From positions 257,238,001 through 257,302,000 of the forward strand of contig CM126204.1 in NCBI GenBank assembly GCA_052327205.1: a DNA stretch of 64,000 nt. Reading direction: 5' to 3'. Positions within the stretch are counted from its first letter, which is position 1. Every line of letters starts with the position of its first letter. The stretch comes from Somniosus microcephalus (Eukaryota). Below, in pieces: positions 1 to 64,000 of this stretch. A program made the position numbers and the translations under genes. Under the pieces are notes generated by a model. It saw nothing but the letters and a program-made list of their open reading frames with translations, had not been told where the DNA came from and made no database searches.

Positions 1-17
1 TTGACTAAATTTTCGAC

Positions 18-3000
18 ATGGAGCAAATCTTGAAGCCGGAACGTTTAGACCTGGATCCTCAAGCAGCAGATGCTGCCAATAACTTTGAACACTGGCTGAG
101 CTGTTTCGAAGCCTTCCTGGAGGCCTCCAGCACTACCGTCACTACAGATGACGCGAAACGGCTTGTCTTGAACTCACGGGTGAGCCACCGAGTCTACTCG
201 ATCATCCGAGACGCCACAACTTACGCGGCCGCCATCGCGACGCTAAAGGAACAATACGTGAGGCCTGTTAACAAGGTTTACGCCAGACACCACCTGGCTA
301 CCCGAAAACAGCGCCCCGGGGAATCGGGCGCCGAATATTTACTGGCACTGAGAGTCCTCGGCCGGGCCTGTAATTGCAAAGCGGTGACAGCCAAGGAATG
401 CACGGAAGACCTGATCCGAGACACCTACGTAGCCGGCATCAGGTCCAACTATACACGGCAGAGGCTGCTGGAACAGAGGGGGCTTGACCTGCAGAAGACG
501 GTGGCCCTCGCTAACTCGTTAGATGTGGCCCTCCAGAACATGGACGCCTACCCCCCTGACCGGATGGCCATGTGGATGTCACGGGAGCAGCCATCTTGGG
601 ACCCGGTAAGGCCACAAGCCGCCAGCAGCCCAACTACAGCTGCAATGACCAGAGGCCAGAAATGCTACTTCTGCGGCCAACCCAAGCACCCCAGACAGCA
701 ATGCCCCAGCAAAGGACGCGACCTGCTCCAAATGCGGCAAGAAAGGCCACTACGCGAGAGTCTGCAGGGCGAAATCGACCCCCAATTCCAGCAGCGCCGC
801 GTGTGAACCGTGCAGGCCGCCATTTTGGACCCCACCAACCACGTGTGAGCTGTGCGGGCCGCCATTTTGGGCACCACCAGCCGCGGGGGAGCCGCCATCT
901 TGGACACCATTTCGGGACCAGGCCCCCGGCGCGGGCGAATACTACAGCGACCCACCGACCTCGACGATGGCCTCCATCACCCTGGACCAATCTAGGCCCC
1001 GTCAACTAGCCAGGTCCATGATGAACGTAAAGGTAAATGGCCATGCCACAAATTGCCTTTTCGACTGCGGAAGCACGGAGAGCTTCGTCCACCCCGACAC
1101 GGTGCGACGCTACTCCCTATCGGTTATGCCCACACGCCACCAGGTCTTTATGGCCTCAAAGTCCCATACGGTGGACGTCGGCGGCTACTGTGTAGCGACT
1201 CTGACAGTGAACGGCGTGGAGTACAGAGATTTTAAATTCCTCGTCCTGCCACAGCTCTGCACTCTCGTACTGCTAGGATTAGACTTCCAGTGCCATCTGG
1301 AGAGCGTCACGATGGCATATGGCGGGCCCCTGCCCCCACTTACAGTCTGCAGCCGGCAGAATTTAAACACGGCGCCGCGCAAAGTATGCAGCCTGTCCAC
1401 CCTGAAGGTCAAACCCCCCCGTTGTTCGCTAACCTCGCCAAAGACTGCAAGCCAATTGCTACTAAAAGCAGGCGGTACAGTGCCGGGGATAGGAGCTTTA
1501 TTAAATCAGAAGTAGAAAGACTCCTGAGGGAAGGGATTATCGAGGGCAGCACCAGCCCATGGTGAGCCCAAGTGGTGGTAGTGAAGACCGGCGAAAAACA
1601 GCGCCTGGTTATTGATTACAGCCAGACGATCAATCGATACACGCAATTAGACGCATACCCACTTCCCCGCATATCTGACATGGTCAACCAGATAGCACAA
1701 TACCGGGTATTCTCGACAATTGATCTGAAGTCGGCATACCACCAGCTCCCCATCAGGCCTGAGGACCGCCAGTACACGGCCTTCGAGGCTGACGGTCGCC
1801 TCTACCACTTCCTCCGAGTCCCCTTTGGCGTCACCAACGGGGTCTCGGTCTTCCAAAGGGAGATGGACCGGATGGTTGACCAGAACGCACTGCAGGCCAC
1901 CTTCCCCTATCTAGACAACGTCACCATCTGCGGCCATGACCGGCATGACCACGACGCCAACCTAGAAAAATTCCTCCGTACGGCCCAACGGCTGAATCTG
2001 ACATACAACAGTGAAAAATGTATGTTCCGCACCACGCGCCTCACTATTCTTGGCTGCGTGGTGGAAAACGGAGTCATCGGCCCCGACCCCGACCGAATGC
2101 GCCCCCTCCTGGAACTACCCCTCCCCCACTGCCTAAAAGCCCTGAAGAGATGCCTAGGGTTCTTCTCTTACTACGCCCAGTGGGTGCCCAACTATGCGGA
2201 CAAAGCCCGGCCCCTCATCAAGTCAACCTCCTTCCCCCTGACGGCAGAAGCCCGTGCGGCCTTCACCCTCATAAAAGAGGACATTGCGAAGGCCACAATG
2301 CACGCAGTGGATGAGTCCATCCCTTTCCAAGTGGAGAGCGATGCATCCGACTTCGCCCTAGCCGCAACCCTTAACCAGGCGGGGAGACCCGTGGCCTTCT
2401 TTTCACGGACCCTCCAGGGCCCCGAAATTCGACACTCCTCAGTCGAGAAAGAGGCCCAGGCGATAGTGGAGGCTGTACGGCACTGGAGGCATTACCTGGC
2501 CGGTAAACGTTTCACCCTGCTCACTGACCAACGGTCAGTAGCATTTATGTTTAACAACAGACAAAGGGGGAAAATCAAAAATGATAAGATATTGCGGTGG
2601 AGGATCGAGTTATCCACCTACAACTACGATATCTTATACCAGCCCGGGAAACTTAATGAGCCCCCAGACGCCCTATCCTGTGGGACATGTGCCAACGCAC
2701 AAGTCGATAGGCTACGGACCCTCCACAATGATCTCTGCCACCCGGGGGTCACCAGGTTCTTCCATTTTATTAAAGCTCGCAACCTGCCTTACTCCATCGA
2801 GGAGGTCAGGACCATGACCAGGAACTGCCAGGTCTGCGCCGAATGCAAACCGCATTTTTATAGGCCACACAGGGCACACCTGATTAAAGCCACCCGCCCC
2901 TTCGAACGTCTCAGCGTCGATTTCAAGGGGCCCCTTCCCTCCTCTGACCGCAACACGTACTTCCTCAATATTATTGACGAGTACTCCCGTTTCCCCTTCG

Positions 3001-3810
3001 CCATCCCCTGCCCGGACATGACCAGCGCCACAGTCATCAGGTGCCTCAGCGACCTGTTCGCCATATTTGGCATCCACAGTGACAGGGGCTCGTCGTTCAT
3101 GAGCGACGAGCTGCGCCAGTACCTGCTCAAGAAGGGCATAGCCACGAGCAGGACTACCAGCTACAACCCCCCGGGGTAACGGACAGGTAGAGAGGGAGAA
3201 CGTAACGGTGTGGAAGACCGCCATGCTCGCCCTAAAATCCAAGGGCCTCCCAATCTCCCGCTGGCAAGATGTCCTCCCCGATGCGCTCCACTCCATACGA
3301 TCACTGCTCTGTACTGCCACAAACGCCACCCCTCACGAGAAGATGTTCGTCTTCCCCAGGAAATCCACCTTGGGGACATCACTACCGCCATGGCTGACGT
3401 CTCCGGGACCCGTCCTGCTCAGGAAACACGTGAGGAGCCATAAGACGGACCCCCTGGTCGAAAAGGTTCACCTCCTCCACGCCAACCCACATTACGCCTA
3501 CGTGGCGTATCCTGACGGGCGGGAGGACACAGTCTCAATTCGAGACCTCGCACCCTCAGGTACCACCCGAAACACCATCGATCACCATCCACTACCTCCA
3601 CCCACCACCACTACCCACGACGCACCACCGGGGTGTCTACCACAAACTGACGACATGCCGGTGCCATCCCTACCCCGAGAGGACGACACGCCAGTGCTCT
3701 GTCCCACGCGAGAAGCGGCCGCGGGCAAAGAACCGCCGCAACCGGCACCACGAAGATCATTACGGCAGACAAGACCCCCCCCGGAGAGACTTTCGTATAC
3801 GAACTTTTGA
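18..3810 (+). pseudogene. Gypsy gag-pol polyprotein, disrupted
   Basis: Split over ORFs 18-806, 967-1515, 1290-1565, 1572-3179 and 3208-3810; frameshifts near 700, 1415 and 3170; in-frame TGA at 1563-1565. Confidence 0.9.
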
Positions 3811-3853
3811 AACACTTCACCCCGCCGGACTCTTTTTTTAAACGAGGGGTGAA

Positions 3854-4099
3854 TGTGGTAAACCACTGCTAACTCTGTACATGTCTGTGTGGTAAACCAC
3901 TGTTAACTCTGTACAGGTCCGGGCATGTCTCCGCCCCTGGCTCCACCCCTAAGCCCGGGTATAAAGGTGACTCACCACCCTTCCCCCGGGAGCTCTTAGG
4001 ATGGATCCACTAGCAGAGGCATGCTCCAGTTCTTAGTCAATAAAAGCCTACTTCGTATAAGTTCAACTCGTAGTCTTTGGTGTTGTTGATAGTGCATCA
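3854..4099 (+). repeat. 3' LTR of the Gypsy element (~246 bp)
   Basis: Starts TGTGGT right after the PPT and ends GCATCA; TATAAA at 3960 and AATAAA at 4039. Confidence 0.8.
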
Positions 4100-5112
4100 T
4101 TACTCAGATGAGATTGTTGCAAACTGTCAGGTTGACACTGCATTTATTGTAAGAAGGGATGCTGTAAGGGAAATTCTTCTAAATGTTTATAATTAGTGTA
4201 ATAAAACATCCTTTTCTTGGTTGAAGCTCTTGGAAAATGATGTGTAGTAGAAAAGCTAAACACATTAATGGCTTATGTGTATGATATGATCTCAGAAGGA
4301 CAATAAAATGTAGCATTTATACTGCTACTTTTGTATCAGTTTTGGACACCCATCAACATAAAAGTAGAAAAGTAACTCTGGAGTTGGGTTCTAATCTGAA
4401 CCCCAAGTGCGTCACTCGAGCAGTGTGAGATAACTGTTCTGACTGGTCTGAGCTTGCACTGGATGCAGCATACTCTTGTTGGACCTCCTGGAAACTCTTA
4501 AAACTGTGCATGGGATGCTTTTTAATATTATGAGAAAGCAGACCTTCCCAGCATTAAAAAAAAACTGCTCAGTGGGCAGAGCGCCTTTGTACTTGACCAC
4601 TGTGTGACGTTAGCTAAGCTCAGTTGGCATTCTAATTTTGGTCTGCTAAACGTGCATAGCACGCCATGGATGTGATTTGAGACTGGTAGCTGCAAAATAG
4701 CTGCAGCTTGATTTCCCTGGGGTTCCTCCGTAATTCAGGATCCTACTTTGAATTTTGTGCAAATCTCTAAAATGTTATTTATTGTTACCCTTAGTAATAA
4801 TTTTTAAATAAATAAATGAAAGAAAGAAGTGATATCCCATGTTAATCTCTTAATCCTGGAGAAACCCCTGTTAATTTTCTTAAAATCTGTCACAGTTCTT
4901 CAGGGATCTAGTAATGTGGGTTTCTTTAAAGTGATTTCAGCGTGGATTATTTTGGTTCCTTCTTAGCACTATTATTAGTGCGCAGATGTAAACTCTAGAA
5001 GATCTGAAAACCAAATAATAAAATTTACATTAAATTTTGCACGCTGTAGTAGAGGCAAATAGCATGTGCATTGGAGGGGAAGCTGGATAAGTACACGAGG
5101 GAGAAACAAATA

Positions 5113-5435
5113 CAGGAAACTTTTTTATCCGGGACCGACGTGGTGCCGGTTCATCAAAAATTCCGGATAGCCGAGAGCTATAGTAAAACATATGGAGAGC
5201 TGAGAGCTCCGTATAAAGCAACAAACCCTGTTGCTTAGCAACAGGTGCAGAACAATGGCCACAAGTTCCAAGCGTCTCTGTAGCTTAGCAACAGCTGCAG
5301 CCACACCCTTGCACAGCAACAGATCGAGGAAGGCAAGTACAATATGAAGTAAAACTTACCTGAACCTACTCCTGAATTTTGCCGGTTAACCGAGATTTCC
5401 GGTTATTTAGGTGCCGGTAAATCGAAAGTTTCCTG
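5113..5435. mobile_element. Tc1/mariner-pogo (Tigger-like) MITE, copy 1
   Basis: TIR CAGGAAACTTT...AAAGTTTCCTG flanked by TA duplications; related copies at 26630 and 33922. Confidence 0.85.
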
Positions 5436-5685
5436 TAGAAGGATATGCTGATCGGGTTAGATGGTAGGGTGGGAGGAGGTACATTTGGTGCATAAACACC
5501 AGCATAGACCAGTTGAGCTGAATGACCTGTTTCTGTCCTGTAAACTCTATGTTACTTAGTAGGGCAATAAAAAAGGAATATAGTCATCTTTTTGTAAAGT
5601 TTAGCCTGGGTATTTATTTATAAAATATATACTGTATACTTTTTCCATTCAACAGTGTATCACAGATGGACTCAAAGCTGTTAGA

Positions 5686-6271
5686 ATGCCATCGGAATTG
5701 GAAGTGCACCAGATCGAGCCATTGAATGAGCAGCAAGTACTAAACTCTGAAGGTGGTTACGTGTGGCACGTGACCGACATGACCCGCCTGCGCCGGTTTC
5801 TCTGTTTTGGTTCTGAGGGTGGAACATACTACACCAATGAGGAAAAGCTTGGGAAAGAAAATGCTCAGGCCATATTGAGACTGATCGAAGAAGGTAAAGG
5901 GGCTGAGGTTGTCCAGGAGATAAAGACATTCGGTATTGAAGGAAGGGCAGTCACACAAGATCCTACTTTGTTCACCTTGGCTCTTTGTACACAATGCTCA
6001 GATGCTTCCACAAAACAAGCTGCATACAAAGCTCTGGCTGAAATCTGTCGCAATCCAACCCATCTATTCACATATATCCAGTTCAGAAAGGATCTGAGTG
6101 GAGGGATGAAATGTGGTATATGGGGAAGAGCCCTGAGGAAAGCAGTGGCAAACTGGTACAACAGTAAAGATGGGATGGCTATTGCAATGGCAGTTACAAA
6201 GTACAAGCGGAGAGCAGGATGGTCACACAAAGATTTGCTTCGGTTGTCACATCTGAAGCCAGCTAATGAAG
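5686..6271 (+). CDS. RO60: RO60 coding exon 1
   Basis: ATG at 5686; LNSEGGYVW...HLKPANE; donor G|gtcagt. Confidence 0.95.
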
Positions 6272-9200
6272 GTCAGTAATAATATTGTGTAGCACTGATT
6301 TTTCTCCCCCAACTTTCTCACCTCCTGTCTAGAAGCTGCCTAAAGTGACTGACCATCTGATAATTTAAATTTCCTTCCCTCTTGGGATCGTGCCCTGACC
6401 AGCAATATATTGACTTGGAAATCGCATTGGTCCTACCATTCATTGCTAGAGGAATTGAATGAACGTATGATTACCCAGCAAGTTAGAATCAATACATACA
6501 GCGGGAACAGTACCATAGTGGTAATATTACTGGGCTAGTAATGCAGGAACCTGGACTAATGATCCAGAGAAGTGAGTTCAAATCCCACCTCGGCAGCTGG
6601 GGAATTTAAACTCAGTTAATTAAATAAATCTGGAATGAAAAGCTAGTATCAGTAATGGTGACCATTAAACTATCGGATTGTGGTTAAAAACCCATCTGGT
6701 TCACTAACGTCCTTTAGGGAAGGAAATCTGCCATCCTTACCTGGTCTGGCCTGTATGTAACTCCAGACCCACAGCAATGTGGTTCACTCTTGACTGCCCT
6801 CTGAAATGGCCTAGCAAGTCACTGTGTTGTAACAAACCGCTATGAGAAGCAATAATAAGGATTAAAAAAGCGGACAGACCACCCGGCATCAACCTCTGCG
6901 CCAGCTACGGACACGGCAACGGCACACCCAGCCCAGTCGACCCTGCAAAGTCCTCCTCACCAACATCTAGGGACTTGTGCCAAAATTGGGAGAGCTGTCC
7001 CACAGACTAGTCAAGCAACAGCCTGACATAGTCATACTCACAAAATCATACCTTTCAGCCAATGTCCCAAACTCCTCCATCACCGTCCCTGGGTATGTCC
7101 TGTCCCACCGGCAGGACAAACCCACTAGGGGTGGCGGCACAGTGGTATACAGTCAGGTTGAGTGTCCTCAACATTGATTCCGGACCCCATGAAGTCTCAT
7201 GGCTTCGGGTCAAGCATGGGCAAGCAAACCTGCTAATTACCATCTACTGCCCTCCCTCAGCTGATGAATCAGTACTCCTCCATGTTGAACACCACTTGGA
7301 AGAAGCAATGAGAGTAGAATGTACTCTGGGTGGGGGACTTCAAGAGTGGCTCGGTAGCACCACGACTGACCGAGCTGGCCTGGAGGACATAGCTGCCAGT
7401 CTGGGCCTGCGACAGGTGGTGAGAGAACCAACGCGAGGGAAAAATCGACCTCGTCCTCACCAATCTACCTGTCACAGATGCATCTGTCCATGACAGTCCC
7501 GTCTTCACACTGCGGACACCCTCCATTGTGTTGTATGGCACCCCCACCGTGCTAAATGGGATTCAGAACAGATCTAGCAGCTCAAAACTGGGCATCCATG
7601 AGGCTCAGCAGAACTGTATTCCACCACAATCTGTAACCTCATGGCCTGGGGTTATCCGTCACTCTACCATTATCATCAAGCCAAGAGACCAACCCTGGCT
7701 CAATAAGGAGTGTAGAAGAGCATGCCAGGAGCAGCACCAGGCATACCTAAAAATGAAATAACTACAGAAAATGCTGGAAATACTCAGCAGGCCAGGCAGC
7801 ATCCGTGGAGAGAGAAACAGAGTTAACGTTTCAGGTCTGGGACCCTTCATCAGAACTGGAAAAAGCTGGAGATGTAACATATTAAGCAGGTGCAGAGACA
7901 GAGACAGCTATGCCTGCCTGTTCATGGGACATGTGGAACATTCTTTGTTCCAGTCCTACTCAGGTCCCCTCCCTCCCCTCTTTTTCCGGTACATCAATGA
8001 CTGTATTGGTGCCGTTTCCTGCTCTCGCCCTGAACTGGATAAGTTCATCACTGTCATTACCCAGAGCTAAGAAGTAAGGCACTTCTACATATCCAAAAAA
8101 GCAGTAAAATATGGAGAGATGGGCAGTCAATATTAAATTCACAAAACAATTTAATTGTAACAGTAAGAGCTTGTTTCTGCTATTGGAATAGACCTTTCTA
8201 ATAAATTCCTGACTATATACAGCAGTGGTGCCACTAATAAGTAACCATGCGAGAAACTTTAACCTTTTTTTTAATAAAACTTGTTGAATCTGGTACTTTG
8301 CCTTTAATATTCTTTTAGACCTTGCATCTCTAACTGACTAAAAGAGCAGGTGGGCAAGCAACTGTAGACTATGTCCAACCTCCGCTAACACTGTTGTGTG
8401 GCTCGTCAGTAGGCATTGCTAAAGTAAGACCCAAGGTCTGCACTGATGCATTTTCTTTCTGTCCTTTTCATTGTTGTGCTTGAACCAGTCAAGATCGCAC
8501 CAATTCATCCTCTAGGAGATGTCAAGGCTGCGTACTTTTAAACTTAGGTGTCATTTATACAGTACTAGCTGGGGGAGCCCGGCTTTGCCAGGGCTGTTTT
8601 GGGCCGGGCGGTTTAAATCGAGTGCGAGGCTTTGGGGCCTCTCTGTGTCCCTCTGTGAATCTGCTGCCAGGCAACATTTTAAATCGAGTCCCAGGCTTTT
8701 GGGCCCTGTCTGTGTCCCTTTGTGAATCTGCTGCCGGGCAACATTTCTACCTTTTAATACCTTGAAAGATGAAAGTGAAAGTACTTATAAAACGTTTTTG
8801 GTAAATCTTATGTTATTTTTAAAAGAGATACTAACTTTTTCAAAGCTGGATGATCAAAGTAGTTTGAGCTGGAAGCAGTGAAACAATGGCTGCCACATCC
8901 CTGAGATGAAAACGATTAGTCCCGCCCACACACACACACCGATTGGCCAACCATCAGGGGACCGTACTGTAGGATTGGTCAATCGTGACGGCACAGGATT
9001 GGTCGAACCTTGACGTCAGTCAATCAATGCTAAGTAGCAGATAATGAGTTTAATTTTGAAGGTTTTTTGCATAAGGCGCGAACAATTTTCATCCGACCGA
9101 AAAGTAAATACGCTTGCGACCGTCCCGGAACCGTAAGCTTTCTTTGGAGGTAACGCGCGTAGGTAGGCTCTATAACTTTCGAGCGCATAGCCGGACAGAC

Positions 9201-12200
9201 GCACACCCGAGGACAGACAGACAGAAGGACAGACAGATAGACAGACAGACAGAACGACTCGTTTATATATATAGATAATGTTTGTTAATCGCCTTCTAGC
9301 TTTTGCCTCCTGACTAGAAGACAAGTTTAAATTGTATTTTAGTCTGGTTTTCACACTCCGCCTTCCTGTGCAAGGATGAGTTTGGACCAGTCCTTGGTTA
9401 TTTGCATGTAAGCGATGGTTTGGTGCAAAAAGAAAGGGCCTGGGGAGAAATCCTATACTGAATTGCTTGAGTGCCCTTGGTGCTGTTCTATGGATGTCTC
9501 TGGGCTGGATCATCTCATCCGACTGACTAAGAAGGTTGAGGAGATATGGGCATAACTTGGGTGTGTTGGCGGGGAAAGAGAGGAATTGCAATATGTATCC
9601 AGCTTTCTGAGGATTAACGAATAAATAATTTCACTTAAATTGTGGTTGCCTGCCAATAAAAATGTATAATTGAAAGAGTTGTACTTCTCGATTTTGAATA
9701 ATGAATCAGTGCCCTACAAAGCTAGGTGGGAAACTAAGCTGTGAGGAGGACACAAAGAACCTGCAAAGGGATATAGACTGGTTAAGTGAGTGGGCAATAA
9801 GGTGGCAGATGGAGAGATTGTGAGAAACTATTAAATGTTGGTGTTCAGAGAGATTTAGGTGTCCTCGTACAGGAAACGCAGAAAGTTAGCATGCAGGTGC
9901 AACAAGCAATGCGGAAGGCAAATGGTATGTTGGCCTTTATTGCAAGGGGGTTGGAGTACAAGAGTAAGGAAGTCTTGCTACAATTGTACAGGGCTCTGGT
10001 GAGACCACATCTGGATTACTGTGCACGGTTTTGGTCTTCTTACCGAAGGAAGGATATACTTGCCTTAGAGGCGGTGCAACGAAGGTTCACTAGATTGATC
10101 CCTGGGATGAGAGGGTTGTCCTATGAGGAGAGATTGAGTAAATTGGGCCTATACTCTCTCGAGTTTAGAAGAATGAGAGGTGATCTCATTGAAACATATA
10201 AAATTCTGAGGGGGATTGACAGGGTAGATGCTGAGAGGTTGTTTCCCCTGGCTGGAGAGTCTAAAATTAGGGGGCATAGTCTCAGGATAAGGGGTCGGCC
10301 ATTTAAGACAGATGAGGAGGAATTTCTTCACTTAAAGGGTTGTGAATCTTTGGAATTCTCTACCACAAAGGGCTGTGACTGCTGAGTCTTGGGGCTCAAT
10401 TTTAACTCAGCCGTCAGGTGGGCTTTGAGGCGTGTAGGGGGTTAAAATCGCAGAACCTGGGGGTCGGGACCCCCCCGCCTGGTTCCCGACACCTAGCCAT
10501 TTTAACCCAGGCGTGTCTGATGGTCCCGAATCAGTCCCGCCTGCAACAGGCGGGACTAGTCTTTAGGGCCCTTAAACAGCACTAATTGGCCTTTATATTC
10601 CCATTTTAACAGGCCCTTGCCTGTTTAACCCTTTTCCCACATAAAACACGCCTGGTGGGGATCACGCCTGTGAAACCTGGCGTGAGCACTATTGGCTTGC
10701 TGACTATCAGCTGCAGGTCAACCATTAAAAAGGAGATTTGATCATCATTTGCAGGTGGCAGGACTTTGTTGTCTCAGGCCTGGGGCAACTTTTACCAGGA
10801 TTAACCACACCTGTGGAAGGTTGGAGTCTCACACACTTCTCCAGTGTGACCTCCTGCGAAACCCCTCTCGCCACCCTCACTCAGCGTTTCCTCAACTGAG
10901 GCATCTACCAGAAGTATGGGGGGCCTTTTTTTTCCTTCCCTTCTTGGCATTAGAGGACCTCCAGCACCAGGCGCGGCAGCAGCAGAACCAGGAACAACAG
11001 CAGGAGCAGGAGCGACAGGCTGCTGCTCACCCACCTGAGGCAGCACAGGCCAGAAGGGGCCAGCGCATGGAAGCCCGTCGGCGCAGGAGATACCTCCCAA
11101 ACAGGGTCTACAGACACAGGGTCAGCTACCTCAACATGACTGAGCAGCAGTGCCAAAGGCAGCTCTGACTTTCGCGACAGGTAGTGACTGACATCTGCGC
11201 AATGATACAGCAAGACCTGCTGCCCAGAGGACCAGGTGGACACTCCTTACCAGTGGCCATCAAAGTCACCACCGCACTCAACTTTTTTGCCTCAGGCTCA
11301 TTCCAGGGATCAGCAGCAGACATCAGTGGCATCTCCCAGTTGGCCGCACACACTTGCATCACGCAGGTAACCGATGCCCTCGCGCACAATCACATCCATT
11401 TCACCAGGGATCGCGCAAATGTGACGGCGCGAGCAGTTGGATTAGCTCATCTGGCAGACTTTCCAAGGGTGCAGGGCGTTATTGACTGCACACATGTGGC
11501 CCTTAGGGCACCCCATCACAATCCAGGTATTTTTGTCAACCGCAAGGGTTTCCACTCCCTTAACGTTCAGCTTGTGTGTGACCACAAGAAGGAGATTTTG
11601 CACGTTTGTGCCAAGTACCCTGGCAGTTGCCATGACTCCTTCATACTGCGCCAGTCTAGTGTGCCTCCACTATTCAGTCCGCCGGACCAACTTCACGGAT
11701 GGCTGCTTGGAGACAAGGGCTATCCCCTGAGGACTTGGCTAATGACGCCATTGAGGAGGCCAGCCAACGAAGCTGAGGAGCGCTACAACTCCAGCCACAA
11801 GATCCGCCATCGAGCAAACCATCAGCTTGCTGAAGATGCGCTTCAGATGCCTGGATAGATCAGGTGGAGCCCTACAGTACTCAGCAGCCAGGGTCGCCAG
11901 AATCGTTGTGGTTTGCTGTGCACTCCACAACATGGCACAGCGTCGTGGCTTGCAGGTTCCTGAGGACCAAGTGGCTTCTCGCATACCCTCCTCATGATGA
12001 TGATGATGAGGAGGCGGAGGAGGAGGGCGAGAATGAGCATCCTGCAGAGGCCCATCAACCAGCGGCAGCATTACGTGAGAACATTGCTGCCCGGGATGCA
12101 AGGAACGCACTCATCCTGGCCAGATTTGCTTAGCCTAGTAAATCAAACTCTTTTGCCTCACAGCTTCTTACCTGAGCATCGACAATGGCCAAACCCTGCA

Positions 12201-15200
12201 GATTCCTAGCTATTTGACCAGCATCCTGACAACTGCAAGTAATCCTAAGCCCTCAATGTGAAAGCCCCATTCGCGGAATGACACACGCCAGAACTGCAGC
12301 AGTTGCCATCAGAATTTTTATGCAAAACAAACAACTGATGGCATTTTTACAAAATACACAACATTTCACCCAAGTGACTATTTGTGCTTTATTTTCCTCT
12401 TATGCCTGCTCCTACGTAGTGGTTCCCCTGTGGCTTCAGCAGATGTGGAGGCCCCTTGCTCACTTTCCTGCTGCTCCTGTCTCGACACCTTTGGCAGGCG
12501 TCCTCTGGGGTGGCGAGCCTGCAAGGGCTCGTCAGCAGTCTGCTGCTCCTGCGGCTGTGCAGGAGTTGAGACGTCTATCTCAGTTGGGTGTGGACTCTGG
12601 CAGGGCTCTGACCGAGGGCTCTGCAGTGGCATGGAAGTGTGTGCGCTTGGAGAAGAGCCCCCACTTCCTTGAGGTCTGCCACCAACCTCCCTCTCATGGG
12701 TCAGGTCCCCCTCAGTGCCTGCAAGTGACTTGAGAGCACCTTGCTGCACATCAGGGGGGCCATGGGGACCCGTATCTGCAATGGCAGTCCTACTCGGAAG
12801 GACTTCCATGAAGGTCTGGTTTCTCTGTTCAATAGATGCCCATCGCTCCTCAGGAGATGTCATTCTATTCTGAACACTCATCATGTTTTCCATACCCTGG
12901 CAACTAACCTCCTCCATGGTCGTAGCCCTCCTCTCCTCTACCGTAGCCATCCTCTCCTCTACGGTAGCCAGCCTTACCACGGAGGCAGCAATCATTTCCA
13001 CGTAGGTAGCCACCCTTTCTGTGTTGATGTGTTAATGCGCCACTGACTCCACAAAGGCTCTGCTCATGTTCGCTATGGACTCCTCCATTCGCTCCACACT
13101 CGCAGCGACCCTGGAGACAAAACCTGCCAGAGACTCCTGCATCTGTGCATGGAGTTCCATCACCTCTGATCTTACAGATGGACCCAGAGGCAGAGGGTCG
13201 ACATGCAGCTGAGCCGAGCTGGCAGAGTCCTGCACCCTCCGGCGAGGACTCTCCACTGCTGTTCCTGTCTCCACAATCTGCTGATGCTCACTTGTGAGCT
13301 GTGATACACCAGGTGACAACTCTACTCTATGTCCCGAAGGTCCCACCGAGGTGTGAGTGTCTGCGCTGGTGCTGGGTGCGCTTATTTCTGCTGACGCTGC
13401 ACCCTCAGAGGTTGCAGATTCCTCTGAGGAGTCTGGCATCTCAGGCTCTTCCTCCTGCACACTGGGGACGGGGGCTCTCGATGGTCCTGTGGGGGAGTCA
13501 AGGAAAAAATTAGAGATGTGATGCCAAGGTTACATGCACATTGCATTTTGCAGATGATCATAAGTCCATATGATGTAGCTTCAGAATCATTATCAGCGAC
13601 TCATGCAATGCCAATGAGAGAGATGGAAAACTATTCTGTCACCAGCTTGCGGGGATGCACCTGTCTGTCCTTCCCCAACTTCCGCATCTCTGTCAGCCCC
13701 GACAATCTCCAGGACGCCTTCCTCCCAGAGGGTGAGCTGGGCTAATGAGGGCGGCAGTCCTCCTGTCCTGGCTCGCTCTCTCCTGTTGTGAGCTCTCTTT
13801 TCCTGCAATGGGGGAGACAAGTGGAGGTTGAGTGAGAATGAAGGAGTGAGTGCAGAGATTGTATAGCATAGATACTTAGAGGGAGACAAAGATGGAGTGA
13901 GGTTGCAAGACCAAGGGCCCTCCCTGTGTGTTGTCAGTTGTGTTCAAAGCATCAGAGTGAGAGGGAGTGTGAGGGCTGCATGGTGGCATAGTTATGTGAA
14001 TGTGAGCATAGAGAGAGAGGGAATGGGTAAGGGTGCATGGATGCGAGTGTCAAGTGGGATGTGGAGGAAGAGATTGCTAAAGCTGAGTGCTGGTGAGGAA
14101 AGGCAATGGGGATCAGATTGAGGGTGATGGAAACTTCATACAGTACTTACTTTTCCAGTGCGATGAAGGTCATGGAATCTTTTCCTGCACTGCATCCAGG
14201 TGCACCGTGTGAGCCCCAAGGAGTTGACTTCCCCTGCCACCTGTAGCCACACAGCCTTGGTCTGACTGGGAGGCCTCTTCCTCCCTGAAGAAGGGAACAG
14301 GACCTTTCTGTGGGCCCTAGCACCATCCAGCAATGCCTGGAGTGAAGCCTCATCAAATTTTGGGGCAGCTCTTGCCCTCCCGCTGGCCGTTGCTCCTGCA
14401 GGCTCCTGTGCCATCTCAATGGTGAAGTTTGGAAGCCTGCAGAAGAAGCAAGGCTTGCTGTGGACCTTAAAAGCAGCAGCAATGGTGACGTCATATTCTG
14501 CGACTTTCTGACTGGAAATACTCAATTGCCAAGGCTTCCCACACGTTGGAAATCAATTGGCCAATTGAGTTAAAATTGCATCAATCTTACAGACCCATTT
14601 AGATTCGTGTGTGAAACACCAAATTTGGGGAACCCGACAATTTCCCGCACCTGAGTTAAAATTGACCCCTTGGAGTATATTCAAGGCTGAGTTCGATAGA
14701 TTTTTGGACTCTAGGGGAATCAAGGGATATGGGAATCGGGCGGGATAGTGGAGTTGAGGTCGAAGATCAGCCATGCTCTATTGAATGGCGGAGCAGGCTC
14801 GAGGGGCCGTATGGGCTACTCCTGCTCCTAATTCTTATGTTCTATGCACATGTTTCAAACGGGTAACCAAAATACCATATTTAAATTTTCTATTTAGTTT
14901 GCTAAGTTGGCCACCTTAGTGATGCAGTAGGTGCGGATGCAATGAACGAAATCAAAATCTAGCTTAATATGTCAACATAATGCTGACAAATTAGAACCGT
15001 TTTGGGCTTTATTGATTTTCCTTGATTGTTGGGAAAATTTTGACCGTAAGCAAACAAAGCGACTAGAATTTAATGTGAGTATGTAATTGTTTCATTTCAG
15101 AATACACTAATGCATATTGCATAGTGAATCCAAAAACATTGTCCCACAGCAGGGGTGGAGAATGGTATTTTCAGCCAATTTGTTCTGTCTTTTCCAGATC

Positions 15201-18200
15201 TCACTTTGGTCACCAAGTATATTATGAAAGGTTGGAAGGAGGTTGAAGAAGCCTACAAGGATAAAGAAAACTCAGATGGAATTCAGAGGCTGTTGAAGTA
15301 CTTTGAAGCTCTGGAGAGAGTAAAAATGACCCGAGATGAACAGGAGGTTGCTCAACTTATTGAGGAGTACAGGCTGGTCAGGGAGCACCTACTGACTAAT
15401 CACCTGAAGTCACAGGAGGTGAGTGAGTAAATGCTTTGTTCCTTGGCCACTACGTCAGTGAATAAAACTAACAACACCTACATCTGATTTTTGCAGCATC
15501 TGTGATAGTATTTGTAGAATAGTTGTGAATCCAATTAAGAAAAAAAATCTTATTTCTTTTCCACCAAATGGTATTTTCTAATTGCCAAAAAGCAGCCCAC
15601 TGTACTGCTGTTGAGCTGGTTGCTAACACATATGACAACATCCCACAAAAACATCCTGCTGATTTTTATTTGTCCCTTGCCTTCCCCTATTTCACAATAG
15701 CACTTGAGCAACAGCAGAATTGTTAACATTCACCAATTATTAAAAGCAGACTTTGACCATCGGGCAAAGATAGTTTTTGAACTTGGTTTAATTGTGATTA
15801 CTTTGACACAAATGTTACTCTGGGCTGCTGCTAGGAAGATGTTATTAGAACAAATTTGGAGGGTATAATTGTTACCTGAAAAAGAATGCATTATTGAAAG
15901 ATGCTTTTTGACATTTACTTATTAGATGGATTTTTAAAGTGACTTGCTTAGATACCTCAAGTATACTTTTTATATAGGTAAAGTAACATGAGTATTCTTG
16001 CTAAGCTCATTTAGTATGCTGCCAACCATTTCTTGCAGGAAAAATCATACTTAAAATTGATTTTCTTCAGTGTTGTGCAATATGATTCTTGTGTGACACT
16101 CTTAATTCATCTCAAATTGCTTCCAGCACCAGTGACAGACTTGTAGCCAGCAGCACTTCAACCTAGTGTCAAACTGCTCCCAGTCCAGACAAAATCTATA
16201 ATTGTATAACTGGCTGTGATTTTCATAATTCAAGTGGATGTAGTATGATGAAGAATAACATTAAACTGTACTGAACTAGTGCACCTATATGAGAATCTCC
16301 CTCTTTCTCTCACCACTCCCCTACTGACAACACTGAATATGGGCATTTATGTTGAATCCATTCATTCACTGTATTGCACCTTGAAGGCCTATTGTATAAT
16401 GTTGAAATTGAGTTATGTATTGTTTTATTATGCAGATCTCTGTTTTTGGCAGAATTATACATTTGCTTTGTTTTATTAGGTGTGGAAGGCACTATTGAAG
16501 GATATGCCTGTTATTGCCATGCTCAAAAATTTAGGGAAAATGACTACAGATTCCATTCTTAAACCAGGAAGTGAAGAGGTTGCCACGGTGTGTGAAAGGT
16601 TGAAAAATGAGACTGTCTTAAAGAAGGTACCTTTTTTTAATCTGAATATATGTAATCTTTCAAATGCAGTTGGTCAAGGCAGTGCAACTTGCTTCCAACC
16701 ACACCTGCTAATAACCTGTATCTAATCAAAACAAATTGGAGCATGGTAACTTTCTCCGGAATAACACACCTTCTATGAAAATGTTTGCATTTCGGTATTT
16801 TACAGTTTATGTGCTCAACACTTACAATGTGCTTATTTCATGTGATTTACATATTAATCTATCACTGTGAATTTCTTCTACTCTTGCAGGTGTACACTTA
16901 AATGTTGCACACGAGCAGTTTTATAATTATGATGACAATCACAGCTGAAAACTAGCAGGATTGGGAATTTGGTTGACATGTTAAACCGAGGCCCCGTCTG
17001 GCCTCTCTGGTGGACGTAAAAGATTCCATGGTGTTATTCGAAGCTCTGGTCAATATTTATCTCTCACTCAACATAACTAAAACAGATTATCTGGTCGTTG
17101 GATCGGATTTTGTGTTGAGGATAATAGTGAGGCTAACAGCGCTCATCGTTATTATGGAGTAAATCGTATATCAACTTCCGGAGTCCACATGTGCGCTGTT
17201 AAACGCAGAGATCTGGAAGTTTCTATCCGATTCGCCCTGCTCCTCCACAAGCGGCGCTCCACCAGTACCTCACCGATAGACTCAGCATTGAAATCCATGT
17301 CACGGTGTGAAGTTGCTGTAATTCCCCACTAGTTACCCACATATGCACCAGAAAAAGTTAGGGCTGGTACATTCAAGTGTAAGTGAATTTTTAATGGCGT
17401 GATAAGCCTTAATTACTGCCAAACCACCTCTCTGGCACTGAAAATTTAGTTTTGCAAGTGTGGAGTCTCATTCCTTCAGAATTTAATTGTTGGAGAATTT
17501 TTAAAAATTAAAATAATTAAATATCTATTATTCCAGCAAATAGCCATTCTTCATAGGTAAGTCTAGACACTTATGGAGTAAATCGGATAGCAACTTCCGG
17601 CGTCCACACTGTTGGTAAACAATTCAACCATCAGCCCTTGACCCGTCCATCCTTGCAAACTACCGCCCCATCTTCACCTCACTTTCCTCTCCAAAGTCCT
17701 TGAACGTGTTGTCGCCTCCCAAATCTGTACCCATCTTTCCCGGAACTTTCATGTTTGAATCTCTCCAATCAGGTTTCCGCCCCTGCCACAGTACCGAAAC
17801 AGCTCTTATTAAAGTCTCAAATGACATCCTAATTGACTGTGACAAAGATAAACTATCCCTCCTCATCCTTCTCGACTGGTCTGCAACCTTTGACAAGGTT
17901 GATCACACCATCCTCCTCCAACGCCTCTCCACCGTCGTCCAGCTGGGTGAACATAAGAATATAAGAAATAGGAACAGGAATAGGCCACTTGGCCCCTCGA
18001 GCCTGCTCCGCCATTCAATAAGATCATGGCTGATCTTGGGCTCGAAGCCACTTCCCTGCCCATTCCCCATAACCCTTCACTCCCTTATCTTGCAAAAATC
18101 TGTCTATCTCCACCTTAAATGTATTTAATGACCCAGCCTCCATGGCTCTCTGGGGCAGAGAATTCCACAGATTTACAACCATCTGAGAAAATAAATTCCT

Positions 18201-21200
18201 CCTCATCTCAGTTCTAAAAGGGTGACCCTTCTGAAAAAATAAAGGTGGGACTGCACTCACCTGGTTCCATTCTTATCTATCCAGTTGTAGCCAGAGAATC
18301 ACCTGCAATGGCTTCTCTTCCCACTCCCACACTGTTACCTCTGGTGTCCCCCAATGATTAATCCTTAGCTCCATCCTATTTCCCATCTGTATGCTGCCCT
18401 TTGGCAACATCATCTGAAAACACAGCGAGAGTTTCCACATGTATGCTGACGACACTCAGATCGACCTCACTACCACCTCTCTCGACCACTTCATTGTCTC
18501 TAAATTGTCAGACTGCTTGTCCAACATTCAATACTGGAGGAGCAGAAATTTCCTCCAACTAAATATTGGGAAGACTGAAGCCATTGTCTTCGGTCCCTGC
18601 CACAAACTCCGTTCCCTAGCCACCGACTCCATCCCTCCCCCGGCAACTGTCTGAGGTTGAACCAGACTGTTCGCAACCTTGGTGTCATATTTGATGTCAA
18701 GATGAACTTCCAACCACATATCTGCGCCATCACTAAGGCAGCCTTATTTCTACCCCCGCAACATCGCCCGACTCTGCCTGTCTCAGTTCATCTGCTGCTG
18801 AAACCCTCATCCATGCCTTTGTGACCTCTAGACTTGATTATTCCAATGCACTCTTGGCTGGCCTCCCATGTTCTACCCTCTGTAAACTTGAGGTGTCCTA
18901 ACTCGCACCAAATCCCATTCACCCATCAGCCCTGTGCTCGCTGACCTAAATTTGGCTCCCGGTTAAGCAATGTCAATTTTAAAATTCTCATCATTGTTTT
19001 CAAATCCCTCCATGGCCTCGCCCCTCCTTATCTCTGTAATCTCCTCCACTATTGGCAGCCTTGACTTCAGCTACCTAGACCCCAAGTCCTGAAATTCCCT
19101 CTCTACCTCTCTTTCCTCCTTTAAGACTACCTCTTTGATCAAGTTTTTGCTCAGCTGCCCTAATATCACTTTGTAATATGTAATAGCAGAGCATTTGGAA
19201 AACAGTGACAGGATCGGACAAAGTCAACATGGATTTACAAAAGGTAAATCGTGCTTGACTAATCTACTGGAATTTTTTGAGGATGTAACTGGTAGAATAG
19301 ATAAGGGAGAACCAGTGGATGTGGTGTATTTGGACTTTCAGAAGGCTTTCGATAAGGTCCCGCATAAGAGATTAACGTGTAAAGTTAAAGCACATGGGAT
19401 TGGGGGCAAGATACTGACTTGGATAGAGAACTGACTGGCAGACAGGAAGCAAAGAGTTGGAATAAACGGCTCTTTTTCCAGTGGCAGGCAGTGACTAGTG
19501 GGGTACCGCAGGGATCGGTCCTAGGACCCCAGCTATTCACAATATATATTAATGATCTAGACGAGGGAACTAGATGTAATATCTCCAAGTTTGCAGACGA
19601 CACAAAGCTGGGTGGGCGTGTGTGCTGTGAGGAGGATGCCAAGAAACTCCAGTATGATTTGGACAGGTTGGGTGATTGGGCAGATGTATAGCAGATGCAG
19701 TGTAATGTGGATAAATGCGAGGTTATCCACTTTGGTGGCAAAATCAGGAAGGCAGATTATTATCTGAACGGCAATAGATTGGGAGAAGGGGCAGTGCAAC
19801 GAGACCTGGGTGTCCTTGTGCACCAGTCGCTGAAGGTAAGCATGCAGGTGCAGCAGGCGGTTAAGAAGGCAAATGGTATGTTGGCCTTCGTAGCGAGAGG
19901 ATTCGAGTATAGGAACAAGGATGTCTTGCTGCAGTTGTACAGGGCCTTGGTGAGACCACACCTTGAGTATTGTGTGCAGTTTTGGTCGCCTTATCTGAGG
20001 AAGGATGTTCTTCCCATGGAGGGAGTGCAGCGAAGGCTCCCCAGACTGATACCTAGGATGGCAGGAATGACGTATGAGGAGAGATTGGGCTTATACTCGC
20101 TGGAGCTTAGAAGAATGAGAGGGAATCTCATTGAAACTTATAAAATTCTAACAGGACTAGACAGACTAGATGCAGGAAGGATGTTCCCGATGGCGGGGGA
20201 GTCCAGAACCAGGGGTCACAGTCTAAGAATAAGGGGTAAGCCATTTAGGACAGAGATGAGGAGGAATTTCTTCACCCAGAGAGTGGTGAACCTGTGGAAT
20301 TCTCTACCACAGAAGGCAGTTGAGGCCAATTCATTAAATATATTCAAGAAGGATTTAGATATATTTCTTAAGGCTAAAGGGATCAAGGGATATGGGAGAA
20401 GGCAGGGACAGGTTACTGAATTTAGATGATCAGCCATGATCTCATTGAATGGCGGAGCAGGCTCGAGGGGCCGAAAGGCCTACTCCTGCTCCTATCTTTT
20501 ATGTTTCTATGTTTGTGTGTTTAGGTGTCAAATTTTGTTTGTTAAAGCTCATGTGAAGTGCCTTTGGATGCTTTACTACATTAAAGGCGCTGTATAAATA
20601 CAAGTTGTTGTTGTTGTACAGATGAGCCTGATATTATCACTATCAGCAGGGATCACATGGTGGAGAACAAGAATGTGAACTGTGGTGGAATTTATTTATT
20701 TTGTTTCCATTCCCTAGCCTGAGGACGCGGGAGTCAATTGCAGTGCGCTCCATTGCAAGGATGTTAAACTTGATATTACATGTATCAATGTTTGCTTCAT
20801 GAGGCACATCAGTTCTATATTTCACAGTTTGCTCCGATTGTAAAGATTCTAATATTTTCCCAGTTTTCTCCCCTTCCTACCATCCTTTCCTGAAGGCAGT
20901 AACTCCTGCCAGGATGTGGTTCCAAAGGTTTTGCCAACCCTCCAATACCTCACTTAAGTGGCCAGTCTTCAAGCATGAGCACAGACAGTGAATGTCAGCA
21001 GACTAGTATGGCCATGGTATTGCAGCTGAGCTCAATCCTCTTCTTCCCTGGCATCCATATGCACACACCTGCCAGCAACAATCTGGGTAGCAATCAGGAC
21101 ACTACATGAGTCGGCATCAACCAGAGATGTATCTATCCTAGGAACTCCCTGGTCTGTACAACTCTGTACCATGCCAGATGGTTGTTTTACTCACTAAGCC

Positions 21201-24200
21201 ATCAGGGGAGTCCACTATTCCTTCAACATTTGTGTACAATTTAAAAATAACTACATTTATTTACAAAAAATCTCTAAATAGAATAGTTGTATACTACCAG
21301 TTTTTCCTGATGTAAATCATTTTTGTTTGGTTGGCTCTTATTAGCTAATTGAATAAATGCCTTACATGGTGCAGTACAAGCTGTATAGATGATGACTCTA
21401 AGTTTGATGCTTTATCTGTACTCAGCCAACCTCATCTGGGACAATAGTGGAGCATTATTGTTGTCCTCAATGTCTCTTGGTTAGACAAGGGAAAGTTGGC
21501 TCCTATTCTTCTTCCATTTTATTTTGTTTTCCTTTTCGTCACCTACAAAGACCATTCATTCATTGGGCTGCCTGTTGACAGGTTTCTGCTGTATAACCAG
21601 CCTCTAGGAAATGCATAGTAGTCCTTATTGAATCACTTTCTTCAACCACCCTGCTCTCTTTTCCCCCCCCCTCCCCCCCAACTTTCCTGTTCCTCTTTCC
21701 ATATATTCACTGTTAGCTAGGTTTCCTGGGCTAGCATCCTGTGAAACCTAGTTAAGAATGAATACTCTCAGTAATTGTAGATGTGGTACTACATGAAGAT
21801 GGGATCAGGATCAGGGTGGAGCTTATTTGTGATGGTCTTCATAATCAAATAGCCCATTGATTCTCACTGTTGAAGTGCACATGTTAGGTGACATATTGGA
21901 GGCTGTTACTACTCTGAAACCATACTTAAATATAAGTGACCACCTTCAGGTGAAGAGGGATGAGAGAAGAATATTGGGCAATGAAAAAATGCACTGCCAC
22001 AGTTTTGAACCATACTTTGTCAATAATGCATTAATGTTTGACTTCTAGGCCCGAATCCATCCATTTCACATTTTGGTGGCTCTAGAAACATACAAAGCAG
22101 GAAAAGGAAACCGAGGAAAGCTAAAGTGGATCCCTGATCCAGAAATTTTAGTAGCACTTGATCAGGCATTTTATAAAGCTTTCAAGGTAATGATACATTG
22201 TTATTTTCCAACCTCGTAAGAGCCGTGTTTTCTGGAATATAAATTTATTTAAATTATTTTGGTTTTTTTATAGAATGTAGAACCAACCGGCAAGCGCTTT
22301 TTATTGGCCTTGGATATCAGCTCTTCCATGTGTAGCCAGGTTCTCGGATGCAAAGTAGTTTATGCTTACAGTGTTGCTGCAGCTATGGCAATGGTAAGAT
22401 ACTTTCACAAGCCACTTCTTACTTTAGTGTTCTCTGGGTATTTTTTGTTGCTTATATTGATATTATATTGAGTTCTCTTTTTGCAAACATATTTGCATTA
22501 AAACTAACAATTTTATGTTATATATCTTAATAAAAAAGTAATTTTAAAACTAGTATAACAAATGGTGGTGTTTGCGAGATTCCCAAATTAATCATTGTTT
22601 GATATTTGCCTATTGACGAGAAAATATAGTTTCCATTTTCTTTCTCTTCCACACTTTATTTCTATTTTCCTCTTTCCTGTTAAATGGTGGATTTAGCAGG
22701 GAGAGGTCTGTTATCTTTCTCAAGCTTCTGCTCTTGTGTAACCAGCCACTAGGTGGCACTTGAAAGTTGGCCTTGTTGAATCATTGCTTTCTCTTGTTCC
22801 CCCCTCATTTTTACTTTTGTTGGGAAGCACATTGGTTCCAACCCATAAAATCTAGTTGAGTATTGAAGTGATTAACTACTCGTCGAGAATCGCTGAATCT
22901 GCCACTCCACGGCACAGTACATTAATAAACTACCAGTTGCTTCCAGGAAGTATGCAGTAGTACCCAGCTGGTATTAAGCTTTGCCGATCTCCTCACTATT
23001 GGGCCCCAGGCTGGTCTGAAACCTTGGATTCTGTTGAAACTACAACAAAAGCACGCATTTATATTGCGCCTTTAAAGTAGTAAAATGTCCCAAGGCGCTT
23101 CACAGTTATATAACAAAATTTGACACCGAACCACATGAGATGTTAGGACAGCTGACCAAAAACTTGGTCAAAGAGGTGGGTTTTAAGGAGTGTCTTAAAG
23201 GAGGATAGAGAGGCGGAGAGGGATGCTGTGGTTCAGCCTCAGACAGTTGCCAGGGAGAGGGATGGAGCCGGTGGCTAGGGAATGGAATTTGTGGTTGTAC
23301 TGAAGACAGTGGCTTTGGTCTTCCCAATATTTAGTTGGAGGAAATTTCTGCTCATGCAGGACTTGATGTTGAACAAGCAGCGTGACAAATCAGAGACAGT
23401 GAAGGGGTTGAGAGAGGTGGTGGTGAGCAATGTTCCCTGTAAACTGCGCTTTGTTCTGAGCGGCCTCTTTCTTTTACTGCACGGCCCCTTTAGATTTCTG
23501 GGCATGCACGGTATTTACAATGGAGAAGCTGGTGAGCGGACTTTGAGATTACTGCATGGCCGCGCACTTTAGTCAACATAACAAAAACAGATTATTTGGT
23601 CATTATCACACTGCTGTTTGTGGGAGCTTGCTGTGCGCAAATTGGCTGCTGCATTTCCTACATTACAACGGTGACTACACTTCAAAAAGTACTTCATTGG
23701 CTGTAAAGCGCTTTGGGACGTCTGGTGGTCGTGAAAGGCGCTATATAAATGCAAGTCTTTCTTTCGCGGGAGCATTAGTGGTGAGGTAGAGCTGGGTGTC
23801 GTCAGTGTACATGTGGAATCTGACATTGTGTTTTCAGATGATATGGCCGCGGGGCAGCATGTAGATGAGAAATAGGAGGGGGCCAAGAATAGATCATTGG
23901 GGGACTCCATAGGTAATGGTGTGGGAGCGGGAAGAGAAGCCATTGCAGGTGATTCTCTGGCTACGACTGGATAATAAGAATGGAAACAGGCAAGGACAGT
24001 CCCACCCAGCTGGACGATGGAGATGGGGCGTTGGAGGAGGATGTTGTGGTCAACCGTGTCAAAGGCTGCAGACAGGTCGAGAAGGATGAGATGGGATAGT
24101 TTACCACAGTCGTAGTCACTGAGGATGTTATTTGTGACTTTGATAAGGGCCGTTTTAGTGATGTGGCAGGGCTGGAAACCTGATTTGGGAGATCAAACAT

Positions 24201-27200
24201 GGAGTTTTGAGAAAGACGGACATGAATTTGGAAGGCAATAACGCGCTCAAGAACTTTGGAGAGGAAAGGGAGGTTGGAGATAGGGCGGTAGTTTGCAAAG
24301 ACAGTGGTCAAGGGTGGGTTTTTGAGGAGGGGGGTGATGACAGCAGATTTGAAGGGGAGGGGGACAGTACCTGAGGAGAGGGAACTGTTATCAATATCAG
24401 TTAACATGGGGGCCAGGAAGGGAAGTTGGGCGGTCAGCGGTTTGGTGGAATAGGAATGAGGGAGCAGGAGGTGGGTCTCGTGGACAAGATGAGCTTGGAG
24501 AGGGAATGAGGGTTGGATAGGAGAAAAACTAGAGAAAGATGCAAGCTCAAGGCTAGGGCAGGGGGGAACCTTAGGGAAAGTTTGGCTTGGTGGGCGAGGG
24601 GAAGGGAGGGAAGCAGCAAAGGCAGCTGAATGGATGGTCTTGATCTTAGTGACAAAGAAGTCCATGAGCTCCTCGCACTTGTTGAAGGTGAGGATGCAGG
24701 AGATAGGGGTTATAGAAGGCGGTTTGTAGTAGAGAAGCAAAGCCAGGGGTTATCCTTGCATTTCAGAATGATCCTGGAATAGTGAGCAGTTTTGCCAGAG
24801 GAGAGCAGGACCCGATGATGCTTTATGTGGTCCAACCAGATACGTCGATAGCTAAACCAGTTGTCTGCCATAAACGTTCAAGTCTGCGTCCCTCTGACTG
24901 AAGGGAGCAGAGATGAGGACCATACCAGGGGAACGACCAGGGTGAGAGAGTAATGGTTTTAGTGGGGACAAGGACATCAAAGGTGAGGGTGTGATTGAGC
25001 AGATCGCTAGTTACAGAAATGTCATGGTGAATGGAGGGCCAAAGACTAGACAGTTGGGAATTTGAAAGTGCCATTGTAAGTGACTTGGGGGAGAGTTTTT
25101 TCCAGGGCAGACACAGAAGGAAGTAGGGTTGGGAGGGGGAAGGGGGGGTGTGAGTGGAGAGGGATACAAAGAAGTAATCAGAGATGGCCTTATCTGTGAT
25201 TAACACGATGGGAGTAGAGAGACCACGTGATATAGCAAGGTTGAGGGGATGGCTGTGAATATAAGTAGGGGAGTTTATATGGAACTACAGGACACATATA
25301 GGCTGTCTCCTTAGTATATGAAAGGAGCAGCTTAAGGTGGTAGCAGAGACCTAAAGTGGCTCTGTTGGCAGGCAAAATATGCAATTAAACTATCGCTTTA
25401 GATATCTTGTTCTTTAATTATCTATGGATGGGGAAGAAATGCTTTGTATGAAAATACTCCTGTTATTATTTTCTTTTAAGGATAGTTGCAAACTGCAAAC
25501 CTCGGATTTGTACCAAACACAAATATTTTTCTGTAGTTGCTATGTCTGTAGCAATCCGTGTAAGCTATTTAAGTATTTGCCTGTCTTTAATTCTTTGGCT
25601 CTTTGATTAAGTTTTAATTCATAGCAATCTAGATATCTTATTTGACTATGGCATTACAGCTTGCTATGTATAGAGTGATATTTATGGATAGCAATAGCTC
25701 TGAACATCCAAAGACTTGTGATATCTCCCCATTGCATTAGGGAGATATTGGACACCCCATGTCAGGGTCTACTGTTGCACAATTCAACAGCATAAATAAA
25801 TCTGCTATTAAACGTTTGTAAGAGCAGCGTTCTATGATACGAATTCCAGATCAATTCCTAACTATGGAAATTGAAACTGACTGTATTTGATATGCCCGAA
25901 GCAAGCAAATTAAAATATAACATTATTTTGTTTACTTACATTTATAATGAGACTCTAGGAACGTTTGACGTGTTTGTGGCTGTTAAATCACATACTAATA
26001 TATCTTCTATTTTTTTTTTGTATCTTTGCACTCTTCCCTTGGAGAATAGTGGGAAATAGTGGAAGGGTTTGCAGGCTGATTAACAGTCCGACAGGCCAGG
26101 ACGCAAACACTCCTTCCAGGGCCATAACTATCTTTGTACCAACCAATAAGCTGATTAGTCCTACAGTATATGGTGGGAGGGTTTCATGGGGTTCCACAAC
26201 CCATACAACGATTGGGGGGACCTCTCGCAGCCACCGGATGCAAGTATCCCGCTGGATGCCAACCCAGAATTCAGTGCCGGCGCTGCAGTCTTCACTCGCC
26301 GGCACTGTTGGGATCAAACCCTGTACCTTCTGACTCGGAGGCGGGAATGCTACCACAAAGTCAAAGACTCACTTTTTATCTTCTATGGTACATGAATATT
26401 TGAATCCTGTCTAAGAGAAGTGACCATCATGAGTTCTCTCTTTTTTTAGGTAGTTGCACGCACAGAAACCAATTCTACAATAGTTGCTTTTTCTGATGAA
26501 ATGGTTCCATTACGCATCACTTCAGAAATGGCACTGGATGAAGTATTTACTGCCATGCATGCGGTAATGTAAAATTTTTACAACACCAATTTTCATAGAG
26601 CCTCCTAACTTTTTTCCTCATTAGCAGTACAGGAAACTTTGTGCTATCCGGCACCGACGGGACCGAGCTGTTGCCGTTCCCTCAAAACTGCCGGACACTC
26701 CAGCGCTAATGTTGAAGCATCCGGAGATTTTCAGCTCCGTGTGAATCAACAAACCCTGTTGCTTAGCAACAGCTTCTAAACAGTCGGCAAGCATCTCTGT
26801 AGCGTCTCTAGCTGAAGCTGCTGCTTAGCTACAGACCTTGCAGAGCTTGACTGTTGAGAAAAAAGCAACGAAAAGAAAAAAAACGGCTCCTAATTTTTGC
26901 CGGTGGCTCGAGCTTGCCGGACATTTAGCCTCCGGATAACACACAGTTTCCTGTAATACAGAGATCATTAGTGTATATACAAAAATTTGAAATTTTCCCC
27001 ATATTTAGTCATTTTTTCCTTAATTTTTGTACATAAATGAATAGTAGCTCACACGGCTAAAAGATTATTTCAGAATTCATTTAAGGAGGGTGCATCGTCA
27101 ACCAAAGCCATTCTTAAAAATGAAGCTGTTAAGCATTAGCTTGTTACATAGAAATTTATATTGGCATCAGCAGATTAATTCTGAATGTCCAGCAAATTAA

Positions 27201-29636
27201 TTCAATAATGAGTGTCCCAGCCTTATTTTTCTTCACTCAGCTCAGTTCTCAACAGCCTCTGGTGTTTATTACTTTTGATGATGGAGGGTGCTGGGTACCA
27301 AAGGCTAAGTGATGAAGAGATATAGTTTTGCATCCAGTCTAGCAAATATTGGACACATGTTGGGCCTAGTGCCCAAGTTACTGCATGAAGTTCCTCAAAA
27401 AACCTTTTTTAAACTTTGAATACAGGAGGGTGTAGTGTTTTTCTCCCACTAATATTTTCTTAATTTCTGCTTTCACTTTATTGGAATCTCTGTCTCTTCA
27501 GAATTCCCCAACTACTCGTACCTCTTTTTCCCACATGAAAAATGGTAATAAAAGTGTACTGAAGTGAAACTTTTTTGCTGTTTTTTTTAAACAGTACAGA
27601 CTATTTTGAATGCTTTCAACAGGTCCCGTTTGGTGCCACTGACTGTGCTCTCCCCATGTTGTGGGCTATTAAGACAAAAACTGTTGCAGATGTGTTCATT
27701 GTCTTTACCGATAATGAGACGTATTATGGAAATATCCATCCTGTAGAAGCCCTAAGAGAATACAGAAAGGTGAGAGAATTCAAAATGATCGTATAATGTA
27801 GCAATTTTTACAAGGCAGTTAAGGTTAGATTTGGGGAATTAAAAAAAAATTCTCAAATGTATGTAGCCTGCAGGATTGTTAGAAATGTGCTGTAGCTCCT
27901 CTCTCTAGGAATAGGAAGGTACCAGCGCCACTCCCCAGTCTGAGCTGAGTTGGCTGGTCTTGGCCAGGGCAGCAGTAGGTGGGTGCTGATTGGCTACAGC
28001 ACTACTGGATTCGGGAAGAACAAATCGACCAGGGTTCCTGTCCCTGATCACTAAATGGCAACTCCTGCTGGGAGCACATGTTCGATACTAGGCTAAGACA
28101 GGATTGGGCTTCCAGTTGTAATCCCACAACTGGATCACCTGCTGACACTTTTTTCCATCAAGCTCAACATGAATAATAGCCACTTGGATGAGGCACCTTA
28201 TGTGCTATGGGGTTGAAAAACTGTACCCCAGTACGGGAGTTAATGTCTTCAGGAGTAGGGATGGGGAATTGTCCAATAATGAAACCTTTTTGTATTTCCT
28301 ATTTATCCAATAAGAAATACATTTAATAGATAACAATTTCACACTTAGAAGATCACTAAAAAATGAGCTAGCATGAGGGCTCAGTGGGAAATGTACCAAC
28401 CAGTGTGCTACAGAGCCACCCTGACCAGGAGGACCTCCAGTTTGGTCCTCCATGCTAAGATCTTGGCCTGGGCAGAGATTGGGATGCTACAATTGTCTTC
28501 TGCTTCCCTGGCTACTTGGTGTATTAGCATAGTGCTGTGACAGTATTTGTGATTAGGACGAACCACTGCCTTGAGAAGAGGGGAGAAAGTTTAGGGGCGA
28601 GGGGAATAAGAGATGTCCCGCAGATATTAGCTGTGCATTGAAAAGAATACAAAGAATATTTCAGCTGTTCCTCTAGTTTCCTGGATTTTGCAGCTGTTTA
28701 CCATCATTTGCTAGTGTAAATGGCATGGAATTTTCAGAGTGTAAATCCCAGGTCTTAATTAAGGCTGTCAGTTAATTGTGATTCCAAACCAGTTGATGCA
28801 AGTCATTGTACTAAGATTACCAAATAATGTATTGGGCTGCCGGTAAATGTATGAACTAAGTTGAAGTAAATGCTGCATTATAAGAACATAATAATAGGAG
28901 CAGGAGTAGGCCATTTGGCCCCTCGAGCTTGCTCCGCCATTTAATGAGATCATGGCTGATTTGATCTGATTATTCACCTTCCAGACCTCCACCAGCATCA
29001 GCCCCGACTTTGGTGGCATAGCTGTATGGTCAGTGAGGCAGCACTTGTGTCTCTGAACACTCCAATAACCAACAAAAATGTTTGTTTTCACTGGTACCTC
29101 CAGGGACACTCCAACAGCAGTATAAATGCTACTTCTAGAGGCACAGGGCAACAGCCTTTCTGGCCATCAAGAGTGAGCAAGTTTCTGATAAGTCGTCTGA
29201 ACGAACCTTCCCCAACCATCCAGGAAGTCCAATCGTTGGAGAAATTGTGACCAAACAACTGTGTATGCAGAGTTGCTTGTTGTATTTGTACAGTGAATAC
29301 AGAAAGGGCAGTTCCATCGCAGCAGTAGCAGCCTCATGCTACATTAGATAAATATTTCCCAAATGGTTCTAAAATATAAACACAGCTGAGAGAATATGAA
29401 TAATAGCTATGTCTTGCTCAATTCTGATTATCTTCAACTGCCAGGAGTTTGTTACCTTGCTCTTTCTATTTTTATTGTTGCAGAAAATGGGCATTCCAGC
29501 CAAATTGATTGTCTGTGGATTGGCTTCTAATGGTTTCACCATTGCTGACCCGGATGACAAAGGCATGCTGGATATCTGTGGCTTTGACACTGGGGCTCTG
29601 GAAGTCATCCGAAACTTTGCATTAGACTTGATTTAA
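5686..29636 (+). CDS. RO60: RNA-binding protein RO60 (60 kDa SS-A/Ro, TROVE2), 541 aa, spliced
   Basis: join(5686-6271,15198-15418,16480-16626,22049-22186,22274-22393,26450-26563,27623-27769,29484-29636) = 1626 nt; all introns GT-AG and in phase; TROVE domain ([36 protein letters not shown]), vWA MIDAS (DISSS, TDC, TDNET), C-terminus GMLDICGFD...FALDLI. Confidence 0.97.
6503..7757 (+). mobile_element. 5' part of tRNA-headed LINE (degenerate copy of the 47890-51182 family)
   Basis: tRNA-like head (CATAGTGG...GAGTTCAAATCC), the same ~400-bp leader, then fragmented APE endonuclease ([29 protein letters not shown]). Confidence 0.85.
7758..8065 (+). mobile_element. Penelope-like element fragment
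   Basis: Terminal-repeat-like motif AAATACTCAGCAGG..CAGCATC..GAGAGAGAAACAGAGTTAACGTTTC followed by RT remnant SYACLFMG...FFRYINDC. Confidence 0.65.
8565..9275 (-). mobile_element. Non-autonomous Helitron
   Basis: On -: A|TCTATATAT 5' end, (CTGT)n microsatellite, 3' hairpin CCCTGGCAAAGCCGGG then CAGCTAG|T; no TSD; ends homologous to 56729-62541. Confidence 0.85.
10916..12133 (+). pseudogene. Harbinger DDE transposase (HARBI1-like), disrupted
   Basis: [31 protein letters not shown]; TGA at 11166-11168 and frameshifts near the start and near 11800. Confidence 0.9.
12378..14414 (-). pseudogene. Harbinger ORF2 Myb/SANT-like DNA-binding protein, spliced
   Basis: Predicted exons 14414-14151 (APKFDEASL...W...QCRKRFHDL), 13802-13643 ([15 protein letters not shown]), 13486-12378; GT-AG in phase; one in-frame TAA at 13032-13034. 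Confidence 0.8.
15198..15418 (+). CDS. RO60: RO60 coding exon 2
   Basis: ttccag| [16 protein letters not shown]...[13 protein letters not shown] |gtgagt. Confidence 0.95.
16480..16626 (+). CDS. RO60: RO60 coding exon 3
   Basis: tattag| [10 protein letters not shown]...LKNETVLKK |gtacct. Confidence 0.95.
16965..17099 (+). mobile_element. Deu-domain SINE fragment
   Basis: TAAACCGAGGCCCCGTCTG...GGTGGACGTAAAAGATTCCATGG...CAGATTATCTGGTC. Confidence 0.6.
17100..17610. mobile_element. Probable non-autonomous DNA transposon fragment (Harbinger-like)
   Basis: Begins GGATCGGATTTT, interrupts the Deu-SINE, has an AT-rich core and an internal 38-bp direct repeat; right TIR not found. Confidence 0.4.
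17950..18232 (-). mobile_element. CR1 3' tail fragment inserted in L2
   Basis: Reverse-complemented CR1 tail; ORF fragment [21 protein letters not shown]. Confidence 0.85.
19175..20514 (+). mobile_element. CR1-clade LINE, 5'-truncated RT
   Basis: [30 protein letters not shown], and CR1 tail. Confidence 0.92.
22049..22186 (+). CDS. RO60: RO60 coding exon 4
   Basis: ttctag| [27 protein letters not shown]...AFYKAFK |gtaatg. Confidence 0.95.
22274..22393 (+). CDS. RO60: RO60 coding exon 5
   Basis: ttatag| [19 protein letters not shown]...AAAMAM |gtaaga; preceded by an 87-bp intron. Confidence 0.95.
23043..25275 (-). mobile_element. L2-clade LINE, degenerate
   Basis: ORF 23961-24740 with [17 protein letters not shown]; L2 tail at 23043-23100. 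Confidence 0.85.
23572..23764 (+). mobile_element. Deu-domain SINE 3' part (preceded by a short hAT-like fragment at ~23427-23571)
   Basis: CAGATTATTTGGTCATTATC..GCTGTTTGTGGGAGCTTGCTGTGCGCAAATTGGCTGC, with L2-type tail GGCGCTATATAAATGCAAGTCTTTC. Confidence 0.75.
26008..26372 (-). mobile_element. tRNA-derived SINE
   Basis: On -: GTGGTAGCATTCCCGCCTCCGAGTCAGAAGG..GGGTTTGATCCC head; A-rich tail near 26010. Confidence 0.6.
26450..26563 (+). CDS. RO60: RO60 coding exon 6
   Basis: ttttag| [20 protein letters not shown]...AMHA |gtaatg. Confidence 0.93.
26630..26953. mobile_element. Tigger-like MITE, copy 2
   Basis: TA|CAGGAAACTTTGTGCTATCCGG...CCGGATAACACACAGTTTCCTG|TA. Confidence 0.88.
27623..27769 (+). 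CDS. RO60: RO60 coding exon 7
   Basis: caacag| [15 protein letters not shown]...VFTDNET...LREYRK |gtgaga. Confidence 0.95.
29484..29636 (+). CDS. RO60: RO60 last coding exon
   Basis: ttgcag| [12 protein letters not shown]...[16 protein letters not shown]...LDLI*. Confidence 0.95.
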
Positions 29637-32600
29637 ATATTGGAAGAAAACACCACTGAATTGTTTAGTTAAAGATTAATTACTCATCAGGTTTCTAGGA
29701 CTGCTTGAATGGAAGACTCACATTATGGATTGCTAGTTTCTTGGTAGAGTGTCTGTTTGATTTAAGGAGAGACTGTAAATGGCATGACTGTAATTGGATT
29801 TTAAGACTGTTCTGCCACAGCAAATTATTTTAATTATAGTGTGCTTTTGGCTTTCCGCTGTCGAGGCATTTGTAACCTTAACTAGAAACATCCAAGTAGA
29901 GTGATGGTATAACCAAAGTTGTGCTCCTTTTTTTTTACAGTGGGTCTACATGAGACCACTTTGACAGTAAATAGGTTAAATGTAATAGTGAAGAACACTG
30001 TTTAATTGTATTTTTTTGTTGTGAACAGGCTGACGAGAATTACGATGTTTCAATCGTGGAAGTGGATTAAGTTTTCGAGGAGGATTAGGTCACAGGAATA
30101 TTCTAAGACAAGAAATTTTTCTAACACATTGTACTCTTTGTAATTCTTTTAATAGCTACTTCATGAAAACCCATGAAAGAAGCTGAAGTGGGCATTAAAG
30201 CAAGAGTGGGAATATAGTAAACTGGAGTTTATTATAGGTGGATTGTGCTGAATAAAGCAGACTTTTAAAGGCACATTTGTGAGTAAGTTTGTTACTATTT
30301 TAAAAAAGTTTCTAACTATTCAGATGTCAGACTTACAAAAGTCGGTTTTAAGTGGCACATCCCACAAAAAAATCTAATTATCGTTCAACGGCACTTTCTT
30401 TTGTTACAGGTCTTAGATTTTTGTAGATACTGTCAATGAGGGGCTGGAGATATGTAGAAGATGAATGTAACTCAATGAGATTAGGTTACCGATTAAATCT
30501 CGTTTTGCAGGAGTTACTGCAGTGTTGGCTTTGCTGATTGAAAGTAACAATTGGTCATTAAAGTAAACTGCCTCAAGTATTGATAGTCAATCTAGATACT
30601 TTTAAGTGTGGAATCCGTACCAAACATGTATGCGAGCCTGTATATAAGGCAAGCCATAGGTGCCACAGATCACTTTGCTGATCTGACCAAACTTCTTCTC
30701 AAAAATTATATGATTCCAACGTGATCTTATTTGAAAAGAATATATAAAAGAACAGTTAAGAATTATCCCCATGATGACACTTCAAAAATAAAAACTTTTG
30801 GTGGTGAACAATCCAGTTTTTGTCAGGAGTAATTATCTGGTGGTTTAAGAATGTGTAAGCTGTTGTGAGCATGTTGTATAGTGGGGATTCCAAAAATCAC
30901 TAGTGTTTTTGGAAGAACAGAATACTATATTGCAATGTTAGGTATGTAAATCAGAGGCAGAGGGGCTTGTATGGAGATGCTGAAATTTCCATATATTAAA
31001 AATGGGGGTGGGGAAGAATAAAATATATTAACCAGAATAAGCTTTGGATAACTTAAATCTATCAAAACATGACAAGCAGTTTCTTTTTAAACATAAAATT
31101 CGATTCTTGTACGATTATAAGCTATGTCATTAGCACCATTCCTTTTTGTGAACTCTCTTTTTTCTCTGCTCCCCTTCTAAATTCAGTTCCTGGTTCCCCC
31201 GCCCCCTCCAGTACCTCGCACAAGTGACCATTAGTCACGTGTAAATCTGAACAATGTGTGTTGGCGGGATGTTTGGGCGGCAGCATTAGAGGTAAGCTGG
31301 ATCCAGTCCTGATCTGATGTCTACACTTGCATAATTGTTGGAACATTTAGCGAGTAGCACCCTTGCAGTCACCCCAGCTAACAGAGCAAGACCACAGACC
31401 AAGCCTAGGATCTTCCTGGTCAGTATGAAACTTGCTGTGGTGTTGGTGCAGCCTCCTTTTGTGAATGCCCAAGAAGCTGTTAAACTGTAGGCGATATTTT
31501 ACTAGATTTTTTCTTTTGTTTTATTTTGCCCAAGACAATATAAATTTCACCTACTCTCTAGAAATGGAAAAGAATTGCAATGGAGGTTGTTAGGATAAAT
31601 GATCTGGAAGTCTTGTGTGGAGTCAGTCTCTTAGTAAGCCACTTATTAAGCTGGTAGGATTGACTGCCAATAGTTAATGAACTAGTTGGTGGTTGCTGGT
31701 GGCTGAAAGATGGTTTGGAGCCTCCTGTATTTGTAGACTGGTTGCTTTCTGCATGATGCACGGTTGCTGTGAAACCACGTTGTGAAAAGCATGATAACCT
31801 GTCCACTTAACTGGTTGATTCAGATCCATCAGAATGAGTGATATTGTCCTTTGTGTGATGTGCGTACAGAAAGGGGGATATGGCCAGACCTTTTAGCTGT
31901 CTGCATCTGATGTAATCTGCCCAAAGTACATTCCTCCACAGAAATATGACACAACAACATATTAAAATGTCAGTGGTAAATGTCATTTGGCAGATTGGGT
32001 CCAATGAGATGAAATGCAGCAGGTTATGAAAATGATCTTGTGAGCATGATGGCTAGGAAAGATAGAAATTTAATGAGAGTGGAAGTTGGAATAAAGAGCT
32101 CTACAATTAGGGCCTTGAAAGGTAGTGAAATGCCAGGATAGTACCGGTCTGTCAGACAAATGAAGCCTCATTTGGATTTTGTTGCACCATTAGGTAGAAT
32201 TAGTTAGATAGAAAACATTAGTAGTCATCGTTAATCAGGTTAACATCTGTTTTAGGGTAAAGAATTAGGGAGGAACAGAGCAAAATCTAAAATGGAGGGT
32301 TTCAAAAGATTGTCTGTAAATCAACTCCAGGCACGAGTCCATATTGTGTCAGTTATAGCTGCAGCAACACAACAGTGGACAACTTTGTGAATCAACAATT
32401 TGGGTCATTAGGCTGAACCTAGTCACAAAGGCTAGCGTTTAGCTTGCTAAGATTTTACAGTATTGTTTTTTGGTCTTGAGCTATGGCAATTTAATGAATG
32501 ATTGCTCAGATTTCACCTCCAAACTGAAGGACCAACTGGATAAAAACAATAATTAAAAACAAGAAAAATGGGAGTGGGCAGCAGCAGAGAAGGGCAGTCA

Positions 32601-33921
32601 TTAACAATACGAAAAGTCTACTTGTGACTACATTGATTTATGTAGCTTTTCAGCTGAACCGAAAGATCTTGATCCAATTATTATGGACTCATACATAAAA
32701 GTATATGCTATGTTCATGCTGTGTTCTATGCAAATACTCAGGTACTTGTGTGTTTAAAGCCTATGACCATTTAGTCAAGATCTTTACATTCATCTGCAAA
32801 AATTAAAATGTGACATTTGGGGATTTGGCTGCCTCCTGGACAATGTGATCATTTTCAGTGTTACAATCTGTGTTTGACTTTTGATTTGGCCATAAACAAC
32901 AACATCTTGCATTTATATAGCGCCTTTAACGTAGTAAAAACATCCCAAGGCGCTTCACAGGAGCGTTATCAGAATAACAGAAGCTGCACGTAATTTCTCG
33001 AAATTGAAAATTGTGCTTGTGGCACAAGCTGGTCTTGAACTCTGTCCACCTGTCCTACAATTCACTTTTACACTTGATACAAATCACTGGGGTTTCTGGT
33101 TTGTTTTTAATGGCTGCTCTGCTATCTTTATGGCAGTCAGTGATGTTCTATTTGATTTGTACAGATACACACAATAGCTATTTTAATTTATTCTTCCCTT
33201 TGTATTTCATATTTATTTGCATTCACTTTCAACAGATTGTATACAAACATTCCAAGCTCAAGTTCGCCTGCTTTTATTTGTCTTGCAGGTATCCCCATGC
33301 ACCATTTCAGTTTGCAGTTTTACAGCTTTTCCATTCCACATGTCTTTTGTTGGCTGCCTAATTTCTACTGAGCAAAATTACACTGCAGATAAATGCCTCT
33401 GTTTTCAAAATGACAGCGAAAAGGTTTCTGGAAATACAAATGCTATCCTGCGCTTTTGCAATATTTTGAATCTGACCAAAGAAGCAAGTAAAATATTAAA
33501 ATTCTTCATTTCCGGTTGCCACATCTGAACAACATAATATAAAACTGCCACTGTCTGGGGAGTTATTAACCAGTACGTAAAATAAAGTACAAGTTTGTCA
33601 ATGGTTCGACACTGACACGTCCGTCACTTTCACCTATTCTTTTGATATACAAGCGTGTTAATTATACCTCATCTTTTACACTGTCTTGCGTAGAAAATGT
33701 AACACTTTGTGAGATCGTGTAATTTGATCAAATCAGTTTAATGTTTGCAAGTAAAGTAACCTTTTTGTCTTTCTAGCTGATTTAAAATGAAGATCAATAC
33801 TAACCTTTTAAATATGACTGATCAAGTCATACAATTACTGTATTAAATAATGCTGGAGGAAAAACGGATTTTGTTTCGATTATAGATTTAATTTTGTCAC
33901 TTTTAAAATCTGTACCATGTA

Positions 33922-34258
33922 CAGGAAACTTTGTGTTATCTGGAGGCTAAATGCCCGGCAAGCTCAAGCCACCGGCAAAAATCAGGAGCCGTTTTGTTAG
34001 GTTTTTTTTCTTCTCGTGGCTTTTTTTTTCTTCTCGTGGCTTTTTTTTCAACAGTCAGGCTCTGCAAAGTCTCTCTGAAGCTGTTGCTAAGCGACAGAGA
34101 CGCTTCCAAGGTACGGCCGACTGTTTAGAAGCTGTTGCTAAGCAACAGTGTTTGTTGCCAGATACGGATGCTTCAACATTAACGCTGGAGTGTCCGGCAG
34201 TTTTGAGGGAACGGCAACAGCTCGGTCCCATCGGTGCCGGATAGCACAAAGTTTCCTG
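33922..34258. mobile_element. Tigger-like MITE, copy 3 (inverted relative to copy 2)
   Basis: TA|CAGGAAACTTTGTGTTATC...GATAGCACAAAGTTTCCTG|TA; internal sequence is close to the reverse complement of 26630-26953. Confidence 0.88.
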
Positions 34259-34628
34259 TAGATTGATTAAAACAGATATTGCTACTGGCAAGATTCTCAA
34301 CAAAACTATGCATTTGGAGCTAAAACTTGCTAAAGTCGTGTTCAACTTATTCTTGATATTGCAAATATATGTCTCACAGAACTTTGGATTTTTATCTGTC
34401 TCTGTGTACCTAACGGCAGAATCTACCAGGTAGCATTGGCAGTTTAAAACAGGTCACTGCTGTGTAATTTGTAGAGTTGCTCTTTCCATAGAGTTTGGAT
34501 GTTGCCACTTGAAAACACCATTTGTCAAACTAAATGTGATGATGCTGTACAAATATGAATGTTACTGTTAACTGCCTTTACATTAACTATACACATTCAA
34601 TTGTTTTTATATTCTTTAATTCAGTTGA

Positions 34629-34634
34629 AATAAA
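34629..34634 (+). terminator. Candidate distal poly(A) signal of RO60
   Basis: AATAAA after an AU-rich, UTR-like stretch and followed by a U/GU-rich tract at 34674-34690; other AATAAA hexamers lie upstream. Confidence 0.4.
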
Positions 34635-34749
34635 GTGCTAGTAAAAACACTTAGTGCTGTGACATTTAATGCCTTTTTTGTTGTTTTTTTCTCTCCATCA
34701 CGCAACACTACTTGAGCAGCTGCACAGGCAGGTCACTAGCTCCTAGGCT

Positions 34750-34755
34750 TTTATT
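34750..34755 (-). terminator. Candidate poly(A) signal of GLRX2
   Basis: TTTATT on + (AATAAA on -), about 270 nt past the GLRX2 stop. Confidence 0.45.
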
Positions 34756-35026
34756 ATTACTTCTCTGCAACCTAGGAAGTCCATGAAAGTGGTCAATGTG
34801 ACTTTGGAGGGGTATAAGCTCTTCGTTCCTCATGGGCAAAGTGACCGACCTCCATACTGAGGGCAGAAAAATAGGAAGTTTAATTTGCTTTTATAATTCA
34901 AATCTGTTTATGATTAATCACTTGATTTTAGAATAAATCTTGCTAATCAGTCCAACTGGATGCATTTTAATTTGCTAGTTTATTCCACAAGTAATGGTGA
35001 GCTAGGAATGATGCTTCTGTTTGGTA

Positions 35027-35167
35027 TCAAAGAAGAATGCAGGCTCCTTCCATGGCGGAGTTTGAACCACACTCATTCACCATGTCCAGTAGTCTACCCT
35101 TGGAATGGAGTAGAACAGTGTCTGAACCGCCACCAATGCACGTCCCGTTTATAAACACTTTTGGAAC
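35027..35167 (-). CDS. GLRX2: Glutaredoxin-2, last exon (not in the ORF track)
   Basis: cag| VPKVFINGTCIGGGSDTVLLHSKGRLLDMVNECGSNSAMEGACILL*; cis-Pro (T)VP and GGxD motifs; in phase with exon 43617-43441; RO60-GLRX2 adjacency is known from human. Confidence 0.92.
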   Translation of the reverse strand, partial: VPKVFINGTCIGGGSDTVLLHSKGRLLDMVNECGSNSAMEGACILL

Positions 35168-35966
35168 CTGTATAGGAAAATAAAAACTATTAGTAATTTG
35201 GATTGCTGATTAATGCTGTGCATTTTAAAAAAGTTACATCTTTGTTTTCTCCTCTAATCTGAATTGCATCACGTACTTTGTCTAAAGGGACAAAAGGCTT
35301 GTGTGAATGCTGTTGATAACAAGTAACTAAAGCATATGTGAAAAAAGCTCTCCAACTTTCCCTGTAAGGAAGTGTTTGTCCTTATTCTCTCTCTCTGGAT
35401 GTGTCCCTCTCCTTCCCTGGCTACATCACTGCTGAAGTTGGAGTTAGTTCTGCAGAGACTGGCTTCTGGACATTTGCATATTGGGTTTTTTCTCTGCTCC
35501 TTTATTTTCATTTTCCATAAAATGGTATATAGACAAGGTAAACTGAATATTACCTTAAATTAAGCCAGGAAAGTGGGACCAGAGGATGTCAATTTAAATT
35601 AGTGTGAAAAATAGATTAGAACTGATCTTAAAAGGAACTTCTATACTCTGTGATAAATGTTTAGAATAACTTTCCTGGTAGTATAGATAAGAACATTAGG
35701 GATGGTCAAAATAAACCTTGATGTTATAATGGGAGAGTTAAGGTATATGGAGGGGTGAGCTCTGAATCACCCAATGATGACCTTATCTTAAGTTCTGAAA
35801 GTAATGATTCTTCTAGTGAATGAATACTTGAAGTGAACTAAACATGCTGGATAAGTGCACCATAAAGACCAAAAAGGACTCAAGCTTGATCCTTGGTCTA
35901 TGCTGTTCGCTGAACCACTGCACTGAGCCATTACATTGTCAGCATCTCTGTACGAGAGTCTAACCA

Positions 35967-36662
35967 CTGCCCTTGACATTCAATGGCATTACCATCGCTG
36001 AATCTCCCACCATCAACATCCTGGGGGTCACCATAGACCAGAAACTTAACTGGACCAGCCACATAAAGACTGTGGCAACAAGAGCAGGTCAGAGGCTAGG
36101 TATTCTGCAGCGAGTGTCTCACCTCCTGACTCCCCAAAGCCTTTCTACCATCTACAAGGTACAAGTAAGGAGTGTGATGGAATACTCTCCACTTGCCTGG
36201 ATGAGTGCAGCTCCAACAACACTCAAGAAGCTCGACACCATACAAGACAAAGTAGCCTGCTTGATTGGCACCCCATCCACCACCTTAAATATTCACTCCC
36301 TCCACCACCGACGTACTGTGGCTGCAGTGCGTACCATCTACAAGCTGCACTGCAACAACTCGCCAAGGCTTCTTCGGCACATCTAAACCCGCGACCTCTT
36401 CCACCTAGAAGGACAAAGGCAGCAGGCGCATGGGAACACCACCACCTCCAAGTCACACACCATCCTGACTTAGAAGTATATCGCCGATCCTTCATTGTCG
36501 CTGGGTCAAAATCCTGGAATTCCCTACCTAACAGCACTGTGGGAGTACCTTCACCACATGGACTGCAGTGGTTCAAGAAGGCGGCGGTGAGCAATTAGGG
36601 ATGGGCAATAAATACTGGCCTTACCAGTGACGCCCACATCCCATAAACGAATTTTAAAAAAA
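35967..36662 (+). mobile_element. 3' fragment of the tRNA-headed LINE family
   Basis: ORF 35973-36386 is nearly identical to the C-terminus of 47965-49854; same tail GCAATTAGGGATGGGC...GACGCCCACATCCC. Confidence 0.9.
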
Positions 36663-37316
36663 GTCATAAACTACAAGATTGATTTGCTAGTCATCTTAAT
36701 CCAAAATTTGGATTATATCCTGCAAAATATTGTTATGGTTCCATTGAGGGCAACCAATTCTTTTGATATTGGAGACTAAAGTAGATCCAAATGATATACG
36801 GAACATCACACAATGATACTGTGTAATTAGTCTAGATTTTTAAAGAAAGGACGCATGCTAAGTTGAGTAAAGTAAATTCTAAATATTTTCAATAACAGAA
36901 ATCCTGGTTAAAGCAAAGAATTGAACGGACAAGATTAAGATGGATATTGATTTTCTTTGAGGCTACTTATCTTCGAAATTCTTTCCCTCATTTCTTCCCT
37001 CGATCTCTCGGTCACCTGTAACCACTAAGATCGACAGCTAACCTCCTCCCGGACTCATCAAATACTGTTCTGTATTGACCACTAAGGGGCATGCAAGAGC
37101 AGTTTGGGAATGACTAACTGTTCACCCCTCTCTGTGGGGAAGGAGCCTTGCTGGCACCTCCCTAAAGTTCTTCAGCTAAGATTGGGAGCTCAGCAGAATG
37201 GCTCTCAGACCTGTGCCTCCTTGACTTGTGCCACCAAGTTGCTTTTAGACACCGTTAGATATGTAATGTATATTTCCTTCATAAATGGTGACCCAATTGT
37301 AATGCACCATGGAGAG

Positions 37317-37571
37317 TGTAAAGTCTGTGGGTTGTGCAGTTAATAAATACACAGACTTCAGAAGTAACAAACAAACAGGTCTTTACTATTCGAAGGTCCG
37401 GGCGAATCTGCCCCAGAAATCCTGCTACAACACTTATATACTGGTGTGGTCACTATCGGTATTACAGTATACAGAAGCCAAACAAATAGTGCCACACCTA
37501 AAGTAGTTCCCTTAAAGGTGAACGGTTACATTCAATAGTTCCCTTAAAGGTAGACGGGTACATACACTACA
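37317..37571 (-). repeat. 3' LTR
   Basis: Direct repeat of 42234-42488. Confidence 0.95.
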
Positions 37572-37993
37572 ATCCTCCCTTTTTAGCTTATTACTTAGAG
37601 TCCCTGTTAAACATACATATCTTCAACTTCCTATAAAACAAATTACAGCTATAATCTCGGTGGAGTCAATGTCATATAAAACAATTTACAAATATAATCT
37701 CGGTGGAAACAGTTCACAGGTTCCGTCTCTGCGGAAACAGTTCATAGATTCAGTCTCTGATCTTGACTCGTTCCGAACAACATTTCTTTGGGGTAGCCGG
37801 TTCACCTGGCTAGCGTGACTCCTCCATAGCCTTTTTCTTGACATAGCAGCTTGAACTTTCGTCCTGTTGAACCAGCAGTGCGGACTTTGACAACCAACTG
37901 GCTGTCTTGACATTTACCAGTTTTTCAACTAATTTAGCTCCTTTCGTAATGTCCCGCCTGGAATGGTAGAAGTGCTAATATTTTAGACAGTTA

Positions 37994-40900
37994 TTATCTT
38001 CTGCTTCTTCTTTTTCTTTTCTGCCTTTTTGAAACTCTCGGAGCTCCTTTCTCGGCTGCCAGCTGTAGCACCACCAACTCTCTATGTTCCTTAGACCTTA
38101 AGTGCTTCCTCCGGATTTCAGCACTTTGGGAGTTTTCATCACAAGCTGGGCAGACCACATCCTCGTAATATTCAGTGTCACTCAACAGGTCATGGTAATA
38201 TTCGGGTTCGTCCTGAGTTAGGCCAGCGAGAGAGCCTTCTTCTTCCTCCTCACCCGTCTGGACGTTAGCTGACGGTGGTTCCTTCCCTAGACATCTTTCT
38301 TGAAAAGACTTCTTCATGCATTCATATTCATCCCGCTCTTCCTGGGTTGTCTGCCATTCCTTCACTACTGACCTCATTTGTGAGTTCAATACCTTCCCTT
38401 CCACCGGGGATTGCGGTATCAGGCTATTTAATCCTTCTACTGAAGCAGCTGTTTCAACATTCTTCTGTTCACATTGACGTGATTCAACGAACTCTTCATA
38501 GAGTAAACTGTAACACAAAATCTGTGTTGCCACCTCAGTTATTTCTGTAACTTTTGGGAGCTCCGAATTCCTTCCCTTTGCAGATTGAAGCTCGTGTTCC
38601 CATTGTGGAGTCTTGTCTCTCAGCATGTGAAGGAGTTGGCTGACCGTTAACTCTTCCGCGGGGACTCTGTGGATCAGAGTCTTCACCATTTCATCCACCT
38701 TTCCCTCCAATGCTTTCACCTTCCTTTCCTCTTGTACTTTGGTTTCAAGCGCTCGAAGAAGTTGCGCCTTGATGCTCCCAAGCTCATGTTCAGAGCCCAT
38801 TCTTACAGTCTCTGTGTTTCTTACAGTTTCCTTCCCTTCCACTGAAAGGATTCCCAGTTGACTCTGCTCTTCAAGTCGTTGAACCTCGGTCATTGCCGCC
38901 TCATATTTATCTTGGGTTTCCTCCAATATTTTTATGAGTTCTTGGACATCTTGTCTTTCATGTTCTGCCATGTCTTTCACCGCTAAATTCTCATCTATGG
39001 ATGGAACTTTTACCGATGAGTCTGTCTTGGCCTTGAGCTCATCAAGAATTTCCTGCAGCCTTTGGACTTCTTGCTCATGTTCAACCTTTAGTTGTTCATA
39101 TGCTTCTACTGAAACTAGCTTTTCGGAGGCTGCCGAGTTAATCCCCTCCAGAATTGTAGCCTGGGCCTGTTCATACTGTTCTTTCCACTTCTCACACTCT
39201 GCTTGTAAGGAGTCATAGAGAAGAACTGGAATAAAATCCCGGCTTCCTGAAGATTCCTCTTCATTTGCTTCTTTCGCAATTTCCTGTTGGAGTTCAGCCA
39301 AGGCTGCTATGCTATCTGCCTCTTGAAGTCTCACTGCCATCAAATCTTCTTTATTCTTGCAGTCTATCTCAGTCATTTTCCCTTTATTTTCATTCAACTG
39401 AGTGATAAGCTCCTCTTGCAACATGGCCACATTATTCACATCAGGTAAAGAAGCGTTTCTCTTTTCCATGTCCAAGATTTTTTTCTGCATCTCTTTAAGT
39501 GCACACTGCGATTCAGCTTCTCTTAACCTTGCCTGCACTAGCTCCGTCTCCAATTGCAGAACAAAATCCTCAGTGTAGCGTGGTTTGCCTTTATGCTGTA
39601 TCTCTAGATCATGCAAATATTCTAACTCCTGAACATCATAAGGGAGGTGTGATCGGTAATTGGTCACGATGGCTCTATGGTCGCTCTCTGCTTGAGCCAG
39701 CAGGTTCTGTTGTCTTTCCAGACTCTCCCATTCGGTGTCATAGAACTTTTTCATTGTTTTCATCTCTTGTACGAGACGGTAACTTAATTGTTCGAATTGT
39801 TGTCGTACTTTGAAATAACGTTGAGTTCGAGCTCGGTGTTCCTCCGTAATGCATATGTCTGTGACTTGAACAGACTCAGAATTCTCTGTCTTTATGCACG
39901 CCATCGTTTTTCCAACCTTAGTCAGTGAGTTCATGTTAACCTTGTTTTTCATACGTGGGCTGGACTTATCGTCTTCCGGCTCAGAGTCTGAGCTGCTTGT
40001 CTGCACCGAGTCCTCACTCGTCATTGCTTGTAGGTAGTGCCATTCCATGTCTATTTTCTTGATCCACTCCCGTCCTAGAAGTGGTGGTCCTCCCTCATGT
40101 AGTACATACAAGTTCATTCTTGGGTGTTCTTTACCCCATCTCTCACCTTGACGGTATACTTTATGCCCCGTGTATGTCTGTAATACGAACTTGGTATCTC
40201 TTAAGGGTATGTGTGAGAAAAGCCGGTGGTAATCCCCTCGATTTATGACTGATACAGCTGATCCAGTGTCCAACTCCATTTTCACTTGGACTCCAGCTAT
40301 TTTTAGCATGACCCAGATAGTTTGTAGGTCAGCTTCCTTACTCACATGGTGGATACTCAGACTACCCAGCTCCTGGCCGTTTGGATCTGAGTCTGGATTC
40401 TGTTCGTCTGAACTCTTCTCAGCCCCCTCGTATACCTTGTTGTACTTTTCTTGTGATGGCTTCCTTTGGTTGTTGGTCTTCTTCCCTGACCGGCATACCT
40501 TAGCGATGTGACCCAGTTTGCCACATTTCCTACATTCTTGGTTCTTAAACCAGCATTGATTCTGGTCGTGTGTTGTCTTCCCACAACGATAGCATTTTGT
40601 TGTACTCGAGGTAATTTGGTCCACCCCGAGCGCCGCCGCCTTTAGTTGCATTTCCGCCGTTCCTTTCGCGGCGGCTTCGTGTGATGCGGCTATAAGGACA
40701 GCCCTGTCAAGTGTAAGGTCGTTCTCTTCTAGTAGGCGCTTTTGCGTCCCTTCCTTGGACAATCCGCCTACGAACTTGTCTCGCAGTGCCTCTGTCAGAT
40801 TCCCTCCGAACTGGCAGTATTTCGCTAGCCTACGCAGTTCGACCAAGTATTCTGCGTTGTTTTCGTCTTTCCGTTGCGTTCTTGCATAGAATTTGAATCG

Positions 40901-41164
40901 TTCAGCCAACATCAACGGTGTGGGGTTCAAGTGGTCCTTCAGAACAACCACAATCTCTTCGAAAGACTGATCCGCCGGTTTAGCTGGTGCTAGTAAATCC
41001 TTCAAGAGCCCATATGTCTTTGCGCCCATCGAGTTTAACAATGTTATCGCCTTGTCGTCTTCCTCTATTTTGTTGGCTTCACAATAGATCTCGATGCATT
41101 CCACGTACGTGGCCCAGTCTTCTATCTCAGAATTAAAATCATTAATATTCCCTCGCTTAGGCAT
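37994..41164 (-). CDS. Gag-protease fused to host-derived coiled-coil and zinc-finger segments (1056 aa, intact)
   Basis: aa1-170 Gag, two CCHC knuckles (aa191-224), protease LDTGSAVS...LLGREW (aa283-375); no RT/RH/IN motifs; C-terminal ~680 aa are acidic coiled coil, a CPAC..H..H finger and a basic tail. Confidence 0.9.
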   Translation of the reverse strand: MPKRGNINDFNSEIEDWATYVECIEIYCEANKIEEDDKAITLLNSMGAKTYGLLKDLLAPAKPADQSFEEIVVVLKDHLNPTPLMLAERFKFYARTQRKDENNAEYLVELRRLAKYCQFGGNLTEALRDKFVGGLSKEGTQKRLLEENDLTLDRAVLIAASHEAAAKGTAEMQLKAAALGVDQITSSTTKCYRCGKTTHDQNQCWFKNQECRKCGKLGHIAKVCRSGKKTNNQRKPSQEKYNKVYEGAEKSSDEQNPDSDPNGQELGSLSIHHVSKEADLQTIWVMLKIAGVQVKMELDTGSAVSVINRGDYHRLFSHIPLRDTKFVLQTYTGHKVYRQGERWGKEHPRMNLYVLHEGGPPLLGREWIKKIDMEWHYLQAMTSEDSVQTSSSDSEPEDDKSSPRMKNKVNMNSLTKVGKTMACIKTENSESVQVTDICITEEHRARTQRYFKVRQQFEQLSYRLVQEMKTMKKFYDTEWESLERQQNLLAQAESDHRAIVTNYRSHLPYDVQELEYLHDLEIQHKGKPRYTEDFVLQLETELVQARLREAESQCALKEMQKKILDMEKRNASLPDVNNVAMLQEELITQLNENKGKMTEIDCKNKEDLMAVRLQEADSIAALAELQQEIAKEANEEESSGSRDFIPVLLYDSLQAECEKWKEQYEQAQATILEGINSAASEKLVSVEAYEQLKVEHEQEVQRLQEILDELKAKTDSSVKVPSIDENLAVKDMAEHERQDVQELIKILEETQDKYEAAMTEVQRLEEQSQLGILSVEGKETVRNTETVRMGSEHELGSIKAQLLRALETKVQEERKVKALEGKVDEMVKTLIHRVPAEELTVSQLLHMLRDKTPQWEHELQSAKGRNSELPKVTEITEVATQILCYSLLYEEFVESRQCEQKNVETAASVEGLNSLIPQSPVEGKVLNSQMRSVVKEWQTTQEERDEYECMKKSFQERCLGKEPPSANVQTGEEEEEGSLAGLTQDEPEYYHDLLSDTEYYEDVVCPACDENSQSAEIRRKHLRSKEHRELVVLQLAAEKGAPRVSKRQKRKRRSRR

Positions 41165-42233
41165 CTTTCTTCCCTTGGGAGCAGCACCAGTATTTCTTTA
41201 AGTATTCTTATTTATTTGTTTATTTCTAAGATGGCGGTTTTCCCGCGAATATGGCGGTTTCCCGCTCTTCCTTTCTCTCCCCGCCCACTTCAATGGCGGT
41301 ATGTCAATCAAGATGGCGGTTTTCCCGCGAAAATGGCGGTTTCCCGCTCTTCCTTTCTCGCCCCGCCCACTTCAATGGCGGTTTCCCGCTTCTGGCGTCT
41401 TCTCCGCCTAATGGCGGCTTCCCGCGTTTCTTCCCGGTGGAAGGGGTACGCTTCCCCCCACAGCGGACAGGTTCAGCCGCTGGCTGGCTACCGCACAGCT
41501 CCCCTTACTCGGCTATGTCTTTTCCTCCCGCCCGCACGGTTCTACCGGCGCTGGGTACACCCCGTTAACAGAGGACAGTTCAGCCGCTGGACTGGCTCTC
41601 GCGCAGTCTCTCTCTCCGTACCCGGCTCTGTCGCTCTCTCACCCGCACGTTCGGTGTTACCGGCCCTGGGTACCCCGTTGGTGGAGAACAGCTCAGCCGC
41701 TGGACTGGCTCCTCGCAGTCTCTCTCTCCGCACCCGGCTCTCACCCGCACGGTTCCCGTTCGCCTCCCCAGCCCTCTCGCAGACCGGTGTTTCCCTCCCC
41801 GGCTGCAGCTGGGTTTCTCTTCCCGCGCCTACTCGCAGGCTCAGCGCTTCGTGGCTGCGGTCGCTGCCCAGATTTTTCCCGCCGATCGCGGTCCAGCTGT
41901 CACCCGACGCCGTTGGACCCGACTTTTGGCCGGCACAGCTCCCCCTCGACCGAGGTCGAGTGCTCTGCCCTTATCCTCCGGATACTTCTACACCTTCCCC
42001 TACTCACAGTCTCTTCGGCCGCCTTGTTTCTTGCTGGTCGGCTCACTCCGCACCGTGGCAGAAGGGTAGTCAGTGCCTGTTGCTGATACAGCTTTTGTTG
42101 TTAGTCTTCCTGCTTTCTGTTGTTGCAGCCTCGTGTTTTCTTTTGGTAGCACGACGAGGGCGGTTGTCTCTCTTCGACGCTCTTCGTTGCTTTTGGTAAT
42201 CTTGCCGCAGGGTATGATCGGACTCGTCGCCAC

Positions 42234-42488
42234 TGTAAAGTCTGTGGGTTGTGCAGTTAATAAATACACAGACTTCAGAAGTAACAAACAAACAGGTCTT
42301 TACTATTCGAAGGTCCGGGCGAATCTGCCCCAGAAATCCTGCTACAACACTTATATACTGGTGTGGTCACTATCGGTATTACAGTATACAGAAGCCAAAC
42401 AAATAGTGCCACACCTAAAGTAGTTCCCTTAAAGGTGAACGGTTACATTCAATAGTTCCCTTAAAGGTAGACGGGTACATACACTACA
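42234..42488 (-). repeat. 5' LTR
   Basis: Direct repeat of 37317-37571; on the element strand it is followed by the PBS. Confidence 0.95.
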
Positions 42489-43440
42489 GAGAGCACTGAC
42501 TCTTTCCTATGAATCTTCCTACACGTTGAATTTTTGATCTTAGTTGATATTCTAGAGGTGCTAAGTTTAGCCAAAGAACCTTCTCAAAGAGGAAGTTAAG
42601 GAATTGAGTCACACATGAGGCCGTCAGCCATTAGTTAAACAGCAGCCCAGGCAGTGACCTGGTGGTCTCCCTCTGGACTGATGCATTGCAGAGAGAAAGA
42701 AAGGAAAGATCCTAAAGGCTGGCCGAAAACAATGACACTTTTTTTAAAGTGTTTTTTCATAAATCAACTGAAATTGCTATTATGCCTTTTGGGTGAAAGG
42801 AAGTTAGTGGAGGAATACAAGACTTTCCCATCCTTTTACTCAGTGACACAGCTAGGTCAGCTCTAGCATATGTTTCTGATGTCCTAGCATTTGTTAATGT
42901 TTTTTTTCTTTGTCCAATTTTCTTCCCTCCTCCACTGAATATGTTTACTTGAGTTGGAGTACAATTTCACAGGTACCGGGCACCGAACTGGCTATTGTAT
43001 ATCTGAAAAGTGAAGATTGGTAGGATATTTGACTCTTTGTGTGTGGGTATGGGAGAGTATCATAGCCAAGCCTGATCCAGTCCTCAACTGATGGTCACAC
43101 ATATACTTTCTAGTAGCAATCGCTGGGTAACATTTTAGAGATACAACCTTGATTGTTTTATCCCTCCCCACCCATCCCACCTCACCCCATCCCTAGACCA
43201 ACAGGCCTAAGGCCAAACAATGGCTGAGGTCTCCTAGGGATCTAATGTGGAACCTTTCTGGTCTATATAACTCAATTCCATACAGGCCAGTGCATCTACT
43301 CTCGAGTTATCCAGCGAGTTATTGGGCTGTTTAACATGATCCTCATTTATAAATTATTACAGTGCTAGGTAATCATATATATGAACCTTTAAAAAGATGA
43401 GACAAAGGATTTACAGTATGTAGAAATCTAGCAAACTTAC

Positions 43441-43617
43441 TGTCTTTATACCGGTCATTTCAGTAAGAATATACTGGAGATGCACACCATCATTCCGGAG
43501 ATCTAATTCAATCGCTTTGTAAGGAATGCCCAGTTCTGTAAATATGCTCTTTACAATATCACAGTAGGGGCATGTAGTTTTGGAAAAGATCACAACACGG
43601 TTTTGTGTAATTGTGTC
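43441..43617 (-). CDS. GLRX2: Glutaredoxin-2, active-site exon
   Basis: cag| DTITQNRVVIFSKTTCPYCDIVK...IELD...MTGIKT |gtaagt; 177 nt; upstream exon(s) not identified in the window. Confidence 0.92.
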
Positions 43618-44620
43618 CTGAAAGAAATGAATTCAAGAGTTTTGTTTTCAATTTCTTAAAAAGAAAACAATATTTCTCCTCTACTCGTCCCTTATTTGAT
43701 TGCTAACCATTGCTGTAGTTGAATGTTATTATTTCCCAGAAGACTGGTCTTTCCTATTAATTTCAATAAGGGTTATTGCTTGGTTAATCAGCACATAGGC
43801 CCGTATTTTCCGATCGGAGGCTTCCTGCGTGTGGAGGCCTCCAATCTGGAAAAAAATCTACGGACTTACCTGAGGTCTCCCGAGGTCTGGACACTTCCGC
43901 TCCTGAGCCTCTCCAACTCGAAATGCGCAGGGCCCACGTATCCCAGAGGTACATGTGGTTCACAAGCATCCCTGGGATCACGTGGGCCATGGAGAGCCAA
44001 TAGGCGAAGGGAATCTCCCTTCATACACTTGACAGATAGACCTGTCAAATGTATGAATGGCGATCACCCCAAAGACACTGTAAAACATTAAATAATTTTT
44101 TTTAAACATCACGGCCTAGAAATTCAGTTAGTAGCGCCAGCCGCTAGCGCCTTAAGAGGGCGATAAGTGGGGCGCGAAGCAGCTAGCACCCGGGCGCGGC
44201 GCGATCTGCACCTCTCGCGAACTTGAGTGGACATTTAGCGGCGGCGCAAGACCGCAACGCCCGCTCAGCTGCGCGCACAGATCCTGACGTCATTTCATGG
44301 TGCAACGCCCTTGGTGCGCCCCGAACCGGAAGTTCAGTGGCGCCCCCCTTCTTTCCGCCTGGCGCTCCAGCGACTGGTTTAGTGGAACGGTTCCCAGTCG
44401 CTGTGGGGCTGGGGGGGCGCAATTTAAAGGCGGCTCTTCCTGCCTTCTTTGTGGTAACCATTTTGGACCACTTCTGTGTGAGAGAGAGAGATTTGCAGAG
44501 AGACAAAGGGAGAGAGCTTTCTGCTTTGACTCAGTGCTCGCACAGGTACTTCTGGCTTCAGCCCAGACCTTTGCAGTTGGATTGATTTTTCAGTGCCATA
44601 GCCTTGAGTGGCCACCTATA

Positions 44621-46066
44621 ATGGGGGCTGCAATGGGTGGAAACGTTGGGTTTCTCCATTGCATTGAGAGGGCTCAGAGATGCCGAGAGAGACTGCCAAT
44701 CATGGCCAGACGGAGGAGGGCCAACAGGCGTCGGCACAGGAGGCCTTACCCTCCCAGGGTATACCGCCAGCAGTTCTCATACCTCAACATGTCTGAGGAG
44801 CAGTGTATTCGGAGGCTTCGATTCAGAAGGGAGGTGGTCACTGAGATCTGCCACCTGCTTCAGAGAGATCTGCAGCCTCAGCTGAGGAGCAGGACGTCTC
44901 TGTCGGTGGCAGTGAAGGTGACAGTGGCTCTGAACTTCTATGCCACCGGCTCCTTCCAATCCGCTACTGGGGACATTGCCAATGTCTCCCAGTTCACGGT
45001 GCATTGCTGCATCCGCCAAGTCATGAATGCTCTCTTCAAAAGGAGATCACAGAAATCACAGAAACCTCACAGTGCAGATAGAGGCCATTTCGGCCCATCG
45101 AGCCTACACCGAAACATATCCCACCCTATCCCCGTAACCCCACGTATATAATCCCCCTAACACTAAGGGTCAATTTATCATAGCCAATCAACCTAACCTG
45201 CACATCTTTGGACTGTGGGAGGAAACCGGAGCACCCGGAGGAAACCCACGCAGACACAAGGAGAATGTGCAAACTCCACACAGACAGTCACCCGAGGCCG
45301 GATTCGAACCCGGGTCCCTGGCGCTGTGAGGCAACAGTGCTAACCACTATGCCACCGTGCTGCCAGTACATGTCAGTACATTTCCTTCCCCATGACCCTG
45401 GACAAGCAGCAGGAGCGTGCAATGGGAATTGCAAGAATAGCGGGCTTCCCCATGGTCCAGGGCGCCATTGACTGCACGCATGTGGCTTTGCGGGCGCCTC
45501 TGGAGAATGCCGAGGATTACTGCAACCGGAAGGGGTTCCATTCGTTGAACGTGCAGTTGGTGTGTGACCACAGGCAGCTGGTACTAGCTGTCAATGCCCG
45601 CTTTCCAGGCAGCAGCCACGACGCCTTCATCCTGCGCCAGGCTTCTTTGGCAGACCTTTTCGAAGCCCCGGCTCACCCAGGAGGCTGGCTTCTCGGGGAC
45701 AAGGGCTATCCTTTGTGCACCTGGCTGATGACCCTGCTCCGTGCGCCCAGCACCCCTGCTGAAGAGCGATACAATGACAACCATCAAGCGACCAGGAACA
45801 TCATTGAGCACACAATCGGCATGCTAAAGCAATGGTTCCGCTGTCTGGACCATTCTGGGGGAGCCCGTCAGTACTCGCATGAGCGAGTCTCCCATTTCAT
45901 TGTAGTGTGCTGCATGCTGCACAACCTAGCTATCCTCAGGACTCAGCCACTGCCAGCAGACATTGGAGGACCACCAGAGGAGGAGGAGGAGGAGGAGCAC
46001 CAAGACGGGAGGGAGGCACAAAGTGCAAGGGCCGTCCGTCAGCGGCTTATTGCAAGTCGGTTCTAG
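44621..46066 (+). pseudogene. Harbinger transposase interrupted by a SINE
   Basis: MGAAMG...VTVALNFYATGSFQ, then the SINE (45047-45364), then [37 protein letters not shown]. Confidence 0.9.
45047..45364 (-). mobile_element. HE1-type V-SINE (tRNA-derived)
   Basis: On -: GGCAGCACGGTGGCATAGTGGTTAGCACTG...GGGTTCGAATCC head, V-domain TGTCTGTGTGGAGTTTGCACATTCTCC, CR1/HER1-type tail GATGGGCCGAAATGGCCTC. Confidence 0.9.
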
Positions 46067-47680
46067 GCCCACTCTCAGGGAATGGCTTGTGCCATTGAAA
46101 AAACATGAATGGACCCGCTCCGCAAACCCTGAGCCGGTCAAGGCAACAAATAGTTCAAAGTGCAAACATGCACAATCTGAATAAAGACACTTCTTTAGTT
46201 AACAAACTGTGTGCCCTTCCCGCATGACAAAGTAATAGAGAGAAACCCCCAAAAAAGCAGTCAGACACATAACTGGCTCTCACAACCTGGAAACAATGAA
46301 CAAAAGAGTTAAACAAAAATGACCATGATCCTTGGCCTTCACAAAAAAAAACACAGCATTTTGCCACACCTCCTACTTTTTGGCCTGCGAGGGTGATCTG
46401 CCTTGCTTCCGAGATTGGCCCCTTCCCACCCTGCAGCTCCTCCGCAATGGGACCCCAGTGGCTGCAGCAAGGCTGGGGGAAGGCTGCTGAGGGTCAGATA
46501 GTGAGTCGGCAGATGCCCTTGGGGAACAGCCTGGACCAGCACTGGGCCTGGAGGGCCCGGCTGCTGACTGCTCCAACTCTGCTTGGGCAGCAGCAGTCTG
46601 TCCTACGGGTGGTGGCAGCTGCAGTAGAGGAGTGACAGTGTTGGCAGCAGGAATGCTGCCAACCTGACAGAGCACAGGCACTCCCTGGTCGGACGGGACA
46701 CTGGCACTCGCACGGGGCAGCACTGAACCATGCGCGGCAATCTGCTGAAGCACAGACTGCTGGCCTGCTGCGGCGCGGCGAGGGCCCCGGCGAATCCTGC
46801 CCGATCCAGCAAGGGTGGCAGCAGTTAGTGCTTGTGTGGCCCTGATCTGTGTCTGCATCAGACCAGCCAGTGACTGCATGGCACGACTAAGCACTTGGCT
46901 GGAAGCTGCCTGTGCTGCCCCGAATTCCTGTACACTCCTTGCCAGTGACTCTATGGAGTCAGGCATCCTTGCCACTGCAGCCATGAGCTCAGTGTGCCTG
47001 CACTCCGCCTGGGCACCCATTTCACCAAGGAGCCGCACCTCCTCTGCGCTCACTGTAGCAGGACTGGAGGCCACACTCTCCCTCTGGGGAGAAGGCCGCC
47101 GAGCTTCCCTACCCCCTCCGCGTTGCTGCAGCCCGCTGGGCCCCGGAGCTTCCCCCTCCTCAGACCCTTCCCCCCCTGCTCCCCTCCAGGGAAGACGTGT
47201 CCCCATTATGGCCATGGGCTGCCTCGGCTGAGGGTGGCACTGATGTTCCGGCTTCCTCTTCCTCCTCCTCGCCTTCCGATTCACTCACAGTGGCAGCTTG
47301 AGGGCCCGCCTCCTCACCTGGCGAATCAGCATCTGAAAGCAGGGAGGTACAAGAGTTGCTTTAGCGTGAGGACAGGGCGGCAGCGAGGGAGGCATGAGTG
47401 CTGCAATGCACTGCATTGGTTCAATAGTGGCAAAGGATGCTGGTGTGAGGCACAAGTGGAAAGAGAGAGGACCAAAAGGTGATCTCCTTACCATTGCTGT
47501 CCAGAACGAGGTCGGCATCTCCAGTGGCGACGGGGCCAATCAGTCGGCCTGCCATAATCCATTCCAATCGCTGCTCCAGATCGCTGAGGTCTTTAAGTTC
47601 AGGGCGGCCTCCCCCGGTCTGTTGATGCTGCCTCCTATTGTGGGCCAGCTTGCCCTGCAAGAGAAAGGACGGGCTCTGAG

Positions 47681-47889
47681 TACAGTGTGAAGCCCTGATC
47701 TTGGCTGCACTGCCTCCCATGGTGCACTAGCCCTTACAGTGTCAAGCCCTGATCTTGGCTGCACTGCCTCCCATGGTCGAATAGCCCTTACAGTGTCAAG
47801 CCCTGATCTTGGCTGCACTGCCTCCCATGGTGGAATAGCCCTTACAGTGTCAAGCCTGATCTTGGCTGCACTGCCTCCCATGGTGGAAT
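47681..47889. repeat. 54-bp minisatellite (~4 units here; one more at 51183-51230 beyond the LINE)
   Basis: CCCTGATCTTGGCTGCACTGCCTCCCATGG recurs at 47693, 47747, 47801, 47855 and 51182. Confidence 0.9.
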
Positions 47890-50800
47890 TTTATTTTTTA
47901 TTTTTTATTCATTGATGGGATGTGGGCGTCGCTGGCTGGCTAGGCCTGCATTTAGTGCCCATCCCTAATTGCCCTTGAGAAGATGGTGGTGAGCCGCCGC
48001 CTTGAACTGCTGCAGTCCATATGGTGTAGGTACACCCACAATGCTGTTAGGAAGGGAGTTCCAGGATTTTGGCCCAGCGACAGTGAAGGAACGGCGATAC
48101 AGGTCCAAGTCAGGATGGTATGTGGCTTGGAGGGGAACGTGTAGGTGGTGATGTTCCCATGCGTCTGCTGCCCTTGTCCTAAGTGGTAGAGGTCGCGGGT
48201 TTGGAAGGTGCTGTTGAAGGAGCTTTGGCGAGTTGCTGCAGTGCATCTTGTAGATGGTACACACTGCAGCCACAGTGCGCCAGTGGTGGAGGGAGTGAAT
48301 GTTGAAGGTGGTGGATGGAGTGCCAATCAAGCGGGCTGCTTTATCCTGAATGGTGTCGAGCTTCTTGAGTGTTGTTGGAGCTGCACTCATCCAGGCAAGT
48401 GGAGAGTATTCCATCACACTCCTGACTTGTGCCTTGTAGATGGTGGAAAGGCTTTGGGGAGTCAGGAGGTGAGACACTCGCCGCAGAATTCCCAGCCTCT
48501 GGCCTGCTCTTGTAGCCACAGTATTTATATGGCTGGTCCAGTTCAGTTTCTGATCAATGGTAACCCCCAGGATGTTGATAGTGGGGGATTCAGCGATGGT
48601 AATGCCATTGAATGTCAAGGGGAGATGGTTAGAGTCTCGCTTGTTGGAGATGGTCATTGCCTGGCACTTGTGTGGTGCGAATGTTACTTGCCACTTGTCA
48701 GCCCAAATCTGAATGTTGTCTAGGTCTTGTTGCATATGGACACGGACTGCGTCAGTATCTGACGAGTCTCGAATGGTGCTGAACAGTGTGCAATCATCAG
48801 CGAACATCCCCACTTCTGACCTTATGATGGAGGGAAGGTCATTGATGAAACAGCTGAAGATGGTTGGGCCTAGGACACTGCCCTGAGGAACTCCTGCAGT
48901 GATGTCATGTGATTGAGATGAATGACCTCCAACAACCACAGCCAACTTCCTTTGTGCCAGGTATGATTCCAACCAATGGAGAGTTTTCCCCTTGATTCCC
49001 ATTGACTTCAGTTTTGCTAGGGCTCCTTGATGCCACACTCGATCAAATGCTGCCTTGATGTCAAGGGCAGTCACTCTCACCTCACCTCTTGAGTTCGGCT
49101 CTTTTGTCCATGTTTGGACCAAGGCTGTAATGAGGTCAGGAGCTGAGTGGCCCTGGCGGAACCCAAACTGGGCATCAGTTAGCAGGTTATTGCTGAGTAA
49201 GTGCCGCTTAATAGCACTGTCAACGACACCTTCCATCACTTTGCTGATGATTGAGAGTAGACTGATGGGACGGTAATTGGCCGGGTCGGATTTGTCCTGC
49301 TTTTTGTAGACAGGACATACTTGGGCAATTTTCCACATTGCCGGGTAGATGCTAGTGTTGTAGCTGTACTGGAACAGCTTGGCTAGGGGCGCAGCTAGTT
49401 CTGGAGCACAAGCCTTCAGTACTATTGCCGGAATGTTGTCAGGGCCCATAGCCTTTGCAGTATCCAGTGTCTTCAGCCGTTTCTTGACATCACGTGGAGT
49501 GAATTGAATGGGCTGAAGACTGGCATCTGTGATGCTGGGGACCTCAGGAGGAGGCCGAGATGGATCATCCACTCGGCACTTCTGGCTGAAGATAGTTGCG
49601 AATGCTTCAGCCTTGTCTTTTGCACTCACGTGCTGGGCTCCACCATCATTGAGGATGGGGATATTTTTGGAGCTTCCTCCTCCTGTTAACTGTTTAATTG
49701 TCCACCACCACTCACGACTGGATGTGGCAGGACTGCAGAGCTTTGATTTGATCCGATGGTTGTGAGATCGCTTAGCTCTGTTTATCGCATGTTGCTTCCG
49801 TTGTTTGGCATACAAGTAGTCCTGTGTTGTAGCCTCACCAGGTTGACACCTCATTTTTCGGTATGCCTGGTGCTGTTCCCGGCATGCTCTCCTGCACTCT
49901 TAGTTAAACCAGGGTTGATCTCCCGGCTTGATGGTAATGGTAGAGTGAGGGATATGCCGGGCCATGAGGTTACAGATTGTGGTTGAATACAATTCTGCTG
50001 CTGCTGATGGCCCACAGCACCTCATGGATGCCCAGTTTTGAGTTTCCAGATCTGTTCGAAATCTGTCCCATTTAGCACGGTGGTAGTGTCACACAACACG
50101 GTGGAGGGTATCCTCAACATGAAGATGGGACTTCGTCTCCACAAGGACTGTGCGGTGGTCACTTCCACCAATGCTGTCATGGACAGATGCATCTGCAACA
50201 GGTAGATTGGTGAGGACGAGATCAAGTAGGTTTTTCCCTTTTGTTGGTTCCCTCACCACCTGTCGCAGCCCCAGTCTGGCAGCTATGTCCTTTAGGACTC
50301 GGCCAGCTCGGTCAGTTGTGGTGCTACCGAGCCACTCTTGGTGATGGACATTGAAGTCCCCCACCCAGAGGATATTTTGTGCCCTTGCTACTCTCAGTGC
50401 TTCTTCCAATTGGTGTTCAACATGAAGGAGTAGTGATTCATCAGCTGAGGGAGGGCGGTAGGTGGTAATTAGCAGGAGGTTTTCTTGCCCATGTTTGACT
50501 TGATGCCATGAGACCTCATGGGGTCCTGAGTCAATGTTGAGGACTCCCAGGGCTACTCCCTCCCGACTGTATACCACGGTGCCACCACCTCTGGTGGGTC
50601 TGTCCTGCCGGTGGGACAGTACATAACCAGGGATGGTGATGGTGGTGTCTGGGACATTGGTTGTAAGGTATGATTCGGTAATTATGACTATGTCAGGCTG
50701 TTGCTTGACTAGTCTGTGGGACAGCTCTCCCAATTTTGGCACAAGCCCCCAGATGTTGGTAAGGAGGACTTTGCAGGGTCGACAGGGCTGGGTTTGCCGT

Positions 50801-51182
50801 TGTCATTGTCGTTTCCGGTGCCGGGTGATCCATCCGGTTTTATTCTTATTGTTTTTCGTAGCGGTTGTTTACAACTGAGTGGCTTGCTAGGCCATTTCAG
50901 AGAGCATTAAGAGTCAACCACATTGCTGTGGGTCTGGAGTCACATGTAGGCCAGACGATTTCCTTCCCTAAAGGACATTAGTGAACCAGATGGGTTTTTG
51001 CAACAATCGACAATGGTATCATGGTCGCCATTACTAAGACTAACATTTAATTCCAGAATTAAATTGAATTGAATTTAAATTCCACCAGCTGCCGTGGTGG
51101 GATTTGAACCCATATCCTCAGAGCATTTGACTGAGCCTCTGGCTTACTAGTCCAGTGACATAACCACTACGCCACCGCCTCC
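47890..51182 (-). mobile_element. Full-length tRNA-headed single-ORF LINE (APE + RT, CR1-group; Zenon-like motifs)
   Basis: tRNA head (A box TGGCGTAGTGG 51174-51164, B box GGTTCAAATCC 51110-51100), ~380-nt leader, APE (GDFN, SDH) and RT ([12 protein letters not shown]) in one frame with two nonsense codons (50089, ~49900), A-rich tail. Confidence 0.92.
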
Positions 51183-52694
51183 CCTGATCTTGGCTGCACT
51201 GCCTCCCATGGTCGAATAGCCCTTACAGTGTGTAAAGTGGTGATTGTGCATGTGATTTTCATGAGAGGCCCATAGGTCTTGGATGAGGGCTGGGCATTGG
51301 GGCTTTCAGGACCCTTTGGCCATAAAGTGAGGTGCACATGCAGGGATGAAGAGGATACTGGAAAGGGTACTCACCCTGATAACCCGAGTGAGGTCATTGA
51401 ACTTCTTCCTGCATTGCGTTGGGGTCCTAGGTACCATGCTGCTGGAGGTCACTCTGTGTGCCACCTCCCTCCAAGCTTTTCGATATTCGTTGGGTAGCGA
51501 CCTCCTGCCACTGTCCAGAAAGAGGATAGGTCGCCTGTGCTCCACTGCGCCAACCAGGACCTTCAGGGCCCCCTCACTGAAGCGCTGCGCTCGCTCCCTG
51601 CCCCTCTCCATGGTCGTAGGCGTAACGATGTCGCAGCAGGTCTTTCCAGGCCTAGAATCAGGGCTCCAATGTGCAGGGCGTGGCTGCAAGCCAAATCGAC
51701 CCTCCCCCTTTAAGAGGTGACCGGCGCCAGCATGTCTGCCTGCAATCGCTAACTGGCCGCACCTGCGCTGCGCCCGCCCTCGGTGGTAGCGCCTTGCCTC
51801 TCCAGCTTAGCGCCTTAGGATAGTCGTGCAGCGCCTGCTTTAGTGCAGCAAGAACCTCTTGGGGCAATGCAACTCAATTTTGCTGAAGGTGGCGCTAAGT
51901 TGCGCCAGGCGCTAAATTTAGCGTACGCTCGACTGTAGCGCCCCAAACATGGCGATACTGAATTTCTAGGCCCACATTTTTAAAATGAGTTGAAATTACA
52001 ATAAATTAAATATTTTAAATATTTTTTGAATAAAATAATTAAAGTTTTTTTACGGGGCTAAAAATAAACTTACCTTTTTTTAAAAGTATTTTTAAATGCT
52101 AAATGAGTGAAAACATTTTTTAAAAACTTTTTTCAGCTCATATGCTGGTAAAAGCAGGCCTTTCGGAAAGCGGAACTCTCCACCCGCAGAGGCCCTTCTC
52201 TAGGGCAGGCTTCCGATCTGTCAAGAGCATTCTTGACAAATCGGAAATGCCGGTTTTCAGCGCATGTGCTTGGCATGCCTGAAACTGACATTTCCGATGT
52301 CCCTACGGGTGTGTACACAGCGCGAACACACCCGTAGGCATCGGAATATATGGCCCATTGTGTTATCTGCATCTGTACATTAAGCCCCTGTTCTGTGATA
52401 GGCTTTGGCACCCTGAAGAAAATTCCCAATACTTAAAACAAAACTCACAACATTCTTCAGCCAGGAAGAAAGAGAAAGGCTGCCTGCTCTATAATCACTG
52501 CCAATGCTGTTCCTCAGGAAGGTCATCTTTTCCAAGACTTCAAGAGGCCTTAAAGTAATTATCAAATGTATTGGATATCGAGCAAAAAGAGAGACTCCCA
52601 AAATTAAGGAATGTATTAGGAAGGAATTGAAGAAGCCAGCAGCAAATTCTAAATACTTCCTCCATTATAACACAAGTTTTGGCTACTTCCCATG

Positions 52695-54212
52695 ATAGCT
52701 GATGTTGTTGGTTCCCTCTCCTCAAATACTGTCATCCTCCCCTTCAAATCTGCCGTCATCACCCCTCTCCTCAAAAAACCCCACCCTTGACTCCTCTGTC
52801 CTTGCAAACTACCACCCCATCTCCAACCTCCCTTTCCTCTCCAAAGTCCTTGAACGTATTGTCGCCTCCCAAATCCATGCCTATTTTTCGCAAAATTCCA
52901 TGTTTGAACCACTCCAATCAGGTTTCCACTCCTGCCACAGTACTGAAACAACTCTTATCAAAGTCACAAATGACATTCTAAGTGACTGTGACCATGGTAG
53001 ACTATCCCTCCTCATCCTTCTCAACCTACCTGCAGCCTTCAATACAGTTGACCACACCATCCTCCTCCAACGCCTCTCCTGGTTCCATTCTTACCTATCA
53101 AATCGTAGCCAGAGAATTGCCTGCAATGACTTCTCTTCCCGCTCCCGCACTGTTACCTCTGGAGTCTCCCAAGGATCTATCTTTGGCCCCCTTTTATTTC
53201 TCATTTACATGCTGCCCCTTGGCGACATCATCCAAAAACACATCAGGTTCCACGTGTACATTGACAACACTCAGCTCGATCTCACCACCACCTCTCTCAA
53301 ACCCTCCACTGTCTCTGATTTGTCAGACTGCTTGTCTGACGTCTAATATTGGATGAGCAGAAATTTCCTCCAACTAAATATTGGGAAGACTGAAGCAACT
53401 GGCTTTGGTCCCTGCCACAAACTCCATTCACTGGTCACCGTTTCCATCCCTGGCAACTGTCTGAAGCTGAGCCAGACCACTTCCATCTTTGGTGTTGTGT
53501 TTGATCCTCGAGATGAGCTTCCAACCTCATATCTGCTCCATCACCAAGACTGTCTACTTCCACCTCCATAACATCGCCTGACTCTGCCCTGCCTCAGCTC
53601 ATCTGCTGCTGAAACCCTCATCCAAGCCTTTGTTACCTCTAGACTTGACTATTCCAATGCTCTTCTGGCCGGCCTCTCATCTTCCACCCTCCATAAACTT
53701 GTGCTCATCCAAAACTCTGCTGCCCATATCTTAACCCGCACCAAGTCCCATCACCCATCACCTCTGTGCTTGCTGACCTACACTGGCTCCCGGTCCAACA
53801 ATGCCTCAGTTTTAAAATCTTCATCCTTCGTTTCAAATCCCTCCATGGCCTCGCCGCTCCCCATCTCTGAAGCTTCTTCCAGCCCTACAAGCCTTCAAGA
53901 TCTCTATGTTCCTCCAATTCTGGCATCTTGCACATCCCCAATTTAAATCGCTCCACCATTGGCGGCTGCGCTTTCAGCTGCCTTGGCCCTAAGCTCTGGA
54001 ATTCCCTCCCTAAACCTCTGCGCCTCTATACCTCTCTCTCCTCCTTTACGATATTCCTTAAAACCTATCTCTTTGACCAAGCTTTTGGTCATATGTCCTG
54101 GTATCTCCTTATGTGGCTCGATGTCAATTTTCTTTTACTGATAACACTCTCCTTAAGTGCCTTGGGGCTTTTTGGTACGTTAAAAGCGCTATATAAATGC
54201 AAGTTGTTGTTC
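52695..54212 (+). mobile_element. L2-clade LINE 3' portion
   Basis: [29 protein letters not shown]; L2 tail AAAAGCGCTATATAAATGCAAGTTGTTG. Confidence 0.88.
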
Positions 54213-54540
54213 CCAACCATTGCATTATAAAAAGGGTTCAACTCTATTCTGAGCAATTCAGCAAGTGTAATAGGAGACATTGTCTGATGTTGCGCTGCTG
54301 TGTGATCAGGGCAAGTCTGCAGCAACTGGGCTCAGTGCATTGTAGATATACCACGGGAATCCTTAGATGCTGACCTGGTCTGAAGGAAATAATTTGGGGC
54401 AAGGTAGTAATGAGCAGAGATACAACTGTTATGAGGTGGAATTGAAAGGTTCAGCAGGGCTCCATACACTGGTGGAGAGAATATGTGGGACTGATCATTT
54501 TATAAGACAAGGGAGGAGATATTCTGTATAAAATATGCGT

Positions 54541-54755
54541 AAAGAATGAAAGACTTGCATTTATATCGCGCCTTTCATGACCTCAGGACATCCCAAAGCA
54601 CTTTACGGCCAATGAAGTACTTTTGACATGCAGGCAGTGTAGTAATGTAGGCAACGTGGCGGCCAATTTGAACACAGCAAGCTCCCACAAAGAGCAATGA
54701 AATAAATGACCAGATCATCTGTTTTAGGTGTTGGTTGAGGGATAAACGTTGGCCT
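54541..54755 (-). mobile_element. Deu-domain SINE 3' part
   Basis: Reverse-complement homologue of 23572-23764. Confidence 0.7.
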
Positions 54756-56728
54756 AGTTCTGGTCTCCCCCACAAGTGGAAACTTCTTCTCTACGTCTAC
54801 CCTATCAAACACTTTCATAATCTTAAAGACCTCTATTAGGTCACCCCTCAGTATTCTCTGTTCTGGAGAAAAGAGCCCCAGCCCGTTCAGTTTTTCCTGA
54901 TTGGTATATCCTCTCAGTTCTGGTATCATTAGAATCATAGAGAATCATAGAGTTATACAGCACAGAAAGAGGCCCTTCGGCCCATCGCATCCGCGCCGGC
55001 CATCAAGCCCTGTCTAATCTAATCCCATTTTCCAGCATTTGGTCCGTAGCCTTGTATGCTATGGCATTTCAAGTGCTCATCCAAATGCTTCTTGAGTGTT
55101 GTGAGGGTTCCTACCTCTACCACCATTTCAGGCAGTGAGTTCCAGATTCCAACCACCCTCTGGGTGAAAAAGTTTTTCCTCAAATCCCCTCTAAACCTCC
55201 TGCCCCTTACCTTGAATCTATGCCCCCTTGTTATTGACCCCTCTACTAAGGGGAAAAGTTCCTTTCTATCTACCCTATCTATGCCCCTCATAATTATGTA
55301 CACCTCCTCTGCTCTGCTCCAAGGAAAACAACCCCAGCCTGTCCAGTCTTTCTTCATAGCTGAAGCGCTCCAGCCCAGGTAACATCCTGGTAAATCTCCT
55401 CTGCACCCTCTCCAAAGCAATCACATCCTTCCTACAGTGTGATGACCAGAACTGCACACAGTACTCCAGCTGTGGCCTTACCAGCGTTTTGTACAGCTCC
55501 ATCATAACCTCCCTGCTCTTATATTCTATGCCTCGGCTAATGAAGGCAAGTATCCCATATGCCTTTTTAACCACCTTATCCACCTGTTCTGCTGCCTTCA
55601 GGGATCTATGTACATGCACACCAAGGTCCCTCTGATCCTCTGTCTTTCCTAGGGTCTTACCATTCATTGTGTATTCCCTTGCCTTGTTAGTCCGTCCAAA
55701 ATGCATCACCTCACACTTTTCAGGGTTAAATTCCATTTGCCACTGTTCCGCCCATCTGACCAACCCATCTATATCGTCCTGTAGCCTGAGGCTTCCCTCC
55801 TCGCTATTTACCACCCCACCAATTTTCGTGTCATCTGCGAACTTACTGATCATACCTTTTACATTCACATCCAAATCATTAATGTAGACCACAAACAGCA
55901 AGGGACCCAGCACCGATCCCTGCGGTACCCCACTGGACACAGGCTTCCAGTCACAAAAACAACCTTCCACAATCACCCTCTGCCTTCTGCCACTAAGCCA
56001 GTTTTGGATCCAATGTGCCAAGGCACCCTGGATCCCATGGGCTCTTACCTTCCTGACCAGTCTCCTATGCGGGACTTTATCAAAAGCCTTACTGAAATCC
56101 ATGTAAACCACATCCACTGCACTACCCTCATCCACACACCTAGTCACCCCCTCGAAAAATTCAATCAAATTGGTCAGACATGATCTTCCCTTGACAAAGC
56201 CATGCTGGCTATCCCTAATTAATCCTTGCCTCTCCAAGTGGAGACTAATTCTGTCCCTCAGAATTTTTTCCAATAATTTCCCTACCACTGATGTTAGGCC
56301 CACTGGCCTGTAATTCCCTGGTTTATCCCTACTACCCTTCTTGAATAATGGTACTATGTTAGCTGTTCTCCAGTCCTCTGGCACATCCCCTGTGGCCAGA
56401 GAGGTTCTGAAAATTTGTGTCAGAGCCCCTGCAATCTCCTCCTTTGCCTCACATAGTAGCCTGGGATACATCTCGTCCGGGCCTGGGGATTTATCCACTT
56501 TTAAGCCTGCTAAAACCACAGGTACCTCCTCCCTCTTGATGCTAATATGTTCAAGTATATCACAGTCCCCCTGCCCAATTTCTATGTCCACATCGTCCTT
56601 CTCCATAGTGAACACAGATGCAAAAAATTCATTTAAAACCCCACCTACATCTTCTGGTTCTACACACAGCTTGCCACTTTGGTCCCTAATGGGCCCTACT
56701 CTTTCCCTAGTTATCCTCTTGCCCTTAA
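54756..56728 (-). mobile_element. CR1-clade LINEs (main copy 54930-56728, which resumes at 62542 after the Helitron)
   Basis: RT ORF 55275-56615 ([26 protein letters not shown]); tail ATCATAGA..GGCCCTTCGGCCCATC; junction GCCCTTAA|TATACTTATAAAA spans the Helitron. Confidence 0.9.
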
Positions 56729-57564
56729 TCTATAAATATAAAAGACCTCTTCTGTCTGTCTGGATGTCTGACTGTCTGTCCGTGTTCAAAGACCTCTTCT
56801 GTCTGTCTGGATGTCTGTCTGTCTGTCCGTGTTCTATACGTTTGAAAGTTATAGAGCGTACCGATGCGCGCGTCGCCTCAAAAGAAAGCTTGCGATTCCG
56901 GACCGGTCATAGGCGTATTTACGTTTCGGCTGGACAAAGATCGCGCCCGCGGTATCCAAAAAACGTTCAACGTTCCGCTCATTAGCATCTCAATAGCGAC
57001 CGTGTGACGTCGAGGTCGACCAATCGGACGGCGGGTTCCTGGCGCATGCCATCCTACAGTTGAGTGTCGAGTGACTTGACGATTGACCAATCCTACGCTT
57101 CGGTGACCTGACCGGTCGACCAATCAGTGCGTGTGTGGGCGGGCCTGATCCTTCTGAACCGAGGTGAGTGGCCACCGTCTTGCTTCCATTCTTTTTCCTG
57201 CTTTCTGCGTCTTTCTTTTCAAATATACATTTCCAGCAAAATAAAATTGAATTTATTAAATTGTTTTAAAAAAAACTTCATTCATTTGTAAATATTTTTT
57301 CTAACCTGAACATTCTTTTTCCTACCTTTTCCCGTTTTTTTGTTAGGCCTGAAAGCCTGGGCCTTTCTTGCCCAGCCAGGCCCGAGCTAGGGCTTCTGCT
57401 AAGCTCCTCACCGCCGCCCCCCCCGTCACTTTACCCGGGGCAACGGCGTCAGCCACGAGGGTCAGGGTGCGAGCGCAGCAGGAGCAGCTGAGACGCGGCG
57501 TCGGATCTCGGCCTTGGTGAGCGGTAAGGGTTACCCCGGCAACCGGCAATCGGCGGACTTCAAG

Positions 57565-58340
57565 CCGGCTCGGCCGGGGGGGGGGGGGCGGCGGGGCTCT
57601 GAGAGCGGGGCGGCTGGTGCTTGGAGAGCGGGGCTCTCGGCCGGGGGGGTGGGGCTCGGAGAGCGGGGCTCTCGGCCGGGGGGGGCGGGGCTCGGAGAGC
57701 GGGGCTCTCGGCCGGGGGGGCGGGGCTCGGAGAGCGGGGCTCTCGGCCGGGGGGGGGCGGGGCTCGGAGAGCGGGGCTCTCGTCCGGGGGGGTGGGGCTC
57801 GGAGAGCGGGGCTCTCAGCCGGGGGGGGGGCGGGGCTCGGAGAGCGGGGCTCTCGGCCAGGGGGGGCGGGGCTCGGAGAGCGGGGCTCTCGGCCGGGGGG
57901 GGGGTGCGGGGCTCGGAGAGCGGGGCGGCTGGGGCTTGGAGAGCGGGGCTCTCGACAGTGCGGGGCGGGACGCTGGGGCTTCAAGAGCGCGGCTCTCGGC
58001 CGGGGGGGGGCGGGGCTCGGAGAGCGCGGCTCTCGGCCGGGGGGGCGGGGCTCGGAGAGCGGGGCTCTCGGCCGGGGGGGGGCGGGGCTCGGAGAGCGGG
58101 GCTCTCGGCCAGGGGGGGCGGGGCTCGGAGAGCGGGGCTCTCGGCCGGGGGGGGGCGGGGCTCGGAGGGCGGGGCGGTTGGGGCTTGGAGAGCGGGGCTC
58201 TCGGCAGTGCGGGGCGGGGTGCTGGGGCTTCAAGAGCGCGGCTCTCGGCCAGGGGGGTGGGGCTCGGAGAGCACGGCTCTCGGCCGGGGGGGGCGGGGCT
58301 CGGAGAGCGCGGCTCTCGGCCGGGGGGGGGCGGGGCGGCG
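57565..58340. repeat. G-rich ~35-bp minisatellite (GGGGCTCGGAGAGCGGGGCTCTCGGCC-Gn)
   Basis: About 20 units with variable-length G runs. Confidence 0.93.
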
Positions 58341-58544
58341 CGGCAGGGTTACCCCGGCAACCGGGCATGCCCACAGAACCACAGAAACCCCACAGTGCAG
58401 ATAGAGGCCATTTCGGCCCATCAGCCTCAAGCCCTCCCTTCCTCCCTCCCCCCCGCCCTCGCTCCCTCCCCCCCCTTCCCCTTCCTCCCCCCCTCCCTTC
58501 CCCCCCCCGGGAGGGAGGGCGCCGACCTCGGGAGGGAGGGAGGC

Positions 58545-61500
58545 CCCCCAGTCGCTCTCTCTATTCCCCCCCCAGTCGATCTCTCTCTTCCCCCCCCAGT
58601 CGCTCTCTCTCTTCCCCCCCAGTCGCTCTCTCTCATCCCCCCAGTCGCTCTCTCTTCCCCCCAGTCGCTCTCTCTCTTCCCCCCCAGTCGCTCTCTCTCT
58701 TCCCCCCCAGTCGCTCTCTCTCTTCCCCCCCAGTCACTCTCTCTCTTCCCCCCCCAGTCGCTCTCTCTCTTCCCCCCCAGTCGCTCTCTCTGCCCCCACA
58801 GTCGCTCTCTCTTCCCCCCCAGTCTCTCTCTCTCTCTCTCCTCCAGTCTCTCTCTCTCTCTCTCCCCCAGTCTCTCTCTCTCTCTCCCCCCCAGTCTCTC
58901 TCTCTCTCTCCCCCAGTCTCTCTCTCTCTCTCTCCCCCAGTCTCTCTCCTCTCTCTCCCCCCAGTCTCTCTACACTCTCTCTCTCTCTCTCTCTCCCGTC
59001 TCTCTCTCTCTCCCCCAGGCTCTCTCTCTCTCTCCCCCAGTCTCTCTCTCTCTATACCCCAGTCTCTCTCTCTCTCTCCCCCAGTCTCTCTACTCTCTCT
59101 CTCTCTCTCTCCCGTCTCTCTCTCTCTCCCCCAGTCTCTCTCTCTCTCTCCCCCAGTCTCTCTCTCTCTCTCCCCCAGTCTCTCTCTCTCCCAGTCTCTC
59201 TCTCTCTCCCCCAGTCTCTCTCTCTCCCCCTCAGTCTCTCTGTCTCTATCTCCCCATTCTCTCTCTCTCTCCCCGTCTCTCTGTCTCCCCCCTCAGTCGC
59301 ACTCTCTCTCCCCCCAGTTTCTCTCTCTCTCTCCCAGTGTCTCGCTCTCCCCCCCCAGTCTCTCTCTCTCCCCCAGTCTCTCTCTCTCTCCCCAGTCTCT
59401 CTCTCTCTCCCCCAGTCTCTCTCTCTCCCCCTCAGTCTCTCTGTCTCTATCTCCCCATTCTCTCTCTCTCTCTCCCCATTCTCTCTCTCTCCCCGTCTCT
59501 CTGTCTCCCCCCTCAGTCGCACTCTCTCTCCCCCCAGTTTCTCTCTCTCTCTCCCAGTGTCTCGCTCTCCCCCCCAGTCTCTCTCTCTCCCCCCAGTCTC
59601 TCTCTCTCCCCCCCAGTCTCTCTCTCTCCCCCCCAGTCTCTCTCTCTCCCCCCAGTCTCTCTCTCTCCCCCCAGTCTCTCTCTCACTCCCAATCTCTCTC
59701 TCTCTCACGCTCCNNNNNNNNNNNNNNNNNNNNNNNNNNNNNNNNNNNNNNNNNNNNNNNNNNNNNNNNNNNNNNNNNNNNNNNNNNNNNNNNNNNNNNN
59801 NNNNNNNNNNNNNNNNNNNNNNNNNNNNNNNNNNNNNNNNNNNNNNNNNNNCACACTNNNNNNNNNNNNNNNNNNNNNNNNNNNNNNNNNNNNNNNNNNN
59901 NNNNNNNNNNNNNNNNNNNNNNNNNNNNNNNNNNNNNNNNNNNNNNNNNNNNNNNNNNNNNNNNNNNNNNNNNNNNNNNNNNNNNNNNNNNNNNNNNNNN
60001 NNNNNNNNNNNNNNNNNCTCTATCCTTCCATCTCTCTCTCTCTCTCCCTCTCCCCCAGTCTCTCTCCTCTCTCTCCCCCCAGTCTCTCTACTCTCTCTCT
60101 CTCTCTCTCTCCCGTCTCTCTCTCTCTCTCCCCCAGTCTCTCTCTCTCTCTCCCCCCCCCCAGTCTCTCTCTCTCTCTCCCAGTCTCTCTCTCTCCCCCA
60201 GTCTCTCTCTCTCCCCCTCAGTCTCTCTCTCTCTATCTCCCCATTCTCTCTCTCTCTCTCTCTCCCCGTCTCTCTCTCCCCCCTCAGTCGCACTCTCTCT
60301 CCCCCCAGTTTCTCTCTCTCTCCCAGTCTCTCTCTCTCCCCCAGTCTCTCTCTCTCCCCCCCAGTCTCTCTCTCTCCCCCCCAGTCTCTCTCTCTCTCTA
60401 TCTCCCCATTCTCTCTCTCTCTCCCCAGTCTCTCTCCTCTCTCTCCCCCCAGTCTCTCTCTCTCACACTCCCAATCTCTCTCTCACACTCCCAATCTCTC
60501 TCTCTCACACTCCCAATCTCTCTCTCTGACACTCCCAATCTCTCTCTCTCTCACACTCCCAATCTCTCTCTCTCTCTCACTCCCAGTCTCTCTCTCTCAC
60601 ACTCCCAATCTCTCTCTCTCTCACACTCCCAATCTCTCTCTCACACTCCCAATCTCTCTCTCACACTCCCAATCTCTCTCTCACACTCCCAATCTCTCTC
60701 TCTCTCTCTCTCACACTCCCAATCTCTCTCTCTCTCACACTCCCAATCTCTCTCTCTCACAATCCCAGTCTCTCTCTCTCACACATTCCCAGTCTCTCTC
60801 TCACACTCCCAGTCTCTCTCTCTCACACTCCCAATCTCTCTCTCTCACACTCCCAATCTCTCTCTCTCTCACACTCCCAGTCTCTCTCTCTCTCTCACTC
60901 CCAATCTCTCTCTCTCTCACACTCCCAATCTCTCACTCACACTCCCAATCTCTCTCTCTCTCACACTCCCAATCTCTCTCTCTGACACTCCCAATCTCTC
61001 TCTCTCTCACACTCCCAATCTCTCTCTCTCTCTCACTCCCAGTCTCTCTCTCTCACACTCCCAATCTCTCTCTCTCTCACACTCCCAATCTCTCTCTCAC
61101 ACTCACAATCTCTCTCTCACACTCCCAATCTCTCTCTCACACTCCCAATCTCTCTCTCTCTCACACTCCCAATCTCTCTCACACTCCCAATCTCTCTCTC
61201 TCACACTCCCAATCTCTCTCTCTCTCACACTCCAAATCTCTCTCTCTCACACTCCCAGTCTCTCTCTCTCTCACACTCACAATCTCTCTCTCTCTCACAC
61301 TCCCAATCTCTCTCTCTCTCACACTCCCAATCTCTCTCTCTCACACTCCCAATCTCTCTCTCTCTCACACTCCCAATCTCGCTCACTCTCACACTCCCAA
61401 TCTCTCTCTCTCACACTCCCAATCTCTCTCTCTCTCACACTCCCAATCTCTCTCTCTCACACTCCCAGTCTCTCTTTCTCACACACTCCCAATCTCTCTC

Positions 61501-62490
61501 TCTCTCTCACACTCCCAATCTCTCTCTCTCACACTTCCAATCTCTCTCTCTCACACTCCCAATCTCTCTCTCTCTCACACTCCCAGTCTCTCTCTCTCTC
61601 ACACTCCCAATCTCTCTCTCTCTCACTCCCAATCTCTCTCTCTCTCTCACTCCCAATCTCTCTCTCTCTCACACTCCCAATCTCTCTCTCTCACACTCCC
61701 AATCTCTCTCTCTCACACTCCCAATCTCTCTCTCTCTCTCACTCCCAATCTCTCTCTCTCACACTCCCAATCTCTCTCTCTCTCACACTCCCAATCTCTC
61801 TCTCACACTCCCAATCTCTCTCTCTCACTCCCAATCTCTCTCTCTCTCACACTCCCAGTCTCTCTCTCTCTCTCTCTCTCCCCCAATCTCTCTCTCTCTC
61901 ACTCCNNNNNNNNNNNNNNNNNNNNNNNNNNNNNNNNNNNNNNNNNNNNNNNNNNNNNNNNNNNNNNNNNNNNNNNNNNNNNNNNNNNNNNNNNNNNNNN
62001 NNNNNNNNNNNNNNNNNNNNNNNNNNNNNNNNNNNNNNNNNNNNNNNNNNNNNNNNNNNNNNNNNNNNNNNNNNNNNNNNNNNNNNNNNNNNNNNNNNNN
62101 NNNNNNNNNNNNNNNNNNNNNNNNNNNNNNNNNNNNNNNNNNNNNCCTTCCATCTCACTCTCTCTCTCCTTCCCCCTCTCTCTCTCTCTCTCTCTCCTTC
62201 CCTCTCTCTCTCTCCTTCCATCTCTCTCTCTCTATTTCCATCTCTCTCTCTCTCCTTCCATCTCTCTCTCTCTCTCCTTCCATCTCCCTCTCTCTCGCCT
62301 TCCATCTCTCTNNNNNNNNNNNNNNNNNNNNNNNNNNNNNNNNNNNNNNNNNNNNNNNNNNNNNNNNNNNNNNNNNNNNNNNNNNNNNNNNNNNNNNNNN
62401 NNNNNNNNNNNNNNNNNNNNNNNNNNNNNNNNNNNNNNNNNNNNNNNNNNNNNNNNNNNNNNNNNNNNNNNNNCCCTCTCTCTCTTCCAA
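58545..62490. repeat. CT-rich compound satellite (CCAGTC(TC)n, CACTCCCAATC(TC)n, CCATC(TC)n) with N gaps
   Basis: Directly visible; N runs at 59714-59851, 59858-60017, 61906-62145 and 62312-62473. Confidence 0.95.
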
Positions 62491-62635
62491 CAACAACATG
62501 CCCTCAAAAAAGCCTCGGCACCGCCGGGCTCCCCCAGCTAGTATACTTATAAAACACCTTAGGATTTTCCTTTATATTGCTCGCCAGTGTTATTTCATGG
62601 CCCCTCCTCGCTCTCCTAATTTCTGGTTAATATTT

Positions 62636-62825
62636 TTTGCACCCTCTCCAGTGCCTCTATATCTTTTTTATAATATGGAGACCAGAACTGTGCACAGTAC
62701 TCCAAGTGTTGTTTAACCAAAGTTCTATACAAGTTTAACATAACTTCTCTGCTTTTCAATTCTATCTCTTTAGAAATGATCCCTAGTGCTTTGTTTGCTT
62801 TTTTAAATGGCCTTATTAAACAGCT
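62636..62825 (-). mobile_element. CR1 fragment
   Basis: KANKALGII...LYRTLVKQHLEYCAQFWSP. Confidence 0.8.
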
Positions 62826-63799
62826 TATAAACAAGTACAGAACCAGGGAAAAGGGGAGGGTTGGGGTGGTGAGGTGGGGTCATGAAAGGAACAAAAGGGA
62901 AGGTCTGCGATAGGGTGGAGGGCAGGAGTGATTAAATGACAAAAGGGATGATGGTGCAAGGCAAAAGGAGGTGATAATGGAGGTCTAAATATCTGATCCA
63001 TTTAGAACGCTTTGATCTGCTTTCAGTCTTAAACTATGAATGCACTGTATTTTAGGATTTGTACTGACTTCATGCATCCACTAATGCTGTCTCCTACGTG
63101 TTTTTGTCATTCAAATCATCAGAACATAAAATTTACAGTGATTTAAAATAAAAAGTGTTAAAAACATTACTTAAAGTAATAACATAATTACAGGGGAGGT
63201 CATTTTCAAAGTCCCAATGCTGGAGCCCAATCAGCAGCACTCGAGGACCTCACTACTTTGTTTCTGAAATGTCTGCCGTACATTTCCAGAGCGTGTAATG
63301 GTGCTAGAGATGTGTGCATTAATCACATTTTGGGGAAAGAAAAAGCTGAGAGTCAGTTTTGTCTCAATAGCTTCATGGGCAAGGTGTTTTTTTGCTAATG
63401 TTACAGACACTTTTACGCTATCGGAGTTCAATGGTTTCCAGACACCCGTGCCTCCCTCCATAGTCCCATTTAAATTTGGGCAGACACTTTTTCTATTGGG
63501 ATAAGGAAGCTGGTTTCAGTAATCTAAACACAGGGAGCTGATCATGTATGTTTACTCACTGTGGGTATTAATTGAAGCTCAGTGCTGCTAAAGTCCCAAT
63601 GCAAAATCTGGACAGCACCACACAGACGTCACTCTCCCGAAGCTGGATGCAGTATAACTGCAACTATAAAAGCGGCTTTTGGTGTTTCCATAACATGAAT
63701 TTTATCTTCATGTCACATATTTATCAAGTTTGTAAACAAAGCTCTGCCTATAACATCACACAATTATACTACACTTCTCACAGATTATGTAAACTTACT

Positions 63800-64000
63800 T
63801 CCAAAACTCTGCTGCCCGTATCTTAACTTGCACCAAGTCCCATTCATCCATCACCCCTGTGCTCGCTGACCTACATTGGCTCTCGTTTCGGCAGAGCCTC
63901 AATTTTAAAATTCTCATCCTTGTTTTCAAATCCCTCCATGGCCTCGTCCCTCCCTATCTCTGTAACTTCCTCCAGCCCTACAACCCTCCGAGATCTCTGT
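63800..64000 (+). mobile_element. L2 fragment
   Basis: Homologous to 53710-53910 (CCAAAACTCTGCTGCCC...TTTTAAAATTCTCATCCTTG). Confidence 0.8.

Follow-up and report, generated by a model that had tools for sequence, protein, structure and literature searches.

The window analysed, 64,000 nucleotides of Somniosus microcephalus DNA (assembly GCA_052327205.1, contig CM126204.1, positions 257,238,001 to 257,302,000 of the forward strand), contains a minus-strand LTR element at positions 37317–42488, whose features are detailed in Table 1. TG...CA LTRs, a primer-binding site, a polypurine tract and a target-site duplication (TSD) within the 4–6 bp range are present, in accordance with Ty3/Gypsy LTR elements; the TSD length of 5 bp, the pair of knuckles and the undivided ORF would be compatible with the Mag clade, and the primer-binding site TGGCGACGAG is taken to match tRNA-Ser. 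A previous sequence-only reading had described the identical 255-bp LTRs, the TSD, the primer-binding site and the polypurine tract, all of which were recovered. It had also described one uninterrupted 1056-codon ORF encoding Gag with two CCHC knuckles and a protease, followed by cargo resembling several host genes, and this frame was confirmed. Pfam matches on this copy were zf-CCHC, aspartyl protease and gag, every one below the curated cut-off, and Pfam found no reverse transcriptase (RT), RNase H or integrase in the 1056-aa ORF, as the reading had stated.

Table 1. Features of the element at 37317–42488 and of its flanks (positions in the window).
Feature	Position	Strand	Remarks
Target-site duplication, 5' side, 5 bp	42489–42493	.	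CTCTC on minus strand
5' LTR, 255 nt, TG...CA	42234–42488	-	100% identity with 3' LTR
Primer-binding site TGGCGACGAG	42223–42232	-	common to pol-coding relative
5' leader with internal tandem repeats	41165–42222	-	length differs among copies
Single 1056-aa ORF (Gag, protease, cargo of host origin)	37994–41164	-	uninterrupted frame
Gag with two CCHC knuckles (aa 190–225)	40475–41164	-	Pfam match; dN/dS 0.08–0.29 against other subfamilies
Aspartyl protease (DTG)	40031–40312	-	Pfam match; 18 nt shorter than in sibling L004
STK10-derived piece, three native exons	39698–40019	-	79–85% nt identity; residue of founding one-turn STK10 capture
ANKRD24-like piece 1	39612–39706	-	forward splice join, 66-nt YAVQ exon, back-splice junction 39629/39628
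EVI5 insert, one turn of 5-exon circle	39276–39611	-	back-splice junction 39596/39595
ANKRD24-like piece 2	38650–39275	-	94% nt identity to native exon
Optineurin-derived exons, spliced, colinear	38230–38656	-	75–85% nt identity across three exons; 3' limit approximate
C2H2 zinc finger and basic tail, DNAJC21-like	37998–38229	-	native exons match 38111–38065 and 38036–37998; 5' limit approximate
3' UTR with degenerated ends of pol and the STK10 turn	37760–37993	-	frame-breaking indels
Polypurine tract before 3' LTR	37572–37584	-	also in pol-coding relative
3' LTR, 255 nt	37317–37571	-	100% identity with 5' LTR
Target-site duplication, 3' side	37312–37316	.	CTCTC

Five host genes, STK10, an ANKRD24-like gene, EVI5, optineurin and a DNAJC21-like gene, feed the cargo, and four of the five pieces are coiled coils. 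All donors were located in the same genome and introns are absent from every captured piece, so that the segments cross donor exon junctions without introns, a check that the sequence-only reading had proposed. EVI5, named in that reading, gave a database match at E 2e-41, and its insert was shortened by two in-frame internal deletions of 177 and 150 nt. ANKRD24/ankycorbin was matched at E 3e-76, with 73–76% identity across a third of the cargo; this donor had been placed at aa 635–838, an incomplete extent, since a second piece occupies aa 488–517. STK10 had likewise been correctly named, at aa 440–497, and its sequence already begins at aa 382. Optineurin, the donor of aa 837–975, was not among the genes listed before, and a fourth optineurin exon is present in the sister L073. 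Protein database searches with the copy at 37317–42488 gave no match at E 0.001 for the STK10 and the DNAJC21-like zinc-finger pieces; both match native exons in the genome, which supports the zinc-finger donor proposed earlier, a gene that we take to be DNAJC21. The exon upstream of the native zinc-finger exon was not found within 67 kb upstream or 33 kb downstream, and a pattern search did not locate it; a run of N lies 1 kb upstream of the zinc-finger exon. The Pfam match to ZUO1-like_ZHD belongs to a different J-protein gene and was rejected as donor. Gene-to-gene joins and internal deletions in the cargo fall mid-exon, at microhomologies. Intron-less host exons thus replace internal ORFs with microhomology joins, as in the LTR-mediated retrocopies of Tan et al.

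Two pieces of this copy, ANKRD24 and EVI5, carry an exact back-splice junction, in which a downstream splice donor is joined to an upstream acceptor; the ANKRD24-like junction leads to the beginning of a 1512-nt exon that lies upstream. This looped-back exon order likely arose because the element copied circular RNAs. With STK10 and a BAZ1A-like gene, both in sister subfamilies, the family holds four junctions in back-splice order, all on exact GT/AG boundaries. A random backward in-frame join would hit a donor-to-acceptor boundary with a probability of 1.2e-5 (ANKRD24) or 2.1e-4 (EVI5), and of 3.2e-4 and 1–2.6e-3, respectively, when conditioned on local microhomology. Three captures, STK10, EVI5 and BAZ1A-like, start and finish at the same point of their exon circle. 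The first base of the EVI5 insert directly follows its last on the circle, with TTGC duplicated; in the sister-subfamily copy L196 the six-exon STK10 circle is complete, starting at native position 42993 and closing at 43006; and the BAZ1A-like insert makes one turn with AGT duplicated, its acceptor having been predicted from the insert and then located as the sole genomic match. The ANKRD24 capture comprises about 720 of the 1,743 nt of its circle and is therefore not a full turn. The names BAZ1A and KMT2A for two cargo pieces of the family are presumptive, and neither of these pieces had a Pfam or PDB match. A titin-like capture was rejected as back-spliced because its five exons run colinear; together with the colinear optineurin capture, it indicates that linear mRNA serves as template too. 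Non-colinear exon-exon junctions at exact splice sites, as found here, are the mark by which Dong et al. recognise circRNA-derived sequences.

A genome pattern search recovered 1,133 exact copies of the EVI5 junction and 855 of the STK10 junction (reversed-pattern controls, 0), and a 5-bp TSD was present in 21 of the 22 two-LTR copies examined. The non-autonomous family suggested by the sequence-only reading is thereby borne out, and it is young and multi-copy: RT and integrase are lacking, yet young copies are dispersed with TSDs of their own. In the Gag-protease tree the stages are nested as STK10-only, plus optineurin, plus DNAJC21-like, plus ANKRD24, plus EVI5, with some weak nodes (0.43–0.83) and with recombination of Gag-protease (L204). 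dS to the donor falls in the nesting order (STK10 0.26, optineurin 0.24, ANKRD24 0.10, EVI5 0.025). A search for an autonomous helper with common LTR and primer-binding site had been recommended; a pol-coding relative with the Ty3/Gypsy order PR-RT-RNase H-IN and no env is a candidate helper, sharing the primer-binding site and polypurine tract, with Gag-protease about 65% identical and LTRs just 72–76% alike. In this pol-coding family, all 40 scored matches were at 98–100%.

The family is transcribed, as the expression check confirmed, with a sense bias in one RNA run. Element transcripts contain the same junctions as a parent circRNA would. The junction read that a free EVI5 circle would typically give did not appear among those listed for two RNA runs of unstated library selection, so that the circles are deduced from DNA. 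RNA reads that skip the EVI5 insert and carry a native-looking base were rejected as a free ANKRD24 circle, because the same arrangement occurs in non-RNA contigs and at one genomic locus.

The sequence-only reading had offered selection on the whole polyprotein, or at least on an open frame. Of the two, maintenance of an open frame agrees better with the data than selection for cargo amino acids does. Relative to the donors, the cargo has accumulated about 194 substitutions over 573 codons (dN/dS 0.73) with no stop codon, 9.2 being expected (P 1e-4), and gaps among subfamily ORFs are multiples of three, bar one compensated 7/4 pair, unlike those in the leader and the 3' UTR; the STK10 remnant in the latter has frame-breaking indels. 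That the frame is open through mere youth, with no selection behind it, is thus largely refuted and scarcely credible, even if, among the 30 siblings that best match the copy at 37317–42488, the ORF is broken in 12 and singleton cargo changes are near neutral (0.71). It is also rather unlikely that the cargo protein itself is useful to the element or the host, for instance as a coiled-coil particle scaffold or by acting as a decoy that binds partners of optineurin or EVI5. Such a role would suit a transcribed family with a frame intact through five captures, a predominance of coiled coils and cargo dN/dS of 0.57–0.73 against the donors (L073, 0.57, P 0.004), and values slightly below 1 in several lineages indicate that weak protein-level constraint may exist. 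In the same subfamily pairs, however, dN/dS is 0.6–0.8 for the cargo and 0.11–0.40 for Gag-protease; the pieces have lost ends and internal stretches and are permuted in order, and the subfamilies that spread successfully include some with unrelated cargo, Ig domains for example. More than 1,000 copies with so loosely constrained a cargo are not what a domesticated host retrogene, a single fixed locus whose cargo is under strong purifying selection, would present. Selection may instead act on translation to the ORF end, through RNA stability, cis packaging or the basic C-terminal tail, and hardly on cargo residues.

The element is very probably a young non-autonomous Ty3/Gypsy copy in which pol was replaced stepwise by spliced host exons, likely through RT template switching, with several templates likely circular. 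Serial mRNA capture by template switching had been proposed before; donors, missing introns, microhomologies and intermediates uphold it, refined in that several templates look circular. The RT would switch onto co-packaged host RNAs, jumping onto a circle at a short homology and copying once round until the template ends, possibly because RNase H has removed the first-copied stretch, and would then jump back to element RNA. If exactly one turn is copied before the return, in-frame circles would integrate like cassettes. The element would supply its own Gag and protease and take RT and integrase in trans. It is decidedly improbable that all templates were linear, the looped joins arising by RT switching between two mRNA copies, trans-splicing or transient tandem exon duplications. 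Splice sites have CAG/G in common, joins show 2–4 nt of microhomology, linear captures occur in the family, host circles were unseen in the two RNA runs, and non-colinear joins can arise otherwise, according to Dong et al. (PMC4897178). Nevertheless, each of the four backward joins coincides exactly with splice boundaries, whereas forward deletions fall mid-exon, and three captures return to within 3–14 nt of where they began, which two linear templates would not lead one to expect; the donor regions examined contain no further acceptor-exon copy on the downstream side, and for the BAZ1A-like acceptor the genome has a single match. Returning to circular templates, we lean slightly towards the broader view that LTR retrotransposons preferentially capture circular RNAs and that this lineage used the route at least four times, building and rebuilding a Gag-protease-cargo polyprotein and swapping cargo between families. 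If so, the lineage would serve as a natural archive of exon shuffling driven by circRNAs and of the circRNAs present in the germline. Write-back of circRNA into genomes was left open with the circRNA pseudogenes, and the entry and exit points, one-turn length and intermediates described here make its mechanism testable. The family also shows a selfish element shuffling exons into permuted order, in more than 1,000 copies, and offers a clear example from nature of an open frame under selection whose residues are little selected.

Capture of mRNA by LTR elements has been described, and so, separately, have circRNA pseudogenes; in the open-access literature searched, no report was found of this family, of one-turn capture, or of such capture recurring within a mobile lineage. 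Acutely transforming retroviruses transduce oncogenes, with a gag-host fusion replacing pol and dependence on a helper. The present family is, in contrast, a germline retrotransposon without env, whose captured residues drift, their function apparently unselected. Maize Bs1 is similar in being an LTR element with gag and three host-gene pieces in a chimeric ORF; as far as described in the consulted text of PMC5131818 and PMC13317346, it is a plant element of one to five copies, with one piece out of frame and no back-splice order, whereas the Somniosus family has five donors in a single frame and is actively radiating. LTR-mediated retroposition is known in metazoans (Tan et al. 2016, PMC5131818), where the retrocopies are mostly single or few-copy loci and the word 'circular' is absent from the main text; the Somniosus family differs from that account in its more than 1,000 copies, purifying selection on Gag-protease, nested stages and one-turn circle inserts. 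In the circRNA-derived pseudogenes of mouse circRFWD2 (33 copies, LTR-rich flanks), a reversed exon-exon junction, also found here, marks the circular template (Dong et al. 2016, PMC4897178); in the text available, they keep no frame and their mechanism is called mysterious, whereas in Somniosus a complete LTR element surrounds the circle-derived inserts, which show homologies at entry and exit, have a length of exactly one turn and go back to several independent events.

The element at 37317-42488 of the window (minus strand) is real. The identical LTRs, 5-bp target-site duplication (TSD; CTCTC on both flanks), primer-binding site (PBS), polypurine tract (PPT) and single ORF described in the sequence-only reading were all found again. 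Pfam detected gag, knuckles and protease in the ORF and had no match to RT, RNase H or integrase in the element, as claimed there. An 18-nt stretch of the protease region is missing from the window copy. An RO60-like TROVE-domain exon is also present in the window, and the element may sit antisense in a downstream intron.

Features of the window (nucleotide positions) and donor genes in the source assembly, G000 (contigs)
Feature	Location	Strand	Remarks
LTRs	37317-37571, 42234-42488		255 nt each, identical
Single ORF	41164-37994	-	1056 codons
STK10 piece	40019-39698
ANKRD24 piece 1	39706-39612
EVI5 insert	39611-39276
ANKRD24 piece 2	39275-38650
Optineurin piece	starts 38656
Zinc finger and tail	ends 37998
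ANKRD24-like native gene	G000 C13
EVI5 native gene	G000 C3
Optineurin native gene	G000 C17
STK10/SLK kinase native gene	G000 C8
Zinc-finger donor gene	G000 C1		zinc-finger exon, basic-tail exon, second C2H2 finger
Other Gypsy element	18-3810	+	gag, protease, RT, RNase H, integrase; frames broken
RO60-like TROVE-domain exon	5686-6279	+
Two Harbinger-like DNA transposons (DDE_Tnp_4)	11202-13439; 44297-47215, 51306-51611		accompanying ORFs presumably Myb/SANT-like partners
LINE RT fragment	47965-49854	-	629 aa
CR1/L2-like fragments	elsewhere in window		many

The proteins nearest to the cargo (the host-derived part of the ORF after Gag-protease) were from sharks and rays, with ANKRD24/ankycorbin-like and EVI5 as named matches; residues 838-975 matched a single protein, the optineurin of Mustelus. 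The resemblances to ANKRD24, EVI5, STK10 and DNAJC21 proposed earlier were upheld by the native genes. Both kinase exons tested on C8 scored higher with STK10 than with SLK, and matching exons were located in the C1 gene, which we take to be DNAJC21. Exons were joined without introns in every capture, the point on which the origin from host mRNA was to be checked. A copy of the ANKRD24-carrying subfamily (G000:C13:62867719-62870650, in L109/L110) lies antisense in an intron of the donor gene itself, between the captured exons, and a separate STK10 retrocopy (L093, G000:C3:354658271-354658945, minus strand) comprises the C-terminal exons without introns and keeps a frame of 225 aa open.

The GT donor of the ANKRD24 YAVQ exon was joined to the AG acceptor of a 1512-nt exon 11.6 kb upstream, and the capture also preserves the forward splice join at the start of the YAVQ exon, which shows that its template was spliced. 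The EVI5 insert, placed inside the ANKRD24 piece, joins the fifth-exon donor to the first-exon acceptor, 45 kb upstream, and starts at the base after its end base, with TTGC on both sides. The whole founding capture of the sister copy L196 comprises six STK10 exons, from native position 42993 via the back-splice to 43006, that is, one turn plus 14 nt. For another sister, L197, one turn of a piece that is presumably BAZ1A-like was predicted from the insert alone; the predicted acceptor has one genomic occurrence, and the insert closes on its own start with AGT duplicated. A random in-frame backward join would land donor-to-acceptor with a probability of 1.2e-5 (ANKRD24) and 2.1e-4 (EVI5), the two circles examined in this way; conditioning on local microhomology raised these values to 3.2e-4 and 1-2.6e-3. 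This junction geometry in the DNA makes circular RNA templates the likely source. The colinear titin-like (five exons) and optineurin captures, and the partial ANKRD24 capture (about 720 of the 1,743 nt of its circle), speak against circles as the universal source of cargo. The joints listed from two RNA runs included none that would mark a free EVI5 circle.

A pol-coding family, a candidate autonomous helper, shares the PBS and PPT of the window element; its LTR is 72-76% like that of the element. All 40 scored matches were at 98-100%, and two of the six copies examined have an uninterrupted gag-pol in the order PR-RT-RNase H-IN. LD[DE] was read at the protease-RT linker and integrase end of this family and at the STK10 entry point, a pattern that fits replacement of pol by a single turn of STK10 in the founding capture. 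The tree of 21 real Gag-protease regions, with several weak nodes, is nested from STK10-only through successive additions of optineurin, DNAJC21-like, ANKRD24 and EVI5 to the 150-nt EVI5 deletion found in window-type elements. Side branches carry the titin-, KMT2A- and BAZ1A-like inserts. Values of dS between the window copy and its donors were 0.26 (STK10), 0.24 (optineurin), 0.10 (ANKRD24) and 0.025 (EVI5), the zinc-finger piece having too few codons for this ordering. In L204, L210, L211 and L212, whose PBS spacing and PPT differ, the optineurin/zinc-finger cargo is coupled to a divergent Gag-protease, which suggests that cargo passed between families.

The DNA search of the 6.4 Gb genome with the element gave 9,884 candidate places, the best 33 of which were scored, all long matches at 95-100%. 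A TSD of their own and 0-6 LTR mismatches were present in 21 of the 22 copies with both LTRs examined, the exception being L021 (19 mismatches, no TSD). The family proved multi-copy, with the ORF open in 18 of the 30 kept loci (mostly 1062 aa) but broken by stops or frameshifts in the other 12. Exact junction patterns of 23-24 nt, all counts being lower bounds, gave at least 1,133 copies of the EVI5-bearing clade and at least 855 of the STK10-junction subfamilies; two zinc-finger motifs had at least 109 and 181 matches, nearly all of those viewed being in further subfamilies. One EVI5-type element is inserted inside a copy of the pol-coding relative (L086, G000:C20:81522500-81531500), and one locus with EVI5-clade marker bases and no EVI5 insert is either a direct precursor or a precise loss. 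The sister subfamily L187, L190 and L192 carries two more inserts downstream of the protease, one a small zinc-finger-like piece and the other presumably KMT2A-like. Among runs X1-X6, three organism labels contain 43-67% of the sampled words of the ORF and X4 contigs (organism C) have the same joins, so that the family may be common to related species.

Of the two kinds of selection proposed, on a Gag-protease-cargo polyprotein or for an open frame, the data favour the second. Gag-protease dN/dS was 0.11-0.40 (window subfamily versus 17 copies, other non-autonomous subfamilies) and cargo dN/dS 0.59-0.82 in the seven of those 17 pairs with alignable cargo. Comparison of the window cargo with its donors over 573 codons gave 132 non-synonymous and 62 synonymous changes (dN/dS 0.73, P 0.08 against neutrality) and no stops versus 9.2 expected (P 1e-4); the L073 cargo gave 0.57 (P 0.004). 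Gaps between subfamily ORFs are multiples of three, bar one compensated pair, whereas the leader and the part of the STK10 capture that has become 3' UTR both contain frame-breaking indels. An Arg/Lys-rich tail, from the pol end or a DNAJC21-like exon, ends many subfamilies. We read the dN/dS contrast, missing stops, in-frame gaps and recurrent tail as probable selection for translation to the ORF end. The benefit may lie in RNA stability, in packaging in cis or in the tail itself.

Expression, also raised by that reading, was detected for the family: in two runs from a single study, assigned by species label only and comprising 16.65 million and 14.40 million RNA records, 23,760 and 14,559 records respectively matched the internal region at >=90%, the reads representing the whole family and not the window copy. 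First mates in X7 were mostly on the plus strand, indicating transcription in the sense direction, provided that the library follows the common stranded protocol; strand bias was not clear in X8.

No earlier report of the element family or of one-turn capture was found in the literature searched. LTR elements are described as capturing host RNA at microhomologies, including multi-gene chimeras, with Bs1 as a described case (Tan et al., PMC5131818), and circRNA-derived pseudogenes with LTR-rich flanks have been described, their mechanism being open (Dong et al., PMC4897178). The element is LTR-mediated gene capture, of a known kind, in a new form.

Follow-up and report, generated by a model that had tools for sequence, protein, structure and literature searches.

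An abundant LINE in the genome of Somniosus microcephalus, belonging to the elasmobranch Zenon family, may well owe its full-length transcript to RNA polymerase III (Pol III), its uncapped RNA being translated from a non-AUG start set by a structured leader. The probability of this reading, which rests on sequence features, is put at roughly 0.55. That Pol III makes the full-length template RNA is the firmer part and can be called likely, and that the same RNA is also translated has slightly better than even odds. A tRNA-type promoter, the lack of terminator T-runs and the lack of a normal start codon together make Pol III the likely polymerase, and translation of its product would be cap-independent. 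In the proposed scheme, TFIIIC and Pol III would use the A and B boxes of the head, and Pol III would read through 3.3 kb because terminators have been purged. It would stop at whichever T-run comes first within or past the A tail, and the transcript would be adenylated. Initiation would then occur independently of a cap at or beside an invariant GCT, and the encoded protein would act on its own RNA by target-primed reverse transcription. For a Pol III transcript a length of 3.3 kb is unusual, and so is being translated.

The element and its family

The window, the whole 64,000-nt stretch of DNA that was analysed, contains three copies of the element (Table 1). The family 5′ end lies 2–3 nt beyond the boundary drawn in the initial annotation, at ∼51185 (GG in 25 and 27 of 38 copies, A in 20 of 38). 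The head had been described as running directly into the ORF; a conserved leader of ∼240 nt separates the two. The single APE-RT ORF reported there exists as one open frame at the level of the family, with 972 codons in copy L038, the sole copy with a complete frame, and 973 in the majority sequence of an older subfamily, B. The window copy itself is a dead element, with three premature stops (50803-05, 50089-91 and 49900-02), a 12-nt in-frame deletion close to the ORF start and a 15-nt deletion inside the leader body.

Table 1. Features of the Zenon copies in the window
Feature	Position	Strand	Basis or remark
Zenon LINE copy, full-length but inactivated, young subfamily A	47889..51185	-	98.9% identity to majority of 27 full-length copies
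tRNA-like head	51089..51185	-	weak Rfam tRNA-clan match, E 0.18; sequence
A box (TGGCGTAGTGG)	51164..51174	-	sequence
Anticodon-like stem-loop, loop CTAGTAA	51139..51155	-	weak Rfam tRNA-clan match; sequence
Extra stem-loop at variable-arm position	51117..51135	-	predicted folds; A vs B alignment; published heads by eye
B box (GGTTCAAATCC)	51100..51110	-	sequence
Conserved leader body	50872..51088	-	common to published elasmobranch Zenon consensuses
Bulged hairpin with 7-nt loop CTAGCAA, holding two-codon uORF ATG GCC TAG in main-ORF frame	50875..50900	-	predicted fold
In-frame TAA, then ACA ACC GCT; putative non-AUG start region	50860..50871	-	
Single APE-RT ORF	47965..50868	-	frame intact in copy L038
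Apurinic-type endonuclease domain (PF03372, PF14529)	50146..50757	-	
Reverse transcriptase domain (PF00078)	48556..49296	-	E 1.6e-39
3′ UTR and A-rich tail, common to SINE derivatives	47889..47964	-	
54-bp tandem repeat, insertion target of window copy	47681..47889	.	repeat resumes at ~51183
Second copy, older subfamily B, head and APE, many deletions, 3′ part missing	6503..7757	+	
Third copy, 5′-truncated 3′ fragment with one T4 run	35953..36662	+	

A genome search with the head and APE as query, from which the best 40 of 7,399 candidates were scored, selects for the head: the other 39 copies all have their 5′ ends no more than 10 nt from that of the window copy. The 26 full-length copies without large insertions in this set (subfamily A) are 98–99% identical to their own majority. 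A search with APE-coding sequence only, which avoids that selection, yielded 30 loci, of which eight (window copy included) reach nt 1–12 and 22 are truncated within the leader. By eye, these 30 loci share no other upstream sequence, and the absence of an ORF1, first noted in the window copy, is borne out in every one of them. Subfamily B has its own version of the head; 20 of the 39 copies fetched are near-full, at 94–96% to their majority. The second copy in the window is 79% identical to the subfamily A majority and 87–92% to other B copies. Searching with L276 recovered B-type copies, and a search with L279 for a more divergent subfamily gave matches at 70–74% only.

The ORFs of A and B are 92% identical in amino-acid sequence (dN 0.039, dS 0.218 over 948 codons), and their dN/dS of 0.18 shows that the APE-RT ORF is under purifying selection. 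In a sample of 40 evenly placed 10-kb stretches, the family makes up 16,699 of 398,500 bases (4.2%) and is present in 14 stretches, with one full-length copy among them. Family copies have a poly-A tail, and no convincing target-site duplications are found among 28 copies. Contigs of six public runs, presumed to be RNA, cover the element; transcript start, strand and level are not readable from them. Protein matches at 78–89% identity come from Heptranchias, Heterodontus and Cetorhinus and relatives at 45–47% from Amphiura and Branchiostoma; the closest non-shark homologues (P0002–P0011) stand at 39–43%. A metagenome scan added 80 more distant relatives. None resembles the head, a tRNA scan of 53 of them made no call, and two of the 80 have a match like a B box; the viral collection yielded no relatives.

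Whether the element had already been described was left undecided in the initial annotation. To judge from the first 400 nt of the supplementary rows and from passages of the text, the family is the elasmobranch Zenon LINE of Stuart et al. 2026 (PMC13343379), reported there as having no ORF1 and a poly-A tail and represented by seven consensuses from five species (CarCar, HypSab, RhiTyp, ScyCan and SquAca _Zenon). The name ‘CR1-Zenon like’ is used in bioRxiv 10.1101/443036. The identification rests on exact motif matches in 6–7 Zenon rows and on matching of the first 400 nt by eye (PMC13343379 supplement); over that length SquAca_Zenon-1 is, by eye, nearly identical to subfamily B, and the subfamily A head variant is absent from the seven rows. 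The words tRNA, Pol III and polymerase have no occurrences in the main text, nor tRNA in the supplement, and no passage covered takes up the head, the shortage of T-runs, the lack of an AUG or the SINE derivatives. No Pol III-transcribed coding LINE is described in the literature searched (titles and abstract starts, few subscription journals), and the parts of Luchetti 2017 covered, which treat SacSINE1, do not mention a tRNA-headed LINE. The window copy belongs to a known family with an undescribed, well-supported anatomy.

The tRNA-like head

The consensus of the A and B boxes is established knowledge. In the head the two boxes stand at tRNA-like spacing, with the 5′ end of the element directly ahead of the A box, and the A box, anticodon-like arm and B box noticed initially are all present on the minus strand. 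Against Rfam the head scores a weak hit to the tRNA clan (20.6 bits, below the cut-off of 47; E 0.18), and ARAGORN calls no tRNA in it, as is expected of a SINE-type head. An assignment to tRNA-Thr(AGT) had been suggested and stays tentative: AGT is indeed in the loop, yet the head carries an extra stem-loop, and in the 4 loci scanned out of 30 a search of the genome gave only Lys and Cys genes.

The head is a property of the family, as first proposed from two copies, since both subfamilies here and all seven published elasmobranch consensuses begin with it; in the first 400 nt visible, the seven share both head and leader and have no T4 (PMC13343379). Two hagfish consensuses and one from coelacanth, the latter a row in low-confidence lower case, have no such head in the part of the source seen, and they do have T4+ runs. 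Their lack of a head suggests that it was probably gained in the elasmobranch lineage, by template switching.

In every lineage seen both boxes persist and the intervening sequence varies. The arms of the extra stem-loop differ between A, B and three published consensuses, and their pairing is kept (by eye for the published ones); in the ray consensus this stem-loop is largely missing. Pairing maintained through sequence change makes it likely that the head is constrained as RNA too, and not only as a promoter, which fits either polymerase. It also lends some weight to an alternative in which RNA polymerase II (Pol II) makes the RNA, from an internal promoter in the leader or by read-through from host genes, the head being a captured SINE or tRNA piece kept as an RNA structure and the T-run depletion reflecting composition or avoidance of U-rich splicing and 3′-processing signals. 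Autonomous LINEs are, after all, taken to be Pol II transcripts in the passages covered of Kojima 2018 (PMC5786205), and subfamily B has an AATAAA ∼45 nt ahead of the tail. Preservation of precisely the two boxes argues against this alternative, as does a 5′ end just ahead of the A box, where Pol III starts, and together with the evidence given below leaves transcription by Pol II unlikely.

Depletion of terminator-like T-runs

T-runs stop Pol III. It was noted at the outset that the sense strand lacks TTTT although A runs are common, and the 3,294 nt of the window copy indeed hold no T4+ run and 21 A4+ runs. The T-runs reported for the neighbouring CR1 are found as well, with 11 of T4+ on its sense (minus) strand, and the second copy has the same head–APE join and, as stated, no TTTT, a zero that alone is not significant (P 0.13, 0.56).

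Zero T4 alone is nevertheless borderline and weaker than first claimed. For the window copy, P is 0.0055 by base shuffle and 0.0495 by dinucleotide shuffle; synonymous shuffling gives 0.086 for the RT part and 0.85 for the APE part. The majority sequences of A and B have no T4 within the element, and codon-aware nulls expect about two (P 0.11 and 0.17). One or two T4+ runs occur in 10 of 26 full-length A copies, in three of these 10 in the tail, and in 10 of 20 B copies; L038 has a T4 near the end of its ORF. The T4 runs of dead copies can be explained as gained by mutation.

A broader class of runs is more telling. T3+ runs number 7 against 16.9 expected in A (ratio 0.41) and 5 against 15.6 in B (0.32). 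The ratio has a minimum of 0.75 and a median of 1.03 in 63 related LINE ORFs (those of 80 loci whose open frame spans 400+ codons and contains no N) and lies at 0.74–1.3 in seven ORFs of the same genome. According to the passages covered of Orioli 2011 (PMC3141230), T4 is an efficient terminator, isolated T3 is inactive and T3 with a nearby T is partly active. A terminator-like class was drawn up once the T3 result had been seen, to hold T4+ and any T3 that has a further T no more than 2 nt away. It is represented by 1 run against 6.9 expected in A (P 0.004) and 0 against 5.9 in B (P 0.0005) with the protein held fixed. Isolated T3 is less affected (A 6 versus 9.9, P 0.09; B 5 versus 9.4, P 0.05). 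For the terminator-like class, the lowest observed/expected ratio among the 63 related ORFs is 0.70 (median 1.03) and the seven same-genome controls range from 0.5 to 1.2, one short CR1 ORF having 3 against 6.0 (P 0.05); A and B show the most extreme deficit of the 72 ORFs tested. Each of the 63 relatives has at least two T4 runs, although most are AT-rich and GC reaches ≥45% in only four.

The comparison with codon-shuffled controls and other LINEs that the initial annotation proposed therefore places the terminator-like class below both. Its proposal of a Pol III transcript with codons purged of terminators is partly supported: the depletion goes beyond the codon-aware nulls and all controls in this form, and is borderline for the T4 count taken alone. 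Neither a normal T4 frequency, nor headless full-length copies, nor an upstream ORF1, each named in advance as evidence against the claim, was found.

The depletion has further facets. The TTT/TTC ratio alone is similar to that of other NNY codons (P 0.19–0.48), and Phe stands at 1.85–2.06%, compared with a minimum of 2.11% and a median of 3.9% in 94 long homologues. Subfamily A carries one T3-AA-T2 element at nt 119, of a type that can terminate weakly (PMC3141230, in the passages covered). Under the same null A-runs are mildly depleted as well (A 23 versus 31.3, P 0.017; B 23 versus 30.3, P 0.039), a point in favour of the alternative in which Pol II makes the RNA; against it, T-runs are not depleted in this way in the genome's own CR1, L2, LTR-type and transposase ORFs.

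The deficit might also combine chance with a T-poor, Phe-poor protein, the head being a passenger fixed once in an ancestor. T makes up only 20–21% of the sense strand, the protein leaves room for just the two or so T4 runs noted above, and A and B share ancestry, so that their T-run tests are not independent. With the protein held fixed, however, P remains at 0.004 and 0.0005, no ORF tested is more extreme, and the head is preserved across sharks and a ray in the published rows seen, which makes this explanation very improbable.

Leader and start of translation

The frame of L038 has no Met until residue 286, past the endonuclease (residues 42–245), and the same is true of B; the remaining 687 residues contain 13 Met by hand count. 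In homologues the protein begins with Met and has a comparable basic extension at its N terminus. Three codons ahead of the GCT, both A and B have a TAA in frame. The GCT stands 18 nt from the conserved core in all 34 A copies and 21 or 18 nt from it in 21 of the 23 B copies; by eye, four of the seven published consensuses give 21, 21, 21 and 18 nt. All these distances are multiples of 3, a frame rule that the three SquAca consensuses break (also by eye). The codon after GCT is ACG, ACA or AAA, a variability that leaves no near-cognate start conserved.

The predicted hairpin ends 12 nt upstream of GCT (11 in one consensus). The loop sequence CTAGCAA is present in 33 of the 36 A copies and 17 of the 32 B copies that were scored, and the AGC within the loop is complementary to GCT. 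Loop AGC and in-frame GCT are both invariant, with no covariation, and the fold also permits an alternative nested helix that ends at the same GCT. The leader as a whole folds no better than shuffles (z -0.83) and has no match among the IRES families in Rfam at E up to 10; a leader–tail duplex beats 199 of 200 shuffles for A and only 94% for B. Conservation of the frame from an invariant GCT that follows closely on a hairpin suggests structure-driven non-AUG initiation, which is a fairly probable reading of the predicted fold; a specific anticodon mimic at GCT is a doubtful one.

Some ten upstream ATGs in the leader would make it poorly suited to cap-dependent scanning, which again speaks against transcription by Pol II. 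The in-frame ATG GCC TAG within the hairpin makes re-initiation or read-through real rivals to direct non-AUG initiation. The roles could then be split: Pol III would make the template RNA, hence the terminator purge, and the protein would be made from capped read-through transcripts of Pol II, from the same copy or from others, with ribosomes re-initiating past the two-codon uORF or reading through its UAG. AUG-independent re-initiation is reportedly known for mammalian L1 ORF2, which counts in favour of such a division. So does the replacement of the later TAA by TAT or TAC in three published consensuses, in the part of each visible, and in one SINE family here, which leaves a single stop. 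In A and B, by contrast, the TAA is a second in-frame stop, and in the visible part of RhiTyp_Zenon-1 the stretch between uORF and GCT is 1 nt short and the sequence is in frame after GCT (by eye). Purifying selection on the ORF is also simplest if the translated RNA is the copied RNA. A division of roles is accordingly less likely even than transcription by Pol II throughout, and a single Pol III RNA serving as both template and messenger remains the preferred reading.

SINE derivatives and tails

Short derivatives of 430–500 nt are multi-copy, carry the same head and have at least two shared junctions. One family joins nt ∼343 to 3167, with 11 of 20 loci resuming at 3162–3175, and the other joins nt ∼320 to 3210, with all 20 loci resuming at 3209–3223; contigs from the public runs show further junctions into the tail. 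The first family still has the ORF's opening codons, a sign that it arose from the LINE by deletion, and by their sequence these SINE families are internal deletions of the tRNA-headed LINE. tRNA-headed SINEs are Pol III transcripts, and the spread of the derivatives is indirect evidence that the head works as a Pol III promoter. That the same head drives multi-copy SINE families is a further argument against Pol II as the polymerase.

The motif TT+ with A5+ behind it is present in 15 of 29 A tails, compared with 131 of 463 other A-runs (P 0.011), a background that is unmatched; tails of B and SINE copies give no signal (4 of 10, P 0.48). Such modules are relic terminators in Pol III-made Can SINE copies, according to passages of PMC9599045, and here they could also be made by slippage. 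The excess in A tails lends the Pol III reading weak support.

Implications

The current assumptions are that Pol II transcribes LINEs and that the products of Pol III are non-coding. An abundant vertebrate LINE making protein from a Pol III transcript would, if the preferred reading is true, break both assumptions. It would also be a natural case of a polymerase terminator shaping codon choice, and would point to a cellular start signal that is independent of both cap and AUG. The derivatives offer a direct, testable route to the origin of SINEs, by one deletion in a tRNA-headed LINE.

Comparison with known systems

The element has the same ∼3.3 kb length, absence of ORF1, APE and RT domains and poly-A tail as elasmobranch Zenon. 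It resembles SINEs of tRNA origin (SINE2, among them T+ SINEs like Can; PMC9599045, in part) in its A/B-box head, its lack of an internal terminator, its LINE-type tail and the T2-5 An modules in the A tail. Unlike SINE2 elements, the Zenon LINE encodes APE-RT over 3.3 kb, and its short derivatives are ordinary-looking SINEs. The full element, with its length and conserved ORF, falls outside SINE2, and it is the derivatives that are short and non-coding.

Bipartite non-autonomous RTE and Vingi LINEs are likewise short elements made from LINE 5′ and 3′ ends, as described in passages of PMC5786205. They differ in being thought to be Pol II transcripts, which need to gain a tRNA head to become SINEs; the parent Zenon LINE is already tRNA-headed, so one deletion gives a SINE. 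SacSINE1 and the DeuSINEs (PMC5499810, PMC4824008, in part) offer a shark tRNA-headed SINE with a conserved body and a LINE-like tail. By its published description, the tail of SacSINE1 is assigned to L2-2_CM. A Deu domain in the leader was considered and rejected, there being no resemblance by eye to five Deu-domain sequences and no motif match (PMC7245038 supplement); the Meta domain sequences in the same supplement are, by eye, also unlike the leader.

The closest parallel for the start region is the type 6 dicistrovirus IGR IRES, which has a non-AUG start behind a hairpin with a 7-nt anticodon-like loop and a first codon that is commonly GCU, GCA or CAA (PMC10516663, in the passages covered). 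The Zenon leader differs in having no Rfam match, no identified PKII or PKIII, and three to four possible loop–codon pairs that show no covariation. Pressed to its limit, the analogy would place the LINE wholly outside the Pol II and cap system, with a captured head, codons and Phe purged, and an anticodon mimic in the leader loading ribosomes at GCU without initiator tRNA, each internal deletion being a ready-made SINE; as a whole this picture, set in a vertebrate genome, is improbable.

Leader, tail and reading frame of Zenon

In the full-length but inactivated Zenon LINE of the window, the end of the leader (50895-50908, minus strand) and the beginning of the 3' tail (in the region of 47958-47975, minus strand) have complementary sequences; the leader is the conserved stretch that separates the tRNA-like head from the ORF. 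The complementarity lies near the positions of several junctions in the SINE derivatives, which are Zenon internal deletions, and is significant in subfamily A only; such leader-tail pairing could favour template jumps. The ORF of L038, a subfamily A copy with a complete APE-RT frame, contains no methionine in residues 1-285 (L038:930-1784) vs 13 in the remaining 687, and residues 1-273 hold a single phenylalanine. There may be selection against in-frame AUGs upstream of the endonuclease end.

Part of the ORF has also given rise to a tandem repeat with a 100-bp unit at another locus (L094:420-1182). An old relative (L279:1748-3480) shares only 70% identity with subfamily A, and no 5' end was found for it.

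Genomic surroundings

The full-length copy is flanked by a Harbinger-type transposase ORF on one side and a Myb/SANT ORF on the other, and because of this placement a Harbinger element may have been its insertion target. The second copy, of the older subfamily B, lies ∼220 nt downstream of the TROVE exon, on the same strand, and presumably sits in an intron. The 1,067-codon frame starts with a gag/protease-like part, continues into a long Glu-rich, coiled-coil-like region and has no match in Pfam; it is possibly a retroelement with captured host coding sequence.

Other features of the window
Feature	Position	Strand	Evidence
LTR-type retroelement	9-3810	+	RT, RNase H and integrase domains, several frames
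Exon with TROVE domain (Ro60-like)	5605-6279	+	PF05731, E 1.3e-21
Harbinger-type transposase ORFs	10704-13529 and 44288-47284		PF13359
Open frame, 1,067 codons	37994-41197	-	
Myb/SANT ORF	51306-51806	-	PF13873

Elsewhere in the genome, tRNA genes form a tandem array with a period of ∼1.6 kb (G000:C24:42.9-43.2 Mb; loci L380 and L382-L408), and on this contig each of the three genes that were scanned is a tRNA-Cys(GCA) gene.

Follow-up and report, generated by a model that had tools for sequence, protein, structure and literature searches.

A constrained leader core ahead of an AUG-less endonuclease-reverse transcriptase frame in an elasmobranch Zenon LINE: a candidate for internal initiation

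Introduction

How non-LTR elements initiate the translation of their endonuclease and reverse transcriptase (APE-RT) is an open question. Passages in the literature report AUG-independent translation of human L1 ORF2, perhaps by reinitiation (PMC11485995), and propose a role as internal ribosome entry sites (IRESs) for the HDV-like ribozyme leaders of R2, L1Tc and RTE elements (PMC6765202); a commentary of 2013 remarks that IRESs of the intergenic region (IGR) type in non-LTR elements would force a redefinition of ORF2 (PMC3894237). The window studied here, a stretch of 64,000 nt of DNA from Somniosus microcephalus, contains a LINE for which an original prediction had proposed that the endonuclease frame lacks an AUG and is translated from an uncapped RNA polymerase III (Pol III) transcript with the help of an IRES-like leader. 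Where, then, does translation of this frame begin, and what might guide the ribosome to that site?

Results

The element in the window (Table 1) is an elasmobranch Zenon LINE of the CR1 group, as judged by eye from the near identity of its 5' 400 nt with published consensuses, which were compared over their first 400 characters only (Stuart et al., 2026; PMC13343379). Over this stretch, the majority sequence of its subfamily B agrees with SquAca_Zenon-1, and the leaders of the white shark, whale shark, catshark and stingray consensuses are the same as that of the window family, whereas the hagfish and coelacanth Zenon 5' ends contain no such head or core within their first 400 characters. In the parts of that article used here, elasmobranch Zenon is described as an ORF1-less APE-RT element of about 3.3 kb with a poly(A) tail, features that the window family shares together with the core found in four other species. 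The Zenon family itself is already known. The terms "tRNA", "start codon", "methionine" and "polymerase III" do not occur in the main text of the article, and we found no account in print of the shark Zenon head, the missing AUG or the core, Repbase, Dfam, subscription journals and bioRxiv supplements lying outside the scope of the search; these three features thus appear to be undescribed in the literature covered.

Table 1. Features of the Zenon copies in the window
Feature	Position	Strand	Remark
Zenon LINE of subfamily A, full length (3.3 kb), with poly(A) tail	47889..51184	-	97% identity to family majority
Second Zenon copy, subfamily B, older, 3'-truncated	6503..7756	+	own leader core at 6686-6846
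tRNA-derived head, putative Pol III promoter	51095..51184	-	A box from 51174, B box from 51110
Post-head spacer, moderate variability, three upstream AUGs	51000..51094	-	13 substitutions/91 nt between subfamilies
Conserved leader core with a long, irregular stem and the hairpins H2 (small) and H3	50869..50999	-	predicted folds
Hairpin H3, 7-nt loop C-U-AGC-A-A at 50890-50884	50875..50900	-	predicted; in-frame AUG 50895, UAG 50889
In-frame TAA, subfamilies A and B; the older class has TAC/TAT	50869..50871	-	TAA in 100/110 unselected copies
Invariant in-frame GCU(A), 12 nt 3' of H3 stem	50859..50862	-	predicted loop pseudoknot partner and start region
N-terminal extension: A-rich spacer, then Arg-X repeats	50779..50858	-	
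APE endonuclease domain, Met-free	50089..50778	-	Pfam PF14529, PF03372
First in-frame ATG, codon 286 of family frame, 3' of APE	50023..50025	-	
Reverse transcriptase and C-terminal part, same single ORF	47965..49899	-	Pfam PF00078, E 1.6e-39

The family is abundant: exact matches to a 24-nt pattern from the leader number 10,029 genome-wide, and those to a pattern across the leader-to-ORF junction 2,890. Its frame is a single APE-RT ORF of 972 codons, without an ORF1, directly 3' of a 331-nt leader; among 20 copies fetched in full length, 17 reach the A-rich 3' end and the other three end early. The window copy itself is inactivated by private stops. Private to it are the stops at 50805 (a TGA) and 50089, the ATGs at 50833 and at 50806, and two deletions; its N-terminal extension is short of 12 nt, and its core, which measures 146 nt in the family, of 15 nt. 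That its frame ends at 50089 results solely from a private TGG-to-TGA change.

To describe the family rather than this decayed copy, we aligned the 30 best copies for each of the two window copies (30 of subfamily A, 30 of subfamily B) and derived majority sequences. Neither majority contains an in-frame ATG upstream of or within the APE domain. In both, the frame opens after the TAA and runs through the A-rich spacer and the Arg-X repeat into the APE start, with the first methionine at codon 286; the natural copy L075, one of the 20 fetched in full length, has precisely this arrangement in an intact frame of 972 codons. The earlier observation that the frame 50089-50802 is Met-free consequently holds, the first in-frame ATG being that at 50025, and the consensus check proposed with it leaves the claim of a missing AUG standing. 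Several details need to be corrected. The frame does not open near 50800 but 3' of the TAA at 50871-50869, and the GTG that had been listed as its start, at 50742, lies within the APE domain, 3' of the Asn in the TNIWGL motif, so that it is no credible start but an artefact of the ORF caller. The ATG at 50833 is indeed out of frame and missing from the copy at 6503; it arose, like that at 50806, by CpG decay. The upstream ATGs are not all out of frame, since those at 51126, 50907 and 50895 of the window copy are in frame, each of them closed by a stop.

In-frame ATGs occur in the N-terminal extension of 29 of 161 copies, about 20 of them at an ACG codon. The C-to-T change at this codon is present in 30 of 164 copies and thus as frequent as at three other CpG sites (29, 31 and 32 of 164), so that we read these ATGs as decay; a master element carrying an AUG at this position can be dismissed. 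The same codon, ACG 50859, was considered as a near-cognate or edited start and rejected, as it is not conserved. Splicing from a donor in the head was likewise discarded, for the phases of the acceptors, inspected by eye, miss the APE frame.

Is the AUG-less part of the frame translated at all? Over its 251 Met-free codons, subfamilies A and B differ by 31 synonymous and 13 non-synonymous codon changes, with changes at second positions in 2 of 251 codons and at 15 of 133 fourfold sites. By these counts, the Met-free APE codons are under purifying selection, from which it follows that the domain was produced, and its function selected for, at a time when the UAG and the UAA were present in both lineages; this also rules out that the domain is dispensable or supplied in trans. 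Methionine is absent from the first 285 codons and present 13 times in the remaining 687 (P 0.004, a post hoc calculation); related proteins have between 0 and 4 methionines within APE. L141, a metagenome locus and the nearest outside relative for which DNA was available, is 37% identical; it possesses an ordinary in-frame AUG and a different leader, which speaks against an AUG-less start. The initial methionine of related proteins may, as an aside, stand for alternative starts.

The leader of subfamily A contains ten AUGs ahead of the in-frame AUG in H3, which makes scanning to the latter implausible, and the frames opened by its 11 leader AUGs all end short of APE. At least two recoding events would be needed for any AUG of this subfamily to supply the domain. 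With APE under selection, non-AUG initiation, as originally proposed, is thereby supported by sequence comparison.

The leader had been described as conserved over about 300 nt between the two window copies. Strong conservation is confined to the core of about 146 nt (50999-50869 in the window copy), in which subfamilies A and B differ by one substitution and one indel, whereas 20 of 88 positions in the head, 13 of 91 in the post-head spacer and 34 of 239 fourfold sites in the ORF have changed; the contrast between 1 of 146 and 34 of 239 is significant (Fisher p 6.5e-7). By eye, hardly any position of the core varies among the five published consensuses from sharks and rays, which have different heads; its conservation per site beyond this genome rests on this set (Stuart et al., 2026; PMC13343379). 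Collectively, these comparisons place the leader core under strong purifying selection.

The predicted folds of the core concur in a long irregular stem, the small hairpin H2 and the hairpin H3. Two pairs have changed in a compensatory manner. In old SINE derivatives, the U-A of the outer pair 195:267 has become A-U (among 213 loci, 152 have U-A, 17 A-U and 4 G-U, while mismatches also occur, 10 of them A-A and 4 U-U), and the inner pair 220:238 is A-U in the window family and G-C in the whale-shark consensus, as read by eye in its published 5' part. Several one-sided changes keep or improve pairing. The pair counts, taken from 27 decayed copies, reveal true compensation at one pair only, the single pair to which a valid covariation test extends in this sample. 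The folding energy of the core is ordinary in relation to shuffled sequences (z about 0; -1.3 to +1.0 in windows over the core), and an Rfam search of the leader at E 10 returned no IRES or ribozyme match. The idea of an IRES-like structured leader is hence supported by the constraint and the two compensatory changes, while the folding energy, the Rfam search, the lack of dicistrovirus motifs and the retention of the core by SINEs count against it.

A sample of 30 leader loci, chosen by genome order, contains 12 SINEs, which are composed of head, core and 3' tail, and nine loci that continue into the ORF. The ORF-less derivatives keep head and core and break off at positions 322-348, and several of the non-coding SINEs lack the GCU. 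Since non-coding SINEs keep it, the core may serve the assembly of an RNP instead. We detected no homologues of the core in viral contigs, and none in 80 metagenome loci searched with BLAST, nhmmer and a covariance model, most of which belong to other LINE clades.

The region between H3 and APE points to the site at which translation would begin. In 153 of 160 copies, the GCU lies 12 nt behind the H3 stem, and in 126 of 160 its distance to APE is a multiple of three (modes 84, 90, 93, 96 and 99), figures that stem from the 164 of 249 loci with both leader and APE start, part of which had been chosen by patterns over H3. Where the A-rich spacer departs from the reference length, the difference is divisible by three in 91 copies and not in 14; triplet slippage may partly account for these 3-nt changes. 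By eye, the GCU is present in the published 5' parts of all five species, and four of the five Zenon-1 consensuses are in frame behind it. The dogfish consensuses deviate, Zenon-1 being off by 1 nt and Zenon-2 containing a stop; the subfamily-B majority, unlike the former, is in frame. The codons from H3 to the GCU tolerate a stop (subfamilies A and B), free amino-acid change and, in the whale-shark consensus, the loss of 1 nt, which, by eye, places the H3 AUG out of frame and leaves the GCU in frame. The codon 3' of the GCU is ACG, ACA, ACC, AGG or AAA depending on the lineage, only its first A being fixed. Stops and a frameshift that are tolerated 5' of the GCU, together with a variable codon behind it, argue for a start at or just after the GCU that relies on no near-cognate codon.

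The H3 loop, C-U-AGC-A-A, resembles, by the tRNA loop consensus, an alanine anticodon loop, and it could pair with the in-frame GCU(A) in a predicted pseudoknot of 3-4 bp. An in-frame complement to the loop arises in 2% of shuffles, a post hoc value that has to be multiplied several times. The loop position that would correspond to U33 is not fixed, 79 of 110 unselected copies having U there; the pairing partners are invariant and display no compensatory change, with 75% of cells paired in the 27 decayed copies. Given the variable loop U and this lack of covariation, the mimicry of a tRNA remains a prediction, and we regard a pairing of loop and GCU(A) that imitates the anticodon of tRNA-Ala on its codon as a tentative proposal that, taken on its own, is less likely than not.

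Transcription by Pol III, the other element of the original prediction, is supported indirectly. The head has a weak match to the tRNA clan (E 0.2), and ARAGORN called no tRNA gene there; 26 of 30 copies start no more than 3 nt into the head, so that A and B boxes stand at a common 5' end of the element. The sense strand of the majority has no run of four T in 3306 nt, while runs of A, G and C are common. Two null models predict 2.8 and 4.1 such runs in the ORF (P 0.033 and 0.0075), runs of three T number seven where 15.4 are expected (P 0.0008), and a CR1 copy of 1455 nt in the same window contains nine T4 runs. Full-length copies are free of them in 14 of 20 cases and have one in six. Type 2 Pol III transcripts are uncapped. 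The boxes, the common 5' end and the avoidance of T runs together fit Pol III transcription and hence an uncapped RNA, which we consider likely for this LINE.

Discussion

The data lend themselves to a model in which Pol III would transcribe the element from its tRNA-type head, yielding an RNA that is probably uncapped; the 146-nt core would bind the ribosome and place it internally; and the first peptide bonds would be made from the GCU, or from just behind it, with no initiator codon involved, the GCU lying 12 nt from H3, whose AGC loop is predicted to pair with this in-frame GCU much as the anticodon of tRNA-Ala would. We judge AUG-independent internal initiation guided by the core to be somewhat better than an even proposition, and our best reading ranks it ahead of reinitiation, which is followed by a non-translational role of the core, by read-through and finally by frameshifting. 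The most far-reaching version, in which a 3.3-kb Pol III transcript is translated by way of a factor-poor, tRNA-mimicking IRES without Met-tRNAi and SINEs keep the core to steal the protein, is speculative, and we would hold it possible rather than probable.

The AUG in H3 at 50895 is the pivot of two competing explanations. It is in frame, meets a UAG at its third codon and, in subfamilies A and B, a UAA at its ninth; its context is strong (GAA-AUG-G), and its A is kept in 89 of 89 unselected LINE copies. Ribosomes might start here, make Met-Ala, terminate at the UAG and, a few codons downstream, reinitiate at a non-AUG position, a mechanism that passages on human L1 ORF2 likewise propose (PMC11485995). 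The sequence AUG-GCC-UAG is kept, by eye, in the published 5' parts of all five species, which suits such an account, as does the GUG that replaces the H3 AUG in 14 of 17 old non-coding SINEs. This same A-to-G change, however, also improves the pairing of H3, so that RNA structure explains the site of the AUG; the UAG is not fixed (31 of 110 unselected copies have a first base other than U), conservation of a near-cognate codon is absent further downstream, and internal entry would still be needed to pass the ten upstream AUGs. We therefore rate reinitiation as unlikely, though it is the most serious of the competitors. Direct read-through of the UAG, which is followed by CAA in a leaky context, would carry ribosomes from the same AUG into the ORF. 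It draws some support from an older class of copies with TAC or TAT at codon 9, whose branches are the longer ones in a 96-copy tree: here and in three published species the UAG is the single intervening stop, and 56 copies of this class have lost even that, as against 142 that keep it. By eye, TAC or TAT stands at codon 9 in four of the five published species. Yet subfamilies A and B, which were under selection, would require a second read-through at the UAA present in most copies, and the whale-shark consensus has the AUG in another frame; we consider read-through very unlikely.

Two explanations dispense with this AUG. The core might be a protein-binding, packaging or Pol III element of the RNA, with small amounts of protein arising from leaky near-cognate starts on capped read-through transcripts. 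The retention of head and core by ORF-less SINEs and the unremarkable folding energy speak for it, and lepidopteran Zenon is described as giving rise to internally deleted derivatives as well (PMC6740152). It leaves unexplained, however, why the 12-nt spacing is fixed in coding copies, why no near-cognate codon is conserved and why T runs are avoided throughout the ORF; moreover, by analogy with Alu, a ribosome-binding element would help a SINE to capture new protein too. To us, a core without a part in translation is improbable, more so than reinitiation. Lowest in our estimate stands the use of a +1-frame AUG, in H2 or just 5' of the Arg-rich stretch, with a -1 frameshift into APE. Subfamily B does possess two such AUGs, whose frames of 76 and 48 codons overlap the APE start, and the second of them is found in the published 5' parts of all five consensuses; but subfamily A, the youngest, has neither (through a 1-nt loss and an AUA, respectively), no conserved X-XXY-YYZ slippery site is visible by eye, and the Arg-rich N-terminus of the relative P0009 resembles the 0 frame. 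The core could further be read as a uORF of 17 codons (MSFREG...), in whose frame five common variants are synonymous; four or five other variants, from this genome and the published species, are non-synonymous, and we do not favour its conservation on these grounds.

If internal initiation at the GCU is correct, the leader would act like an IGR IRES or like the IRESs proposed for R2, L1Tc and RTE elements, yet it does not qualify as a member of either class. The leader was searched for eight dicistrovirus motifs of the L1.1, SLIV (AUUU) and SLV kind, namely CAGCC and others from published descriptions (PMC12221177, PMC10275262). Seven of the eight are absent, and the one present is a degenerate 4-mer. 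From the same descriptions, the likeness to the type 6 IRES of dicistroviruses would lie in a length of about 155 nt up to the GCU, in a start region set by its distance from a hairpin with no codon needed, and in a predicted pairing of loop and codon in the frame of the ORF, which would correspond to pseudoknot I of the virus. In contrast to the latter, the shark leader has no SLIV, SLV or L1.1 motifs, no evidence of PKII or PKIII and no Rfam match, its predicted pairing comprises 3-4 bp only, and its host is a cellular retrotransposon and not a virus.

With R2, L1Tc and RTE elements and their HDV-like ribozyme leaders (PMC6765202), the family would have in common that structure in the 5' leader of a non-LTR element is put forward as the means of translating RNA that has no cap. 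The 5' ends of Zenon copies coincide with the tRNA head, some 185 nt ahead of the core, and not with a cleavage site such as HDV-like self-cleavage at the 5' end would leave, and the missing cap would be put down to Pol III. No HDV fold is apparent either, with no Rfam match and, by eye, no P1 and P2 helices around the L3-like UCCUUACC. Human L1 ORF2 (PMC11485995) and SART1, for which UAAUG reinitiation is discussed (PMC3894237), resemble Zenon, as far as the relevant passages go, in that APE-RT is made without a conventionally scanned AUG; theirs are second ORFs on capped bicistronic RNA, whereas Zenon has no ORF1 and merely a two-codon uORF.

A short, defined and constrained vertebrate sequence directly 5' of an AUG-less frame makes the question of APE-RT initiation testable with a reporter of 350 nt. 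Should the model hold, the Zenon RNA would be a natural protein-coding Pol III transcript, its leader a compact element of vertebrate origin that works without a cap, and the strong conservation of SINE "bodies" would find an explanation; if the mimicry of tRNA were true as well, an IGR-IRES-like device would exist outside viruses. As to these SINEs, bipartite non-autonomous derivatives that join the 5' and 3' ends of a LINE, as they do, have been described (Kojima, 2018, PMC5786205; Persaeus and Zenon, PMC6740152). In the sharks, the parent LINE itself carries the tRNA head, whereas Persaeus, in the portion of the account used here, has no tRNA homology (PMC6740152).

The leader core of the Zenon LINE and its SINE derivatives

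In 31 of the 110 unselected family copies, the UAG located in hairpin H3 of the conserved leader core has C, G or A instead of U as its first base, an unusual degree of variability that lies far above background. Many master elements may account for this pattern; alternatively, it may stem from a modified U that is misread during reverse transcription. The core also contains a 17-codon uORF (family positions 207-260), in whose frame five common variants are synonymous; others are not. A purine-rich word around GAAGGAAA seems similar to a 5' UTR domain that RTE elements and Ceph-SINEs conserve and that is displayed in the supplement of PMC5786205, with about 16 letters matching when gaps are included.

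In several SINE families, the tRNA-derived head and the core are followed directly by the 3'-terminal 70-140 nt of the LINE. Since the breakpoints differ between these families, they suggest that internal deletions of the LINE have arisen repeatedly. Diagnostic variants of the core are present in an older SINE family.

Positions of features in and around the Zenon LINE copies and their derivatives
Feature	Position	Remark
Sites in hairpin H3	window 50889 and 50882	loop (50889) and stem (50882)
17-codon uORF in the core	from window 50978 onward
Purine-rich word	window 50950-50970	putative resemblance
SINE loci with head and core (L084, L092, L093, L094, L101, L108 and others)	leader lies at roughly 1460-1620
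Tandem repeats and 5' flank of the full-length Zenon LINE copy	window 47681-47889 and 51182-51231
Exon-like frame	window 5605-6279

Distant relatives, annotated proteins and insertion sites

More distant LINE relatives (protein P0006; loci L150, L153, L173, L213 and L220) carry a 2A-like NPGP motif ahead of the APE endonuclease domain, whereas the shark Zenon element lacks it. Pieces of the Zenon LINE are contained in the annotated shark proteins P0002, P0005 and P0008 (zinc finger, aldo-keto reductase, storkhead-box), where they are probably gene-model artefacts.

The approximately 50 nt flanking the 5' end of the full-length Zenon LINE copy recur behind its poly(A) tail as three to four tandem copies with a 54-nt period. 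These repeats are an amplified target-site duplication, and the insertion site lies within a Harbinger-like (Myb/SANT) element. Immediately upstream of the older subfamily-B copy at 6503 is an exon-like frame, whose peptide presumably resembles the start of Ro60/TROVE2.
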